Shown in pieces: positions 1-64,000 of a stretch of DNA of 64,000 nucleotides; position 1 is the stretch's first letter; every line of letters starts with the position of its first letter. The stretch is taken from NCBI RefSeq assembly GCF_004765795.1, contig NZ_SBIV01000006.1, positions 186,001 through 250,000 of the forward strand, given 5' to 3'. Made by a program: the position numbers and the translations under genes. A model generated the notes under the pieces. That model did not search any database and was not told where the DNA came from. It worked only from the letters and a program-made list of their open reading frames with translations. Source of the DNA: Halorussus marinus. Its GTDB lineage: Archaea > Halobacteriota > Halobacteria > Halobacteriales > Haladaptataceae.

Positions 1-143
1 TCGGGCTCGCGGCCCGCCCCGCGGACCGCCGCCAGCACGTCTTCGAGCATCGCCGCCGCGAACGACGCCCGCTCGGCCGGCGAGAGGACGCCCTCCAGAC
101 GGGTCTTTGGCTCGCGGGCGGCGTACGGCACCACGACTCTCAT
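1..143 (-). CDS. cofC: 2-phospho-L-lactate guanylyltransferase (F420 biosynthesis), 5' part; runs off the window
   Basis: Manual translation from ATG at 143: MRVVVPYAAREPKTRLEGVLSPAERASFAAAMLEDVL, with the CofC-type KTRL...ER...AML.DV N-terminus; next to cetZ1. Confidence 0.85.
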   Translation of the reverse strand, partial: MRVVVPYAAREPKTRLEGVLSPAERASFAAAMLEDVLAAVRGAGREP

Positions 144-224
144 GCGTTCGGACTGCGTCGGCCGTCGCTTAAGAGACTACGGAAACGGATCGGAGAGCGG
201 GTCGGAAAACGAAGCTCGCGTCGG

Positions 225-1016
225 TCAGCCCAGTTTGTCGTAGCTGTCCTGCTGGGAGCGGTACCACAGCGCGCCGCCGATGATCGCGACCAGCACGACG
301 AGGCCGATCCCGCCGTACAGCAGCATCTGGGTCTGTTGGTTCGACTCGGCCGCGGAGTTTGCGGTCTCCTCGGCGTCGCCCGCGAGGTCGGTCGCCAGTT
401 CGAAGTTCTCGCCGTCGAACGCCGAGACCGCGCTGTCGAACTGGTCTCGGGCCTCCGAGACGTCGGCGCCCGAGTCCTCGGCGTCCGCGATCGCGGCGTC
501 GGCGTCGTCGAGCGCCGAGCGGGCCTCGTCGCTTTCGGTCGTGTACGGCCGGAACTGCCAGCTCTCGATCGCCTGCGAGGCGCCGCCGTCGCGGGCCTGG
601 TCCAGCTCCGCGAGCAGGGCCTGCTGTGGCGGGGCGTAGCTGAAGTTACCCGGGTTGGCGACGGTTCCCTCGACGGTGACCTCGACTTCGTTGGCGTTCG
701 AGTCGGTCGACAGCGAGTGGTTGAACGACTGACCGTCGTAGGACTCCTGTCCGACCTTGTCGTCGGCCTGATCATAGAGTTTGACCGTCCAGGTCACGCC
801 TTCGAGTTCGGTCGCGCCGTTGAGCGTCCACTCCTCGTACTCGCTGAACGGCTGTTCGAGCGTGAAGGTCGCGGTCACGTCCTCGCCGACCTCCGCCTCG
901 CTCGGGGCGTCGCTGGACGCGACCGACACGACGGCCGCGGCCGGCGCGACTGCCGAGACGACCAGCGTGGTCGCCAGCAGGAGCGTCAGGAGCTTAGAAG
1001 AGTGGTTCGAGTTCAT
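225..1016 (-). CDS. Exported, membrane-anchored acidic protein downstream of cetZ1
   Basis: N-terminal signal peptide and C-terminal TM helix; start overlaps the end of cetZ. Confidence 0.8.
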   Translation of the reverse strand: MNSNHSSKLLTLLLATTLVVSAVAPAAAVVSVASSDAPSEAEVGEDVTATFTLEQPFSEYEEWTLNGATELEGVTWTVKLYDQADDKVGQESYDGQSFNHSLSTDSNANEVEVTVEGTVANPGNFSYAPPQQALLAELDQARDGGASQAIESWQFRPYTTESDEARSALDDADAAIADAEDSGADVSEARDQFDSAVSAFDGENFELATDLAGDAEETANSAAESNQQTQMLLYGGIGLVVLVAIIGGALWYRSQQDSYDKLG

Positions 1017-2172
1017 CATCATCGTCCTCGACGAGTTCTTCGAGGTTCTCTTCGCTCTCCTGGCGGATGTCGTCGATGTTGTCTTGGGCCTCGATGGCGA
1101 CCTCCTGAAGCTCCTTGATGCGCGGGACGTTGTTCACGCCCGACAGGAGGATGACGCTCGCGACGTAGTCGGAATCGGCGACCGGGTAGTCGCCACCCCG
1201 AACCTCCATCGACCCGGTCTGGTCCTCGAGCCACTTCCGCCCGCGCTCTATGCCTTTCCGATTGAGGTGCTGGGGCGGACCGCTCATCACGAGCAGGGCG
1301 CGCTCGGTGCCCTCGATCTCGCATGGGAGGGTGAGTCGGCCGAGCGCGGCCTTCCGGACGAGGCTGGTGATCCGGTTGGTGGTGTTTGCGGTGTCGGTCG
1401 GCTCCTCGTCGCCGCCGGTGAACCGCGACAGCAGGCCGCTGCCCGAACTGTTGGTCTCGACTTCCTCGGCGGCGTAGCCGATGGTCGAGACGCCGCCGCC
1501 GGCCAGCGTGTTGATGATCTCGCTGGAGTCGACGACGCTCTCGGCGACTTCGTCGTTGCCGCCGATTTCGCCCGCCCCGAACAGGATGCCGAACCGCCGG
1601 ACGATCTCCTCGTTGATCTCTGCGTAGCCGCTCTCGATGGACTCGCCCGACTGGCGCCACGCGTCGTTGTCGAACACCATCAGGTTGTCCACTTCGCGGA
1701 CGAACGTCTGGAACGACCGGGCGGCGTTCAGCGTGTAGATGCCCCCCTCGTCGCTGCCGGGCAGGATGCCCAGCCCGTACACCGGTTCGGTGTAGATGCG
1801 CTTGAGGTGCTTGGCCAGCACCGGGGCACCCCCGGAACCGGTCCCCCCGCCCATCCCTGCGATAATGAGGAACGCGTCGACTTCGTGGACAGGGATGTTG
1901 TCGACCGCACCCTGCACTTCGTCGATGTCCTCCTCGGCGATTTCCGCGCCGAGTTCGTTGTCAGCGCCGACGCCGTGACCCTTGACGCGGGACTGGCCGA
2001 TCAGGACGCGGTTGTCCTGTGGCACGTTATCGAGTCCCATCAGGTCGGCCTTCGCGGAGTTGACCGCGACGGCCGACCTGACGATGTCACTTCCGGTTCG
2101 CTGGTCGTGCTCCAGGAACCTGTCGACTATTTTCCCACCTGCCTGCCCGAAACCAATCATTGCGAGCTTCAT
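994..2172 (-). CDS. cetZ1: Tubulin/FtsZ-family protein CetZ (CetZ1-like)
   Basis: MKLAMIGFGQAGGK start and GGGTGSG tubulin signature; cofC neighbourhood; start trimmed from the 2373 ORF. Confidence 0.9.
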   Translation of the reverse strand: MKLAMIGFGQAGGKIVDRFLEHDQRTGSDIVRSAVAVNSAKADLMGLDNVPQDNRVLIGQSRVKGHGVGADNELGAEIAEEDIDEVQGAVDNIPVHEVDAFLIIAGMGGGTGSGGAPVLAKHLKRIYTEPVYGLGILPGSDEGGIYTLNAARSFQTFVREVDNLMVFDNDAWRQSGESIESGYAEINEEIVRRFGILFGAGEIGGNDEVAESVVDSSEIINTLAGGGVSTIGYAAEEVETNSSGSGLLSRFTGGDEEPTDTANTTNRITSLVRKAALGRLTLPCEIEGTERALLVMSGPPQHLNRKGIERGRKWLEDQTGSMEVRGGDYPVADSDYVASVILLSGVNNVPRIKELQEVAIEAQDNIDDIRQESEENLEELVEDDDDELEPLF

Positions 2173-2397
2173 TTTCCGTACCGTGCTCCGTTGGGAGAAA
2201 CACAGCGTTGATGGGCGGATAAGTTTTTTGGTCCGACTCCCGGCGCGCCGAAACGGCGTATTACGAAAAATCGCAAGACGGTAATCGGTCGTTACGCGGA
2301 ATTTCCGTTCGATACCATCTTGTGGACATGTCCTTTTAACTTTATCGGAAATAAGACCTATTGTCGGCGACAAAAGTCCGACGCGCGTCTGACGCCC

Positions 2398-3279
2398 CTA
2401 TTCGACACCGAGATACGACGCCAGCGTCGTCAGCTCCGACTCCTCGACGCCGAACGACCCGATATCGTTGTCCGCGACGGTGTTGTCGAAGTTAAGCGAC
2501 CGATACTGGTCGCGGCCGAACGGGACGACCGGCACCGGCTCGGCCGCGGTCATGCCGACCTTCGCCAACGCCATCGGGATCGAGAGCACCGTCACCGACT
2601 TGCCCTCCGCGCGGTAGACGAGTCGGGTCACGTCCGCGAGCGTCAACACCTCGGGCCCGCCGAGTTCGTAGGTCTCGCCGTCGCGGTCCTCGTCGACGCA
2701 CTCGGCGAGCATCGGCGCGAGGTCGCCGACCCAGATCGGCTGGAAGCGAGTGCGACCGCCGCCCGGAAGGGCGGTGACGTACGGCGTCGTCAACTGCTTG
2801 GTGAAGCTCACGAACTCCCCGCCCTCGCCGAAGACTACGGACGGCCGGACGATGGTGTACGCGAGGTCCGAGTCCTCGACGACCTGCTCGGCCTGTCCTT
2901 TCGTGCGGATGTACTCGGTCGGTCCCGAGGGGTCCGCGCCGAGCGCGCTCATCTGGACGATCTTTCGGACGTCGTGGCTCTCGGCGGCCTCGACCACGTT
3001 CTGGGTCCCGCCGAGGTGGACGTCCGTGTGGGAGGTGGCGCCGGTCGGCTTGAACAGCGGCGAGAGCGCCACCAGATTCACCACCGCGTCCTGTCCCTCG
3101 AAGGCGGCCTCGATGGAGTCGTAGGCGGTCACGTCGCCCCGAACGCGCTCGACGTCCGACGGGAGGTCCGCCCCGTCGGGATCGCGTGCGAGGACCGTCA
3201 CGTCGTGGTCGCGGTCGAGCAGTTCCTCAACGAGGGCCGTGCCGATGAACCCGGTTCCTCCGGCAACGAGAATGTTCAT
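2398..3279 (-). CDS. NAD(P)-dependent SDR/epimerase (NDUFA9-like)
   Basis: GGTGFIG Rossmann motif, SALGA, YxxxK. Confidence 0.85.
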   Translation of the reverse strand: MNILVAGGTGFIGTALVEELLDRDHDVTVLARDPDGADLPSDVERVRGDVTAYDSIEAAFEGQDAVVNLVALSPLFKPTGATSHTDVHLGGTQNVVEAAESHDVRKIVQMSALGADPSGPTEYIRTKGQAEQVVEDSDLAYTIVRPSVVFGEGGEFVSFTKQLTTPYVTALPGGGRTRFQPIWVGDLAPMLAECVDEDRDGETYELGGPEVLTLADVTRLVYRAEGKSVTVLSIPMALAKVGMTAAEPVPVVPFGRDQYRSLNFDNTVADNDIGSFGVEESELTTLASYLGVE

Positions 3280-3394
3280 ACCCGAGATAGGTATCCCCGG
3301 AAAGTAAATGTACGGGCCACGGCCGCGTTCGCGTTCGGGCGCCGACCCGTCCCGACTCGCAGGTCTTTATACCGAGCCGCGACCACAACCGCGT

Positions 3395-3997
3395 ATGCTC
3401 ATCACGCTGGAGGGGCTCGACGGGAGCGGCAAGACGACGGTGTGGGAGGTCCTGCGCGAGGAGTTTCCGGAGTTCGTCTACACCCGCGAACCGACCGACA
3501 CCTGGTACGGCGAGGCGGTCGACCGGTCGGTCGCCGCCGACGACGCCGACCCCGTGGCCGAGCTGTTCCTCTACACCGCCGACCACGCCGCCCACCTCTC
3601 GGAGACGGTCCGGCCCGCGCTCGCCGACGGCGAGGTCGTCGTCTCCGATCGGTACTCCGACTCGCGGTACGCCTATCAGGCCGTCAGCATCGAGGGCGAA
3701 GTCCGCCGTCCGCTGGAGTACATCCGGGGCGTACACAAGCCGTGGACCCGACCGCCCGACGCCACCATCTACCTCGACGTCGACCCCGAGACGGGCGCGG
3801 CCCGGAGCGGCGCGACGAACAAGTTCGAGCAGGCGGCGTTCCTGAGCCGAGTGCAGGACAACTACGAGCGGCTCATCGACGCCGAGCCCGATCGGTTCGT
3901 CAGGGTCGACGCGACGCGGCCGCCCGAGGACGTGCTCGACGGCGTCGTCGACGTGATCGAACGCCTCCGCGAGGAGGCGGCGACCGGCGACGAGTAG
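3395..3997 (+). CDS. tmk: Thymidylate kinase
   Basis: [16 protein letters not shown]-loop, [16 protein letters not shown]. Confidence 0.95.
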
Positions 3998-4028
3998 CTC
4001 TTTTGGGCTCGGGGCCGTACCGACCGGC

Positions 4029-4439
4029 ATGGCCGACGAGGACGCCGGCCGACCCCGCGAGGACGACGAGGGGCTCAGCCTCTCGCTCCCGCCGATCTCG
4101 CTCCCGGCGGTCCGGCTCCCCGACCGGATCCGGCTCGTCTTCCCGGTGCCGGACCCGCCCGAGCCGATCGCGCGGCCCCGGCGCGTGCGGACCTCGTGGG
4201 TGTTCGTCGCCGTCGCGCTCGCGGACGCGCTAGACGCCGCGGCGGTGCTGGTCGGCGGTCCGACGGCGCTCCCGTGGGTGCGGGCGACGGCCGGAACGGT
4301 GCTGTCGATCCTGTTCGCTGGCTTGCCGGGCCTGCTCTACTCGTGGGAGCTGTTCGCGGCGCTCGGCGGCCGCGGCTGTCTGTCGGTCGCGCCGACCGCG
4401 ACGCTGTTGGTGGTCGCGGGGCTGTTCGTCGGCGACTGA
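4029..4439 (+). CDS. Hypothetical membrane protein
   Basis: ATG ORF with hydrophobic helices and host-like codon usage. Confidence 0.6.
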   Translation: MADEDAGRPREDDEGLSLSLPPISLPAVRLPDRIRLVFPVPDPPEPIARPRRVRTSWVFVAVALADALDAAAVLVGGPTALPWVRATAGTVLSILFAGLPGLLYSWELFAALGGRGCLSVAPTATLLVVAGLFVGD

Positions 4440-4452
4440 GCCGCCCGCCGAC

Positions 4453-4776
4453 TCACCCCGCCTTCTCGGGCATCTCGATCTCGTCGGGCGACGGGAGCCA
4501 GAACACGTCAAGCGACACCGCCAGCGTGAACGGCAACACCCACACGAGGATGAGCGCGGTGGCGCGGTCGCCGACGCCGCCCCCGCCGAAGCCGACGAAC
4601 CCCGACAGCAGGATCGTCGTCACGAAGTAGATCAGGGGGACGAACAGCGCGGTGTACAGCGCCGCGCCCCAGGTGGTCGCGAGCCGCAGGCGGAAAAACC
4701 GGATCGCGACCGCCGCGACGACGGTGTTGACGCCGATGATGAGCAGGAATCCGATCGCGGTCGCGGCCGATGACAT
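4453..4776 (-). CDS. Small 3-TM membrane protein
   Basis: Three hydrophobic segments and an acidic C-terminal tail. Confidence 0.7.
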   Translation of the reverse strand: MSSAATAIGFLLIIGVNTVVAAVAIRFFRLRLATTWGAALYTALFVPLIYFVTTILLSGFVGFGGGGVGDRATALILVWVLPFTLAVSLDVFWLPSPDEIEMPEKAG

Positions 4777-4830
4777 CTCTGGGCGGAGCTTGGGACCGCG
4801 CGCTCTTGTGCGTACCGGATGGCGACGGGC

Positions 4831-5964
4831 TCAGAACCGGTCGATCCCGAACGCAGAGACGTCGGTGGCGGGCTCGTCGCCGACCGCCGCCTGCGCGACG
4901 AGCTTCCCGCTGTAGGGGCCCAGCTGGAGTCCGGTCGCGCCGTGGCCGGTCGCGAGGTACGCGCCCTCGACGTCGGGGACCGCGCCCAGAACCGGGAGCC
5001 GGTCGGCCGAGACCGGCCGGAGGCCGACCCGGATCTCGTCGAGCGCGGCGTTGGCCAGCTCCGGCGCCACCCGGAGACACTCCTCGAGGACCTCCCGGAC
5101 CCCGCCCGCGGTCCGCCGGGGTGCGAACCCGGAGTCGCTCTCGCGGGTCGCGCCCGCGACGACCCGTTCGTCCCCCCACGGTACCACGTAGTGGCCCCGG
5201 AACGGACTCACGATCGGCCAGTCGGCCGTCTCGCGGTCGCCGGCGTCGAGGTGAGCGATCTGCCCGCGGTGGGGTTCGACCGGAATCTCGACCCCGAGCT
5301 GGTCGCCGAACGCGCTCGACCACGCGCCGCCCGCGACGACGACGCGCTCGGCGTCGAGCCGGCCGTCGGCGGTGTCGAGACCGGCCACCGAGTCCTCGTC
5401 GAGCCGGATCCGTCGGGCGTCTGTGTGCTCGATCGCGAGCCCGTGGTTCTCGCCGGCCTGCCGGAGCGCCCGCGTCAGGAGCCGACCGTCCACCCGTCCG
5501 GCGTTCTCGTAGTGGGCCGCGCGTCGGACCGAGTCGGCAAGCGGCGGGAACCGCTCGCGCGCCTCCTCGACGGGGATCTCGGCGAACGCGTCGGGATCGG
5601 GTCGACCCAGCTCCGCCTGCCGGCGCTCGATCCGGTCCAGCCCCGCCTCGAAGTCCTCGACCTCGGCGTCGGTCGCCGCGACGCTGAGCAGTCCGGGCCG
5701 GGCGTAGCCGGGGTCGCCGTCCTGTTCGGCTTCGAGCGCGTCGACGAGTTCGGGGTAGTAGTCGACCGCCTCCACAGCGAACTCGAACCACGCGTCGTCG
5801 GCGGTGCGACTGCTGGTCGCGGGCGAGAGGATGCCCGCGCCCGCGGCGGTGGCCCGCCCGTCGTCCTCCCGATCAACGAGGACCGCGTCGACGCCGTCGC
5901 GCGCCAGATGGTAAGCGACCGACGAGCCGACGATGCCCCCGCCGACGACTGCGACTTCGTACAT
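4831..5964 (-). CDS. FAD-dependent oxidoreductase (DAO/glycine oxidase family)
   Basis: GGGIVG FAD motif, GLRP, ATGHG. Confidence 0.9.
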   Translation of the reverse strand: MYEVAVVGGGIVGSSVAYHLARDGVDAVLVDREDDGRATAAGAGILSPATSSRTADDAWFEFAVEAVDYYPELVDALEAEQDGDPGYARPGLLSVAATDAEVEDFEAGLDRIERRQAELGRPDPDAFAEIPVEEARERFPPLADSVRRAAHYENAGRVDGRLLTRALRQAGENHGLAIEHTDARRIRLDEDSVAGLDTADGRLDAERVVVAGGAWSSAFGDQLGVEIPVEPHRGQIAHLDAGDRETADWPIVSPFRGHYVVPWGDERVVAGATRESDSGFAPRRTAGGVREVLEECLRVAPELANAALDEIRVGLRPVSADRLPVLGAVPDVEGAYLATGHGATGLQLGPYSGKLVAQAAVGDEPATDVSAFGIDRF

Positions 5965-6032
5965 GTGTCGGTCTGTCGTTGGTCGGGACGGCCCTAAGAG
6001 GTGGGGTTCGCGGCGATCCGGACGCGTCCGCG

Positions 6033-7253
6033 TCAGGTCGATCGGGGGCCCGTCCCGCCGGCGCTCGCGCCCGTCGTCGACTCCCCGGCGGCTCCGGCCG
6101 CGGTCTCGACGGTTCGGAGCCGATCGGGGCGAGCGAGGACGTAGAGCACGTCGCCCGCCCCGAGGAGTCGGTCGCCGGTCGGGAGGGTCTCGACGCTCCC
6201 CTCGCGTTCGACCGCGACGACGCTCGCGTCCAGCGCCGACACCGGCGTCCCGTCGAGCGGGCTCCCGGCCGCGACCGTGACCGCGCCGACCGTCTCGTCT
6301 GCGGCTCTGAGCCGCGCGCCGAACTCCCGGTCGGCCTGCGGTTCGGTCGGGAGCGTCGCGAGCCGGTACTCGGCGTCCGGGTCGAGGTCGGCGGCGTTAT
6401 CGGCGCCGACCGCGAGGGTCGCCACGTCGCCGACCGCCGCCCGGAGTTCGGCGGTGGCGATCCGCTCGGGGCCACTCGCGGCGGCGCCCGCGTCGGTCGC
6501 TTCGCCCGCCTCCCGGGTGCGCCACACCTGTACGAGGTCGCCGGGGCTCGCGCCGAACGACGGGTCGGCCCGGACCGCCACCGCCACCGTCCCGGCGGGG
6601 AGCGTCGGCCCGACGCCCGCGACTCGGCCCCCGAGCGCGAGGTACGACACCGAGCCCGTCTCGTCGACGTCGGCGTCGACGCGCCCCACGCCGTAGTCGT
6701 CCCGGAGCCGATCGGCGAGGCGCTCGCTGAGCTGGGCGACGGTCAGCCCCCGGGGAAACCGGAGCGTCTTGCCCGCGAGCGCCGCCTTGGTCTCGGCGGC
6801 GACCGGCTCGTAGCCGTCGATGTCGTCGACAGTCTCGGGGAGTTCGACCGTCGTGAACCGCCCGACGGTCCTGACCAGCCGGCTCACCTCGCCGTCGAGC
6901 GCGCTCGCGCCCGAGAGGGCGGCCGCGTCGACGGCGAGCCGTCCGCCGACTCGCGCACCCGCGACCGCCGCCACGCTCCCGAGGCAGAACGCCGCGACGT
7001 TGACGAACGCGACCGCCGGCGAGGGGATCGGGTCGCCGCTCCCGAGGTACTGCTGGAGCGCGGTCGCGGTGTTGAGCCACAGCCCGACGGTCCCCAGTCC
7101 CACGAGCACCGCCAGCCCCGCGGGCATCCGCTGGCGGGCGTACGACTCGTAGAGGAAATCGACGATCGCGGCGACCGCGCCCGCGAGCAACGCGAGTCCG
7201 AACACGCGGACCGCCGACCCCGCGAGGTCGGCGAGCGCGACGAGGAGGCTCAC
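6033..7253 (-). CDS. Membrane protein with TrkA-C (RCK_C) domain
   Basis: GTG start overlapping the upstream stop; N-terminal TM helices; C-terminal GSPLDG...GDVLYVLA. Confidence 0.75.
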   Translation of the reverse strand: MSLLVALADLAGSAVRVFGLALLAGAVAAIVDFLYESYARQRMPAGLAVLVGLGTVGLWLNTATALQQYLGSGDPIPSPAVAFVNVAAFCLGSVAAVAGARVGGRLAVDAAALSGASALDGEVSRLVRTVGRFTTVELPETVDDIDGYEPVAAETKAALAGKTLRFPRGLTVAQLSERLADRLRDDYGVGRVDADVDETGSVSYLALGGRVAGVGPTLPAGTVAVAVRADPSFGASPGDLVQVWRTREAGEATDAGAAASGPERIATAELRAAVGDVATLAVGADNAADLDPDAEYRLATLPTEPQADREFGARLRAADETVGAVTVAAGSPLDGTPVSALDASVVAVEREGSVETLPTGDRLLGAGDVLYVLARPDRLRTVETAAGAAGESTTGASAGGTGPRST

Positions 7254-8512
7254 GCGACCACCGCCTCGAACCGGTCGAGCGCGCCCGGCGACCCGACCGC
7301 GTACAGTTGGTCGCCCGCGTCGAGGCCGGTCGTCCCCCGCGGCGCGAACGTCCACGAGTCGCCGCGCCGGATCGCCAGCACCGCGACCTCGTGGGGCGGC
7401 TCTTCCGTCTCCTCGGGGGCCGTCTCGCCCGCCCCGCCGAACCCGGCCGCCGGACGCATGCCGTCGAGCGATCCCGGGCGCCCGACCCGGACCTCGCGGA
7501 GCCGCTTGCCGTCGCGTCTGAGGAGCGCGAGGAGTTCGAACTCGCCGCGAGTCCCCCGGGCGTGGACCCGGACCGCCGCCCGGTCGGCGGCCAGCAGGGC
7601 GGGGGCGTCCCGGGCCGGCACGCCGAGGGTGATCCGCCCGTCGCCGCCCGTCGTTCGGGGCGCGGCCCCCGCGGTCGGGAGCGGGCGGTCCGCGCTCCCC
7701 TCGGCGTCGTCGGCGTCGGCGGGCGCGGCGCTCGCGGGCGGCGACCCGTCGGCGTCGGTCCGGGCGCTCAGGACGGTCCCGGTCACCGCCTCGTCGCCGG
7801 TCGCGACCGTCGCCTCGTCGCCGCGTGCGACCCCGGTCGGGACGAGGGCCTCGACCGACACCGCGCGCTCGCCGGTCGGCACGCGCCGCGAGAGCGCGCC
7901 CACCGGGGGCGCGGCGCTGATCGTCGCCCGCCCGCGGTCGTCGATCGAGGCGGCGACCGCCGCCAGATCGTGGTCGGTCCGGAGGCGCTCTTCGAGCCGG
8001 GTTTCGAGCTCCGACAGCGGGAGGTCTGCCGGAAAGGTCCACTCGCCGTCCCGGATCGTCGCCCGGAGCGCGTCGGGGAGCGGCGGGTACCCCTCGACGT
8101 CGCCCACGTCGCCGGTCGTCCGGACCCGGACCTGACCGAACTGGCCGACGCGCTCGATCGCGTCGGCCGACAGCCCCCGGTCGCGTAGCGTCCGGAGCGT
8201 GATCCGGTGGGGGAACTCCGCGCCCATCCGGTCGCCCTGCGCGTGGGCGTACAGCGTCACCATCATCACGACCAGCGCCGAGACGAGCGCGGTCGGCGAG
8301 CCGAGGATCTGGGCGTCGAGCAGGCCGAGCAGGCCGCCCTGCACGCCGGCGATCGCGACCCCGAGGACGAGCACACCGAACCCGGGGATCGTGACGCCGG
8401 TGACGTACTTGAACGTGAATCCGAGCGTCCACGCGACCAGCGCGGGGACGACCGCGGTGAGCGCCCCGAGATAGAGCCCGAGAAGCGCCTGCACGGGAAG
8501 CGAAGCGTCCAT
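7250..8512 (-). CDS. Membrane protein with TrkA-C (RCK_C) domain, paralog of the neighbouring gene
   Basis: TM N-terminus; C-terminal LAIRRGD...AGDQLYAVG. Confidence 0.75.
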   Translation of the reverse strand: MDASLPVQALLGLYLGALTAVVPALVAWTLGFTFKYVTGVTIPGFGVLVLGVAIAGVQGGLLGLLDAQILGSPTALVSALVVMMVTLYAHAQGDRMGAEFPHRITLRTLRDRGLSADAIERVGQFGQVRVRTTGDVGDVEGYPPLPDALRATIRDGEWTFPADLPLSELETRLEERLRTDHDLAAVAASIDDRGRATISAAPPVGALSRRVPTGERAVSVEALVPTGVARGDEATVATGDEAVTGTVLSARTDADGSPPASAAPADADDAEGSADRPLPTAGAAPRTTGGDGRITLGVPARDAPALLAADRAAVRVHARGTRGEFELLALLRRDGKRLREVRVGRPGSLDGMRPAAGFGGAGETAPEETEEPPHEVAVLAIRRGDSWTFAPRGTTGLDAGDQLYAVGSPGALDRFEAVVA

Positions 8513-8585
8513 TTGTTGCCAGCAGGCACACCGGGCCTAAATCAGTACCGACACTTTATCTACCGCGCCGGGAACACTGGGGTGT

Positions 8586-9743
8586 ATGGAGACCGGCTGG
8601 CGCGACTGGGTCGGCGTCCGCGTCGCGGTCGCGCTCACGTTCGCGGTGGCGGTGCTGTCGATAGCCACGGGCGTCTCCAGCATCGGGTTCACCTCGTCGG
8701 TCGGCCTGTTCGGCGGGACCGTGCCGGTCTGGGTTCGGCAGGCCGCGGGGTTTACCGGCACCGTCACCGGCTTTCTGATGCTCGCCAGCGCGTTCGGGAT
8801 GCGACGGGGGCTCAGGGCGGCGTGGTACTCGGCGCTCGTGTTCTTCCCGCTGACCGCGATTCAGGGTCTGTTCCAGTCGAGCCCCTACTCGGTCCCGCTG
8901 GTGGTCGCGTCGGCGGCGGCGTTCCCGACCGTGGCGCTCGGCCACCGCCACTTCGACCGCCAGACGGATTTCAGCCTCTCCCAGCTCGCGGCGCTGACCG
9001 CGCTCGTCGGCGTGCTGGCCTACGGCACCGTCGGGACGTACGCGCTCGCCGACGAGTTCGCCGGCGTCGAGACCGCCCTCGACGCGTTCTACTACACGCT
9101 GGTCACCGCGAGCACGGTCGGCTACGGCGACGCCACCCCGACGACCCAGACCGCCCGCCTGTTCGCCTCGTCGGTCGTCGTGCTCGGCACCGCGAGCTTC
9201 GCGGTCGCGCTGGCGACCCTGCTCGGACCCGCGATCGAGGCCCGAATCACCCACGCACTCGGAAAAATGACCGAAACACAGCTCGAACTCCTCGAGGACC
9301 ACGTCGTCGTCCTCGGCTACGGCGAACTCACCGAACCGATCCTCTCCGAACTCGACGGCAAGAGCGACTTCGTCGTCGTCACTCCCGACTCCCAGCGAGC
9401 CGGGGAACTCTCGGACCGCGGGATGAAGGTACTGACCGCCGACCCGAGCGACCAGGAACCGCTCGAGCGGGTCGGCATCGACCGCGCCCGGGCGGTTGTC
9501 GCGGCCACCAACAACGACGCCGAGGACGCGCTGGCGGTGCTGACCGCCCGCCAGCTCAACCCCGATATCCGCATCGTCGCGGCCGCGACCGAGCGCGAGA
9601 ACGTCGACAAGCTCAAGCGCGCCGGCGCCGACACCGTGATCAGCCCGGCGACCATCGGCGGCCACCTCCTCGTCCGGTCGGCGCTCGGGAGCGACGGCAT
9701 GGAGGACATCGCCGACAGGCTCACCGGCCACTCCTCGAAGTGA
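8586..9743 (+). CDS. Potassium channel with RCK (TrkA-N) domain, Kch/MthK-like
   Basis: TASTVGYGD selectivity filter; VLGYG Rossmann domain. Confidence 0.9.
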   Translation: METGWRDWVGVRVAVALTFAVAVLSIATGVSSIGFTSSVGLFGGTVPVWVRQAAGFTGTVTGFLMLASAFGMRRGLRAAWYSALVFFPLTAIQGLFQSSPYSVPLVVASAAAFPTVALGHRHFDRQTDFSLSQLAALTALVGVLAYGTVGTYALADEFAGVETALDAFYYTLVTASTVGYGDATPTTQTARLFASSVVVLGTASFAVALATLLGPAIEARITHALGKMTETQLELLEDHVVVLGYGELTEPILSELDGKSDFVVVTPDSQRAGELSDRGMKVLTADPSDQEPLERVGIDRARAVVAATNNDAEDALAVLTARQLNPDIRIVAAATERENVDKLKRAGADTVISPATIGGHLLVRSALGSDGMEDIADRLTGHSSK

Positions 9744-9744
9744 G

Positions 9745-11178
9745 TCAGCGACCGCCCCGGTGGACGATCGCCACGTCGCACTCAAGATCGTGCAACCGCT
9801 CGAAGGTCGGCGGCGAGACGAACCGCGAGGCGGTCGAGCGGTCGGTGCTGGCGCCCATCACCACGAGGTCGTAGTGGGCGTCGTTGGCCGACAGAAACGA
9901 CTCGATCGACGACCGCGACACTCTGGTCTCGAACGACCCCTCGAACGTCTCGACGAGGTTCGCGAGCGTCCGCTCGGTCGACCGGCGCTGGCGCTCGGAG
10001 TCGATGCAGGTACAGACGCTCACGCCGCCCGTCCGTCCGGCGAGCCGCCGCCCGAAGTCGATCATCGCGTGGGCGGTGTCGCCCGCCCGACGGATCGGCA
10101 CCAGCACGCGCTTCCAGCGTTCGCGGACCGTCGACCCCGGTGCCGACCGGAAGGCGACGGTGTCGATATCGCCCCCGAACAGCCCGGCGACGAACGGCGA
10201 CAGCCCGCCGCGCTCCTCCTCGTAGGGCGCGACGATCAGGTCGCAGTTGGTCTCGCGGGCCGCCTTCAACACCGTCGCCGCCGGATCGGGGCCGTCGCCG
10301 ACGACCGCGACCTCGCAGGGGACGCCGACCCGCGTCTCGATGCGGTCGGCCTCGCCCTCCAGTCGCTGTGCGGACTCGCCGGCGGCGCGTTCGGTCGACT
10401 CCTCGTCGGGCGCCCCGTCGGTCACGAAGTCGAGCAACACGACCTTCCCGGCGTCGTGGGCCGCCGCGAGCCGCGCCCCGAAGGTGGCGGCGGCCTGCGG
10501 GTGTTCGCCCCGCATCGGCACCAGAACGTGGTCGTCGCCTTTCGTCGACTGGTAGAGAAACCGGGAGCGTCGCTCGTAGAACTGCCGGCGCCAGACCCCG
10601 AACGCGGCGGCGACGATGGTGCTCGCGACGAACACCGAGCCGGCGTACTGGACGAAAAACGCCCGAAGACCAGCCGTGTCACCGAACGCCGGGGCCACCA
10701 GCGCCAACAGCGCGGTCGAGAACGCCGACGGCTCCTCGAAGTCGAGCGCCCACGTCGCCCCGCCGGTCAGGAAGATGGCGAGGGCGGCCGCCGCCGGCGA
10801 GACGAGCAGGCCCGTCCCGCTCGCGGGACTCCGGAGCCCGGTCACGGCGGCGACCCAGACCGCCGCGGTCCCGCAGACCGCCCCGGTGGTGAGCCCGCCC
10901 ACGAACTTCGCGGGCGACGCGTACTCGCCTTCGGGGTCGGCGAACAGGGTGAACGTGCCCGAGGCCAGCGGCGGAAAGAGAACGAACGGGAGCACGTCCA
11001 CGGCGTTCGAGACCGCGGTGACCCCCGCGATGAGCAACGGGACCAAGAGCAACACCGAGAGGTGGATGAGGTTTGCGGTGTGCTCGATCCACCGCTGGAA
11101 CGCCGCGACCTCGCGGCGCTCGATCCGGCGGAGCCGCCGTAAGACGGCGTGGTATCGCTCGCGGAGCCCGTCCGACAT
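9745..11178 (-). CDS. HPP-family membrane protein with universal-stress (USP) domains
   Basis: FPPLAS, TM region, two USP-like domains (HVLVPM; CDVAIVH). Confidence 0.75.
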   Translation of the reverse strand: MSDGLRERYHAVLRRLRRIERREVAAFQRWIEHTANLIHLSVLLLVPLLIAGVTAVSNAVDVLPFVLFPPLASGTFTLFADPEGEYASPAKFVGGLTTGAVCGTAAVWVAAVTGLRSPASGTGLLVSPAAAALAIFLTGGATWALDFEEPSAFSTALLALVAPAFGDTAGLRAFFVQYAGSVFVASTIVAAAFGVWRRQFYERRSRFLYQSTKGDDHVLVPMRGEHPQAAATFGARLAAAHDAGKVVLLDFVTDGAPDEESTERAAGESAQRLEGEADRIETRVGVPCEVAVVGDGPDPAATVLKAARETNCDLIVAPYEEERGGLSPFVAGLFGGDIDTVAFRSAPGSTVRERWKRVLVPIRRAGDTAHAMIDFGRRLAGRTGGVSVCTCIDSERQRRSTERTLANLVETFEGSFETRVSRSSIESFLSANDAHYDLVVMGASTDRSTASRFVSPPTFERLHDLECDVAIVHRGGR

Positions 11179-11223
11179 TGTCGAAGCGTCTGGCGTCGGG
11201 CCCCAAATGTCTGTCCCTCGACC

Positions 11224-11955
11224 CTACGCCGCGAGGTCGACCACGGCGTCGAGCGTGATGCGGATGGCGCGCTCGACGTTGTTCTTGGCCTTCTCGGGGA
11301 GTTCCTCGTCGTCGGTCTCGCCCTTCTGGGTGCCCTCGACGAGGTTGCCGTCGACGGTGCAGATCGCGCCGGCCTGCATCTCCTTGCGGCGCGCGAGCGA
11401 GAACACCGCGGCGGCCTCCATCTCGACCGAGAGGATGTTGGCGGCCTCCCAGTCCTCGACGTACGCGTCGGTCTCGGCGTAGAAGGCGTCGTCGCTCGCG
11501 ATCGGGCCGACGTGGACGTCCTCGCCGTTGTCCTCGGCGGAGTCGACCAGCGCCGACAGCACGTCGTAGTCCGGCACCGCGGGGTACTCGACGGCCTCGT
11601 AGCGCTCGCTGGTGCCCTCGTTTTTGGCCGCGCCGGTCGCGACGATCATGTCGCCGATCTCGATGCCTTCCTGGAGCGCGCCGGTCGTGCCGACCCGGAT
11701 CACGGTCTCGACGCCGACGGCGTGGAGTTCCTCGACCGCGATGGCCGCCGACGGACAGCCGATCCCGGTCGAGCAGATCGTGAGGTCGGTGCCCTCGTAG
11801 GTGGCGTTGACGATCTTGTACTCGCGGTTCTGAGCGACGACCGTCGAGTCCTCACACAGCCCCGCGATGCGGTCGACCCGGCCGGGGTCGCCCGGGATGA
11901 GCGCGATGTCGTTCACGTCGCCGTCCTCGACGAGGAGGTGCGGTTGTTTCGCCAT
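11224..11955 (-). CDS. Nucleoside (uridine) phosphorylase
   Basis: PGDPGR, STGIGCPSAAIAVEEL, RVGTTG, SVEMEAA. Confidence 0.9.
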   Translation of the reverse strand: MAKQPHLLVEDGDVNDIALIPGDPGRVDRIAGLCEDSTVVAQNREYKIVNATYEGTDLTICSTGIGCPSAAIAVEELHAVGVETVIRVGTTGALQEGIEIGDMIVATGAAKNEGTSERYEAVEYPAVPDYDVLSALVDSAEDNGEDVHVGPIASDDAFYAETDAYVEDWEAANILSVEMEAAAVFSLARRKEMQAGAICTVDGNLVEGTQKGETDDEELPEKAKNNVERAIRITLDAVVDLAA

Positions 11956-12005
11956 GCCCGTGGGTTCTCGCGACCGGGAGAAAAAGCGTGCGGGTTCGCC
12001 GGCGC

Positions 12006-12914
12006 TCAGAACTGCCCGTCGAGGAACGCCTCGACGTCCTCGAACGACGGCGCGGTCCGGGCGCCCTCCGCGGACGCGGCCAGCGCGCCGCAGGCGTTCG
12101 CGAACTCCAGGGCGCGCTCGTAGTCGGCGTCGGGGCCGAGCGGGTCGCCGGCCCGGAGCAACACCGCGAGGAAGCCGGCGGCGAACGCGTCGCCCGCGCC
12201 GGTGGTGTCGACGACCTCCGCGTCGAAGCCGGGGTGGCTGAACGAGCCCTCTGGCGTGTCGACCTCCGCGCCCGCCTCGCCGTGTTTGATCACGACGACC
12301 CGACCGTGAAGCTCCGAGGAGGGGTGTTCGAGGTCCCGGTCGAGCAGGGTCTCGGCCTCCCGGTCGTTGAGAAAGACGACGTCGGCGTGGGCCAGCGCGG
12401 TCCGGAAGTCCCGCTCGGCGAGTCGCCGACCGGGGTCGAAGCTCACCGTCACGCCCGCCTCGGTGGCGACGCGGGCGAGTTCGGCGGCGGTCTCGGGGCG
12501 CTGGCTCGTCAGGTGGAGGTGGCGGGCCTGTCCGACGGTCGCCGGATCGACGTCGTCGGGACCGACCGCCTCGTTGGCGCCCTCGTTACCGAGCACCATC
12601 ACCTCGCCGTCGGCGTCGACGATGAGGTACTTCGTTGTGGTCTCTGCGTCCGGGACTTCGAGCAGTCGCGAGCAGTCGACCCCCGCCTCCCGGAGTTCCC
12701 GGCGGGCGAGCAGGCCGGTCTCGTCGTCGCCGACGCTCCCGACGATGCCGGCGTCGTACGACAGCCCGGAGAGCGCGACCGCGACGTTGGCGGCGCTACC
12801 GCCGCCCGAGCGCCGCTGGGCGTCGATGCGGGCCTCGCCGTCGGGAGCCGGCAGGGCGTCGACCCGGAGGGTCACGTCCCAGTTGACGTGGCCGGCGGTG
12901 ATCACTTCGACCAT
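12006..12914 (-). CDS. PfkB-family carbohydrate kinase (candidate ribose-1-phosphate kinase)
   Basis: GGSAANVA, DTTGAGDAF; sits upstream of the phosphorylase. Confidence 0.85.
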   Translation of the reverse strand: MVEVITAGHVNWDVTLRVDALPAPDGEARIDAQRRSGGGSAANVAVALSGLSYDAGIVGSVGDDETGLLARRELREAGVDCSRLLEVPDAETTTKYLIVDADGEVMVLGNEGANEAVGPDDVDPATVGQARHLHLTSQRPETAAELARVATEAGVTVSFDPGRRLAERDFRTALAHADVVFLNDREAETLLDRDLEHPSSELHGRVVVIKHGEAGAEVDTPEGSFSHPGFDAEVVDTTGAGDAFAAGFLAVLLRAGDPLGPDADYERALEFANACGALAASAEGARTAPSFEDVEAFLDGQF

Positions 12915-13028
12915 GACTGGCGACCGTGGCGTCGATTTGCGGGCGACATACCGCCACGGTACGAACCCGCCGGTCAAAACGCTGGCGGGTCCGGGGGTCG
13001 ACTCCCGAGGCCCCGGATACGCGGCGGC

Positions 13029-13838
13029 TCAGCCCGCGACGACGAACAGCAGGAGGTTGTGTGCGCCCGGGCCCAGCCCGACCGCGCCGACCGCGCCCAA
13101 AAGCAGGTAGCCCTCGCGGGGGTCCTCGCGGACGAGCTCCGCGAACAGCACCACGACCGCCTCCGCGATGACGAGCTTGACCAGCACGAACAGCCAGCCG
13201 ACGCCGATCACGTCGGCGGTCGGGAGCCCGGCGGCGGCGTCGAGGACGATCTGGGACACCGGGGTGCGCTCGCCGAACCCGAGCACGTCGACCCCGACCG
13301 CCGTCGAGACCGCGTCGAGCGCGTGGCCGAACAGCGCCAGCACGCCGGCGGCCCCGGTCGCGGCCGCCGCGTCCGGATACGTCCGCCGGGTCCCGATCCA
13401 GAGCGCGACCGTCACGCCGACCGCGACCGCCAGCGCGACCGCCGGCCAGAACACCGCGAGCTCGCCCGCTCGGATGCCGCGGGCGAGCGCGTACCCGACG
13501 ACGACGAGCGCGACCGCGGTCCCGGTCGCGGCCAGCGCACGCTCGGCGCTCACGGGCGTCGACGGGGCCGCGAGCCACACCGCGCCGGCGACCGCGAAGG
13601 TCGTCAGATACACCGCGGGCGTCCCGAGCAGGGGCCGGACGGCGCCGGGGACCCACTCGACCACGTAGAGGACGTGGAGGGCGGACCCGACCGCGACCCA
13701 CGGTGCGAGCGCCACCACGGTCCGGTCGGTGACCGACGGGCCCGTCCGGTAGAGCGCCCCGGCGACCAGCGTCACCGCCGCGACCAGCCCGAGGAGGTAC
13801 GGGACCGGCGGGAGCGCAAAGCCCTCTGGGAGTACCAT
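13029..13838 (-). CDS. DUF63-family membrane protein
   Basis: Start trimmed to MVLPEGF; multiple TM helices; HALDAVST...E motif. Confidence 0.7.
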   Translation of the reverse strand: MVLPEGFALPPVPYLLGLVAAVTLVAGALYRTGPSVTDRTVVALAPWVAVGSALHVLYVVEWVPGAVRPLLGTPAVYLTTFAVAGAVWLAAPSTPVSAERALAATGTAVALVVVGYALARGIRAGELAVFWPAVALAVAVGVTVALWIGTRRTYPDAAAATGAAGVLALFGHALDAVSTAVGVDVLGFGERTPVSQIVLDAAAGLPTADVIGVGWLFVLVKLVIAEAVVVLFAELVREDPREGYLLLGAVGAVGLGPGAHNLLLFVVAG

Positions 13839-14435
13839 GCCCGAAACGGCGGAGCGCGGCGCCGAAAGGCTTGCGATCCGCGGGAGACTGCGTCCCGTCC
13901 CACGATAGAGCGGGCCCGTAGCGACGTCCGTTTCGGCCGTAGTTCGATCCTCCGAACCGACTCCGTCCGATCTGGCCGAGTTCTCCGTCGCCCCTCGACC
14001 GTTTGGGATGTGCTCGGCATCGCAGTTCGCCGCCAACGGCCGATTCCGTATATCGGAAACGGGTTTATTCAGCTCCCGGTCTCTCGGTTTTCGAGCGACG
14101 ACGATCCGGTCGCTCTCGACTCTCGGCGCGCGGGAAAGCGTCGATCCGACACCACACCCACCGGTCCACAGCGTGTCCCGTTCGCGCCGTGCGAACGCCG
14201 GTCCCCGGATCGCGTCGGAGTCGTCTGCAGGCGTAGCGGGTCGGCGCGCGTCGGCCGACCGACCCGTCGCGAGGGAAGAGCCCGACCGGTCGTGCGTAAA
14301 CCGCATCGGACGATAGAAAGTAGCCGCGTCGGAGGGTGAGACAGTTCAGGTCCGGAAGAACTCGGCATCGGGAATCGCCGCCCAGTCTCGACCCGACCGT
14401 CGCAGGGACCGATCGCGAGCCGGCGGGTCCGGAGC

Positions 14436-16418
14436 CTACACCTGCGCGATCGGCTTCTCGACCGGCGTCTCGTAACACTCGATCTCGAACCGCGCGCCGC
14501 CCTCCTCGCCCTCGGTGAGCGAGATCTCCCACCCGTGGGCCTGCACGATGTCCCTGACGATGGCGAGGCCGAACCCCGTCCCGTCCCGGTTCGTGGTGTA
14601 GCCCTGCTCGAACACCTCCTCGCGGTCGTCCGCCGGAATCCCGCCGCCGGTGTCCTCGACGTAGAACCCCGACCGGTCAGACAGGCTTCCGACCCTGACG
14701 GTCAGCTCGGTCGCGTCGTTGTGTTCGACGCTGTTTCGAAACAGGTTCTCGAACGCGCTGAGCAGTCGATTGCGGTCGCTTTCGGGGCAGAGCGCCGTGT
14801 CGACCTCGAGCGTCGCTCCGTCGGTGTCGACGCTCCCCCACGCCTCGCGGGCGACGGTTTCGAGGTCGACCTCCTCGGTCTCCGTGACGGTCTCGCCCGA
14901 CCGGGCCAGCGTGAGCGAGTCGGTGATGATGGCTTCCATCCGGTCGAGTTGGCGCCTGACGTTGTCGATCGACTCCTCGTGCTCGGCGTCGACGTTGGCC
15001 TCGAGGAGGTCTGCCCGACCGATCGCGACGTTCAGCGGGTTCCGGAGGTCGTGGGCGACGATGCTCGCGAACTGATCGAGACGTTCGTTCTGGCGCTCTA
15101 ACTCCCGCTTGCGTCGGCGCTTCTCGGTCACGTCCCGCGCGTTCAGCACGATGCCCTCGACGAAGGGATCGTCGAGCAGGTTCGTCGCCCGAGCCTCGAT
15201 GAAGTGCCAGTCGCCGGCCGCGTCGTCGACTCTCGCGACGTACGTGTCGGTGTAGCCGTACTCGGTGCCGTACTCCGAGAGGTCCGCGAGCAGTTCCGAT
15301 CGATCGTCGGGGTGGACGCGGTCGACGACCCTCTCGCCGACCAGTTCGGTCGGTTCGCACCCGAGCACCCGCTCGACCGACTCGCTGGCGAACGTGACGG
15401 TGCCGGCCTCGTCGAGGACGACCACCATGTCCGAGGACCGTTCGATGAGCCGCTGGAACCGCTCTTCGGCGATGCGGCGTTCGGTCACGTCGCGGTAGAT
15501 GAGCAGGTACCCCATCACCGACCCCGTCCGGTCGGTCAGGGTCGTCCGATTGATGTCGAAGTACCGCGGGCCGTCCTCGGATTCGACGACCACGTCGGCC
15601 TCGGAGCTTTCGCCGCCGCTCTCCAGTGCGTCGTCGGAGGGGACGATCTCGTCGGCGGGCCGGCCGAGCGGTTGTTCGACTCCGTCGAGGAGTTCGGCGC
15701 CCGCGGCGTTCACGTCGACGACCTGATCGCCGAGGTCGACCACGAAGATCGGGTCGGACATCTCCTCGACGAGCGTGTGTCTCGCGATGGGAACCAGATC
15801 GAGGAGGCCAAAGCGGAACAGCGCGACGGCGAAGACACCGCCGGTAATCGTGAACGCGAACGAAGTCGGATCCAGCGTCGCCACCGGATTCCCCCGAGAC
15901 AGCAGTATCGCGCTGGCCGCCAACGGGATGACGCCGCCGAGCAACATCAGCCCGACCTGCACCCGGTAGCGGCCGCTCCTCCGGATACCGACGAGCGCGA
16001 TCAGGACGTACGTCGCCAGTATCAGCGCGTACTGGTAGACGAAGTTCAGCCAGACCACGGGCCCGTCGACTCGGTCGACGCTCGCGATCGGCGGACCGGG
16101 ACTGAACTCGACGACGTTCCACAGCAGGTCGTGCATCGGTGCGGTCCCGACCAGGACGAGGACGAAAATGGGCCAAGCGACCAACAGCGCCCAGTGTCGC
16201 CGACCGAGCAACGACTCCCGCCCGCTGTAGGTCAGCCCGAACCAGAGCTGGGTCGGCCCGAGCCCGAGGATGCCGACGTACTTGACGAAGGTGCCCACCC
16301 GAAAGGTCGCGAGGGTCGTGCTTCCGGTTCGAATCGCGTTTCCGAAGGCGTACAGCGAGACGCAGATCATGATCGCGACGAACGGAACCGCGCCCCGGAC
16401 CCCGGACCCCGGACCCAC
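14436..16418 (-). CDS. Sensor histidine kinase (7TM-PAS-PAS-HisKA-HATPase); 5' end uncertain
   Basis: HDLRNPL H-box, ENLFRNSVEH, DTGGG, GTGFGL; PAS domains. Confidence 0.85.
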   Translation of the reverse strand: MGPGSGVRGAVPFVAIMICVSLYAFGNAIRTGSTTLATFRVGTFVKYVGILGLGPTQLWFGLTYSGRESLLGRRHWALLVAWPIFVLVLVGTAPMHDLLWNVVEFSPGPPIASVDRVDGPVVWLNFVYQYALILATYVLIALVGIRRSGRYRVQVGLMLLGGVIPLAASAILLSRGNPVATLDPTSFAFTITGGVFAVALFRFGLLDLVPIARHTLVEEMSDPIFVVDLGDQVVDVNAAGAELLDGVEQPLGRPADEIVPSDDALESGGESSEADVVVESEDGPRYFDINRTTLTDRTGSVMGYLLIYRDVTERRIAEERFQRLIERSSDMVVVLDEAGTVTFASESVERVLGCEPTELVGERVVDRVHPDDRSELLADLSEYGTEYGYTDTYVARVDDAAGDWHFIEARATNLLDDPFVEGIVLNARDVTEKRRRKRELERQNERLDQFASIVAHDLRNPLNVAIGRADLLEANVDAEHEESIDNVRRQLDRMEAIITDSLTLARSGETVTETEEVDLETVAREAWGSVDTDGATLEVDTALCPESDRNRLLSAFENLFRNSVEHNDATELTVRVGSLSDRSGFYVEDTGGGIPADDREEVFEQGYTTNRDGTGFGLAIVRDIVQAHGWEISLTEGEEGGARFEIECYETPVEKPIAQV

Positions 16419-16563
16419 GAGGTCGGTTCGGGTCGAGGTCGTCTCCGCCTCGGTCTCGACGATCCGGTCTGCCGTCGGGTCGCTCGGACGTTATTTCGGG
16501 GCGAGCGCTGACGCCTCGCCGACCACCCCGCCGCTTTTGGGTCCCGGCCGCGTACCGACGCGC

Positions 16564-17523
16564 ATGAGCGAGCACTTCGAGATCCATCCGACGGTCGAGG
16601 CGGTCGCCGAGGACATCGCCTCGATGGAGATCCGGGGCGCGGCGACGATCGCGGACGCGGCGGCCGACGCGCTCGCGGTTCAGGCCGCCGAGAGCGACGC
16701 CGACTCGCCCGACCGGTTCCGGGCGGAACTCCGGGCCGCGAGCCGTCGACTGGTCGAGACCCGGCCCACCGCGGTCAGCCTCCCGAACGCGATTCGGTAC
16801 GTCCTCCGAGGGATGGAGGGGTCCGACGTGGCGCGACTGCGCGCGAGCGTCACCGACAGCGCCGCGGAGTTCCGGTCCGAACTCGATCAGGCCCAGGAGA
16901 ACCTCGGGCGGATCGGCGCGAACCGGCTCCGGGACGGCGACACCGTGATGACCCACTGTCACTCGACCGACGCCCTCTCGTGTGTCGAGGCCGCCCTCGA
17001 TCAGGGCAAGGAGATCGAGGCCATCGTCAAGGAGACCCGCCCGCGAAAGCAGGGCCACATCACCGCCCGGTGGCTCCGCGAGATGGACGTGCCGGTCACG
17101 CTCGTCGTCGACAACGCCGCCCGCCGGTACCTCGACGACACCGACCACGTCCTGGTCGGAGCCGACTCCATCGCGGCCGACGGCTCGGTGATCAACAAGA
17201 TCGGCACCTCGGGGCTGGCGGTCAACGCCCGCGAGCGCGGCGTCCCAGTCATGGTCGCCGCCCAGACGCTCAAATTCCACCCCGACACGATGACGGGCCA
17301 CACCGTCGAGATCGAGATGCGCGACGAGCGCGAGGTGCTGGGCGCCGAGGCGGCCGAGGAGATCGGCGACCTCACCGTCGAGAATCCCGCTTTCGACGTG
17401 ACCCCGCCCCGGTACGTCGACGCCATCGTGACCGAGCGGGGCCAGTTCCCGCCCGAGAGCGTCGTGACGCTGATGCGCGAGCTGTTCGGCGACCAGCACG
17501 GCGGCGAGCCCTGGGAGGAGTAG
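16564..17523 (+). CDS. Ribose-1,5-bisphosphate isomerase (eIF-2B-like family)
   Basis: MEIRGA, RPTAVSL, THCHS, ETRP, GADSI, NKIGT, NPAFDVTP. Confidence 0.9.
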   Translation: MSEHFEIHPTVEAVAEDIASMEIRGAATIADAAADALAVQAAESDADSPDRFRAELRAASRRLVETRPTAVSLPNAIRYVLRGMEGSDVARLRASVTDSAAEFRSELDQAQENLGRIGANRLRDGDTVMTHCHSTDALSCVEAALDQGKEIEAIVKETRPRKQGHITARWLREMDVPVTLVVDNAARRYLDDTDHVLVGADSIAADGSVINKIGTSGLAVNARERGVPVMVAAQTLKFHPDTMTGHTVEIEMRDEREVLGAEAAEEIGDLTVENPAFDVTPPRYVDAIVTERGQFPPESVVTLMRELFGDQHGGEPWEE

Positions 17524-17559
17524 CCGAGTCTTTTTGGGCCGGCGCGCGTACCACCGGCC

Positions 17560-17967
17560 ATGACCCGATTCGACGCCGCGACCCCCGAGGAGCGCCGCAA
17601 GCTGTTCGTAGCGGCCATCGATGCCCACCGCGAGCGCGCGAGCCCGTACGCGACCTTCGAGGCCCACGAGGACGTCCGAGCCGACGACGAAGACGCCGAC
17701 GACCGGCTCCCGCCGTGGGTCCAGTTCGGCGACGGCACCCTCAATCTCGACTGCACCGACAAGGAACTCGACGCCCTGAAATCCCTGCTCGGGGAGTTTC
17801 CGGCGTTCAAGATCGACGACCTCGCCCGCCCCGAGGAGGCCGAGGGCGTCAACGTCCGGGTGTCTGCGCTGGCCGACCCCAACCGGGTCGCCCAGTGTAT
17901 CGACGCGGTCTTCCGGGACGTCTACGGCCAGCCCGAGGAGTTCCGGGCGTGGGTCGCGGCGGTGTGA
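17560..17967 (+). CDS. Hypothetical haloarchaeal-type protein
   Basis: Acidic ATG ORF with host-like codon usage. Confidence 0.7.
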   Translation: MTRFDAATPEERRKLFVAAIDAHRERASPYATFEAHEDVRADDEDADDRLPPWVQFGDGTLNLDCTDKELDALKSLLGEFPAFKIDDLARPEEAEGVNVRVSALADPNRVAQCIDAVFRDVYGQPEEFRAWVAAV

Positions 17968-18006
17968 GCGGGGCGTCGACCGCCCGAGGCCTCCGATCGC
18001 CGGCGC

Positions 18007-19344
18007 TCAGAGCTTCGCGGTCACGTCGTCGAGTACGCCCGTCTCGACGAACGCCACGACGTGGTCGCCGGGCTCGACCACGGTGTCGCCCCGGGGGACG
18101 ACGTACTCGTGGTCGCGGGTGATCGCCCCGACGACGAACCCGGCCGGGAGGTCGCCGACCGCCTCTCGGATCGGTCGGCCGACGAGCACGCTCTCGTCGT
18201 CGACTTCGATCTCGATGACCTCCGCCCGGTCGTTCTCGATGAGCGAGACGTTTTCGGTGCGGGTCTCGCGGGTGAATCGGGTGATCTCCTCGGCGGTGAC
18301 CTCGCGGGGGTTTACCGCCACGTCGACGCCGACCGTCTCGAAGACGTCGACGTACTCGCCGTTCTCGACCACCGCGACGGTGCGGCTCGCGCCGAGTTGC
18401 TTGGCGAGGATCGACACCAGCAGGTTCTTCTCGTCGCTCTCTAAGGCCGCGACGACCGCGTCGGCCTCGTCGACGTGCTCGCGGGTGAGGAAGTCGGCGT
18501 CGGTCGCGTCGTTCTCCATCACGACCGAGTTCGGGAGGTCTTCGGCGAGCGCGCGTGCGCGGTCGTGATCGCGCTCGATGAGCCGGGGGTTGAGTCCCCG
18601 CTCTTCGAGGAGTCGGGCGGTGTGAAAGCCGATGTTGCTCCCGCCGATTATCACGAGGTCCTCGGTACCCGAGGGGGTCTCGCCCGGCGCGACCTCGACC
18701 GCGAACCCTTGGACGCTCTCGGGGCTCCCGATGACGACCGCCTTGTCGCCGGCTCGGATGACGGTGTCCCCGCGCGGGATCTCGACGTCGCCGTTCCGGA
18801 TGAGGGCCGCGAACGTCAGCGAGTCGAACCGGTCGGCCTCCTGGACCGTCTGGTCGACCACCGGGCTGTCGTCGGCGATCTCGAACTCGGCCATCTGGAC
18901 CGCCCCGCCGGCGAAGGGGTCGACGTCGCGGGCCGCGGGTAGGCCGATCACCCGGACGATGTCCTCGGCGGTCAGCAGGTTCGTACACACCATGAAGTCG
19001 ACCCCGAACGCGCGCTCGGTCTGGCGCCACGTCTCGAGGTAGTCGGTGCTCTTGACCCGCGCGATGGTGAACGGGTCGTCGATGGTCTTTGCCGTGCCGC
19101 AGGTCACTAAGTTCGTCTCGTCGTCGTCGGCGCTGGCGATGATCATGTCGGCCTCCGCGATGCCGGCCTCTTCGAGCGTCGCCAGCGACGTGCCGTCGCC
19201 CTGAATCGCGAGCACGTCGTGTGAATACGTCAGTGCGTCGACGCGCTCGCCGTCGATGTCTATGACGACGACCTCGTGGCTGGTCGCGAGGCTCGCGGCG
19301 ATCGAGGAGCCGACCTCGCCCGCCCCGACGATGATAATACGCAT
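18007..19344 (-). CDS. trkA: Trk potassium uptake NAD-binding subunit
   Basis: Two tandem RCK_N/RCK_C pairs; GAGEVG. Confidence 0.92.
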   Translation of the reverse strand: MRIIIVGAGEVGSSIAASLATSHEVVVIDIDGERVDALTYSHDVLAIQGDGTSLATLEEAGIAEADMIIASADDDETNLVTCGTAKTIDDPFTIARVKSTDYLETWRQTERAFGVDFMVCTNLLTAEDIVRVIGLPAARDVDPFAGGAVQMAEFEIADDSPVVDQTVQEADRFDSLTFAALIRNGDVEIPRGDTVIRAGDKAVVIGSPESVQGFAVEVAPGETPSGTEDLVIIGGSNIGFHTARLLEERGLNPRLIERDHDRARALAEDLPNSVVMENDATDADFLTREHVDEADAVVAALESDEKNLLVSILAKQLGASRTVAVVENGEYVDVFETVGVDVAVNPREVTAEEITRFTRETRTENVSLIENDRAEVIEIEVDDESVLVGRPIREAVGDLPAGFVVGAITRDHEYVVPRGDTVVEPGDHVVAFVETGVLDDVTAKL

Positions 19345-19425
19345 TAGTAACCCTCCCTCGTCATTACGAACAGCGTAGCCAGTCGCGCCCTAAGATGATT
19401 TCCCTTCGGTCTCGGCGCCGAGGTC

Positions 19426-20196
19426 TCAGGAGGGGTTCTCGCCGGCCCGTCGCTGGGCCACCGCCGCCGGGAACCGGTAAGTCCGGTCGCCCACGACCGC
19501 CGCGCCGTACGATGCGTCGAGCGCCACCGGATCGACGCCGTCGCCGCGGCCGACCCCGAACCGGACGATGCGCGCGTCGGGGCCGAACCGCTCGACGGCG
19601 TCGTCGAACGTCCGGCCGTCGGCGTCGCCATCGACCGACGTGTACTCGAACCACCCGCTCGTCCCGCCGGTGTCGCCGGTCGCCCGCGCCAGCACGTCGT
19701 GGGTGCGCCACTCCCCGCCGGCGTCGCCGTCGTGGTAGGTGAGATACATCCCGTGGCGGCCCGAATCGGTCTCGACGACGAGGAACGTCTCGTCGGGGAC
19801 GCCGCCGTCGTCCGGCCCCGCGTAGTAGTCGTACGAGAGGGCGTCGAGGTCGCCGAGCGCGGGGGCGCCGTCGGGTCGGAGGACCGAAGCCGCGTAGTCG
19901 ACCGTCTCGCGACCGTCGGAGGTGATCCGTACCGGCCGGGGGTGGGCGTCGTCGGCCACCGGTTCGGCGGCTCGCTCGACGGTCGCGCCGTACTCGCCGT
20001 CGTCGTCGAGGTCGAAGAGGACCGCGCCCGGCGGGAGCGACGCGTCGACTCGCTGTCGGACCGCGTTCGCCACGGGCTCTCGTCCGTCCGAAGACGCCGT
20101 CGCGACCCCACTCCCCGTGCCCCTCGCTGTCAGCCACCCGCCCGTGACCGCGGTGGCGGCCGCGGCCTTCAGTACCTCCCGTCTGGACCAGTCCAT
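19426..20196 (-). CDS. Tat-exported hypothetical protein
   Basis: SRREVLK twin-arginine signal. Confidence 0.7.
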   Translation of the reverse strand: MDWSRREVLKAAAATAVTGGWLTARGTGSGVATASSDGREPVANAVRQRVDASLPPGAVLFDLDDDGEYGATVERAAEPVADDAHPRPVRITSDGRETVDYAASVLRPDGAPALGDLDALSYDYYAGPDDGGVPDETFLVVETDSGRHGMYLTYHDGDAGGEWRTHDVLARATGDTGGTSGWFEYTSVDGDADGRTFDDAVERFGPDARIVRFGVGRGDGVDPVALDASYGAAVVGDRTYRFPAAVAQRRAGENPS

Positions 20197-20238
20197 ATCG
20201 GTGTCACGCCGGAGATCGTGTTATGTCTTCGTGCCGAT

Positions 20239-20847
20239 TCAGCCCCGATTCAGTTCGAGGGTCACGGTCACCGGGTCGTCGGTCGCGTCGAACGCGATCG
20301 CGCCCGAGTACCGGTAGTCGTCGCGGCCGCCGCCGGCCACGGCTCCCCGGACCACGTTGCCGTCGACGGTGTCGCCCCGGTCGGCGTGGTCGCCTTTCTG
20401 CACGCGACCGCTCACGCGGAACTCGTAGTCCGCGTCCCGACCGGTGGATCTGATCTCGACGCGGTTGGGGAGCCGTCCCGTGTTGTCCCGGATCAGATCG
20501 CCGTTCACGAACACTTTCCCCGGGCCGGTGAGGTCGAGTTCGCGTATCTCCCCGGAGAACCGGAAGCTGTCGGCCCGGCCCTCGCTGGCCGCGCCCTCGA
20601 CGGTCCGGGCGTCGAGGAACTCGTCGCCGCTGTCGCTCTCGTAGGGGCCGCCGCGCCGGATCTCGCCGCTCACGCGGATCCGGTATCGAAACACTTCCTC
20701 GCTGGTCGAGCGGAACGTGACGACGTTCGGCGTCGCGCTCGCGCTCCCGGCGAACGCCGCGCCGGCGACGCCCGCGGCCGCCCCGCTCAGCATCGTTCGT
20801 CGGGCGATACCCCGGTCGCTCGCGTCGGTCGTCGTGTCGTCGGGCAT
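20239..20847 (-). CDS. Tat-exported protein with two internal beta-rich repeats
   Basis: ARRTML signal; repeated Y.(I/F)RVSG...G..D.(F/Y)R(F/Y)SG. Confidence 0.7.
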   Translation of the reverse strand: MPDDTTTDASDRGIARRTMLSGAAAGVAGAAFAGSASATPNVVTFRSTSEEVFRYRIRVSGEIRRGGPYESDSGDEFLDARTVEGAASEGRADSFRFSGEIRELDLTGPGKVFVNGDLIRDNTGRLPNRVEIRSTGRDADYEFRVSGRVQKGDHADRGDTVDGNVVRGAVAGGGRDDYRYSGAIAFDATDDPVTVTLELNRG

Positions 20848-21127
20848 CTCTCTCCCCCGGTCGGGGCGTCGGGCGCCGCGCGCTTCAAACCGGTCGGCGC
20901 TCAAGCCGACTCAACCCGGATCAATCGGTGTTCCCGCCGAATCAAACGGCGTTCACGAACGCAACGACTGATTGTCAACTGACAACGTATGTCAGTAGTT
21001 CTCGCGGCGACAGGTCGGGGCGCCGACCGAGTCGCGCGAAACCCCGGCGTTCGGGTCGGCTCGCCGTCACGTTCGGGCGACGCGAGGGTCCGGGAGGTTT
21101 TAGTGACCGGGGTCGAAGGCCCGAGGC

Positions 21128-21865
21128 ATGTCCGCCCAGGTTACGACCGCCCCGGCCGAGCCGGTCTCGGTCGCCATCGACCCGCACGTCCACTCGCAGG
21201 CCTCCTACGACGGACACGAGCCGGTCGAACTCCTCTTGGAGCAGGCCGCGGACGTGGGTCTCGACGGGATCGTGATCACCGACCACGACGAGATCGGCGC
21301 GTCGCTCAGGGCGGCCGAGATCGCGCCCGACTACGGTCTGCTCGGGATCCCGGGCGTCGAGGTCTCGACGGCCGCGGGCCACCTCCTCGCGATCGGCGTC
21401 GAGGAGCGCCCGGCCCCGGGCCGACCGCTCGACGAGACCGTCGAGACCGTCCGGGACCTCGGCGGGGTCGCGGTCGTCCCCCATCCGTTCCAGCGGACCC
21501 GCCACGGCGTCCCCAAGCGACATCTCCGGGACTGTGACGCCATCGAGGTGTTCAACTCGTGGGTGTTCACCGGCTATCGCAACCGTCGGGCAAAGCGGTT
21601 CGCCCGCGAACACGACTACCCCGGCGTCGCGGCAAGCGACGCCCACTCGGCGGGGTACATCGGCCGGGCGTACACCGAACTGGCGGTCGACGACGCGGCC
21701 TCGAAGGCAGACCTCGACGGCGATCGGGTGGTCGAGGCCATCCGCGAGGGCGAGGCCGAGATCCGCGGGCGGCGCCAGCCGATCCACCGGAGCGCCCGCC
21801 ACTATCTGGCCGGCGCGGGCCGGAAGGTCGGCTGGGCGGTCCGGCCTCACGTTCCCGGGCTGTGA
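21128..21865 (+). CDS. PHP-domain metallophosphoesterase
   Basis: DPHVHS, ITDHD, GVEVS, HP, SDAH. Confidence 0.9.
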   Translation: MSAQVTTAPAEPVSVAIDPHVHSQASYDGHEPVELLLEQAADVGLDGIVITDHDEIGASLRAAEIAPDYGLLGIPGVEVSTAAGHLLAIGVEERPAPGRPLDETVETVRDLGGVAVVPHPFQRTRHGVPKRHLRDCDAIEVFNSWVFTGYRNRRAKRFAREHDYPGVAASDAHSAGYIGRAYTELAVDDAASKADLDGDRVVEAIREGEAEIRGRRQPIHRSARHYLAGAGRKVGWAVRPHVPGL

Positions 21866-21904
21866 CGGCCCAGCCGCCACGACCGCGGGAAGTCGGTCGT
21901 TCGG

Positions 21905-23188
21905 TTACGCCGTCCGCCGGAGGTAGACGCCGCCGCCGACGAACCCGAGCGCGACGAGCGTCAGTCCCAGTTCCGCCCCGGCGAACCAGTAGGGGAGCCA
22001 CGGCGCCGCACCCCGCGCCAGACTCACCGCGGGGTCGAGGACGGGGAGCCTATCGGCGCCGGCGCCCGCCGCGGCGTTGTACCGCTCGCCGGTCGGGCGC
22101 TCGCCCTCGGGGAGTCGCTCGGCCTCGTAGGGGATGTGTTCGGTGGTCGCGCTCCAGACGACGGTCCCGTTGGGCGTGACCTCCAGAAGTCGCTTGTTGA
22201 GCGTGTCGGTCACGAGGGTGTTGCCGTTCGCCAGCCGGTCGGCGTCTCGGGGCCAGTCGAACGGGATCCCGCCGGCCGAGTCCAGCTCCCAGGCGACCGT
22301 CCACTCGCCGGTCGACTCCTCGCGGTGCAACTCGACCACGCGGTTGTTGTCGCTGTCGGCGACGAGGACCGCGCCCTCGCCGAGCCACTGGGGGTTGTGC
22401 TGGTGGTTCAGCAGGCCGGGGTCGCCACACTGCACGTCGCCATCGCCGTCCGCGTCGCTCAGCTGGCCGCGCTGTGTGCAGGTGGCGTCGTCGCCGCCGT
22501 CGTCCTCGTTGATGACCTCGACGACGCCCTCGCCGCGCTCGACGACGAGGACCTGATTGGCGTTGCGCAGTGACACCAGATAGCGCCCCTCGTCGATCAC
22601 GTCGACGTCGTTGATGTGGAGCCAGTCGGTCCGGGTGGGATCGTCGGGCGCGTCGTAGAACGACGACCCGCGCCACTCCCAGACGGTCTGGTTGCCCGAG
22701 ACGATCGCGATCCGCTCGTGCTCCATGTCGGTGACGAGATACTCGCCGTCGCCGACGCGCTCGACGTCGTGGACCTCGCTGTTCGTCGGGGTCCGGACCG
22801 GGAACGAGTACTCGGAGACGACCTCGGGGGTCGGTTCGGGGTCGATGATCCGGAACCCGGTGTGCGTGCACGGCGACTCGTAGGGGCCACAGTCGTCGTA
22901 CCCCCCGTGCATGAACCCCGCCATCACGCTCCCGTTGTCGAGCATCGTCACGTCGAAGTAGCTGTCGGCGCTCCCCTCGTGCCAGACGACCTCGCTCCGC
23001 TCGAAGAGCGTGACGCCCCCGTAGTCGTGCCACCCCGCGCCCCCGCCCTGTACGCCGACGAGCGTCCGGCGGTCCTCGTCGGCCGCGACGCTCCGATCGG
23101 GGGTGGTGAGCCCGCTGACCGCGAGGGTCCCGATCAGGAGCGCGACGCCGATCGCGAGAACGACCGTACTGCGCGTCTTCCTATCCAT
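21905..23188 (-). CDS. Arylsulfotransferase (ASST)-like beta-propeller membrane protein
   Basis: DWLHINDVD, QHNP, WPRDADRL; TM helices at both ends. Confidence 0.8.
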   Translation of the reverse strand: MDRKTRSTVVLAIGVALLIGTLAVSGLTTPDRSVAADEDRRTLVGVQGGGAGWHDYGGVTLFERSEVVWHEGSADSYFDVTMLDNGSVMAGFMHGGYDDCGPYESPCTHTGFRIIDPEPTPEVVSEYSFPVRTPTNSEVHDVERVGDGEYLVTDMEHERIAIVSGNQTVWEWRGSSFYDAPDDPTRTDWLHINDVDVIDEGRYLVSLRNANQVLVVERGEGVVEVINEDDGGDDATCTQRGQLSDADGDGDVQCGDPGLLNHQHNPQWLGEGAVLVADSDNNRVVELHREESTGEWTVAWELDSAGGIPFDWPRDADRLANGNTLVTDTLNKRLLEVTPNGTVVWSATTEHIPYEAERLPEGERPTGERYNAAAGAGADRLPVLDPAVSLARGAAPWLPYWFAGAELGLTLVALGFVGGGVYLRRTA

Positions 23189-23299
23189 CACGGAACCACT
23201 CGACGCGGACGCGGGAAAAGGCTTCGAACGTTCGAGTTGTCGGGGATCCGACCGGCGCTACTGACGCGGAGCCGTCGCTCGTCGTCGCGAAATGCGGGA

Positions 23300-23392
23300 A
23301 GAAGTGGGCCGGCGCGAATTCGAATCGAGCGAGACTCGCTACGCTCGTCTCGCGTACTCTCGTTCGCTTCGCTCACGAGAACGCGGTTACGG
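23300..23392 (-). repeat. att site: partial tRNA-Pro 3' copy, interrupted
   Basis: 23300-23327 AGAAGTGGGCCGGCGCGAATTCGAATCG is identical to 60758-60785; 23382-23392 CGCGGTTACGG is identical to 60784-60794. Confidence 0.92.
23328..23381. repeat. 54-bp double-hairpin (REP-like) insert within the att site
   Basis: GCGAGAC-TCGCTACGCTC-GTCTCGC and TCTCGT-TCGCTTCGCTC-ACGAGA; flanked by CG on both sides. Confidence 0.8.
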
Positions 23393-23557
23393 ATCGAGCG
23401 TTCCAAACGATTTCGCGGGTCCTGCCGGGCATGCGGCCCTCCGGGCCGTTCCGGGCGGGCTTCCACCGTCCAAGGCCGACGGACCTCACCCCGGACTTCA
23501 CCGGCAGGGTGCGCTCAATCCAATCCCGGCCCGCAAACTCGCCCGTGCCCCAGAACA

Positions 23558-24586
23558 ATGGCACGAAACTCTCCCGACAACAGGCTTGAACCCCTCACAC
23601 CACGCGACGCAGTGGATCTGTACAAACAAGACCGTGAACGCGAACTCTCAGACGCGACCCTGCAGTCACACGGATACAGACTACAACGCTTCGTGGAATG
23701 GTGCGACCAAGAAGAGATTGACAACTTGAACGACATCACCGGCCGCGATGTTCAACGCTTCAAAATATTCCGGAAACAGAAGGTGAGCGATGTCACGCTT
23801 AAATCTAACCTGGACACACTCCGTGTCTTCCTCAGATTCGCTGTCAGCATCAACGCGTGTATCGACGGCCTCGATGAAACGGTCAACTCCCCCAGTTTAG
23901 CTGACCCGGGCGCGCAAGGCACCGACACGGTCCCCCGACAGAAGGCCGAGCAGATCCTGAAGTACCTCGATAAGTACCAGTACGCGTCCCTACAACACGT
24001 CATCTTCCGGATCCTCTGGGAGACCGGGATGCGGATGGGCGCAGCACGAGCAATCGACCTGCAACACTACCACCCGCGAGACGAATACATCGAACTCCGA
24101 CACAACCCAGACACCGACACCCCACTGAAGAACAAGCGAAAAGGGGAGCGGGCAGTCGCAATCAGCACGCGGACCTGCAGGATCATCGATGACCACATCG
24201 AACACCACCGTCACGACGTACAGGACGACCACCGCAGAGACCCGCTTTTAACAACGAAACACGGTAGAATCACGAAGAACACGATCCGACTCAACGTGTA
24301 CCGAGTCACCCGGCCGTGTACGTTTAACGGCGGTGACTGTCCGCATGACCGCGACACGGACGAGTGCGAAGCAATGGATAACATGGCTGCGAGCAAATGC
24401 CCGTCTAGCACTGCTCCGCACTCGATTCGACACGGAGCGATTACTGACTACTTATCGTCAGATGTCGCTGCAGACGTCGTCAGCGACCGGATGAACGTCG
24501 GTACGGACATTATTGAGGAGAGATACGATCACCGTGATTCGCGGTCGAAAATGCGGCAGCGGAGAGAACGCATCGACTGGCTGTAA
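23558..24586 (+). CDS. Tyrosine recombinase/integrase (tRNA-targeting, SNJ2-like)
   Basis: ETGMRMG (R), LKNK (K), HSIRH, ERYD (Y); ATG at 23558 within the 22616 ORF. Confidence 0.92.
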   Translation: MARNSPDNRLEPLTPRDAVDLYKQDRERELSDATLQSHGYRLQRFVEWCDQEEIDNLNDITGRDVQRFKIFRKQKVSDVTLKSNLDTLRVFLRFAVSINACIDGLDETVNSPSLADPGAQGTDTVPRQKAEQILKYLDKYQYASLQHVIFRILWETGMRMGAARAIDLQHYHPRDEYIELRHNPDTDTPLKNKRKGERAVAISTRTCRIIDDHIEHHRHDVQDDHRRDPLLTTKHGRITKNTIRLNVYRVTRPCTFNGGDCPHDRDTDECEAMDNMAASKCPSSTAPHSIRHGAITDYLSSDVAADVVSDRMNVGTDIIEERYDHRDSRSKMRQRRERIDWL

Positions 24587-24621
24587 CCCGCGGGTGAGAG
24601 GGCAGGCACCCCAAACCGCGC

Positions 24622-25455
24622 TCACTTCCCAGTGTCCTCTTCGAGCACGTACCGATCCAGATTATCCAACGCCCGACCAACAGTCCGCGGAGCGACACCC
24701 AATCGCTCCGCACCTTTTCGCTTCGATAACGAATCCGGGTGGTCATCATGAACCATCGATAGTACAGCTCGCACCTCATCGTAGTCATCCCCAGGAACGA
24801 CTTTCCCCGAGTCGTCGTAGGTGAAGCCGAGCGGAGCCCGCCCGCGGTCACGATCGAGCCCATCACACCACCTTCGAACGTCACGAATCGCAGCCTCACG
24901 CTGCAACTCCGGACCACTCTTATCGAGCGATTCCAGCACCCCCAGCACCGCGTCCGCGGAATCACTATCGATCTCTGCAGCGACATCGTTCAGGTGGAGT
25001 GTCACACCAGAGTTGATCAGCGTTTCAACGCGGTCACGAATCTCTTCATGACCCTTACCGAGCGTTTCGATACTGTCAACGACGACGTGACGAATGTCGT
25101 CAGTCTTCTCGCTCACGCTCACACCATTCACGACGTGCCGCCGTTCGGGATCGATCCCCATCGCAATTCCACCAACGTCGATGGGGAACGCGCGGTCGGG
25201 GAGTTCGATCTTCCCGCTCGCAATTTGGTGTCCGTAGTCAGCGCGCGTTGCAGAGTCGATGTCTCCCGTGTCCACAATCTGGTTGGCGTGCGCTAAGCAC
25301 GACCGTACCGACTGTGCGAGTTCCTTCCGGGTTGGTTGGTGAACGATTACGCAGCACTTGTCAACCTCGCTGTCACCGTCAGTGTCACTGTCACCGAGCG
25401 AGTCGATGTCAGTCAACTGTAACTGATCCTCGTCGTCTAACTCTGCCTCTGTCAT
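24622..25455 (-). CDS. Degenerate serine-resolvase-like protein with C-terminal HTH
   Basis: VVVDSIETLGK...GVTLH, GRAPLGF, SKRKGAERLGVAPRTV; no YxRVS catalytic motif. Confidence 0.65.
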   Translation of the reverse strand: MTEAELDDEDQLQLTDIDSLGDSDTDGDSEVDKCCVIVHQPTRKELAQSVRSCLAHANQIVDTGDIDSATRADYGHQIASGKIELPDRAFPIDVGGIAMGIDPERRHVVNGVSVSEKTDDIRHVVVDSIETLGKGHEEIRDRVETLINSGVTLHLNDVAAEIDSDSADAVLGVLESLDKSGPELQREAAIRDVRRWCDGLDRDRGRAPLGFTYDDSGKVVPGDDYDEVRAVLSMVHDDHPDSLSKRKGAERLGVAPRTVGRALDNLDRYVLEEDTGK

Positions 25456-25499
25456 TACATGTCAAGGTAGTCCCGTCACGACCATAAGTTTTCACAGGG

Positions 25500-25605
25500 G
25501 GTTTCCGCACCTGTGCGAAAACCATACGCGGAATAGGCGAACCCGTGGCGGAAACCCTACGCGAAAACGAAACAATGGGGTGCGAAAACCATGCGCGAAA
25601 CCCAT
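25500..25605. repeat. Cluster of GCG(A/G)AA(A)C short repeats upstream of the resolvase-like gene
   Basis: GTGCGAAAACCATACGCGGAA (25513) and GTGCGAAAACCATGCGCGAAA (25580), plus GCGGAAAC and GCGAAAAC. Confidence 0.6.
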
Positions 25606-25934
25606 TCAGAGCAGCCATCTCAAACTATTGAGGTTTGAAAACACCGCGCGGTAGCTAAGGTGTTTATAGATGCTACAAAGAAATCTGAGGCTGCGGATGG
25701 GGTTTGGCCAGGGTGTAATATCGCCTCTCACACCCGGATATGTGTGTTGATGTAGAGGGTGTGGAGGATTTACCCCCCAAGAGTTTGAGACGTTCGCCCA
25801 CTGGGGTGGCGGGCGCTCATGCGCCACTGGGCTTCGAGACAGTGACCGCGGTCAGGGTGAGTGTAACCCCCTCTGAAAACCACACGAAGAACCCCACGGC
25901 AAGGAGACATTATACCAGAACCAGAAAATAACAT

Positions 25935-26810
25935 ATGCGCGAGCACCCTCCAGATCCACGTGACCCGCACGACCCGAGACGACAATCCAGTAACAACGCG
26001 CCTGCCCCGCTCACCCGAGTTGATACTGGCGGGTTCACCGATCGGCACTTAGAGACATACGGGATCACGAGCGATGAAGCCGCATTCCTGAAGGCTGTCG
26101 TGAAAGCGATGAACGGCGAGTTGGCCGGATACAACCTCACAGAGTCGATGTCATCCACAATCAAAACACTGTACGACATTGACGACGACAAACTCCAAGA
26201 GCTGGGGTATCTGAAACTCCATACAGGAGTCGCACGAAGACGCTATTACACCGTCACATCGGAAGGACAGAGAGCATGTAGGATGACGAAGAAACACGGG
26301 TTCGACATCGGCGATCCCGGTGATGACACCCCGCATCGAGTCGGTGTTGCGCTCACACGGCAGTACTACGCAGCGCGCGACGACGTCACCCGGGTCGAAG
26401 TCTCACCACGCGAGGGCGGGAACCGGACTGACTTAGTCGTCGTGGATACTGACTTCAATCGTATCGCTACGGTTGAGGTGGAAGGCGGACGCGTCAGTTC
26501 GGATCCTGGGGTGCCTGACGATGCGAGCCCCGGAATTAACGACTATTCGAGCCTCCGTCACGATTATCGTGTCCTGGCGGATGCTGATGGGGAGTCCGTG
26601 TGGGTCGTTCGTAACCACGAAGTCGCAGTTAACGTGTTACGGGCGTTGACTGCTGGCGAGTCGATCCCGGTTCACATCGACCGGGAGACACTCAAGGGGA
26701 TTGAGACTGGGCGGGTGAAGATTGGGGAGTTCAACGACGAACTCGATACGTTCGATGCACCAGGGCTCGATAGAGTGCTGACGTTCCAGCAGATCCGTAA
26801 CCGACTCTAA
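25935..26810 (+). CDS. Winged-helix plus PD-(D/E)xK-like protein (replication-relaxation-like)
   Basis: YYTVTSEG wing, H-RVGV, TDLVVVD...VEVE. Confidence 0.55.
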   Translation: MREHPPDPRDPHDPRRQSSNNAPAPLTRVDTGGFTDRHLETYGITSDEAAFLKAVVKAMNGELAGYNLTESMSSTIKTLYDIDDDKLQELGYLKLHTGVARRRYYTVTSEGQRACRMTKKHGFDIGDPGDDTPHRVGVALTRQYYAARDDVTRVEVSPREGGNRTDLVVVDTDFNRIATVEVEGGRVSSDPGVPDDASPGINDYSSLRHDYRVLADADGESVWVVRNHEVAVNVLRALTAGESIPVHIDRETLKGIETGRVKIGEFNDELDTFDAPGLDRVLTFQQIRNRL

Positions 26811-27317
26811 TCTGTTTCTGAAGGAGGTTCCCCCGCCAATCACACTCACGCGCCGCTGGGCTTCGAGGAAAGTGTCACGACCCGCGGTCAGTCACAGTGT
26901 CACGCACACCCTGGGGTGCCAGGCGACGACGACGCGCGACAGTCACGATCGACACGCGCGAACCTGTCAACGCTCACACGCCGCTAGTGCTCAGTCAAAA
27001 CGAAGAAACCTATAACGACAACCCAGAGACCATCCGAGGCAGCGCACCACCGCTGCCACGCGGGTCACACACTCTCTCTCTCTTCGAGCCCATCCACCAC
27101 CGGGCTCACGCTTCCACACAGAGACCGCTCACACGCCGCTCCAGCTGCCGCGGTCAGGACACGTCACGCCCCTCATCGAGCCAGCACACCCCGCCAACAC
27201 GCGCACGCGACAGCAGGAGCAACGTGACCATCGATCCAGACGCTGACGCTCACCCGTCCACAACGAGCGCGGCAGCCGCCGCGCCCTCCCCATCGATACC
27301 TCCAACTTCTTCCCTAC

Positions 27318-27461
27318 TATATTGGGGGTCATTTCGCTGGGAGAGCGCGCCCAAACTATCAGATAATTTAGGACCAATTGTTATAGTGGAGTTGATGTGA
27401 ATTGGTGGTCAGATATTTGATGATTTGGGGAGAGTGGCTCAGCAAAATGACCCACAACATA
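27318..27461. repeat. 144-bp imperfect inverted repeat, candidate replication origin
   Basis: 62-bp arms 27318-27379 and 27400-27461 align ungapped at 43/62 positions (hand count) around a 20-bp spacer; AT-rich. Confidence 0.75.
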
Positions 27462-27977
27462 ATCGCGCGCGGAGGAACAACGGGCTCACTGACAATCTGT
27501 TAACGATTACTGTCTCATCCAGTGACCCCCGGGGGTATCGGCACTCTACGAGGTTTAAGCGTGACAGAGGGTTGTAAGTCGTTGCCAGCAATTGATGCAG
27601 TCCACCTCACCCCTACAGCCAGCGTCAGAAGCCACCTCGATCCTCTGATCGCCCGAGGGTGGCGTGTTATGGAATTTTGAGAACTGCGAGGTGGCGCGGG
27701 GGTGCCCTCGAAAACTCATTGTTATAGGTTTCGATGACTACAATCACGTTGCGGGTAGTCATCGGTTAGAAGGCTCGAAACCCCCGAATCCTATACCCAC
27801 TTGAACGTTAGCGCGAGCGTTTATTAGTCCCCCATTCATACATGATGATAAGCTCACTCGGGGCGATCAACGTCGCCACTACACAGATCTCACATCCATC
27901 TCTCGGATGATGGAAAGTACACCAGGAGGCGTAGAACGCCTCCCGGGTGAGTGACCTCTCAAGAGGAGGTACCCAGA

Positions 27978-28145
27978 ATGACATACGACTCACAAGGTAA
28001 TAAGAGTGGTTGCATCGAAGCCGAAACTGACGTCGGATCAGACCGTGAGGAATTGGTTGCTGACGGTGGTCGTGACGTCGAAGAACACCACAGTAACGAT
28101 GACCGTCTCCAGCTCCGTGACCCAGTAAACGGGGGTGAAGAGTAG
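27978..28145 (+). CDS. Small acidic protein with LVADGG motif, first gene of the replication operon
   Basis: GGAGGT SD before the ATG; stop overlaps the next GTG. Confidence 0.55.
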   Translation: MTYDSQGNKSGCIEAETDVGSDREELVADGGRDVEEHHSNDDRLQLRDPVNGGEE

Positions 28146-29413
28146 TGGCAACGGAGAGTCAGCCGGACGACATCAGCATGCCGGACACGGACACACCAAC
28201 CGCCCGGCTCAACGCAGCATTCGAGACGTACCTGAACGACGTGAAAGACGCGGACAACGCAGGGACCGCGATGAAGTTGTGTCTCGATGCTGCAGAGGAC
28301 TTCGCCGAGTTAGAAGTCGAAGCCAGTGACGACAACACCGGCAGTATCCACGCGATGGCGAAAGCCTACCTGAACCAGCTGTCAGATTCGAAGAACGGTG
28401 TTGCGCGGAAGAACGTGCGGAAACACTGGTTGGACAAGATTGACGAGTTGGAAAAGAAGCAAAAGCTCGCAGACGGTGAAGACGTCTGGTTCAGTCAGAT
28501 CATCAGCAACCACCTAGTTGCTGTGACGAAGAAGGTGAACACGGACCGGTCAAGCACGGAAGAGACCGAGTACGTATTGGAATTCGATGCCGGCCCGAAC
28601 CTCACCGTCACGCAGTCAGTGCTGTTCGATCGGCGGAAGCTGTGGAAGGCGTACACGAGTTCGCGGGAAGGTGAGTATCCGGATCGGCGTGACGATGACG
28701 ACGACGATCGTGATGCCTGGGATAACCTGATGGGGAGCATCATCGAGCAGATCGGTGAAGACGTCGAACGCGAACACGGGCCGCGGACAGCAGCACTGCA
28801 GAGCTTAGAAGACTACGTGTCCAACACGACCGCGTACGGGAACCGGCAGGACACGGTTGAGAACGGTGGCGTGTACGTCGATACAGAACCGCCAGGGCAC
28901 GATGAGGTAGTGGTGCCCCGCGAAGCGATTGCATCGATCACGAACACGCACGAGATCACTGACCGTGCGCTGCAGTCGGAGATTGCAGCGCGTGGCCTGT
29001 CAGGACCATCGACCGCTGGGAAGACAGTGTCGCAGTCAACGACGGTGCACGGGAACTGGCAGACGTTCTGGTACCTCGATGGAGACCATTTCGACGAGGT
29101 TGGTGACTACAAGGAAGAAGCCGATGACCCCATCGACCGGATGCCCGATGCTCCCGGTGACGACGACAACGATGACGACAGTGCCGGTGATGCGAACGCG
29201 TCCGGTGGCAACGACGATGATGACAGCAGTGACGGCGGGTCAGTTGCAGACACGACCACCAGCAACACCGGTGACACTGACGGTGGTAGTGAAGTTGTAA
29301 ACGACACCACCAGCCAGTCCAACACGGGGTCTGACGGGGGTAGCGACGATGACGGTGACAGTGAACCCGGGAAAATCGGCTCTTACGGCCCCGACACGGG
29401 GGGTGATGCGTGA
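28145..29413 (+). CDS. Replication-associated hypothetical protein with acidic low-complexity tail
   Basis: 422 aa; GGGGTGA SD; coupled to the helicase gene. Confidence 0.8.
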   Translation: MATESQPDDISMPDTDTPTARLNAAFETYLNDVKDADNAGTAMKLCLDAAEDFAELEVEASDDNTGSIHAMAKAYLNQLSDSKNGVARKNVRKHWLDKIDELEKKQKLADGEDVWFSQIISNHLVAVTKKVNTDRSSTEETEYVLEFDAGPNLTVTQSVLFDRRKLWKAYTSSREGEYPDRRDDDDDDRDAWDNLMGSIIEQIGEDVEREHGPRTAALQSLEDYVSNTTAYGNRQDTVENGGVYVDTEPPGHDEVVVPREAIASITNTHEITDRALQSEIAARGLSGPSTAGKTVSQSTTVHGNWQTFWYLDGDHFDEVGDYKEEADDPIDRMPDAPGDDDNDDDSAGDANASGGNDDDDSSDGGSVADTTTSNTGDTDGGSEVVNDTTSQSNTGSDGGSDDDGDSEPGKIGSYGPDTGGDA

Positions 29414-31575
29414 TGCCCCGGGAAGCAACCAACTACGATGCAGCGACGGACTACGAGGACGCGAAGCCCCCAGCAGCTGTCCGCGAAGGACTACCAGACG
29501 AACTCAAGGACGCCCGCATCAAAGGCGCGGAGACGCACCCGGTCACTGACAGTGTCCGCCTCAACGGCCCGCCTGGCGTGGGGAAGACCACGCAGGTGTG
29601 CCTGCGGCTCGCAGTGCTCATCGAGACCCACGATGTCGATCCCGGCGATATTACAATCGTGACGTACCGTCGGTCACTCGCCGGAGAAATCACAGAACGG
29701 CTCCAGTCGTGGGGAATCCTCGATGACGACACTGACCCGGAGATGTGGACGACAGCGCACGCAGTCGCAAACCGCGTTACCGGGCTGCTGTCCCGTGATA
29801 AAGCCGACTACAAGCAGAACAGCGGCCGCGGACTCGGGCCTGCAGTCACGGCATTCGAACAGTCGTGCTTCTGCCGCGAGGTGCTCAACGTTCAGTACTG
29901 GGCCCCGCAGCCGTGGGAGACAACGCGCGGACAGTTACTGTTCGACGTGTTCGAGTACGCTGCGAACAACCTGTTAGACGTTCACGACGAAAGTGACCTG
30001 TTCGATATCCCGGCGTACGAAGACCTCCGCGAGGAGTGGCCCGGGGTGGACGTCGGCACACTGCATGACCGGTGGGAGGAGTTCAAAGACAGTCAGGACT
30101 TAGTTGAGTTCTCAGAGCTCCTCGATGCCGCCGTTGACGGTCCGCTGCCACCGAGTGAGGTAGTTGTCGTGGACGAGTACCACGACGCGTACCCAGCGCT
30201 CGCACGAGTCGCTGAACGGTGGGTTGACGCGGCCAACACGGCAATCGTGGCAGGCGACCCGTTGCAGGTTGTTAACGCCTACGCTGGCGCGGACCCCCGG
30301 TTCTTCACGGATCGGATGGACCACCTGCCGGAGGTGCTCCTCGATAAGTCGTGGCGGGTGCCGGAAGAACACTGGCAGGCGGCGACGCGGATGCTGCAGA
30401 AGGAGTTCGAAACCCCTCCAATCGACCGTCACGGACGTGGAGAGATTCACGAGTACGAGTCGCCGGAGTTCCAGTACGCACAGGGTGCTGGGTGGACCGC
30501 CCCGTCGGCGAATCAGCCCGGGTCACCGGGCGCGTTAGTAGACGAGTACATCGCCGGTACCGACAGTGACATGCTGTTGCTGGCGAGGACGCAGAAACAA
30601 GCGCAGGGCGTCAGCGCCGCCCTCGACCGCGACGGTATCGTGCACGAGACACAGGACGTGGACGACGTCGGCGGATGGACAGAACACCGTCTCAACACGC
30701 TGAACGCGGTCCTGAAGCTGGCTGTCGTGCCCGGGTCGTACGGGCAGGACAGTAGCCAGTACGGTCTGCAGAAGTACGGTGATGCAGCTGCAGAGCTCCG
30801 GCTCACGACTGACGGGACGGCAGCGATCCTTCAGCACGCGCACGGCGGGACGCTTGACTTGACGTCGGACGAGGTTGACCAGAGGATTGAGTCGCTCCGT
30901 GACGACGACACGGACCGAACAGTGACTGCAGACGACCTTGATGGCCTTGTCACCCCGGCGTTCTGGCGGAAGTACACGGACGGGTCGGCATCGGTGAAAC
31001 GGCTCACGAAGGCCGGTGAATTCGAGGATGAAGACCTGAAAGCACTGCAGAACGCCGCCGTCAGGTACGACGACCCCGTGCCGGCGGATGCGTTGAAGAA
31101 CGTCCGTGTGCTCACCATTCACGCCAGCAAAGGCAGTGAAGCGACGGACGTCGTGATTTACGATGGGATCACATCCACGATCGCCACCGAGATGGAACGG
31201 TCACGGGAGACACGGGAGAATGAAGCCCGGACGTGGTATGTCGGTCTCACACGGTCGAGCGAACGGTTGCACATCATGCGCGGAGGTTTCTCGTGGATGC
31301 AGCCGCACCTCCCGCGAGACATCGCGCCCGTGGCAGCGGCAGCTGCCGAACGCGCCACCACGGATGATACCGGCACGGACTCCGGCACTGACACGGTCGG
31401 GAGCACTGACGAGCCGGTTGACCCCGTGGAGCTGTACGCGGCTCAGTACGACGGTGAGGGCGCGGTGTCAGTTGCAGGACGCGTGTCCCGGGCAGTCAGT
31501 GGAGACGTGAACGTATCGGACCTGAAGGCGCGCGTTGAAGCTGCCCGTTCGGACGGGGGTGGTGCCGATGCGTGA
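29410..31575 (+). CDS. UvrD/Rep-like superfamily 1 helicase
   Basis: GPPGVGKT, DEYHD, GDPLQ, SWR, TIHASKGSE, YVGLTRS. Confidence 0.9.
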   Translation: MMPREATNYDAATDYEDAKPPAAVREGLPDELKDARIKGAETHPVTDSVRLNGPPGVGKTTQVCLRLAVLIETHDVDPGDITIVTYRRSLAGEITERLQSWGILDDDTDPEMWTTAHAVANRVTGLLSRDKADYKQNSGRGLGPAVTAFEQSCFCREVLNVQYWAPQPWETTRGQLLFDVFEYAANNLLDVHDESDLFDIPAYEDLREEWPGVDVGTLHDRWEEFKDSQDLVEFSELLDAAVDGPLPPSEVVVVDEYHDAYPALARVAERWVDAANTAIVAGDPLQVVNAYAGADPRFFTDRMDHLPEVLLDKSWRVPEEHWQAATRMLQKEFETPPIDRHGRGEIHEYESPEFQYAQGAGWTAPSANQPGSPGALVDEYIAGTDSDMLLLARTQKQAQGVSAALDRDGIVHETQDVDDVGGWTEHRLNTLNAVLKLAVVPGSYGQDSSQYGLQKYGDAAAELRLTTDGTAAILQHAHGGTLDLTSDEVDQRIESLRDDDTDRTVTADDLDGLVTPAFWRKYTDGSASVKRLTKAGEFEDEDLKALQNAAVRYDDPVPADALKNVRVLTIHASKGSEATDVVIYDGITSTIATEMERSRETRENEARTWYVGLTRSSERLHIMRGGFSWMQPHLPRDIAPVAAAAAERATTDDTGTDSGTDTVGSTDEPVDPVELYAAQYDGEGAVSVAGRVSRAVSGDVNVSDLKARVEAARSDGGGADA

Positions 31576-32920
31576 AATGTTCCGCGAACTGGAACGCGCG
31601 GAGAGCGCGGTTGAAGTCGTTGAGGTGGGCAAAGAGTACGTCACACTGGATGTCCCTGAGTCAGTGCACGATGCGCCGCGAGCGGTGCCGTACGAACTGG
31701 TAGAGTTCGGGCAAGACGCCCGGAACTGGTTCGTGTGGGACATGGCGGAGAAGCAGCCGCGCGCCCCGCACAACGGCGGCTACGCTGGGAAAGTACAGTG
31801 GGGGCGACCGAATGTGGCCTGGGATAACCGCGCCGGAGGGACGTTCGAGAACGTGATGGACGCCCTTGACGGGAATATAAACGGACACGTCGCTGACAGT
31901 TGGCGGTGGGGAACCGTGGAAGACGAACACGGGAACGAGGTTCCGGAGGAACCCCGTGAACTGTACCCGATGGCGATTGTTCCGCACGCGGACTTCAGCC
32001 CGGAGCCGGGGTTGATGTTCTTCGACTTCGACGACGTCGTCGAACTGCAGGGCGACGGGACGGCGGTGATGACACGGGAAGTGTGGGGCATCATTCAGCG
32101 GCTTGATTGCTACGCTGAACTAAGCACGTCGTTGTCGGGCGTTCACTGCTTTGCGCTCGGTGAAATGCCGGCGCGGGTTGATGGGAAGAAGGTCCTGAAA
32201 GACCTGAGTCAGTCGCTCCCGGGCGGGGAAGTCGGTCACATCGAGATCTACGGGTACCCCGCGAACGGTCGTGTGATGGGGACGACGTGGATGCATATCG
32301 ATGCTACTCCCCGTCACACTGTTACGGAGCGGCAGGAGACGATCGACGCGCTTGCCGACGAACTGTTGGATGAAGAAGACACGATCACTGACGGTGAGCA
32401 GGCTCAACAGGCGTTTGACGAACGGACGGACGTGGACCACGGTAACACCGGTGGCGGGTCGAAGTCGGCGTACTACGGGCTCAATCCGGAGGTTATCGCT
32501 GACACGGGCCCGTTCAGCAGGCATGGTCGGAACGGGCAGGGCCCGCACCCAACCCACGGTGGCACCAGCACCCCGGATTCGGAGTCTACGAACTTCGGCG
32601 TGGACGCCGATGACGGGTGGAAGTGCTGGGCTCACGACGACGGTGGCGGTGCCCTGCAACTCATTGCAGTCATCGAAGACATCCGGCAGTGTGGAAATGC
32701 GTCTGACGTGATGGGCGACCCGATCGATGCGTTTCGAGTATGCTTGGCGGCGCGGGACAAGCACGCCAGCGCTGCATTGGAGGGTGAGAACCCGCCAACC
32801 CAGGCGCTCCGGGGTGTGTTGGAGGTTCAGGGCGTGGACTACAACGAAGACGGGCGGTTGTCGAAGGCGAACTATGCGTTAGCGATTGGGCTGTTCGAGG
32901 AAATGGAGTACACGGGGTGA
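31568..32920 (+). CDS. Primase-polymerase (AEP Prim-Pol) with C-terminal Cys/His module
   Basis: FFDFDDV (DxD), ELSTSLSGVH (SxSxxGxH), HIEIY; HPTH...WKCWAH; ATG overlaps the helicase end. Confidence 0.8.
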   Translation: MREMFRELERAESAVEVVEVGKEYVTLDVPESVHDAPRAVPYELVEFGQDARNWFVWDMAEKQPRAPHNGGYAGKVQWGRPNVAWDNRAGGTFENVMDALDGNINGHVADSWRWGTVEDEHGNEVPEEPRELYPMAIVPHADFSPEPGLMFFDFDDVVELQGDGTAVMTREVWGIIQRLDCYAELSTSLSGVHCFALGEMPARVDGKKVLKDLSQSLPGGEVGHIEIYGYPANGRVMGTTWMHIDATPRHTVTERQETIDALADELLDEEDTITDGEQAQQAFDERTDVDHGNTGGGSKSAYYGLNPEVIADTGPFSRHGRNGQGPHPTHGGTSTPDSESTNFGVDADDGWKCWAHDDGGGALQLIAVIEDIRQCGNASDVMGDPIDAFRVCLAARDKHASAALEGENPPTQALRGVLEVQGVDYNEDGRLSKANYALAIGLFEEMEYTG

Positions 32921-32926
32921 ACGAGA

Positions 32927-33562
32927 TTGTCAACAACTGATTCAACGACGACGACGGCGACGTGGCAGTCGAACCGCGCGAGAGACTTGACGCGGTCAGA
33001 GGCTGCGCTCATCAGCTCGCACTGGAGCGAGGTAACGCAGTATCTCGTCCCGCCAGGAATCGCGTGGCAGTGGGGTGAATGCGCAATCTCGCATAAGGTG
33101 AAGTACAACTGGAAAGAAGACGGGCTCATCCGACGCGCGCCGGGCGGCAGACGGTGGTTGACGACGGAGACGCTGTGGCTGCATGTGATCGCCCGCGCGG
33201 ACGACGACGAAGTCGTTGGTGCGCGTGCACAGGGACAGCAGGTTCTCGATGCCCCGGCGAAGACAGGGAGTTCGCGTGTCCTCGCTGACGACACGTCGAT
33301 TCCGTCCCGGCGGGTGCAATCGACGCTGACGGGTGACACCGCGGACCGGCAGACTGTTCGGTCACAGCATGAGCCGGATTGGACGGTTGTCAATGCTCGG
33401 AAGGGCATGCACGGTGAAGACGACGGTCGTGAGGATGCCGCTCGGCACCCGGGTCAGTCGCGCTTGTCAACCTTCGAGGACTACGACCGATCGAACTGGG
33501 ATGTGACGACGCCGTGGTTCCGTTCGAGTGCAGTGACGGTTCCGGCCGGTCAGGTGTACTGA
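32927..33562 (+). CDS. Hypothetical protein, last gene of the replication operon
   Basis: GGGGTGA SD then TTG start; followed by a T-tract at about 33575. Confidence 0.6.
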   Translation: MSTTDSTTTTATWQSNRARDLTRSEAALISSHWSEVTQYLVPPGIAWQWGECAISHKVKYNWKEDGLIRRAPGGRRWLTTETLWLHVIARADDDEVVGARAQGQQVLDAPAKTGSSRVLADDTSIPSRRVQSTLTGDTADRQTVRSQHEPDWTVVNARKGMHGEDDGREDAARHPGQSRLSTFEDYDRSNWDVTTPWFRSSAVTVPAGQVY

Positions 33563-34079
33563 CCCGAGGCACTGTTTTTCGCGCCGGGTTCATTTACATT
33601 GATTGCTGATTCGGGTGTTACGGAGGGTTGTACCGCGTGTTTTCCGCAGATGCACACTTTCTGCATAACACTACTGCAGAGGGTGTTATGTTATTGCAAG
33701 GGCGTTCAGGGACGTGTTTGACCCCCGTGACACTCCGAATCAATGCAATTCCAGTCGTTGCAAGAGACTTCACAGTCCAGATCCGCCCCGTCCTGTTACA
33801 TTGATCCAGGATTTAGGTGTTACGCGGCTTGATGTCGGTGTTTTCGGGATAATCACACTTTCTTCAGTGCTGTTTCACAGTGTTCTGGGGGTAACACTGA
33901 TCCTGACCGCGACCCGCCCGGTGTTGTCAATCGAAGAACTCTCTGACGGTGTCGATGCGACACTCCCGCGTGGCGCGCTAAAGGAGAGTGTTGGTGTATA
34001 GTGTGCGCGCGACCGATCGAGCGACCGGGCAGCGGGTAAGATTCCGATCAATGAAGTGGGTATAACACGTAGACTGAAT

Positions 34080-34175
<96 letters not shown>

Positions 34176-34648
34176 CTCATTCGGACCGCCGGAGGTACGG
34201 CGGTCCATACATTCGGACGGGCAAACAGACGCACACCCGACCGTACACGGAGACGGACGTAAGTACGTACACGAGCACGTACACTGCGGTGTACACGACT
34301 ACGAACACAGACACTCAATGGCGGACGCGTCTACGTACCGGGGGGACGATGGGTGTGCTTCCACTCGCATACGTTTTTACCGCCACGTACGCCGGTTTTC
34401 ATTTGGTATCCGCGCGAACGGTGTTACCTCTCTTATCTGTGTAATCCCCCTACCTGAGAGTATAGCGTGTCATAGAAATAGCCACAGCCGACTCGATGCG
34501 GTGCAAACGGATGGGGCGATATGTTGGACTGAGTATGATTACAGAAGGCAGTGCAAGATATAGAGAATCTATTCAGCAGATGTCAGCACTCGTTTCTCCG
34601 CTAATCAAATGAATTAACTGGCAACACAGACTGTGGAAGTGAAAACCT

Positions 34649-34798
34649 CTACTCGCCGCCGACAATTTCCTCAAGTTCCTCTCGCAGCGCTTCTAACTCC
34701 TTATGGCTTGAGTCGCTAATCTCTGAATTCGACGAACTCTCTTGGAATTGCGGCGTGTAGTCTGGGTCGTCCTCGGACGGCCAGTTTGGGGAAACCAT
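34649..34798 (-). CDS. 49-aa acidic peptide ending in GGE (Pup-like)
   Basis: Manual translation MVSPNWPSEDDPDYTPQFQESSSNSEISDSSHKELEALREELEEIVGGE*; AGGTGA SD 5 nt before the ATG, overlapping the upstream stop. Confidence 0.7.
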   Translation of the reverse strand: MVSPNWPSEDDPDYTPQFQESSSNSEISDSSHKELEALREELEEIVGGE

Positions 34799-34803
34799 AT
34801 CTT

Positions 34804-35613
34804 TCACCTAAGTGGATCTATGTCGGCATCGTTGATAGTATTTTCCCGAGCGGTACGTTCTGCCTCACGAACGTCTTCGATTACATTTTGGATGGTTTTG
34901 ATACGGTCGGTGTCAAGGAAACTAACCTTATCGCCAACTACCGCAATGTCCATTTTGTCGCCTACACCCTGCGCTTCACCGGCCTGATTCTTTGCATCAG
35001 CTGCCAGCATTAGTGCATCCTCAAGATTTTCGGGATCGTATCCATTCCGCATGAACGTCAGACTCGCAGAGCCGGCACCCGAACCAATACACTGAAATCC
35101 GAGTGAACGGTGTCGGGTAAGACTCCCGTCTCGAAGTTCGAGTATCTGAGCGCCATGATCGTCATCGACGCCTGCGATGAGCATATTTGTTCCTCCCTGA
35201 ATGTCCTGCTTAAGATCACTGATCTGTGACATAAATTCAGTGACCATATCGTCGCTCAGTGGAACACCTTGATTCGTTAATTGATTTAGGGTCAGGTCGT
35301 AGTCTGCCAGAATCTTATTGTTCGCCTCGTCACGAACAATCGCGTGAATCTCGTCAACGAAGAGTTCACCAACTGCTTGAACTGTATCAGGCGATTCCTC
35401 AATGATTCGATTCCCTACTCGATAGTAAAGTTCGTCTGCGTATGAGAGCGTTCCTGCAGCGACAGCTGCCACAGCGGGGTTTCCAGCGGACACCATCTCA
35501 AGTTTGCCGTCAGAATGTTCGTGCTCAACCGCCCCTGTCGTTACCATTCGGTCTGCTATTAATACTACAGCTGGATCATCGCCGTTGTATGCGGCACCAA
35601 TTCCAACAGTCAT
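34804..35613 (-). CDS. Proteasome beta-subunit-like Ntn hydrolase without propeptide
   Basis: M-T-VGIG start (Thr1), IAD (Asp17-like), GKL (Lys33-like), MLIAGVD, CIGSG (Ser129-like), GVGDKMDIAVV. Confidence 0.8.
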   Translation of the reverse strand: MTVGIGAAYNGDDPAVVLIADRMVTTGAVEHEHSDGKLEMVSAGNPAVAAVAAGTLSYADELYYRVGNRIIEESPDTVQAVGELFVDEIHAIVRDEANNKILADYDLTLNQLTNQGVPLSDDMVTEFMSQISDLKQDIQGGTNMLIAGVDDDHGAQILELRDGSLTRHRSLGFQCIGSGAGSASLTFMRNGYDPENLEDALMLAADAKNQAGEAQGVGDKMDIAVVGDKVSFLDTDRIKTIQNVIEDVREAERTARENTINDADIDPLR

Positions 35614-35775
35614 TGTATATTATGTAAAAGCCAACTTAGTTAAATATGGCTTCTGAATTAACCGATTAACTTGTCCTCGGTACTGACCGATACGCGCCCT
35701 GTATCTTGCACGCGAGTCCTAACAAGACTGGGACAGGAACTGCGTGCGAAGCTTTCTATGACACGCTATGAGAGT

Positions 35776-35964
35776 ATGCAACCAGGGTTCATTGGGGGAA
35801 TCCCCGGGAGAATTGAAATAGGAGGAGTGTTGATTCTCGGAATATTACTCTTCGGTGCAGATCGAATCCCACGGCTCGCTCGCAGTGTAGGCGAATCGAT
35901 AGGCGAGCTCCGATGCGGGCGGGAGACGATTGAGGATGAACTGCAGGACGATGACGAAGACTGA
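35776..35964 (+). CDS. TatA/E-like small protein, possibly degenerate
   Basis: GIPG..E...ILLFGADRIPRLARSVGESIGE.R. Confidence 0.7.
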   Translation: MQPGFIGGIPGRIEIGGVLILGILLFGADRIPRLARSVGESIGELRCGRETIEDELQDDDED

Positions 35965-36127
35965 GGCACCGGTGTTGTTGTATCTGGAGAATACTGACGG
36001 GAGAGCGACGACTGGCGATATCGTTGATAACCTCCCCATCAACAAGCTCACACTACACTCGATCCTCCCCCACATGGAAACTGACGGTAAAGTGGGATGG
36101 CAGGGAGACTACGTGCGCCTGCAGTGA
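35951..36127 (+). CDS. Short TrmB/MarR-like winged HTH protein or fragment
   Basis: VLLYLENTDGRATTGDIVDNLPINKLTLHSIL. Confidence 0.5.
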   Translation: MTKTEAPVLLYLENTDGRATTGDIVDNLPINKLTLHSILPHMETDGKVGWQGDYVRLQ

Positions 36128-36280
36128 GGCGCGTAACACGTAATATGACCGCGGTCCGGATTCGTGTTACCCCTTTCGGAGTTCCGGACACACCCCCTCC
36201 CTGAGACAAGGAAAACTAATCTATTCCATACCGGCAAGGAAAGTGCCCTCTTTGATAAGAGCACACCGGTTAGATTGGGT

Positions 36281-37000
36281 ATGGCCGAAACACCCTCCCA
36301 GAACACTGCAGCCTACGTCCGAGTCAGCACAGCTGACCAAGACGCCGAACGCCAACGCGAATCAATCCTCAACGAATACGACGAAGACACGATCGACTGG
36401 TTCGTGGACATCGAGTCCGGGGCGTCACTCTCCCGTGACCAATACAACGACATGCGCGAGTCCATCGATGACTACGACGTCATCACCGCAACTGAGATCG
36501 ACCGGCTCGGCCGATCGTTCAGCGAGCTCGCATCTTTTGTGGAAGAGCTCCGGCAGAAAGACATCGGGCTCAACCTCACACAGCAACCCATCGACACGAC
36601 TAACGAAGACGACTGGATGGCTGATATGTTGTTGAACATGCTGATAGTGCTGGCAGACGCTGAACGCAAGATGATTCAGGACCGCGTGCAGCAGGGTGTG
36701 GATAAGGCGATGCGAGATGGGAAGCGCGTTGGCCGCCCACCGTTCGGGTACGACGTCGAAGACGGGTTTATGTACCAGGACCCAGCAGAATACAACCGCG
36801 CCCAGAACTTCATCAGGGAAGTCAAGAAAGGACGTGCGAAGAGCACGACAGCGGATTATTTCGAAATTCCCCAGTCCGCGGTACAGTCCATCTTGAAGCG
36901 TTCACATCAAAACTACGAAATCCCGTTCGACAACGACTTGTGGACGATCGAACGAGCGAAGGTCGAAGCCGGGGAGAAACTGTTAGAACCGCTCGAATAG
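36281..37000 (+). CDS. Serine recombinase (resolvase family)
   Basis: AAYVRVSTADQ catalytic Ser, ESG, DRLGRS, GRPPFGY. Confidence 0.92.
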   Translation: MAETPSQNTAAYVRVSTADQDAERQRESILNEYDEDTIDWFVDIESGASLSRDQYNDMRESIDDYDVITATEIDRLGRSFSELASFVEELRQKDIGLNLTQQPIDTTNEDDWMADMLLNMLIVLADAERKMIQDRVQQGVDKAMRDGKRVGRPPFGYDVEDGFMYQDPAEYNRAQNFIREVKKGRAKSTTADYFEIPQSAVQSILKRSHQNYEIPFDNDLWTIERAKVEAGEKLLEPLE

Positions 37001-37019
37001 GACGACGACTCAGGCCAGG

Positions 37020-37135
37020 ATCCACTTCTATGTGGAGACGAAGGGCCCGTGCCCGTAGATAATATAACACGAGGCCGGCCCGTCAACAAGCTTACTCTGG
37101 CCCCATTTCTCACTAATATGGTCGATGACGTGCCC
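37020..37135 (+). pseudogene. Decayed second copy of the small HTH gene
   Basis: CCCGTCAACAAGCTTACTCT...ATGGTCGATGACG resembles CCCATCAACAAGCTCACACT...ATGGAAACTGACG at about 36035. Confidence 0.45.
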
Positions 37136-37494
37136 GTCCATCCGTTAGTCCGACATCCATGGCTGACACACGCACGTACGTAAGGACGCGCGTACGTGAT
37201 GATGTACGTGATCACGTACGTACCTGAGTACGTATGTCGATCTACCCGGACGAACCTACCTGTCTCGGTATTTACGAACACAAAAGAACAATCGAGTCTG
37301 TGCGTAACAGACACTGTACCGCAGCTACCCTGTTGAGTACGACGGAGAAAGCATGCCAGTTTGATGTGTCGAGGTACGTCAGTCTCATAAATCCAAGACT
37401 GGCCGTCGTGGTATGTAGTGTACGCTGAACCTATCGACCCACTAAGCAACTGAATATGCTACCTTTGAAGGCAGTAGGAGCGCGTCGACAAACT

Positions 37495-37585
37495 GCCGCC
37501 CGTAGGGGCGGCGTTCCCGGAAAGAGAGAAAGAGAGAGAGAGAGAGAGAGAGTGAACGGGTTCCGGTCCGTGGTGGGGCCGTGAC
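37495..37585 (+). repeat. Hairpin-TTCCCGG-(GA)n-GTGA-CCGGT-CGTGGTGGG element, copy 2
   Basis: Stem GCCGCCC/GGGCGGC at 37495-37512; purine tract 37521-37552; same orientation as copy 1. Confidence 0.8.
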
Positions 37586-37621
37586 CCACTCCCGGCCGTA
37601 ATGGCGTGCGGCCAGTCACTC

Positions 37622-37764
37622 ATCACTGCTCTCGAAGCAATCCGTATGGTTGGGACTGGATCACCTACCGTGAAGTGGAGGACGAACTGGATATTGCCCC
37701 ATCAACGATGTCTGGTATAATCGACAGGAGGGAGCAATATCTCAGCGTCAATAAGAACGGTTAG
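37622..37764 (+). pseudogene. Frameshifted relic of a resolvase C-terminal HTH
   Basis: ITALEAIRMV / TYREVEDELDIAPSTMSGIIDRREQYL* across a frameshift; resembles the tail of the 24622 protein. Confidence 0.5.
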
Positions 37765-37849
37765 ATGAATATTGGCACCTGCGGGCCAATAGGAATCTGC
37801 GTGGCTCTTAAACGGGATTTTATATACTCAGGACTACCTGTATCCGATA

Positions 37850-39079
37850 ATGAGTGACTCGTCGGACGACTATACGCTTGAGGATGCACAAGACGAAGTC
37901 GGAATTCTTCGCCGTGTAACCGACGACGTCGTCGAAGCGATCCAGAATGCAGAGAACGAAGACGTACTGGAGTTCCTGATCGAAGACGAGAAACTCGACG
38001 TGATCCACGACGGGAAGCGTGGGCTGGGTCGGGTTCGATGTGCTGTGCTTGAGTCCCCACTGGCTTCAGACCGCCTCAAGCGCGTCGTGAGCCTCCGGGG
38101 TGACGAAACACCTGCAGAGATACTCGTCCCAAACGACGTTGAGCGGAACGCGAAAGTCGCGCTGGAAGCGGGCAAGCCAGTCGTCCTGTATGGGCCAACC
38201 GGGACAGGGAAGACGACGTTTGCTAAGCAACTCGCTCGTGAAACCGGAATCGGATACACCCTCAACACTGCCACTCCCTCGTGGACGCCGTCGGACATCA
38301 TCGGTGGAATTAGTCCGGATTACACCGGCGACTCGCTAAGCTACCGGACGAAACTCGGTTGCGTGTCCGAAGCCGTTCAGCGTGCTCGCCGGTTCGATGT
38401 CGAATACGGCGTCATCCTTGATGAGATTACGCGAGCAGACATATCGAAGATATTTGGTCCACTGTACACCGCCATCGAGAACCCACACCAAACCATCTTT
38501 GAGACCGACGAAGGTGAGACTATTGAGCTGGACGAGCGGGTGAACATCATCTGTACGATGAACATGTCCGACCGGACGGTGAACGAACTCGATAACGCCA
38601 TCACCCGCCGGTTCGCCATGATTGAGGTTAACGAGTACGAGGAAGACAAGCGCCGACAGCTGTTCAAAGATTGGATCACCACGCACGTTACCGACCACAC
38701 GGACCTCGGTGAAAGCGAGATCCTCCGCCTGTTCGAGCGGGACTACCAGGGAATCAATCACGGCCACGAATCGACGTCGCAAGGATCGATTATGCGGTTC
38801 GGTCCGATGCACTACCGCGACGTCGCCGTCTTCCTCGGCGTCGGCTGTCGGGAAGGTGGAGAGTACGAGTACGACCAGACAGACGCAGTCGGACAGGCAT
38901 TCCGGACATACATCGTGCCGCGACTCCTGAACGCCGCCGCATTCCCACAGATCGAGCGGATCGCGGAACACTACCGCGCGATGAATGGCGAGTTCGAGGA
39001 GTTCGATCTCGCCCCTGCTGCCGAGCTCGCTGAACGGGAACTCGAACAGGAACGACGTCAGATGGGCTCCTACGAGTAA
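37850..39079 (+). CDS. McrB-like AAA+ GTPase with short N-terminus
   Basis: GPTGTGKT, LDEITRAD, TMNMSD (NxxD), AITRRF. Confidence 0.9.
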   Translation: MSDSSDDYTLEDAQDEVGILRRVTDDVVEAIQNAENEDVLEFLIEDEKLDVIHDGKRGLGRVRCAVLESPLASDRLKRVVSLRGDETPAEILVPNDVERNAKVALEAGKPVVLYGPTGTGKTTFAKQLARETGIGYTLNTATPSWTPSDIIGGISPDYTGDSLSYRTKLGCVSEAVQRARRFDVEYGVILDEITRADISKIFGPLYTAIENPHQTIFETDEGETIELDERVNIICTMNMSDRTVNELDNAITRRFAMIEVNEYEEDKRRQLFKDWITTHVTDHTDLGESEILRLFERDYQGINHGHESTSQGSIMRFGPMHYRDVAVFLGVGCREGGEYEYDQTDAVGQAFRTYIVPRLLNAAAFPQIERIAEHYRAMNGEFEEFDLAPAAELAERELEQERRQMGSYE

Positions 39080-40836
39080 TGAGCACCGTTGACGAAGTCT
39101 ACGAGTACGGGCAGGACACCTTCAACGTCCCCGAACGCGGGGAGATCCGCATAGAAGGCTGTCCGTCGTCCATCGGGGACCAACTTCGTCGCGCGTCCTT
39201 CACACAGGAAAGTCCCGGCGTCTTCACGAAGAGCCAAGCAGCACTCGATGGCGAGCAAGAGTACGAGGTCGTCACGGTCACCGTAGACGGCGACCAAAAC
39301 GAAGTACTCCACGTTGAAGCGACAGACATCATCGGCGTCGTGAGTCTCACGCCGTCGTCGAAGGTACAGGTCGATCCAAAAATCGACTGGGAGCACATCT
39401 TCGACATGCTGCTGGCCGTCTACGACCAGAACCGTTCCATCGAGTATCACGGGATTCCGCTTCAGGACTTCCTCTCCGACGACATCCATCTCGACGACGT
39501 CTTCGTGGTGCTGGCGATCAACTACCTCGACGGGTTAGAAACGATTCACCGGCAGGGGTACATCCGCGACCTGGTGATCCGTCGGCTCGACAGTCTCGAT
39601 GGGCGTGGGGAGATCGACGTCGAACAAACGCTGTTGAACCACGGGCGTGGGACGTTGGAGCCACACTGGATCCGAAACGAGACCGAGTACGACAACGCTG
39701 CGAACTCGCTCCTCCATTACGCAGGGAAGACACTCCTTCGACTCTTCCGACAGAACTCCCACGAGAACGACCACCCTGCATACGATCGAATCTTCTCCGA
39801 AGTACACCGCGAAGTGGAGCGTCTGGAGAGTATGGGTGTCAGCAGCGGGTTGGATCGGATGGAAGAGTATCGACGCCTCTCGCTCAGCGACCTTCCGAAG
39901 CAGCGACGGTACTACCAGAAGGCGTTCGATGTCGCCAAGGCGGTGATGTCATCGTCGCTCGGCCAGCAACTCCGTGACGGCCCACGAGAGCTGGTCGTGG
40001 ACTACGTCCTGAATATGGAGTCGCTGTTCGAGCAATACTCCCAGGTCGTCATCGAGCGCGAACTCTCGTACATCAAGTCCTACGACCACCTCGGCGACCT
40101 CGACGACGTGACACCCGTCCGGTCACCATCGGTGAACCCGTTCGAGGGTGAAGGGCAAATATACCACGAACCGGACCACGCGCTACAGGAAGGTGACGAG
40201 ACACTGGCTGTACTGGATTCGAAATACTACGCAGAGGGTCACGATCCCGTGAAGGAATCGCCGTCCAGATCACGGCTCTTCAGTTACGCGTATCTGCTCC
40301 ACTCCGATCGACTCGCGTTCCTGTGTCCGCTTCTCGAACCGAAGCGTCGGCGAGTCACACAGACAGATGCCGAGCTGCAGATCGTTTCGCCCGAGCAGGA
40401 GTTTACGTTGAGTGGGTACGGCGACGTCGTCCACGACTATCTGCACGACGTACTCGTTCGCAAGTCTGCTGAACTCGAAGCCTTCCGGGCTGTCGCGGAA
40501 AACCGACTGTGTCTCGATGGCGTCGAAGAGACGGACCTGAGCGACGCGAAGTCGATGAGCGGTCCGTTCACGTTCAAGGATGCTCGGGATTTCTCCTTGC
40601 GTGTGCTCAAGGCTGCTGCCGACGAACACTCCTGGGAGGTCCGAAACCGGTACGACCTAGAGCAAGATGGCGACTGGACACGAGAGCAGATCGAAACGCG
40701 GTGTGAACAGCGCTACGAGCATACGACGACGTGCGTACCGGTGTTCTGTCGTGAACAGGGACAAGAGTGGATTGACCTCTACTTCCTAGGCGGAGGAGGA
40801 GACGTTGAGAAGGAAGGCCCATTGAAGCTTTTATAG
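39079..40836 (+). CDS. McrC-like PD-(D/E)xK nuclease subunit with C-terminal extension
   Basis: GVVSL...VDPKI, RGEID, NMESLFE, EPD...LDSKYY; TAATG overlap with mcrB. Confidence 0.85.
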   Translation: MSTVDEVYEYGQDTFNVPERGEIRIEGCPSSIGDQLRRASFTQESPGVFTKSQAALDGEQEYEVVTVTVDGDQNEVLHVEATDIIGVVSLTPSSKVQVDPKIDWEHIFDMLLAVYDQNRSIEYHGIPLQDFLSDDIHLDDVFVVLAINYLDGLETIHRQGYIRDLVIRRLDSLDGRGEIDVEQTLLNHGRGTLEPHWIRNETEYDNAANSLLHYAGKTLLRLFRQNSHENDHPAYDRIFSEVHREVERLESMGVSSGLDRMEEYRRLSLSDLPKQRRYYQKAFDVAKAVMSSSLGQQLRDGPRELVVDYVLNMESLFEQYSQVVIERELSYIKSYDHLGDLDDVTPVRSPSVNPFEGEGQIYHEPDHALQEGDETLAVLDSKYYAEGHDPVKESPSRSRLFSYAYLLHSDRLAFLCPLLEPKRRRVTQTDAELQIVSPEQEFTLSGYGDVVHDYLHDVLVRKSAELEAFRAVAENRLCLDGVEETDLSDAKSMSGPFTFKDARDFSLRVLKAAADEHSWEVRNRYDLEQDGDWTREQIETRCEQRYEHTTTCVPVFCREQGQEWIDLYFLGGGGDVEKEGPLKLL

Positions 40837-40843
40837 AGATAGT

Positions 40844-41482
40844 ATGTACCAAACACCGTACCGGTGGACGACCAACGAAGGAACGACACACGTCTTCTAC
40901 GACAATAATCTGCCTCCGAGCGAAGGATTCGGCTGGAATAGTCTCTGTGGTGAAGAGAGAATTCCCATTGAAGGAGAGCACTTCGAACTCCAAGAGGAGG
41001 TTACAGAGGAGTCGATAACGTGCGAACGTTGCCGTGACCAGCTCGGCAAATCGTACGTAGGTCTTGGTGACGATGATATCTCAGGTATGCGAAGTTGCTT
41101 GCTTAGAATTCGCCGGGATGGTGAGGGGGAACTCATCGGGGCTCGCCGTCTCTGTCAGGGGAGACCTCTCCACTATGAAATCTCGTTCGAGCCTACGTCA
41201 TTTACTGGTGACCTTCAGACAGAGATGGACGAGGTTTGCGAAGACTGCTGGCAGAACTACGTTGATCGCCAGTGGAGCGGCGATGTCGAAGGAGGAGAGC
41301 TTCAAGTCGAATGCTGGGTAGATGGTGAGAAAGAATCCTACTATGCAGCATCCGTTGAAGCAGTTAATACGGGCCCGAAAGCGAAGCTTCGACTGACCAG
41401 TGAGAACGGTCTCAAACAGGAACTTGCCAGAGAGGACATCGACTCAATCACACTAACGCCAGCACAAATCGTGGACTACTGA
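40844..41482 (+). CDS. Cys-rich hypothetical protein (two LC...CxxC units)
   Basis: H...SLCG...CERC; LCQ...CEDC; starts 7 nt after mcrC. Confidence 0.7.
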   Translation: MYQTPYRWTTNEGTTHVFYDNNLPPSEGFGWNSLCGEERIPIEGEHFELQEEVTEESITCERCRDQLGKSYVGLGDDDISGMRSCLLRIRRDGEGELIGARRLCQGRPLHYEISFEPTSFTGDLQTEMDEVCEDCWQNYVDRQWSGDVEGGELQVECWVDGEKESYYAASVEAVNTGPKAKLRLTSENGLKQELAREDIDSITLTPAQIVDY

Positions 41483-41542
41483 TTCCGTCAGTCGGTCAGT
41501 TTCTTCAGAGAGGCTATTGGTTCTGTGGTTCAGGGTTTCTGG

Positions 41543-41926
41543 TCAGAAGGGTGCCACGAGCCACTTGCCATCTTCTTTCCGTTCAAGTTGGGGGCCGAAA
41601 ACCTGCTGGAGAGAGTGAAGCCCGTCCTCGTACCGGAGATCGTACGTTTTTCCACTTCGATGGAACGAACCTTCGACGACGAACTGCACTGTCGGACTTT
41701 GGTACTCTAAATCGTTTGCGCGTCGATCCATTTCATGGGCCAACTCATTCGCCAGATCCTCATCAGCCAAGGCATCTGCGAGACCAACAACACTCACACT
41801 ATCCGGAACATCGTCTTCTTGGAGTCGCTGTACAAACTCTTCCACAGGAATCTGATGCTCGAAGGTCTCATACGCACCCTCGATAACAAGATTGTAGCGT
41901 CCGGGTATCTGTCCGGGGCCTGCCAT
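41543..41926 (-). CDS. Small acidic hypothetical protein, co-oriented with the DUF1156 gene
   Basis: MAGPGQIPGRYNLV..., 127 aa, haloarchaeal composition. Confidence 0.7.
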   Translation of the reverse strand: MAGPGQIPGRYNLVIEGAYETFEHQIPVEEFVQRLQEDDVPDSVSVVGLADALADEDLANELAHEMDRRANDLEYQSPTVQFVVEGSFHRSGKTYDLRYEDGLHSLQQVFGPQLERKEDGKWLVAPF

Positions 41927-41993
41927 TACGGATACAACGTCTCCGAAGGGACAAAAATGGATACGGTAGCGTGAGCTCACTCGTGGTCAGCGA

Positions 41994-42530
41994 TTAGTCC
42001 GAAGTGGTGAACTGTAACAAGGTGGACTGTTGTTCGCTTGTTCCTTGGTGGGTGGATCCATCCTGACAGTCGATTGTCGTCGCAGGAGTGATCGTGGGAT
42101 CGAGATCCTCTAGAAGATGGTGGCCATCCGGCGAATCAATCGTTGCGAGGCACTCGCTACAGACCAATACGAGATAGTAGTCATGGAAATCGAGCTGCCG
42201 GTCGGCAGAATCGCCACACCAGTGACACTCAGGAGTCGCCGCCCGGAATCGATCCAAGAGATCGTCTGAGTCCATCACCTGGGTAAGGAGGGTGGACAGA
42301 TTCGAGTGGTCCGATATATCAAGCTGAAGTATCGAAACGGGCTTCTCAATCACGGGCCGCAGGTTTTGCAACCACGTCGCTACACTGTCCCTGGTCGGAT
42401 CTGAACGTTGCTTGTCCATCTCTCTGGTCACATTCCGAAGGAGGGTATCTCGTTCATTCTGAGAGATCGGGAACGTGCAGTACGGTTGGATGGACTCCAC
42501 AAATATGACGCGATGATCAGTGTCACTCAT
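41994..42530 (-). CDS. Hypothetical protein with CxxC...CxxC zinc ribbon
   Basis: CHWC...CSEC; lower GC. Confidence 0.55.
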   Translation of the reverse strand: MSDTDHRVIFVESIQPYCTFPISQNERDTLLRNVTREMDKQRSDPTRDSVATWLQNLRPVIEKPVSILQLDISDHSNLSTLLTQVMDSDDLLDRFRAATPECHWCGDSADRQLDFHDYYLVLVCSECLATIDSPDGHHLLEDLDPTITPATTIDCQDGSTHQGTSEQQSTLLQFTTSD

Positions 42531-42922
42531 CACAACCACCACTCCTTACGCGCGAGAAAACGACTGATCGAGCTCTTCGATTCAGAAGGCGGGCAGAGTC
42601 AATTCTTGACCACATTCGCGGACGGCCCGCCGTTGCGAGGTGTTGTTTTGCTACCATTCTGGGAATGGGTCAAATAACCAGGTGCGTAAAAACCTCTGCC
42701 CAGAGAACACCATGGTATCGCCCCAATAGCGCCTATATGGCCAGTATTCGGATTGAAAGACCGGGGAGTAGACTCACAGCACGACCATATCGCCGACTCG
42801 CCATAGACAGACCGTAGGGGGATGGGCTACCGCAAGCAACGGAGGCACTCTCAGCAAGAGTCTCGAAATGGATTGTCGAAAATCGCCACCTGGAGTTGTC
42901 TTCGCGTTCAGCTTCGGGGTTC

Positions 42923-45589
42923 CTATTCGCCGTAGCTCGTGATGTCCCGATCCCCGAGCACGCGCGTGTACGTGTCGTCGCCGGTCACGTCGGCGAGCCG
43001 GCCGGCGAGTTCGCGCAGGTCGTCATCGACGTCCCACTTTTCGACGTAGTTCTGGACCGCCTGCCCCTTCTCGTAGCGATACCGCAGGAACTGGAGCTTA
43101 TCGAGGTTCGAGAGGTGGTCGCCGCCGTCGCCGTTGACGCGCTCCTGGATGTAGGCCCGACGTTTCTCATTGTCCCACGTTCCGAGTTCGAAGCCGTCGT
43201 CCTGGTTGTAAAGGCACGTCTCTTTGAGGTCGTCTGGGGAAGCGTTAGTCCCGCGACAGAGCTTGTTGACGTCATCAAAGGAGGGATTCGACGTGTCGAG
43301 CAGGTCGATGAACACGTCCTCGACGCCGATGTCGCTGGCCTCTTGGATGATGCCGTAGATCTCCTGGACGACTTCCTTCGCGCTCATGATCTCGCCGTCG
43401 CGCTGCACCTTCCCATGGTGTTTCGAGTACTCGCGGAAACACGCGCCCATCTCCATCACACCGATGTCGCCGCGCGAGAGATCACGGTTCTCTTCGAGTT
43501 GCTGGCGGGTACGGCGGGCGGTGCGGTAGATGTCACGACGGAGTGAGTTCCACGAAGCTGATCTGGTCTCACTCAGGGGGCGTGCGACCACAACAATGTC
43601 GAAGGAGACTGCTTCACCGGTGATGAATTTGTTAATGTCCGCACTGATGGGGTACGTCGCAGTTACTTCGAACCCAACGTCACATAGTGATTCCAGTAGT
43701 TCCCCCCACGACTCGGAGTCGGAATGATGGTACGTGAACGTGAGTGACCCGTCATCTTTGAGCGCTCGTTTGATTACCGAAAATGATTCTTCAAGCTCCG
43801 ATTCGAAATCCTCGGTGGTCTTGTCCAGGAATGGATTCGTGACGATGGATTCAGCGCGCGGGGTTTTTTCTTGGTCAAATCCAGGGTATTCGTCTTCAAG
43901 TAGAATCTTCTGCCAGACGTAAAAGTAGTCTGCCACCTCCGAATACATGATGTTGTCATAGTATGGAGGATCGGTAATGACAGCGTCAAACTCATTCTCA
44001 GCATCTATTTGGCGAGCATCACCGTAGAGGACTTCAGAATCTTCGCCAATTGGCTTGCTGAATGCCTCTGTTTCTACGGTCTCCCCATCCGATACATAAC
44101 GCTCTGTAGGTGCATTTCCGTATTTGACTCCACGTTTAATTAGGTCAAACATCGACTCAAATGTTCCCCGACCAAATTCGGCACCCCAAACATTACCTTC
44201 CGTAGGTTGGCTCGGTGGATCAAACGAATTCGATTTGAAGAGGTGCTGTATCTTATTGTAGGAGTGATCGTAGCCAGTATAGGAGTTGTTTGTGCAGAGT
44301 GTATTGCTGAACGCGAGAAGGAAATGCTCCCTAATGTTCTTATTTTCAATATCACCTATCCGCTTGAGAAGAGTGGATAGAGTAAGCAACTGCCTCTGGT
44401 TGAACATATCTGTCCACTCCTCATAACCGTGATCGAACACCGGATTACGTTCGGAGGTCATATGTCCCGGCGGAATTTCCTCATCTGGGACATATTCGTG
44501 GAGGTCTTCACTCTCTTCCCACTCACGCTTGGCCTCACGGAATAACTCGTGATCTACCTCTTCTGCTTGTTTGTACCCTTTGTGCTTGGATTTGGGCTCT
44601 CCGGCGTCGTCGCATTCTTCACAGTAGTACTCAAGAGCATAGAGTCGAAGATCGTACCCGCCCTGTTCCTGAATTGCGTCCGTGATTGCGTACTTCTGCC
44701 CACAGTCGGGACAGTTGTACTTCCCACCCCGTGAGACGTTCCCCTCTTTCGGTACGAAGCCATTCCCACAGTCGTTACAGACGCTCTCTGACTGCCAGTC
44801 GTCCACCAGCGTCACCGCGCCGCAGTCCGGACATAGGACATTGTACTTATCGTCGTTCTCGTAACGACCAGCAGCAACACGGTAATCCTTGAACAACGGA
44901 ACCGTGTTCCCGCAGGAGACGCAGTCCAACTCCTTCACCCAGAAGTTGTACATCACGTCGGCGTCGTGGTCGCCGTTCGGGCAGGACGTCTTGTAGTACT
45001 GCATAATCTCGTCGGCGACATCCTCTTTCACCTGCTCGAAGGATTTCTCAAGCTCTTCGACGTCAGTCTGGCCGGCTTCGAGTTCCTTCTTCGTGACGAA
45101 CCACGCAACAGGGTTCAGATCGTTGCCGACGACTTCAGCGCCGAACCGTGACGCCTCGACGAGTGACGTGCCGCCCCCCATAAACGGGTCGAGGATCTTC
45201 TTATCCTCAACGCGAACGTCCTTTGGGTAGAGCTCCCAGAGGCTCTCCGGATCAGTCATGTCCACGCGTTCGAGCAGCGACGCAACGTCGAGATCGGATT
45301 CACCGTCGGCGTCGTCGCCGTAGGACGCGAGCGTGCTGCCCTCGTGGCCAGGCTCGAACACCGAGACCTTCTCCGGGTCGTCCAGCAACGTGTAGAGCGA
45401 GATAGTGCGGAAAACACAGCCGAGGCGTCGCGCCCACCACTTGTGCATCGTGTAAATCGGGCGGTAGTGCATCTTCGCCCGGCCCTCTTTGGCGGCGATC
45501 TCGTTCACGCGCTCGATGGGGAACCCGCGTTCGATAGGGAGTTCGGTCCGCTCCTGCCGGCCCTGTGAAGATCCAGATTGTTCAGACAT
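42923..45589 (-). CDS. DUF1156-family N6-adenine DNA methyltransferase with Zn-ribbon insert
   Basis: HKWWARR, DPFMGGG (motif I), TDPPYY (motif IV), several CxxC. Confidence 0.9.
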   Translation of the reverse strand: MSEQSGSSQGRQERTELPIERGFPIERVNEIAAKEGRAKMHYRPIYTMHKWWARRLGCVFRTISLYTLLDDPEKVSVFEPGHEGSTLASYGDDADGESDLDVASLLERVDMTDPESLWELYPKDVRVEDKKILDPFMGGGTSLVEASRFGAEVVGNDLNPVAWFVTKKELEAGQTDVEELEKSFEQVKEDVADEIMQYYKTSCPNGDHDADVMYNFWVKELDCVSCGNTVPLFKDYRVAAGRYENDDKYNVLCPDCGAVTLVDDWQSESVCNDCGNGFVPKEGNVSRGGKYNCPDCGQKYAITDAIQEQGGYDLRLYALEYYCEECDDAGEPKSKHKGYKQAEEVDHELFREAKREWEESEDLHEYVPDEEIPPGHMTSERNPVFDHGYEEWTDMFNQRQLLTLSTLLKRIGDIENKNIREHFLLAFSNTLCTNNSYTGYDHSYNKIQHLFKSNSFDPPSQPTEGNVWGAEFGRGTFESMFDLIKRGVKYGNAPTERYVSDGETVETEAFSKPIGEDSEVLYGDARQIDAENEFDAVITDPPYYDNIMYSEVADYFYVWQKILLEDEYPGFDQEKTPRAESIVTNPFLDKTTEDFESELEESFSVIKRALKDDGSLTFTYHHSDSESWGELLESLCDVGFEVTATYPISADINKFITGEAVSFDIVVVARPLSETRSASWNSLRRDIYRTARRTRQQLEENRDLSRGDIGVMEMGACFREYSKHHGKVQRDGEIMSAKEVVQEIYGIIQEASDIGVEDVFIDLLDTSNPSFDDVNKLCRGTNASPDDLKETCLYNQDDGFELGTWDNEKRRAYIQERVNGDGGDHLSNLDKLQFLRYRYEKGQAVQNYVEKWDVDDDLRELAGRLADVTGDDTYTRVLGDRDITSYGE

Positions 45590-45710
45590 TATTCAGTATG
45601 TAGAAGCGATACGCCACGAGCCACATAAGTGTGCGTTCTTCGCAGTAACATCTCAGTGAAGCGAGCTTCGTTGGGTGTCTCGAAAGGAGACGGAACGTCG
45701 AAGAAGTTGC

Positions 45711-45992
45711 CTACTCGTCGTCAGAGACGAGCGTTTCGAGGTCAGTCACGTTCTGGATGGCGTCGGATGCCAGGTCGTCATGGCCTGTCTCAATGGCGAA
45801 GCCGGCCGCCTCAGTCATTGCTTGTACCATCTGTTCCACGAACATCGAGTCATCCGTGACGTACTCTCCAGCCACCTGTAGGGCTCGCCGGCTGTCTGTC
45901 AGCGGTATTCCGACCACGTCTTCGATCTTAGCGATTATCTCTAGCGATTCGTCGATCTTCTTCGCGCGGTTGATCGTTTTTTCTGTCTGCAT
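45711..45992 (-). CDS. Small helical hypothetical protein
   Basis: 93-aa ATG ORF, acidic. Confidence 0.55.
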   Translation of the reverse strand: MQTEKTINRAKKIDESLEIIAKIEDVVGIPLTDSRRALQVAGEYVTDDSMFVEQMVQAMTEAAGFAIETGHDDLASDAIQNVTDLETLVSDDE

Positions 45993-46501
45993 AGTGGATT
46001 GGACCCGAACAACTACAACCGCCACCCGGTTTTAAAGGTAAGCCCCGGAGAGGATGGGATTAGTTTGGTACTCGTTTCCCGAATCGCTACGGCCCGGCAA
46101 AGTGCTCAGAGATACATTGCTTTGCGGGATAAGACGACTGTGCGCTCCAGAAGAGGTGGACAAGAAGACACACAGAGTTCTGAAATCGTCCCTGTTTCTA
46201 ACAGTGGTGCGAAGCTGTTCGACGCTATATCTTGATGGGCTCTCAATGAATTGTCTGTGAATACACGACGGAGCGGAGGTTTGCCTCCAAAGCGTATCAA
46301 CGCGAGCCATGCCACGGATTCATTAGAGAATCGCACGATTGCTGAGCGTGGCAAGTGGCTCGCAGAGCAAGCGAGTGAGGGATGGCCCGCACCGGGTTCA
46401 GAGAACTGGGACAGGTAGAATCGCACCACCACCGTTTCCCACCGAACACTGAGTTAGGCGGCAATCGAACAGGCTATCCAGCGTGCTGAGGATGGTTCGA
46501 T

Positions 46502-46714
46502 ATGGCCGATTTGCTGGAAGTACGAGAAGATGGAGACTCCGTGATTTCTGGAACAGTAAGCAGAGATGAGCTTGAAGCGGAACTAACACCGCTGAACCCA
46601 CGCAGTTTGTTCGATAGACGACTGAAGACCGCTCTGAGGGATATGCTGGATGAGGCGGACGGTGACGAAATTGTCGTCGAAGCCTTAGTCAGAAACGCGG
46701 ACGCCGACCAGTAG
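46502..46714 (+). CDS. Small acidic protein or 3' remnant of a decayed gene
   Basis: 70-aa acidic ORF. Confidence 0.4.
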   Translation: MADLLEVREDGDSVISGTVSRDELEAELTPLNPRSLFDRRLKTALRDMLDEADGDEIVVEALVRNADADQ

Positions 46715-46725
46715 AAGAAGCGGAA

Positions 46726-49700
46726 CTACTTCTGGAAGGTAATCTCGATCTTCAGGCTTGACGCCTCCTCGGGCATCCGCTCGAACAGGTCCTGGACCTT
46801 CGTGTAGTCCTGTCCGGATCGCAGCGTCAGGCTGACTTGCGTCCGCTCGACGTCGGCGGTCCCCTGAAGAGCACCGGGAACACCCTCCCGGTCGGGCAGC
46901 ATGAACGTGACGTCGCCGTAATCGACACTTCCCGTCTGGTGGTTGTTCCGCCACTTGCTCCGCATCGCGGCGACGTCGTCGCCGTTGTACTCGAAGCGCC
47001 ACGTGGGAATCTCCGTGTCGGCCTTCCGGAACGGGTACCCGGGAACCCAGTCGGAGGCTTTCTCCGAGCCGGTCGTATTGACGACGTACTCGGGTTCTTC
47101 GTCCTTTCCGATGTTCTCCAGCAGGTACGTCCGCACCATGTACTCGGTAACACTGCTGTCGAACCGATCCGTGACCTTGTTCACCGTGAACTGGTCTCCC
47201 GGTTCTAAGTCCTCGATGTACTCCAGGATCTGGTCGCCGATCCGTTCGGGTACCGTCGGAACGATCTTTACCGTCGTCGGGTCGCGGTCGCCGAGCGATC
47301 CAAGATACCGACCGCCGGCTTCCAGAACGTAGTCGTCTACGAGGAATTCATTGACTGCTTCGCGGGCGACAGACTCGGTCTCGTCCGGCGGGAGGAACAC
47401 CGACTCCTCGGCACGGACCTCGCCGATAATTGTGTCGAGGTTCGCGTAGCCGTCGTCGTCGATGTGCGTCTCGATGCGGTCTACGAGGGACGATGCACCG
47501 ACAACCTCCGCGCCGCCGACGTCTCGGACCGTTGCGTCGGATTGTGGTTTATCGAGGATCTCGTTCCCTTTGACAATGACGTACTGCTCCTCACGAGCGA
47601 GCCGACCGATGGCCCGCATCACGACGTCGTGGCTGTCGCCGTCGATCCAGATCTCGCCGTCTTCGACGAGTTCCAGTTCGAAGTCACCGATATCGAGCGC
47701 GGTCGTTCCGCTCCCGAACCGCTGACGCAGTTCCTGTTCGACGTCATCGACGCCCCATACGTCCACATCGTCTTGCTGGACGAGGACGGTGTCCAGCGAA
47801 CTGCCGGAGAGGTCGTCGCGGAACCCACCAGTGTCACGGGCGAGCACCGGTTTGTCCGAGAGCGCTTTCACCGTCGCATTTAGCACGTCGTTCGCACTGC
47901 CGGGGATCGGAAGCTCCGGGTCGCGGAGGAATTGCTCGTAGATGTCCTCAACCGAGATCTCCCCGCGTCGCTCCAGAAGGTCCTCAGCGATAGCCCAGAC
48001 GTCCGACTGAAGGTCAAACGGATCGGCAGATGCTGAGTCCGCGATGTTCGACGCACTCAGCTCTGCCTCATCGTGAACGTAGACGTCGAGTTCCATCGGC
48101 GTCATCTGTCCCCAGTCGTTGAGCAGGTCGTTCCCGTCAAGCACCTCTCCGTACAGGAGCTGGAGTTCTTCGCGGAGTTCGTTTTCCTCCTGCTCCCGCA
48201 TACCCTTGATCGACGTCCGGATTTCGTCATCGAGAGATTCGTCGGCGAGGACCTGCCGTGCGCCCTCGATGTACCGCGCCTTATCGATGTACCGTGTCCC
48301 AGACTCGATGGCCTTGTCGCCCGAGGGTTGGACGAACACGAGGGTGTTACGCCACTCCCGGCCACGCCCATCGTTCGTGATGACTTTCTCGACCTCCTCG
48401 TTCGTCCACTGGTCGTCTTTCACGACGACCTTGACCTCGCGGTCGTCCGGGATGTCCCGCATATCGTTCGTCCGGAATCCGACCGGGTGTGCGTTCGACC
48501 CGAAGATATCGGTGATGAAATCCGCGACTTCAGCCTTCGCCGATGTCTCGGAGACGTCTACGGCCGCGTTTCGGATGAGCGCGTTCGGGTTCTGCCGGTC
48601 GCGGATCGCGTACTTTCCGTTCAGCTTGTGGAGATGCCACGCGACACCGTGGAGACGTTCGAGGTTGAGGACAACGTCTGAGACGAGATCGCCTGTCTGG
48701 TAGGCACCCATGACGATCTCCGAGACCTCCGCGCCCTCGCCCTCGCTCGGCTTCAGCGAGTACAGGAGGATCGTGTTCAGAATACGTCGGCCGTGGGGAA
48801 CATCGTCTTCATCGATGCGGCTTTTGATGTCGCCCGTCGCCGCGTTCAACCGCTCGTAGTTAATCTTCGCCAGTTCGTCCTCGAACTCGATAGCATCGAT
48901 ATCACCGTGCGTGATCAGATCCGTCTGATCCTGCATCTCCAGGAGAACCTTCGAGAAGAGGTAGATCATCCCTCGCGTGTTCTGGTTATCCTCGTCAGCG
49001 TAGTACCGCGTCTCAAGCGCGTCCAGAAGCACAGGGTGGAACGGATACAGATCGTGCATCTCCGACAGCAGATCATCGGGAATGGAGACGTGATCGGACT
49101 GGTCGTACGCGTCGTAGTACCCATTGACGATCTCGCGGGCGGCGTTCTCGTTCACTGAATCGATCAGGCGGTGACGAAGGACCTCGCGTTTGTCCACCTG
49201 ATTGTTCATGTTGACCTCAACCGCCTGTTCCCGGTTCAGGATGTCGTGGACCTCGGAGCCCTCTCGGAGTACCGAGACGATGGTGTATAGTTCGAGATCC
49301 GAGAGCGCGGTCGATTCAAGGAGCGACTGGAGGAAGGCTTTGTTTGCGCTCTTGCGGTCGCCCTGGAGTGTGTCGAACCAGTCTTCGAGTTCGTCCACGA
49401 AGAACGCGACCGTGTCGTCGCCGACGGCCTCCTGAATCGTCTGCATGTCGGGATATCCACCCGAGCTGTACGTTCCAGGGTCGTAATCGAGCGCTTCGAA
49501 GAACGGCTCCCAGAGGTACTCGTACTGCTCGTTCTGCATGGCGACCGTAATCGGCGTCGCCGATTCCGGGAGGGACGTCTCGAACCCTTCGACCGAGTCG
49601 CTTGCCCACGTCCCTGCTGCGTCGGGGTCGTCGAAGCAGTGGTACAGCGCCACCATCTGGTGGGACTTCCCACTGCCGTACGGACCGTAGAGGATGTGCG

Positions 49701-49932
49701 TCCCGCGCGGGTCATCGCCCGTGAGAGAATCGCGGAGAATCGAAATCGCCTCACGGAGCCCCTGGGTCATCAGGGTTCGCTCGAAGAAGAGTTCCGCGTC
49801 TGACTCGAACTCGTCATCGTCATCGACGTTGTAGAGCTTTACCTGACCGTCAATTTGCCCTTCTTCTCGAAGCTCACGGCTGAGGGTCACCGTGTCTTCG
49901 AGGGTATTCGACAGGGATCCAGACTGTGCCAT
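46726..49932 (-). CDS. DUF499-family AAA+ ATPase
   Basis: GPYGSGKSH Walker A, FFVDE Walker B, YPFHP, QNTRG. Confidence 0.85.
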   Translation of the reverse strand: MAQSGSLSNTLEDTVTLSRELREEGQIDGQVKLYNVDDDDEFESDAELFFERTLMTQGLREAISILRDSLTGDDPRGTHILYGPYGSGKSHQMVALYHCFDDPDAAGTWASDSVEGFETSLPESATPITVAMQNEQYEYLWEPFFEALDYDPGTYSSGGYPDMQTIQEAVGDDTVAFFVDELEDWFDTLQGDRKSANKAFLQSLLESTALSDLELYTIVSVLREGSEVHDILNREQAVEVNMNNQVDKREVLRHRLIDSVNENAAREIVNGYYDAYDQSDHVSIPDDLLSEMHDLYPFHPVLLDALETRYYADEDNQNTRGMIYLFSKVLLEMQDQTDLITHGDIDAIEFEDELAKINYERLNAATGDIKSRIDEDDVPHGRRILNTILLYSLKPSEGEGAEVSEIVMGAYQTGDLVSDVVLNLERLHGVAWHLHKLNGKYAIRDRQNPNALIRNAAVDVSETSAKAEVADFITDIFGSNAHPVGFRTNDMRDIPDDREVKVVVKDDQWTNEEVEKVITNDGRGREWRNTLVFVQPSGDKAIESGTRYIDKARYIEGARQVLADESLDDEIRTSIKGMREQEENELREELQLLYGEVLDGNDLLNDWGQMTPMELDVYVHDEAELSASNIADSASADPFDLQSDVWAIAEDLLERRGEISVEDIYEQFLRDPELPIPGSANDVLNATVKALSDKPVLARDTGGFRDDLSGSSLDTVLVQQDDVDVWGVDDVEQELRQRFGSGTTALDIGDFELELVEDGEIWIDGDSHDVVMRAIGRLAREEQYVIVKGNEILDKPQSDATVRDVGGAEVVGASSLVDRIETHIDDDGYANLDTIIGEVRAEESVFLPPDETESVAREAVNEFLVDDYVLEAGGRYLGSLGDRDPTTVKIVPTVPERIGDQILEYIEDLEPGDQFTVNKVTDRFDSSVTEYMVRTYLLENIGKDEEPEYVVNTTGSEKASDWVPGYPFRKADTEIPTWRFEYNGDDVAAMRSKWRNNHQTGSVDYGDVTFMLPDREGVPGALQGTADVERTQVSLTLRSGQDYTKVQDLFERMPEEASSLKIEITFQK

Positions 49933-50074
49933 CTTGATACTTAAACACACCTCTTGGCCACCCAATAAACACTATGGTCTTGCGAATACCTCCTCCCTCG
50001 GAGCCAAGCAGACGGATCGTCCAGTGTTTTCCGGTCACCAAACGTATTTGACGCGAACATGTCTCTACGAAACC

Positions 50075-51829
50075 ATGGGAAGCTACGACCTCGTTGATGT
50101 TGAGGTCACACACGAGTCTGCGGACGATATTCTCGATTCATTGTCTGGAGATGGTGCAGAGGAGGATCATTTACAAACCATCCAAGCCGTTCGTCTCCAA
50201 GCGGGCCAGCCGGACTCCGAACTTCGGTCGCTGAAAGAACTAGACGAAAACTCCGTCAAGCTACTCGAACATCAGGTGGACGCCGCCTATCGGGCCCTCT
50301 TCGAGATGGACGGGAAAGCCCTTCTCGCGGACGAAGTCGGCCTCGGAAAGACCATCGAGGTCGGGATGATTCTCAAGGAGATGCACTTCCGAGAGACGGA
50401 CGAGTCCGTCCTCATCCTCACTCCTGCACAACTGGCGAAACAGTGGCAGGCCGAACTCCGTGAGAAGTTCGGGCTCAACTTCGTCTGCAACTACGACGAC
50501 GAGTTCGAAGACTTCGACGCCCACGACTACATCATCGCAAGTATCGACACTGCGAAGAGCGAGCGACACCGTCAGACCGTCCTCAACCGCGACTGGGACG
50601 TTCTGGTCCTCGACGAAGCCCACTACGTCAAAAACGAGGAGACGGACCGCTACGACCTGATTGACCGGCTCTCCTACAACTACGCGTTCTTTCTCACGGC
50701 GACGCCGATTCAGAACGAGCTGACCGACCTATACAACGTCGTCTCGCTACTCCGACCCGGACTGTTCGGCACACGCGACGTCTTCCACCAGTACTTCGTC
50801 AACAGCAATCAGGAGACGCTGGTGAATCGAGACGAACTACAGGACCGCCTAAACAAGGTTATGATCCGAAACCGACGGGAGGACACGGATATTGACTTCA
50901 CGGACCGGACGATCGACACACGGACGTTCAATCCAACCCCGAAGGAACGCGAACTCTATCAGGCGGTTTCTGACTATGTGAAAGGTGCCTATAGCCAAGA
51001 CCAGGGGCAGAAGCTCGTACTGATGCTCTTGCAGAAGGAGGTCGTCAGCAGCCCGGTCGCACTCAAGAAGACCATCGAGAAGCGACTCTACGACCAGTCG
51101 GAGCTCACGCACGCGGACGAACTGGAGTCCATTTTAGATCTGATCGATGAGATCGATACGGTCACCAAACAGGAACGACTTCTGGACATTGTCGAAGAAG
51201 CCCGTGACAACGTCGAGATGGGGCGAGTCATCGTCTTCACGCAGTTCCGAGCAACTCAACAGGATATTCTCGATAGGCTCGCTGCGGAGGGGTACACGGT
51301 ACACGCGTTCCACGGTGGCCACTCCAGTAGCGAGAAGGAACTGATTATTGAGGACTTCGAGGAGGAGGGTGGGGTCCTCGTTTCAACTGACTCAATGAGC
51401 GAAGGCCGAAACTTACAGTTTTGTAACATGTTAGTTAATTTAGACTTGCCGTGGAATCCGATGCGCGTCGAACAACGTATTGGACGTGTACACCGGATTG
51501 GACAGAAACGGGATGTCTTCATCTTCAACATGGCGCTAAAGGATACTGTTGAAGAATACGTACTGGAGCGTCTCTACCACAAAATCGATTTGTTCCAACA
51601 AAGTGTGGGCGAGCTAAGTTCCATCTTGAGTCGGTTAGAAGAGTCAGGGACAAGCTTCGAGGACCAGATTTTCGACCGACTCGTCAATGCTGATTCAGAG
51701 GTTGATCTGGAGAACGACTTCGAAGCGATGGCCGTCGATCTGCAAGAACAGCGCGAGCTCGCTGACAAACTGGAGCAGTTCAACAACGGCGTCTTCGAAG
51801 GATTCGACTTGGGGGAAGGCGATGACTGA
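50075..51829 (+). CDS. SNF2-family helicase/ATPase (YqhH/HepA-like)
   Basis: LADEVGLGKT, DEAH, TATPIQN, EGRNLQ, PWNP, QRIGRVHRIGQ. Confidence 0.92.
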   Translation: MGSYDLVDVEVTHESADDILDSLSGDGAEEDHLQTIQAVRLQAGQPDSELRSLKELDENSVKLLEHQVDAAYRALFEMDGKALLADEVGLGKTIEVGMILKEMHFRETDESVLILTPAQLAKQWQAELREKFGLNFVCNYDDEFEDFDAHDYIIASIDTAKSERHRQTVLNRDWDVLVLDEAHYVKNEETDRYDLIDRLSYNYAFFLTATPIQNELTDLYNVVSLLRPGLFGTRDVFHQYFVNSNQETLVNRDELQDRLNKVMIRNRREDTDIDFTDRTIDTRTFNPTPKERELYQAVSDYVKGAYSQDQGQKLVLMLLQKEVVSSPVALKKTIEKRLYDQSELTHADELESILDLIDEIDTVTKQERLLDIVEEARDNVEMGRVIVFTQFRATQQDILDRLAAEGYTVHAFHGGHSSSEKELIIEDFEEEGGVLVSTDSMSEGRNLQFCNMLVNLDLPWNPMRVEQRIGRVHRIGQKRDVFIFNMALKDTVEEYVLERLYHKIDLFQQSVGELSSILSRLEESGTSFEDQIFDRLVNADSEVDLENDFEAMAVDLQEQRELADKLEQFNNGVFEGFDLGEGDD

Positions 51830-52988
51830 CGAAGCACTCGCGGTCACGCAGTCCCTCGTGGAGGACTTCGCCGAACGCTACTTAGAGTCACTCGGCGGGA
51901 CCATCGAGAAACGAGGGGATACCTGGGAAGTTACGATCCCAGACAATAACGATACAGAATTGCCGGCAGGCAGCCTATCGTTGCTTTCTGATGCGGGCAG
52001 AGACAAAGATAGTGCTGGAGAGCCTCTTCATCCAGAAAGTGAGTTTTTCCAGCGGATCCTCAGAGAGGCAGCTGAGCGTCGTCCTACCGGGAAAATACCA
52101 ATAGAAGCCGATCGGGACGACGTAGCGATTCCACAGTGGATTAAAGAAGGCGACGTCGAAGTAAGTGAAATACAGTTCACGCCGTACTACGACCGTACCG
52201 CGATTGTGGTCCTTTTCGAGGTGAGTATCGAGACAGTCAGTGAATACCAACAAGAACTCCTTCGCGCCATCGCTATCGATCACCGCTCGGAACAGAGACT
52301 TCCGGCGTTAGAGGAGACGTTTCTTCAAATGACGTCGATACCTACGAACAGTTCTCCCACTACCACGGAACTCTCATTATCGAGATCAGACGCACGATCG
52401 CTTCTCGGCACAGCCCAAGATCAGCTGATGCAGAGCATCCAGAACGAAATTGATGAGGTTCATAATGAGGCATCCAGAGCAGCGGACGCAGAGGTCGAAG
52501 AGTACCGGCAGCTGCAACAACAACGGATCCAAGAGTTGGAGGAGGAACGTTCCAAGCTGTCCTCGAAGATTGATGAGCTGAGTGAAGCGATCAATAGCAG
52601 TGATCAGAACGATCGCGTGGAGGCACTGAAGAAACGGAAAGAGGCAAAAGCTGAGTATGAAGAGGTTGATTCCGAATTGAGAACTCTGCACGAACGGCGA
52701 GACCAGGGGTTTCCCCAAAAGCAGGAAGAAATCCGAAAGCGGCATGCGTTGGATATTCGAGTGACTCCTCTCACGGTAACACAGGTAGAGTACGAACGGG
52801 GAGAACTCGATATCGAACTGGTCGAACAAGGAGTTTCCCGAACGGTGACTCTCGGATACGGGAGCGGGATCGGAACTACGGACACCGTCCAGTGTTCTTC
52901 ATGTGATAGTGTGTTGAGCGTAGATAACCCTCTGAAGACGGTCAAAGGCTCTCTTCAATGCAGAGCCTGCAGTTCTTCCAACGAATAG
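51822..52988 (+). CDS. Coiled-coil plus C-terminal Zn-ribbon partner of SNF2 (YqhG-like)
   Basis: Start overlaps the SNF2 stop; long coiled coil; CSSC...CRAC. Confidence 0.75.
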   Translation: MTDEALAVTQSLVEDFAERYLESLGGTIEKRGDTWEVTIPDNNDTELPAGSLSLLSDAGRDKDSAGEPLHPESEFFQRILREAAERRPTGKIPIEADRDDVAIPQWIKEGDVEVSEIQFTPYYDRTAIVVLFEVSIETVSEYQQELLRAIAIDHRSEQRLPALEETFLQMTSIPTNSSPTTTELSLSRSDARSLLGTAQDQLMQSIQNEIDEVHNEASRAADAEVEEYRQLQQQRIQELEEERSKLSSKIDELSEAINSSDQNDRVEALKKRKEAKAEYEEVDSELRTLHERRDQGFPQKQEEIRKRHALDIRVTPLTVTQVEYERGELDIELVEQGVSRTVTLGYGSGIGTTDTVQCSSCDSVLSVDNPLKTVKGSLQCRACSSSNE

Positions 52989-53294
52989 AGTACGACACGA
53001 ATTGCAACTCAGACATCGGGAACCGGGTTTTCGAGGCCGACCCCACGGACTGGGCATTCAGAATTCGGAAAGACGTTCCACCCTGGGTAATGAAACTCAT
53101 TTTGATCGTCGCCATCCTGATTGCCGGTCTTCAGTACTTCAACATCCTCTAATCACCATTATGCGGCCGTTTTGACGGTGATGAATTCGGTGGCTTCTCA
53201 TCTGTTCCTCCAGGGAAGGTGTCTAACAAAGAGAGTTTCAACAGAGCCCTTGAATCGCAAAAGTTCACAAGTATCAATCTCCAAGAACCAACAG

Positions 53295-55835
53295 ATGAAG
53301 GATCGACCCGGAATTGAAGACACCATCGAATGGTTGCGGGGTCGAGGTTATTACGAGGGACAGATCGCTCATCAGCAGATCGTAAAGGGCCAATCTGCGC
53401 AGACTGACGATCTCGCTGTTTCTGCCCCGCTCTCGTCTGCACTACAACAGGAAGAGATCACAAGCCTGTATTCACATCAGGTGGACGCTATTCAGGCGGT
53501 TCAGTCCGGGTCGAACGTTGTGGTGGCCACACCGACAGCATCTGGCAAAACCCTCACGTACGTCGTACCCGGTATTGAGAGAGCGATCGAAAACGCCGGG
53601 AAAACACTCTATATCGCACCGTATCGTGCGCTCATCAACGATCAGGCAGACACATTTGAGGTGTTTGATGATGAGTTGGGGTTCGATACTTCGATTGATA
53701 TCGGCGTTCAAACAGGGGAAACATCCAAACCAGATCGAAAGGAAATCAGACAGACACAGCCCGATATTCTTCTCACAACGATCGACCAACTCCATCTTAG
53801 TCTCCTCCCGTACGCTCATGGGAAGAATCACTGGCGGTGGTTGTTCCAGCAATTGGATACCGTAGTTATCGATGAGGTCCACATGTACCGTGGAGTCTTT
53901 GGAAGCCATGCATCGCTGATCTTCCGACGGCTCAACCGGTTGTGTGACTACTACGATTCGTCGCCACAGTACATCTGTTGTTCAGCGACGATCGGAAACC
54001 CTGTTGAGCATGCGTCAACCGTTACGGGACAGAAGGAACCTACGTTCGAACTTGTGGATGATGACGGTAGTGCGTCGGGAGATCGACACTGGCTATTCTG
54101 GAACCCGCCACTCAAGCAGGACGCTGACCAGGATCAGTCGATTCCGGATCCAGCTGTCAGCCCGGACGGCACTGTCCGTGCTGGCCATGACGAACATCCG
54201 CCCGAGAAGAATGCAGCGGCTATCGATACCGAATCGAGTTCGACGACTGATACACAATCTGAAACAAGTGAGTCCTCGGATTCCCCTGACGAGGTTGCGC
54301 TCCCCTCTCATCAGGAAGTAGTCGGCGGAGAACGACGCTCACACCACGTTGAATCGGTGCGTTTGTTCTGTGATCTCGTAACCAGAGGATATCAGACGCT
54401 GGTCTTCACTGCTGCCAGACAGGGAACAGAGCAGTATGTGGATTGGGCGGACAGAATGCTGCGTAACCGGGGACAAGATGATCTCGCAGACAGCACCCAC
54501 GCGTATCATGCCGCGCTGAATACCGGTCGTCGCCTCAAACTTGAAGAGGAACTTCGCAGCGGGGATGCTCGTGGTGTCTGGAGTACGAACGCGCTTGAAC
54601 TTGGAATCGATATCGGGACACTCGATGTTGTTTTGCTTGATGGGTATCCCGGAACGTCAATGAGTACGTTCCAACGGGCAGGCCGAGCTGGGCGTGGCGA
54701 AGACACCTGTCTCGTTGTTCTTGTCGGAGCTGATGATCCACTTGACCAGTATACGATCCGGGATCCAGACGAACTGTTTGAGGGAGGTGCTGAACAGGCT
54801 GCCGTCAACCCTTCAAATAACTCAATTCGTCCGGACCACGTCGTCTGTGCAGCAAGTGATCACTTCTTATCGCCTCGTGATGAGGACTATTTCGGTGCCG
54901 ACCTACCGGATATCGTCACAGAAGCAGAAGTGAATGATCGTCTTCGCCGTGTAGAGAGTGGCGACCGGATTCAGTGGCGCGCCACGGACTCTGACGTGCA
55001 ATGGAATACAAATATTCGAGCGATCGATGACCGCGAGATCGATCTTATCGATCGAAACCGGGACGAGAAGCTCGCATCGCTTGAATTCGGTGCTGCAGTA
55101 CGGGATGCACATCCGGATGCAATCTATCGCCACCAGAAACAAACATACCAAGTAGTCGAATTAGACCTCGAATCGGACCGAGCACTGCTGGAATCGACAC
55201 CGACAGCAGCGTACACACGAGCACTCCGAGAAAAGTCCATTACTATCGAAGACACGTATGAGAGTTCGTCCGCTGAAACGCATGAGATGACCGTACAAGC
55301 TACACTAGGAGAATTTACAGTGGAGGATACGGTTACAGGGTACTTGCGGTACAGCGACCCCAGCGATGACACCCCTCAGGAGTGTGAGTTTGAGGAGCCG
55401 CTGGAGTCACAATCGATCAAGACAACAGGCCTGTTCATCACCGTCCCAGATGATGTTGAAGCTATGATTGTTGATCAGGCGGAGTCACAAGAGGAATATC
55501 TGAGTGCTCTCCACGCTATCGAACATGCATTGATATCGCTGTTCCCTATGGAGGTTTTGTGCGACCGAGGCGACATTGGTGGTCTTTCGACGCCAAGCCA
55601 TGGCCAGACGTCTGGCGGGACGGTTTTCATTCACGATGGTCATCCTGGAGGTGCTGGACTTACACGTCAGGCTTTCGAGCAACTCGATGATCTTCTTGTG
55701 AAGACGCTCACGTTGCTTCAGGACTGTGGCTGTCAAGATGGGTGCCCGTCCTGTATTCACTCGCCCCACTGTGGGAATGCGAACCGAAGCCTCAACAAGC
55801 AGTTAGCAATACAGCTATTGGAAGAGCTACAATAG
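53295..55835 (+). CDS. DEAD/DEAH helicase with DUF1998 Zn-binding domain (MrfA/Hrq1-like)
   Basis: TASGKT, DEVH, SAT, ALELGIDIG, QRAGRAGR, HAIEHA, CGCQDGCPSC. Confidence 0.92.
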   Translation: MKDRPGIEDTIEWLRGRGYYEGQIAHQQIVKGQSAQTDDLAVSAPLSSALQQEEITSLYSHQVDAIQAVQSGSNVVVATPTASGKTLTYVVPGIERAIENAGKTLYIAPYRALINDQADTFEVFDDELGFDTSIDIGVQTGETSKPDRKEIRQTQPDILLTTIDQLHLSLLPYAHGKNHWRWLFQQLDTVVIDEVHMYRGVFGSHASLIFRRLNRLCDYYDSSPQYICCSATIGNPVEHASTVTGQKEPTFELVDDDGSASGDRHWLFWNPPLKQDADQDQSIPDPAVSPDGTVRAGHDEHPPEKNAAAIDTESSSTTDTQSETSESSDSPDEVALPSHQEVVGGERRSHHVESVRLFCDLVTRGYQTLVFTAARQGTEQYVDWADRMLRNRGQDDLADSTHAYHAALNTGRRLKLEEELRSGDARGVWSTNALELGIDIGTLDVVLLDGYPGTSMSTFQRAGRAGRGEDTCLVVLVGADDPLDQYTIRDPDELFEGGAEQAAVNPSNNSIRPDHVVCAASDHFLSPRDEDYFGADLPDIVTEAEVNDRLRRVESGDRIQWRATDSDVQWNTNIRAIDDREIDLIDRNRDEKLASLEFGAAVRDAHPDAIYRHQKQTYQVVELDLESDRALLESTPTAAYTRALREKSITIEDTYESSSAETHEMTVQATLGEFTVEDTVTGYLRYSDPSDDTPQECEFEEPLESQSIKTTGLFITVPDDVEAMIVDQAESQEEYLSALHAIEHALISLFPMEVLCDRGDIGGLSTPSHGQTSGGTVFIHDGHPGGAGLTRQAFEQLDDLLVKTLTLLQDCGCQDGCPSCIHSPHCGNANRSLNKQLAIQLLEELQ

Positions 55836-55982
55836 AAATTCGATTCTGGTCTGCTTGTATCGCAGATCTGTCTGATGATGTCTCTGGTTTTCAGTCAGCT
55901 AGCCATTCGTATTGCCAACAACATTCAAATAGCCAAAATTGGGAATTAAATAGAGATGGATGGCAACTATTGGCTTAGTAAG

Positions 55983-56795
55983 TTAGTTGGTGTTTGGACT
56001 GGATTCGGTGGTTGTATCCGTATTTCTATTCGTCTCCATGCGACTGTCTTCTTTCTCAGCAGCATCTGCGTTTGCTTGAATCACGCCTTGATTCCATAGA
56101 ACAGCTAACGCCCCACCAAGGTACGTCGTGTTGAGAAACACGAGGGATCCAGCAATCACAGCTAATTCCGATCCCAGCAACTCTGGAAGGGGCAAGACAA
56201 TGTTCAGAGAGACATTGAAGGCACTGGTGATGAGACCAGCTGACATCGGTGAAAGAAGTGCGATGACATAGAATGGACCACGTGGCGAATGTAGTAATAA
56301 CTTGAAACTTCGATATGGGAAGTGAAACAGTTCATAGGCACCGTACAGCAACAGAAGTGCTACAACTAGCCCAATTACCATCTCGATCAGACCATTCGGT
56401 TCTGGGAAGGCATCATAAGCACCAGTTAGGAACATGATATTAACTGAAGACACAGCCCAGAACGCGTATGGGCCAAATGAGAGGTTGTCTTCAGTTCCGT
56501 TAAGGAAGGCGTCTGTCTTCTCAGTAGAATATGGGCTGAGCCAGGTAAACGGCCATCCTAAAAGTGCAACTGCCAGTGGGATGGTAACTGGGGGAAACAC
56601 CATCAGGATCGGTCGAACGATACCGTAGATAAGGTTCCACACAAAGGAGAAGACTGAGAAAATAGCCCAGATAACACCGATAATTCCGACTATAACAGCG
56701 AATATAAGTACGAAGCCAGAGCCGCCACTACCTCCGCCACCACCGCGACCACCGGTCACCCATCGAAACGCTGCGTATTTGCCAAGAAATCCCAT
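55983..56795 (-). CDS. Multi-pass membrane protein with Gly-rich N-terminus
   Basis: About 6 hydrophobic helices; low GC. Confidence 0.7.
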   Translation of the reverse strand: MGFLGKYAAFRWVTGGRGGGGGSGGSGFVLIFAVIVGIIGVIWAIFSVFSFVWNLIYGIVRPILMVFPPVTIPLAVALLGWPFTWLSPYSTEKTDAFLNGTEDNLSFGPYAFWAVSSVNIMFLTGAYDAFPEPNGLIEMVIGLVVALLLLYGAYELFHFPYRSFKLLLHSPRGPFYVIALLSPMSAGLITSAFNVSLNIVLPLPELLGSELAVIAGSLVFLNTTYLGGALAVLWNQGVIQANADAAEKEDSRMETNRNTDTTTESSPNTN

Positions 56796-56843
56796 GTGTC
56801 TATTGTGTTTTTAAATTAGTTTGAAAACACTACGTGAGCTGGA

Positions 56844-58535
56844 TTAGTCTTGTAACCGGTTTTTGAGTGAGTAGAGGCCTCCAGCAGCACTTGTCACAGC
56901 CACACCGACTCCAACGCCGGGTAACGTAATTCGTAGATCAGTGATGGTTTGTTGGTCAGCTTGTTTTCCCACAGTAAGTGTTGTCTCTGTTGTAGCTGTC
57001 CGTCCGTTATTATCGACTACACTGAGATTGACGCTGTGTTGACCTGGTTCTTCAAACCGGTGTGTTACCGTTTTACCCGCCGAAGTTTCGCCATTTGGGA
57101 ACTCCCACGTGTACGCGAGGATTTGTCCACGACTGACTTCTGTAGAACTCGCATCAAACTCAATTGGCTCTCCAACCTCAGGTTGCTCAGTCGTATATCC
57201 AATTGTTGGTTCAATGCCAAGATCTTGGTTGAAGCTACTCACGTCCTCTCCATTGAGACTCCGCTGATGAAACTCCACGATATCCTCTACTGCTGGGCGA
57301 GGACTATGGGCAACCCCTTCGTATATTTTGAACTGTGCGTCAACACCGGCTTGCTCGTATGCAGACTGACAGTATGGGAATCGCTCCGCAACCATCTTTT
57401 CTCCATAGACCTCAAGAGCGATTTCCCGCATCTCTTCACTCCATGCATCATCGTACGGGATCGTATCGTTTGAATCCTCACCGCCCATAAAGAGGAACTG
57501 ATTGACTTCACTGAGCGCATCTAAGTCAACCGGCTCTCCAGTAAGTTCCTCAACGTCTGCGATTCCGATATGGAAATTCAGCGTATGGCCCTTTGCTTCC
57601 TCAAGCGGAAGCATCGCCATCCCGTTCAATCCGCCAGCAGTGACAGATCGAACACGATCTGGATGAAGAACAGCAAAGCGATCAACAAAGTTTCCTGCAG
57701 CAGAAAATCCGTTCAGTAGAATCTGATCGTCAACGGTGTAGGACTGATCGGATAGCATCTCCTGTGCGTGATCCACCATCCGTAAGAGTTGAAGATCAAC
57801 TCGTTCGAGAGGGCCATCCGAAATTTGCATCGTCTGGCGATCTAACGCATGGACGTAGTGTCGCCAGTCCACCGGATCTGTTTGCGGTCGGGGGAACACA
57901 GGAATAAGTAACGGCACAGATAGCCGTTCACTGACCGTTCGTGAGATTCCGTTTTCAATCCGGTTTCGTGCAGACTGCTTATGGGTATCGAAGTTGTCAG
58001 TTGTTTGACCGCTGTTATTGGGTTGAACGAGGATTGAACCGGGACTGCTATCGGTTGGTCGTGATGGTGCGTAGAGGAAGTATGGATAATTGAAACCCGC
58101 AGCAGGGTCTGCTTCAACAAGCGTGGGGCCGATCCCAGAAGCGAACTCTCCCGGATCTCCAACAGTGATTCTCGCGGTATCACGCGCAATATTTGAGCCG
58201 CTTGAGTCATAGAGATTCGCCGAAAGCGTTTCTGCTTCTGTGAGTTCCGTTGAGAGGTCTACTTCATATTCTTCAACGGCAGTTCCTGCGTCAAATGTAA
58301 CCTGGCCGCCAATTCCATTCGAGTCTTGATCACGGATTATAAAACGTGCCTCGACCTCGGTTTCGATTTTCCCGACTGTGACTGAACTACCGTCTGATAT
58401 CTGGTCATTGAATGTTATGGAAGCCTCCGGGTCCTCTTGCCCAGCAGATGTGCCAGCGGTACCGAGCATTGCCATCCCTACGATTCCTGTGCCAGTACGA
58501 CGTAGTAGTCCACGTCGGCTCCAAAACGTGTTCAT
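56844..58535 (-). CDS. Tat-exported alpha/beta hydrolase with PKD domain and C-terminal membrane anchor
   Basis: SRRGLL signal, GFSAAG nucleophile elbow, GGEDSND, GVAH, PKD (FDAS...YTWEF...H.F..PG), LPGVGVG tail. Confidence 0.8.
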   Translation of the reverse strand: MNTFWSRRGLLRRTGTGIVGMAMLGTAGTSAGQEDPEASITFNDQISDGSSVTVGKIETEVEARFIIRDQDSNGIGGQVTFDAGTAVEEYEVDLSTELTEAETLSANLYDSSGSNIARDTARITVGDPGEFASGIGPTLVEADPAAGFNYPYFLYAPSRPTDSSPGSILVQPNNSGQTTDNFDTHKQSARNRIENGISRTVSERLSVPLLIPVFPRPQTDPVDWRHYVHALDRQTMQISDGPLERVDLQLLRMVDHAQEMLSDQSYTVDDQILLNGFSAAGNFVDRFAVLHPDRVRSVTAGGLNGMAMLPLEEAKGHTLNFHIGIADVEELTGEPVDLDALSEVNQFLFMGGEDSNDTIPYDDAWSEEMREIALEVYGEKMVAERFPYCQSAYEQAGVDAQFKIYEGVAHSPRPAVEDIVEFHQRSLNGEDVSSFNQDLGIEPTIGYTTEQPEVGEPIEFDASSTEVSRGQILAYTWEFPNGETSAGKTVTHRFEEPGQHSVNLSVVDNNGRTATTETTLTVGKQADQQTITDLRITLPGVGVGVAVTSAAGGLYSLKNRLQD

Positions 58536-58715
58536 CTTAGCACTCACTCCCCTTCGAGCAGTAACGTAGGGTCCAAACTTCGTCCATTTCGTATGGCGAT
58601 TGTGATATCTACAGTGTAAATGCATTCACTGGGAAAGTGACCATGTTCTGGATGTTCTCTCAGGTACTGGAAGAGAATAATCAGCCCTAAAAAGGCCAAT
58701 TTGGTTTAGTACGGT

Positions 58716-59489
58716 ATGACAGGTACGGAGGGAGAACAGTTGCGTGATGTATTTTCGAAGAGATACTGGCTCGTTGAAGCACTTTCTGGGGAGCCCAAAA
58801 CGAAACCCGAGCTAGTGGAGGAACTGGAGTATTCCAGATCAACGATCAACCGGGCAATGGATGAGCTTCTCGATGTCAGGTGTGTCGAACCAACTCAACC
58901 AGCAGGACAGCAGTTCCAATTAACAGTGGCAGGACAGGCAGCTCTTCAATTTCACCGAGATTACCGGACGGACACTAAGCAGGTTCAAAGCAATACTGCA
59001 TTGTTAAACACCCTGCCCTTAGATTCGCTCGATAAAGCGTTCCTCGCTGATGCAGACGTCTATTCATCAGTCCGTACGCCAGATATAGCTCATCAGCCTG
59101 GCACAGAATTACTGGAAGAGGCAAGCAGCATGATTGGAACTGCACCCGTTGTCCAACGCGAATATTTCGACTACCTTCTGGAACGTCTACGAGATGATGA
59201 CTTCGAATTGGAGCTAATTCTCGAAAGTGACCTTCTGGAAGCGATAGAGCAGAATTATGAAAACGAATTCGAATCCCTCATAGAATCAGACACAATCCAG
59301 ATATATGTTATAGATGAGCCGTTTCCCTATGCGCTCTGGCTGATTGAACACGGGACATGTGAATACGCAGGGATCACACTGTACGAAAATGGGGGAGTGA
59401 ACGGTACAATTGTCAACGACACGGCTTCTGCGATTACGTGGGCGAAGGCCCAGTACTCTGAGTACCGCGAATCAGCCTCGGAACTATAA
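58716..59489 (+). CDS. HTH transcriptional regulator, divergent from the hydrolase gene
   Basis: KPELVEELEYSRSTINRAMDEL; C-terminal WA..QY..YR. Confidence 0.85.
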   Translation: MTGTEGEQLRDVFSKRYWLVEALSGEPKTKPELVEELEYSRSTINRAMDELLDVRCVEPTQPAGQQFQLTVAGQAALQFHRDYRTDTKQVQSNTALLNTLPLDSLDKAFLADADVYSSVRTPDIAHQPGTELLEEASSMIGTAPVVQREYFDYLLERLRDDDFELELILESDLLEAIEQNYENEFESLIESDTIQIYVIDEPFPYALWLIEHGTCEYAGITLYENGGVNGTIVNDTASAITWAKAQYSEYRESASEL

Positions 59490-59898
59490 CGGTCTATCTG
59501 ACGGCAGCGGTACTCATTCTCAAATTCCCCGGAATCTTTCTATGACACCTTCTTCCTGCTTACCCTTCCAATCATGAAGGATATATTATACTCGGGGCTC
59601 GCGCGCTGAAACGCTGTTTTATGTTGGGTTATCGTCTGGGAAACGCGCACTGTAACGGGGGGTGTCCGGAACTTTTTCGCGGGCATGAGGGTGAGCCTGG
59701 TACTCTATCCTTGAGGTATCCATTGGGTGTCCCGTTTTTCTGATGTCGCGCCAGATGTCCAGACCGTGAATCGCGGGCACGCGCCGGCAACCCCAGCGAG
59801 GTGAAGCTCCCGGTACAGACTGTTAGCGACACGAGAAGCCGAGTGGTTGAATACTGACGACGCACGCTTTCTTGTCACCGAGAGACGTACGGTTCTAC

Positions 59899-60087
59899 AT
59901 GGACGACGACAGGCGCGAACCGACCGACGAGGACCTCCGACGACGACACGCCGCCAGTCTCGCCCAGCTCAAACGGATGTTAGACCACGCAGAGGGTGAG
60001 TGTCACGCGGAGGGCGAGTGTCACGCTGACCCGATAGATGAGGAAGCCCTTGACGCCGAACTCGATGAACTGGAAGAGGAGCAGTAA
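59899..60087 (+). CDS. Small acidic protein with HAEGEC tandem repeat
   Basis: 62-aa ORF with an 18-bp internal duplication. Confidence 0.5.
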   Translation: MDDDRREPTDEDLRRRHAASLAQLKRMLDHAEGECHAEGECHADPIDEEALDAELDELEEEQ

Positions 60088-60188
60088 CACCCAGTAACGA
60101 TACTATCGATCCTGTCAACGCCAGCGGACAGGAACAGTGTCACCCCAGTAACCTTGATCACCCACTGTTGCCTCTCACAGCGGTCAAG

Positions 60189-60586
60189 AAGTGTGATTGC
60201 TCACAGTGGCCGCGCAGTGTTACCGTACGGTGTTATCGCCCAGAGCCAACACGATAAGTGACCACGAACACAGGGAACCACTGTCCACACGACCATACTA
60301 CCCGGTAACGCAAAGCAGCAACCCTGTACCCCCAACCACTGCGGTCAGGATCTGTGTTCTCCCCAGCCACCCACGGTGAGCAACCACGGTGACCGGAAAG
60401 TGTTATTGCCCACAGTGGCCGCGCAGTGTTACCGCGCAATGTTATCGCCCCGAGTTAACACGATGAATGAGCGCGAACACAGGACACTAACAGAACGAAT
60501 CACGGACTGCCAGCACGACCATACCGCCATTAACGCAGAGTAGCAGCCCTGCACCCCATGCCCGCGGTCAGGTTCAGTGTTACCCA
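60189..60586. repeat. Two imperfect ~175-190 bp direct repeats near the att site
   Basis: Shared blocks CACAGTGGCCGCGCAGTGTTACCG, TGTTATCGCCC, CGAACACAGG, CACGACCATAC, GCGGTCAGG in units starting at about 60189 and 60398. Confidence 0.85.
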
Positions 60587-60762
60587 CTTCTCAACAACCA
60601 CCGAACCCCCACTTTCACTACGCCGACTCTCTGAAAACCGCCAGCAAGCGCCACCCGCAACATGAGTCATGTTCGACTCTCCCAGCCCAAACCGGTGATC
60701 GAACACCTGAACCCCAAGCTATACGGGGATTATCCTCGACTCTCAGAAAACACGGGCAGAAG

Positions 60763-60835
60763 TGGGCCGGCGCGAATTCGAATCGCGGTTACGGCCACCC
60801 GAAGGCCGAAGGATACCAAGCTACCCCACCGGCCC
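60763..60835 (-). tRNA. tRNA-Pro (anticodon CGG); integration target
   Basis: Cloverleaf GGGCCGG...CGGCC-TTCGGGT-GGCCG...CGCGA-TTCGAAT-TCGCG-CCGGCCC-A. Confidence 0.95.
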
Positions 60836-60882
60836 GCAGGTGAATCGTGGGGCGCGCCGCGTTTAATAGTTCCGAAATAGGG

Positions 60883-61329
60883 TCACTTCTCGGTCGCGGA
60901 TTCGACGTACTCCACGGCGTCGCGCGGGGTCTCGACCGGCTCGACGCCCGGGGCGTCGTGGGTGCCCAGCCCCGCGATCGGGCGGTCGAAGACGCCCGCG
61001 AACCCCAGTTCCGAGAGCGTGCCCGAGCCGCCGTCGATCGCGACGACCGCGTCGCCGTTCAACACGACCAGCCCGTTGCGTGCGTGGCCCAGTCCGGTGG
61101 CGACGGCCACGTCGACGTCGGGGTTCGCGCTCGCGCGGTCTTCGCCCGGGAGGATGCCGATCGTCGTGGCGCCGGCCTCGCTGGCGCCCCGGCAGGCGGC
61201 CGCCATCACGCCGCCAAGCCCGCCACAGACCAGCGTGTGCCCGCGCTCGCCCAGCAGTCGGCCGACGCGCTCGGCCCGCTCGGCGGTCGCGTCGGGGACC
61301 GCGCTCCCGCCGATGACGCTGACCCGCAC
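60883..61329 (-). CDS. TIGR00725/LOG-family Rossmann-fold protein
   Basis: VCGGLGGVM, GILPG, ARN, GSGTLSE; GTG start. Confidence 0.85.
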   Translation of the reverse strand: MRVSVIGGSAVPDATAERAERVGRLLGERGHTLVCGGLGGVMAAACRGASEAGATTIGILPGEDRASANPDVDVAVATGLGHARNGLVVLNGDAVVAIDGGSGTLSELGFAGVFDRPIAGLGTHDAPGVEPVETPRDAVEYVESATEK

Positions 61330-61331
61330 CG

Positions 61332-61928
61332 TCAGTACCTCTCGAATCCGTCGGTGTCGAGGTAGTTGTGCGCGACCGTGATCGCGTGGTCGGCGTGGAG
61401 CAGCGCCGGCCCGAGCCGGACCCGTTCGTCGGCGGTCTCGTCGAGCAGTGCCGACTCGTCCGCGGTGAAATCGCGGTGGTCCGAGAGGACGAACACCGGA
61501 TCCTCGGGCGGCCTCACGTCGGCGACCGGGTCGCCGTCCTCGTGGAGCTGGACGACCGTCCCCGAGCGAGCGGCCTCCGTCAAGACGGGCTCGACGCCGC
61601 GCTTCGAGAGGTGGACGCCCGGCGAGCTCTCGACCGCCATGTGGCCGACGGCCTCGTCTCTCTGTTCGAGCGCGTTCCGGATCAGGGCGGCCGTCGAGCG
61701 CTCGTCGGGGTTGAGCCGCCGGAGCTCGCTCCCCTCGAACCGGATCGCCACCTCGTCGCTCAACACGAGGACGACCCGCACGTCCTCGCGGATGTCGTGC
61801 GAGAGGAAAAACGCGGAGTTGACACACCGACAGAGCACGTCGAGGCGCCCCGCGGCGCCCGCCAGATCGTCGAGCGAGAACTCCGGGCTCGTCGGCGCGT
61901 CGTGGCCGAGCACGATGAACTGTCGCAT
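61332..61928 (-). CDS. trmY: tRNA (pseudouridine54-N1)-methyltransferase
   Basis: [28 protein letters not shown] (SPOUT fold). Confidence 0.92.
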
Positions 61929-62201
61929 GCCTCGGCGTTCGTCGGTGAGGAATTTACGCCCGTCGAACCGGCCCGATCGCCGGGTTCGCGGTCGGACTCG
62001 CCGCCCGCCCGCGGTTTCCGAGCGTTACAATCGGCGTCTGACTCTCCGAGGCGCGGTTCGTGGGTCGGCCTGAACGCTCGTGTGCCGGCGCATAACAATG
62101 TGTGTGTCCGCCTACGGTTGGTGGTACGAGCCGATAACGCGACGCTAACCCGCGGATCGAGCGAGGTAGCGTCGACGTATCGGCAGTAGGACTACACAAA
62201 C

Positions 62202-63365
62202 ATGAAGCTCGCAATGATCGGCTTCGGGCAAGCAGGCGGGAAGATCGTGGACAAGTTCGTCGAGTACGACCGCCAGACCGGGAGCGACGTCGTCCGGTCG
62301 GCGATCGCGGTCAACACCGCGGAGGCCGACCTCGCGGGGCTCGAGGAGATCCCCGAACGCAACCGCGTACTCATCGGTCAGGCCCGCGTGAAGGGCCACG
62401 GCGTCGGCGCCGACAACGAACTCGGCGCGGAGATCGCCGAGGCGGACGCCGGCGAGATACAGGGGGCGATCGACGACGTCCCGGTCCACGAGATCGACGC
62501 GTTTCTCGTGGTCGCGGGGCTGGGCGGTGGCACCGGGTCGGGCGGCGCGCCCGTCCTCGCGAACCACCTCAAACGGATCTACACCGAACCCGTCTACGGG
62601 CTGGGCGTCCTGCCCGCACAGGACGAGGGCGGCATCTACACCCTGAACGCCGCCCGGTCGTTCAAGACGTTCGTCGACGAAGTCGACAATCTGTTGGTGT
62701 TCGACAACGACGCGTGGCGCGAGACCGGCGAGTCGGTCCGGGGCGGCTACGACCGGCTCAACGAGGAGATCGTCCGGCGGTTCGGCGTCCTGTTCGGCGC
62801 CGGCGAGGTCGGGCGCGACGACGCGATCGCAGAGAGCGTCGTCGATTCGAGCGAGATCATCAACACGCTCGCCTGCGGCGGCGTCTCGACCATCGGCTAC
62901 GCCGCCGAGGAAGTCGCGGCGACCGACGGCGGACTCCTCGGGCGCTTCACCGACGACGAGATCGACGCCACCGAGACCACCAACCGGCTCACCAGCCTCG
63001 TCCGGAAGGCCACGCTCGGTCGGCTCACCCTCCCGTGTAACGTCGAGAGCACCGAGCGCTCGCTGGTGGTCACCAGCGGGCCGCCCGAACACCTCAACCG
63101 GAAGGGCATCGAGCGCGGGCGCAAGTGGCTCGAATCCGAGACCGAGTCGATGGAGGTCCGGGGCGGCGACTACCCCATCCGGGACGCCGGCCGGGTCGGC
63201 GCGGTGGCGTTGCTGTCGGGCGTGAGCGACGTGCCACGGGTGAAAGAGCTTCAGGGCGTCGCGGTCGAGACCCGGGACAACATCGAGTCGATGCGCGAGG
63301 AGAGCGACCGGAACCTCCAGCGACTCGTACACGACGAGGCCGAAGAACTGGAAGCGCTGTTCTGA
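62202..63365 (+). CDS. cetZ: Second CetZ tubulin-like protein, close paralog of the 994-2172 gene
   Basis: MKLAMIGFGQAGGK, GGGTGSG; long blocks identical to CetZ1. Confidence 0.9.
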   Translation: MKLAMIGFGQAGGKIVDKFVEYDRQTGSDVVRSAIAVNTAEADLAGLEEIPERNRVLIGQARVKGHGVGADNELGAEIAEADAGEIQGAIDDVPVHEIDAFLVVAGLGGGTGSGGAPVLANHLKRIYTEPVYGLGVLPAQDEGGIYTLNAARSFKTFVDEVDNLLVFDNDAWRETGESVRGGYDRLNEEIVRRFGVLFGAGEVGRDDAIAESVVDSSEIINTLACGGVSTIGYAAEEVAATDGGLLGRFTDDEIDATETTNRLTSLVRKATLGRLTLPCNVESTERSLVVTSGPPEHLNRKGIERGRKWLESETESMEVRGGDYPIRDAGRVGAVALLSGVSDVPRVKELQGVAVETRDNIESMREESDRNLQRLVHDEAEELEALF

Positions 63366-63471
63366 CGGCACGCGGTCGGGTCGCTCGGAGGGACCGACCG
63401 CCGTCCGGTCGGCGGTGTTTTCGGAGAGCGACGCGACGAGTGGGCGAGACCGACCGAACCGTTCCGAGGGC

Positions 63472-63636
63472 TCACCAGACGCGGACCGCGGGGGTCTCGC
63501 AGTCTTCGCACACCACGGCGTCGTCTCCCTTGAATCGCCCGCGGACGAGCGTCCCGGAACTACACCAGTCGCAGTCGTCGCCCGCGAGGGTCGCCAGCAC
63601 CGAGTCGGTCGCGTGTCGAGCGGAGGATCGCTGCAT
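63472..63636 (-). CDS. Small CxxC...CxxC zinc-finger protein (54 aa)
   Basis: Manual translation ...CDWCSSGTLVRGRFKGDDAVVCEDCETPAVRVW*. Confidence 0.75.
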   Translation of the reverse strand: MQRSSARHATDSVLATLAGDDCDWCSSGTLVRGRFKGDDAVVCEDCETPAVRVW

Positions 63637-63709
63637 CGTTTCGAACCCTACGGCGTCGGCGTATGAAAGTGTCGGTTCGGGAAGTGATCCCGGAGGCGCG
63701 CCCGTCGGC

Positions 63710-64000
63710 TCACATCTGGATCTTCCACGTCCACCGCGAGTCGAGGTAGTACCGGTAGATGCCGCTGAGGAAGATCGCGATGCCGTTGCCGAGCAGGTAC
63801 ATGAGCCCGCCCCACGTCACGAACGCGTAGAGGAGTCCGACCTGCAGGGGGATCGCGGTCCCACGGACGATGTTCGTCCGGACAAGCCCCACTAGATACT
63901 GGACCCGGGAGGTGTGCTGGGCGTGCTGGAACGTCCAGGCGTTGTTGACGACGTACTGGAGGAGGATGGTGGTCTCGATCGAGAGCGTCGCCGCGACCAG
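63710..64000 (-). CDS. GtrA-family membrane protein, 3' part
   Basis: NNAWTF...YLLGNGIAI...SRWTW; open to the window edge. Confidence 0.75.
   Translation of the reverse strand: MVAATLSIETTILLQYVVNNAWTFQHAQHTSRVQYLVGLVRTNIVRGTAIPLQVGLLYAFVTWGGLMYLLGNGIAIFLSGIYRYYLDSRWTWKIQM

What the first reader, a model, noticed from the sequence alone, without database searches (positions are those of the whole stretch)
34649..35613. Proteasome-beta-like Ntn hydrolase coupled to a Pup-like peptide ending in GGE: candidate new protein-tagging system on a mobile element
Seen in sequence: a 269-aa ORF starting Met-Thr with proteasome-beta landmarks (Thr1, AD, K, IGSG). It has no propeptide, carries an apparent helical insertion and tail, and has GVG where DxxSGG is expected. 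Its stop codon forms an AGGTGA Shine-Dalgarno for a 49-aa ORF, missed by the ORF track, that is acidic, Ser/Pro-rich then helical, and ends ...EELEEIVGGE*. Established: actinobacterial Pup is a small disordered acidic protein ending GGE/GGQ encoded beside proteasome genes; haloarchaea normally use ubiquitin-fold SAMPs ending in GG; Connectase is a stand-alone proteasome-beta homolog that ligates proteins. Inference: a two-gene module in which the hydrolase processes or conjugates the peptide, or is inhibited by it (toxin/antitoxin-like), possibly anti-viral given the nearby defence island. No PafA/Dop ligase or alpha subunit is present in the window.
Basis: partly seen in the sequence, partly recalled or inferred. 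Interest (0 to 1): 0.88.

Follow-up and report, generated by a model that had tools for sequence, protein, structure and literature searches.

The report
Proteasome-like protease with conserved mini-partner
A stand-alone proteasome-like protease gene and the tiny acidic gene behind it form a two-gene unit that recurs from salt-loving archaea to soil bacteria, but the tiny protein is not a Pup-like tag, because its GGE ending is not conserved.

Summary
A 269-aa ORF (34804-35613) has a proteasome-subunit fold with Thr1, Asp, Lys and GSG in register, no propeptide, a helical insertion and a long C-terminal helix. A 49-aa acidic ORF (34649-34798) starts 5 nt after an AGGTGA that contains the first gene's stop.

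The small ORF is a real gene. Its dN/dS is 0.10-0.44, and DNA similarity to relatives ends at its stop codon. A small same-strand ORF follows the hydrolase in 52 of 55 related loci, is the only conserved neighbour, and tracks the hydrolase tree.

GG-E ends only 2 of 12 close relatives, other clades end differently (for example RDLSPLGR), there is no Pup Pfam match, and the genome has no PafA/Dop.

The hydrolase belongs to the orphan group II proteasome homologs catalogued in 2021, for which no gene context was reported. My best reading (about 0.4) is a protease plus a co-translated, mostly disordered binding partner that gates or inhibits it. Rivals are an assembly subunit, a Connectase-like ligation substrate, or a toxin/antitoxin-like defence cassette.

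The unit lies in a tRNA-Pro genomic island beside McrBC-like and DISARM-like genes. It is patchily distributed, found in 8 of 401 genomes sampled from its class.

The parts
34804..35613 (-). 269-aa stand-alone proteasome-beta-type Ntn (Thr1) hydrolase. It has no propeptide, a helical insertion at about residues 78-141, and a long C-terminal helix at 235-262.
   Evidence: ORF. Pfam PF00227 at 24.8 bits. AF2 pLDDT 90.3. Foldseek and VIA matches to 20S subunits. Invariant T2, D21, R22, K37, G54, G177-S178-G179, K208, G216-V217-G218 and D222 in 30 relatives. Thr1/Asp17/Lys33 in register with M. jannaschii beta.
34804..34809 (-). AGGTGA: a Shine-Dalgarno-like hexamer that contains the hydrolase stop codon TGA, 5 nt upstream of the small ORF's ATG (translational coupling).
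   Evidence: Read from sequence. AGGTGA or AGGTAA is kept in the close relatives L001, L009, L010, L011 and L013. Its function is inferred.
34649..34798 (-). 49-aa acidic partner protein. It has a constrained N-terminal motif (MVSPNWPSxDDPDYTP), a variable Ser-rich linker, an amphipathic acidic helix (residues 30-47), and ends in Glu.
   Evidence: ORF. Nine database homologs, all 49 aa. dN/dS 0.10-0.44. Helix prediction. DNA similarity to relatives stops exactly at 34649.
35614..35712 (-). Upstream region kept with the module in the closest relative. It is A/T-rich with TATA-like TTTAAC and TTTTACATAA about 15-35 nt before the ATG: a putative archaeal promoter with a near-leaderless start.
   Evidence: Sequence only. 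blastn similarity to L001 runs to 35712. Not tested.
34558..34648 (-). Downstream region kept with the module in the closest relative. A TTTT run (34642-34645) lies 3 nt after the stop: a possible archaeal terminator.
   Evidence: Sequence only. blastn similarity to L001 runs to 34558. Not tested.

Best explanation
The locus is a self-contained two-gene operon.

Gene 1 encodes an active-looking, stand-alone proteasome-beta-type threonine hydrolase. It belongs to the orphan 'group II' proteasome homologs, and by its features it is most like PHI, the 'proteasome homolog with helical insertion'. Removal of the initiator Met would expose Thr1. The Asp/Lys/GSG network is kept. A helical insertion of about 60 residues and a long C-terminal helix are added.

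Gene 2 is translationally coupled to gene 1. It encodes a 49-aa, strongly acidic, mostly disordered protein with one amphipathic helix.

Shown:
- The fold and catalytic residues of gene 1.
- Gene 2 is under purifying selection.
- The pair moves as a unit.
- A small helix-plus-tail ORF follows the hydrolase almost everywhere in the family and co-diverges with it.
- No other neighbour is conserved.

Inferred: the small protein is the enzyme's dedicated binding partner. Its helix docks on the enzyme, on the insertion or the C-terminal helix. Its conserved Pro-containing linear motif lies in or over the substrate cleft. It would then act as a trans-acting propeptide, inhibitor or gate (perhaps the first substrate) for a protease that has no propeptide of its own.

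It is not a Pup-like conjugation tag.

The patchy distribution and island context suggest an accessory, possibly conflict-related, role. This is not shown.
For: Fold and active site. Of 207 homologs longer than 200 aa, 168 start directly with M-T-[VIL]-[GC], so the family as a whole lacks a propeptide.

The small ORF is coding.

The module is a unit. blastn similarity of six related loci to the window spans exactly 35613..34649 (34648 or 34642 in two), and 35712..34558 for the 93%-identical Haloarcula argentinensis copy.

Conserved neighbour. In an all-against-all comparison of 2201 ORFs from 60 loci, the only cross-locus clusters not overlapping the hydrolase were the downstream small ORFs, in 13, 7 and 4 loci.

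Presence.
- By my reading of the translations, 52 of 55 loci have a small same-strand ORF starting at or near the stop. This is 47 of 50 after removing duplicate contigs.
- By a purely mechanical rule, 47 of 55 qualify, against 61 of 154 (40%) for other long ORFs in the same loci.
- All 9 places found in 8 of 401 genomes of the same class have one.

Co-divergence. The partner types are clades on the hydrolase tree: B1 16 rows 99/96, H1 6 rows 100/99, B3 3 rows 100/97.

Common build. Each partner has one amphipathic helix plus an extended, Pro-containing tail with a clade-specific motif: MVSPNWP or MPHLDPP at the N-terminus in haloarchaea, and RDLSP[LF]GR at the C-terminus in 14 actinobacterial-type loci.

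Coupling. Stop/start overlaps (ATGA, GTGA) or gaps of 3-12 nt occur in most loci.
Against: - No binding, expression or activity data exist.
- Partner proteins of different clades share no detectable sequence similarity (hhalign probability 0.08%). They could be unrelated ORFs that happen to occupy the same position.
- Small ORFs in that position are common by chance in these GC-rich sequences (40%). Outside the three BLAST-supported groups, my assignment rests on reading the translations.
- The catalytic cleft is strongly conserved across the family (18 invariant positions), while the partner's motif is not. This argues that the partner is not the family's common substrate.
- The exactly conserved termini fit a docking or ligation signal at least as well as an inhibitor. 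Terminal Glu occurs in 12 of 12 close relatives, and the protein ends right after G-R/K in 11 of 14 of the actinobacterial type.
- The gene order, enzyme first, is the less common one for toxin-antitoxin pairs.
Confidence: 0.4

Rival explanations
1. Assembly or structural subunit. The small protein is a stoichiometric part of the complex: an Ump1/POMP-like assembly chaperone, or a cap on the helical insertions. It would be needed to build or stabilise an oligomer rather than to inhibit it.
For: Translational coupling and near-universal co-occurrence with co-divergence are typical of obligate subunits. Fuchs et al. [quoted passage not shown] That Ump1 is a small, largely disordered proteasome assembly factor is recalled knowledge, not from a call.
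Against: No sequence conservation of the partner between clades, although the enzyme surface is conserved. The oligomeric state was not tested here.
Confidence: 0.2
2. Toxin/antitoxin-like or abortive-infection cassette. The free protease harms the cell, and the labile disordered partner neutralises it. Loss of the partner, for example on translation shut-off by a virus, unleashes proteolysis.
For: Window context:
- A tRNA-Pro/integrase genomic island of low GC.
- McrBC-like genes, and a DISARM-like set comprising a DUF1156 methylase, DUF499, an SNF2 helicase and a DEAD helicase with an MZB domain.

Other haloarchaeal copies lie beside HEPN_LA2681, Schlafen/AlbA_2, McrB-like AAA_5, an MmeI-like methylase, a resolvase and an integrase. 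Some bacterial copies lie beside transposases, a YhcG nuclease, a SLOG protein and HNH.

Distribution is patchy: 8 of 401 genomes of the class, 0 of 6 other genomes of the same genus, and two copies in one genome. In the Actinomycetota sample only the seed genome of 401 has it.
Against: - No match to 5027 PADLOC models.
- Several copies sit among housekeeping genes: GroES/EL, TsaD, eIF6, SRP54.
- No copy was found in viral contigs, phage records or plasmids.
- The partner shows no DNA-binding domain.
- Toxicity is untested.
Confidence: 0.2
3. Dedicated substrate of a Connectase-like transpeptidase or processing enzyme. The Thr1 enzyme cleaves within the partner's clade-specific X-Pro motif. 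It then either releases a mature peptide or ligates the partner to another protein.
For: - Each clade has a short, strongly constrained Pro-containing motif at a fixed terminus: VSPNWP, HLDPP, DLSPLGR.
- Exact protein ends are conserved.
- Connectase shows that proteasome homologs can be sequence-specific ligases (PMC7980362, abstract seen).
- That the Connectase motif contains a D-P scissile bond is recalled, not from a call.
Against: - Structurally the enzyme is far closer to beta subunits (Z 22-23.5) and Anbu (20.6) than to Connectase (12.7).
- It keeps the H1/H2 helices that Connectase lacks.
- The motif is N-terminal in archaea but C-terminal in bacteria.
- No target protein is evident in the neighbourhood.
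Confidence: 0.1
4. Pup-like or ubiquitin-like tag. The small protein is conjugated through its C-terminal GGE to targets for degradation.
For: It is small, acidic and disordered with a helix, and lies next to a proteasome-type gene. The terminal Glu is invariant in 12 of 12 close relatives.
Against: - GG-E ends only 2 of 12 close relatives, and other clades end in L, I, V, P, R and others.
- No Pup Pfam match at E<=1.
- No PafA/Dop family hit in the 99.97%-complete genome, while the control genome Corynebacterium glutamicum scored.
- No beta-grasp fold.
Confidence: 0.04
5. The small ORFs are not one functional class. Only the close haloarchaeal and the actinobacterial groups are real genes, and elsewhere the downstream ORFs are chance reading frames.
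For: The chance background is 40%. There is no cross-clade similarity. Several groups (my B2, B4, Hx) were assigned by eye.
Against: - Similarity within the small groups is visible: L006/L023/L004, L022/L025/L031/L039, L026/L047 and L053/L054/L056.
- Stop-start overlaps recur.
- The three loci with no candidate are among the longest branches of the tree (L008 2.98, L029 1.6, L002 1.01).
Confidence: 0.06

Closest known systems
[quoted passage not shown]
   Same: - Stand-alone prokaryotic proteasome homolog, about equally similar to alpha and beta subunits.
- No propeptide.
- Long helical insertion after H1/H2.
- Long C-terminal helix H5.
- Found in both archaea and bacteria, with no AAA+ partner nearby.
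   Different: - Cluster membership could not be tested, because the paper's sequences and cluster map were not available.
- Table 1 lists PHI without Actinobacteria, whereas this family includes Actinomycetota MAGs. PMI-4 has that range, but it is described with an H3/H4 insertion that this model lacks.
[quoted passage not shown] Here a conserved small downstream gene is found.
20S proteasome beta subunit (archaeal PsmB; PF00227)
   Same: Same fold (Z 22-23.5, rmsd about 2 A over about 180 residues). Thr1, Asp17, Lys33 and Ser129 (GSG) equivalents are in register.
   Different: - No propeptide.
- GVG in place of Asp166/Ser169-Gly170.
- An insertion of about 60 residues.
- No alpha partner.
- NCBIfam proteasome models score far below their cut-offs (20.8 against 219 bits).
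- The genome has its three canonical subunits elsewhere.
Anbu, HslV and BPH (bacterial proteasome homologs)
   Same: Single-gene Thr1 proteases without a propeptide. Anbu aligns over 213 residues including the long C-terminal helix (Z 20.6). HslV gives Z 18.7 and BPH Z 17.3.
   Different: There is no ATP-grasp/transglutaminase operon like that of Anbu (recalled) and no HslU. The helical insertion is absent from those proteins. None of them has a reported small co-translated partner, as far as the papers listed show (listing and abstracts only).
Connectase (MJ0548 / M. mazei; PMC7980362)
   Same: A monomeric proteasome homolog that acts on one specific peptide motif. This is the precedent for a proteasome-like enzyme with a dedicated protein substrate.
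   Different: Weak structural match (Z 12.7 over 134 residues). Connectase lacks H1/H2 and has an S3/S4 two-helix lid. This protein has H1/H2 and no such lid.
Pup (prokaryotic ubiquitin-like protein)
   Same: A small, acidic, intrinsically disordered protein with a helix-forming segment, encoded next to proteasome-type genes. In the window copy alone it has a GGE end.
   Different: - No sequence-family match.
- GG is not conserved (2 of 12).
- No PafA/Dop.
- The gene lies downstream of, and is coupled to, a single stand-alone hydrolase rather than upstream of prcBA (the prcBA arrangement is recalled).
PI31 / Ump1-type disordered proteasome binders (analogy only; recalled knowledge)
   Same: Small or Pro-rich disordered polypeptides that occupy proteasome interiors or active sites as inhibitors or assembly factors. 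This is the mechanism I propose for the partner.
   Different: These are eukaryotic, with no sequence relation. Nothing was tested here.

Membership tests
Proteasome-like Ntn hydrolases (PF00227 superfamily) | alpha-beta-beta-alpha Ntn fold of proteasome subunits | tested here: met
   AF2 pLDDT 90.3. Foldseek E about 1e-12 to 20S subunits. VIA Z up to 23.5. Pfam 24.8 bits against a 22.4 cut-off.
Proteasome-like Ntn hydrolases (PF00227 superfamily) | Catalytic Thr1, Asp17, Lys33 and Ser129 (GSG) | tested here: met
   T2, D21, K37 and G177-S178-G179 are invariant in 30 of 30 relatives. They are in register with M. jannaschii beta in the profile alignment. Model residue 2 aligns to residue 1 of mature beta subunits.
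Proteasome-like Ntn hydrolases (PF00227 superfamily) | Asp166 / Ser169-Gly170 (DxxSGG) supporting network | tested here: not met
   Replaced by an invariant G-V-G followed by D222.
Canonical 20S beta subunit | N-terminal propeptide removed autocatalytically, and a paired alpha subunit | tested here: not met
   The protein starts M-T, as do 168 of 207 homologs. No alpha gene is in the window. Canonical subunits are on other contigs. NCBIfam scores are far below their cut-offs.
PHI (Fuchs et al. 2021) | Long helical insertion after H1/H2, with H5 often coiled-coil | tested here: met
   Model helices at 78-105, 109-115 and 121-141 lie between H1 and strand 142-150. H5 spans 235-262.
PHI (Fuchs et al. 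2021) | Falls in the PHI sequence cluster (representative WP_012956871.1) | not testable with these tools
   The sequences and cluster map are not held. A search of the supplement found nothing.
Connectase | Lacks H1/H2 and has a two-helix S3/S4 lid | tested here: not met
   H1/H2 are present and there is no S3/S4 insertion. Z is only 12.7.
Pup | Match to the Pup family | tested here: not met
   No Pup hit at E<=1. The only hit was DUF6779 at E 0.083.
Pup | Conserved C-terminal GG[QE] | tested here: not met
   GGE ends 2 of 12 distinct close relatives. Other clades end otherwise.
Pup | PafA/Dop ligase or deamidase in the genome | tested here: not met
   PF03136 gave 0 matches in the 99.97%-complete genome, while the control genome scored.
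SAMP / ubiquitin-like modifiers | Beta-grasp fold with a C-terminal GG | tested here: not met
   49 aa with no strands and one helix. GG is not conserved.
Known anti-phage defence systems (PADLOC-DB 2.0) | Match to a catalogued defence protein model | tested here: not met
   Neither protein matched any model.
Type II toxin-antitoxin module | Toxic protein neutralised by a cognate labile partner | not testable with these tools
   Only context and the bicistronic layout are available.

The most novel reading that the evidence does not exclude
The pair is a ligase-free protein-tagging or peptide-ligation system of the Connectase type. The Thr1 enzyme would recognise the partner's clade-specific terminal X-Pro motif (VSPNWP, HLDPP or DLSPLGR-COOH), form an acyl-enzyme, and transfer the small acidic protein onto target proteins or itself. 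The system would be carried on genomic islands of archaea and bacteria.
Probability: 0.07. Interest if true: 0.9.

Novelty: new variant of a known kind. Interest (0 to 1): 0.6.

Why it matters
The 2021 catalogue of 22 new proteasome-homolog families states that no gene context hinted at their function. In the library searched I found no later paper giving one.

A small partner gene that is co-translated, co-diverging and nearly always present gives one of these orphan families its first testable handle. Co-expression, pull-down, activity with and without the partner, and a structure are all straightforward.

If the partner gates or inhibits the enzyme, it would be a prokaryotic counterpart of the disordered proteasome regulators. 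If the cassette turns out to be toxic or protective, it would add a protease-based module to archaeal defence islands. If the enzyme ligates, it would be a second natural Connectase-like tool.

The finding also corrects an attractive but wrong lead: an archaeal Pup.

Tried and rejected
- **Complex prediction** of the pair with alignments A1 and A2: score 0.06, no verdict, so not used either way.
- **Sequencing-run search**: no RNA holder listed.
- **Longer (fused) forms** of the hydrolase: none. A scan of 207 stored homologs for partner motifs inside them found none. The long C-terminal tails of 12 longer relatives are low-complexity and not partner-like.
- **Viral contigs, phage records and plasmids**: no relative found.
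- **PADLOC**: no hit.
- **Cross-clade partner comparison.** Profile-profile comparison of the haloarchaeal and actinobacterial partner alignments: no similarity.
- **Family and structure look-ups for the partner.**
  - Pfam and PDB searches with the actinobacterial partner: nothing.
  - Atlas look-alikes of the small protein: scores of 0.81-0.85, below the level worth following.
- **Earlier findings** by place and by sequence: none.
- **Conserved third gene**: none. The TatA-like gene, the small HTH-like ORF and the resolvase next to the window copy are not conserved with the module.
- **Sampling Actinomycetota genomes** for more loci: only the seed genome matched.
- **The GTG start** (52 aa) was rejected in favour of the ATG (49 aa), because relatives lack the GTG.
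Full report
**1. What is there**

Both ORFs lie on the minus strand.

The 269-aa ORF spans 35613 to 34804 and starts MTVGIG. The hexamer AGGTGA (34809-34804) contains its stop codon TGA. Five bases further on, an ATG at 34798 opens a 49-codon ORF that ends at 34649.

The alternative GTG start, which overlaps the stop and would give 52 aa, is not conserved. The closest relative has TAA at that place.

Upstream of the first gene is an A/T-rich stretch with TATA-like words. A TTTT run follows the second gene. These were read from the sequence only.

**2. The enzyme**

- Pfam gives PF00227 (Proteasome) just above its cut-off, on the C-terminal half only (24.8 against 22.4 bits).
- NCBIfam proteasome models are far below their cut-offs.
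- An AF2 model built on a 30-sequence alignment is confident (pLDDT 90.3, pTM 0.85).
- The model matches 20S alpha and beta subunits by Foldseek at E about 1e-12.
- An all-against-representatives structural search gave these Z-scores:

| Match | Z |
|---|---|
| 20S beta subunits | 22-23.5 |
| Anbu | 20.6 |
| HslV | 18.7 |
| BPH | 17.3 |
| Connectase | 12.7 |

- In that search, model residue 2 aligns to residue 1 of mature beta subunits.
- In 30 relatives spanning 23-93% identity, these positions are invariant: T2, D21, R22, E30, E32, K37, G54, G177-S178-G179, K208, G216-V217-G218 and D222.
- A profile of that alignment against PDB sequences puts Thr1, Asp17 and Lys33 in register with M. jannaschii beta. 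It also shows GVG where beta subunits have Ser169-Gly170.
- The model has a helical insertion (helices 78-105, 109-115, 121-141) after H1/H2, and a 28-residue C-terminal helix.
- Of 207 stored homologs over 200 aa, 168 start directly M-T-[VIL]-[GC], so the family has no propeptide.

**3. The small ORF is a real gene**

- Nine database homologs exist and all are 49 aa. One is annotated by NCBI in Haloarcula argentinensis.
- Among six copies, dN/dS is 0.10-0.44 in the 13 of 15 pairs that could be computed.
- The first 18 codons carry 111 of their 129 substitutions at third positions. The middle of the protein (codons 19-32) evolves freely.
- AF2 predicts no secondary structure for residues 1-29 and a helix for 30-47.
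- blastn similarity between the window and six related loci runs from the first gene's start (35613) to the second gene's stop (34649, or 34648 and 34642 in two). It reaches about 100 bp further on each side only in the 93%-identical H. argentinensis copy. The two genes therefore travel together, and the flanks do not.

**4. The pair is conserved across the family**

The family is large: 4868 50%-identity clusters at E<=1e-3 and 1031 at E<=1e-30.

I fetched 8 genome loci and 52 metagenome loci. They include Haloarcula, Halorubrum, Natronoarchaeum, Omnitrophota, Acidimicrobiales and other Actinomycetota.

An all-against-all comparison of 2201 ORFs from these 60 loci found one kind of conserved neighbour only: small ORFs directly downstream, in clusters of 13, 7 and 4 loci.

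I read the translations of 55 loci. I left out L014 (frameshifted, with N), L021 (cut at the gene end) and L058-L060 (partial matches). I see a same-strand small ORF at the stop in 52 of the 55, which is 47 of 50 after removing five duplicate contigs. None is evident in L002, L008 or L029.

A mechanical rule gives 47 of 55, against 61 of 154 for other long ORFs in the same loci. The rule requires a complete ORF of 40-85 aa starting between -75 and +45 of the stop. Presence alone is therefore weak evidence, and the sequence conservation within groups is what counts.

A sample of 401 genomes of the window's class found the hydrolase in 8, including the window's own genome, and in none of 6 other genomes of the same genus. 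All 9 places have a small acidic ORF behind the hydrolase. In one of them (L069) the hydrolase itself is frameshifted.

On a maximum-likelihood tree of 47 hydrolases, the partner types form clades: B1 99/96, H1 100/99 and B3 100/97. The three loci with no candidate have long branches, including the two longest. I left out duplicates, partial genes, and L016, L031, L032 and L035. The types were defined by me from the partner sequences, and related sequences share labels, so this shows co-inheritance and nothing more.

**5. What the partners look like**

| Group | Loci | Features |
|---|---|---|
| Close haloarchaeal (H1) | window, L001, L009-L013 | MVSPNWPS[ED][DE]DPDY[TS]P, a variable linker, then [DE]LExL[RQ]E[ED]Lxx[IL]xxxE |
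| Second haloarchaeal (H2) | L003, L017-L020 | Starts MPH[LIV][DNQ][PV]P and ends with an acidic helix |
| Other haloarchaeal copies | L066-L070 | Carry [DE][DE]LL[DS]EL |
| Actinobacterial type (B1) | 14 loci | A DPxxAxxLxLxEAEYLRxQ helix, and a tail ending [RL]D[LMV]SP[LF]G[RK]; the protein stops right there in 11 of 14 |
| Other bacterial groups | B2, B3, B4 | A similar amphipathic helix with Pro-rich or basic tails |

Profiles of the haloarchaeal and actinobacterial partners show no similarity. Neither matches Pfam or PDB.

The common denominator is therefore a build: one amphipathic helix plus an extended tail with a short Pro-containing motif at a fixed end. It is not a shared sequence.

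**6. The Pup-like reading fails**

- Among 12 distinct close relatives the endings are GGE x2, GEE x2, DEE, DGE, DDE x4, TNE and AYE. The final Glu is invariant there but the glycines are not.
- Other clades end in entirely different residues.
- There is no Pup family match and no beta-grasp fold.
- There is no Pup-ligase family gene in a 99.97%-complete genome, while the control genome scored.
- The genome carries three canonical proteasome subunit genes on other contigs.

**7. Context**

The window holds a low-GC island (50-60% GC against about 70%) from about 23 kb to 61 kb. It is bounded by a tyrosine integrase (22616-24586) and tRNA-Pro (60762-60835).

The island carries:
- a UvrD-like helicase;
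- McrB-like AAA_5 and McrC genes;
- a DISARM-like set comprising a DUF1156 methylase, DUF499, an SNF2 helicase and a DEAD helicase with an MZB domain.

The two-gene unit sits in a 3.4-kb segment together with a TatA-like ORF, a small HTH-like ORF and a serine recombinase. Two direct repeats of about 190 bp containing (GA)n flank this segment, and they occur only here in the genome.

Neighbours of other copies are mixed. Some are defence or mobile genes: HEPN_LA2681, Schlafen/AlbA_2, McrB-like, an MmeI-like methylase, a resolvase, an integrase, transposases, a YhcG nuclease, SLOG and HNH. Others are plainly housekeeping: GroES/EL, TsaD, eIF6 and SRP54.

No copy was found in viral contigs, phage records or plasmids. 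PADLOC has no model for either protein.

**8. How it most likely works**

Shown:
- an intact Thr1 active site without a propeptide;
- a co-translated, selected, co-diverging small partner;
- a unit that moves on its own.

Inferred: the partner binds the enzyme through its helix and lays its constrained linear motif in or over the cleft. It would act as a trans propeptide, inhibitor or gate, and might itself be the first substrate. I put this at about 0.4.

| Rival | Confidence |
|---|---|
| Assembly or cap subunit | 0.2 |
| Toxin/antitoxin-like defence cassette (a biological role that overlaps the best reading) | 0.2 |
| Dedicated substrate of a Connectase-like ligation or processing reaction | 0.1 |
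| Small ORFs are not one functional class | 0.06 |
| Pup-like tag | 0.04 |

Points against my reading:
- There are no binding or expression data.
- There is no cross-clade similarity of the partners.
- The chance background is 40%.
- The cleft is conserved across the family while the partner motif is not.
- The exactly conserved protein ends would suit a docking or ligation signal.

**9. Comparison with what is known**

Fuchs, Alva and Lupas 2021 (PMC8665760; I read sections 3.1-3.3, section 4 and Table 1) describe 22 new proteasome-homolog families. They state that no genomic context or co-occurrence pattern was found.

By its features, the present enzyme fits their PHI: a helical insertion after H1/H2, a long H5, no H3/H4 insertion, and similarity to both alpha and beta subunits. 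Its taxonomic range also recalls PMI-4.

I could not test cluster membership. The paper's Mendeley data may settle it.

Searches of the held library for a functional or defence description of proteasome-like homologs returned nothing relevant. A 2026 review cites the catalogue only in its reference list (passages only).

Two unchecked notes from this scan describe other archaeal proteasome homologs with different partners in mobile or defence contexts. I did not test them.

**10. Verdict**

The enzyme family is already catalogued, but its function is unknown. The Pup-like tag is not supported. The conserved small partner appears to be undescribed and makes the family testable.

Noticed in passing
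window 33995-34185 and 37403-37600: Two direct repeats of about 190 bp (about 70-76% identical), each with a long (GA)n run, flank a 3.4-kb segment. The segment holds the two-gene unit, a TatA-like ORF, a small HTH-like ORF and a serine recombinase (36164-37000). These are the only copies in the genome apart from one marginal 37-bp hit. This may be a recombinase-borne cassette.
   Followed up: partly
window 22616-24586 and 60762-60835: A genomic island of about 37 kb with low GC (50-60% against about 70%), bounded by a tyrosine integrase gene and tRNA-Pro(CGG).
   Followed up: partly
window 37850-40836 and 42923-55835: A McrB-like AAA_5 gene with McrC, then a DISARM-like set: a DUF1156 methylase (42923-45589, -), a DUF499 protein (46726-49965, -), an SNF2 helicase (49892-51829, +) and a DEAD helicase with an MZB/DUF1998-type zinc domain (53121-55835, +). 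PADLOC was not run on the DISARM-like genes.
   Followed up: partly
window 35671-35964 (+): An orphan TatA/B/E-family ORF (PF02416, E 1e-7) transcribed divergently from the hydrolase. It is not conserved with the module in other loci.
   Followed up: partly
window 28145-33562 (+): A row of overlapping or abutting ORFs (422 aa, UvrD-like 721 aa, 461 aa, 211 aa). Only the helicase has a Pfam match, and none of the three flanking ORFs scanned (not the helicase) has a PADLOC match. This may be an uncharacterised helicase-based system.
   Followed up: no
L005, L007, L032, L036-L038, L042, L043, L045, L046, L048, L052, L055, L057 (small ORF behind the hydrolase): The actinobacterial-type partners share an invariant D-x-S-P inside a C-terminal [RL]D[LMV]SP[LF]G[RK] motif, and in 11 of 14 the protein ends there. 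In L036 the frame reads on past the motif.
   Followed up: partly
L069 (G146) and L014: Two decayed copies. In L069 the hydrolase is frameshifted near codon 25 while the small ORF stays intact. L014 is a low-quality metagenome contig with frameshifts in both genes.
   Followed up: partly
L067 and L070 (both in genome G207): One haloarchaeal genome carries two divergent copies of the module, each with its own type of small partner.
   Followed up: no
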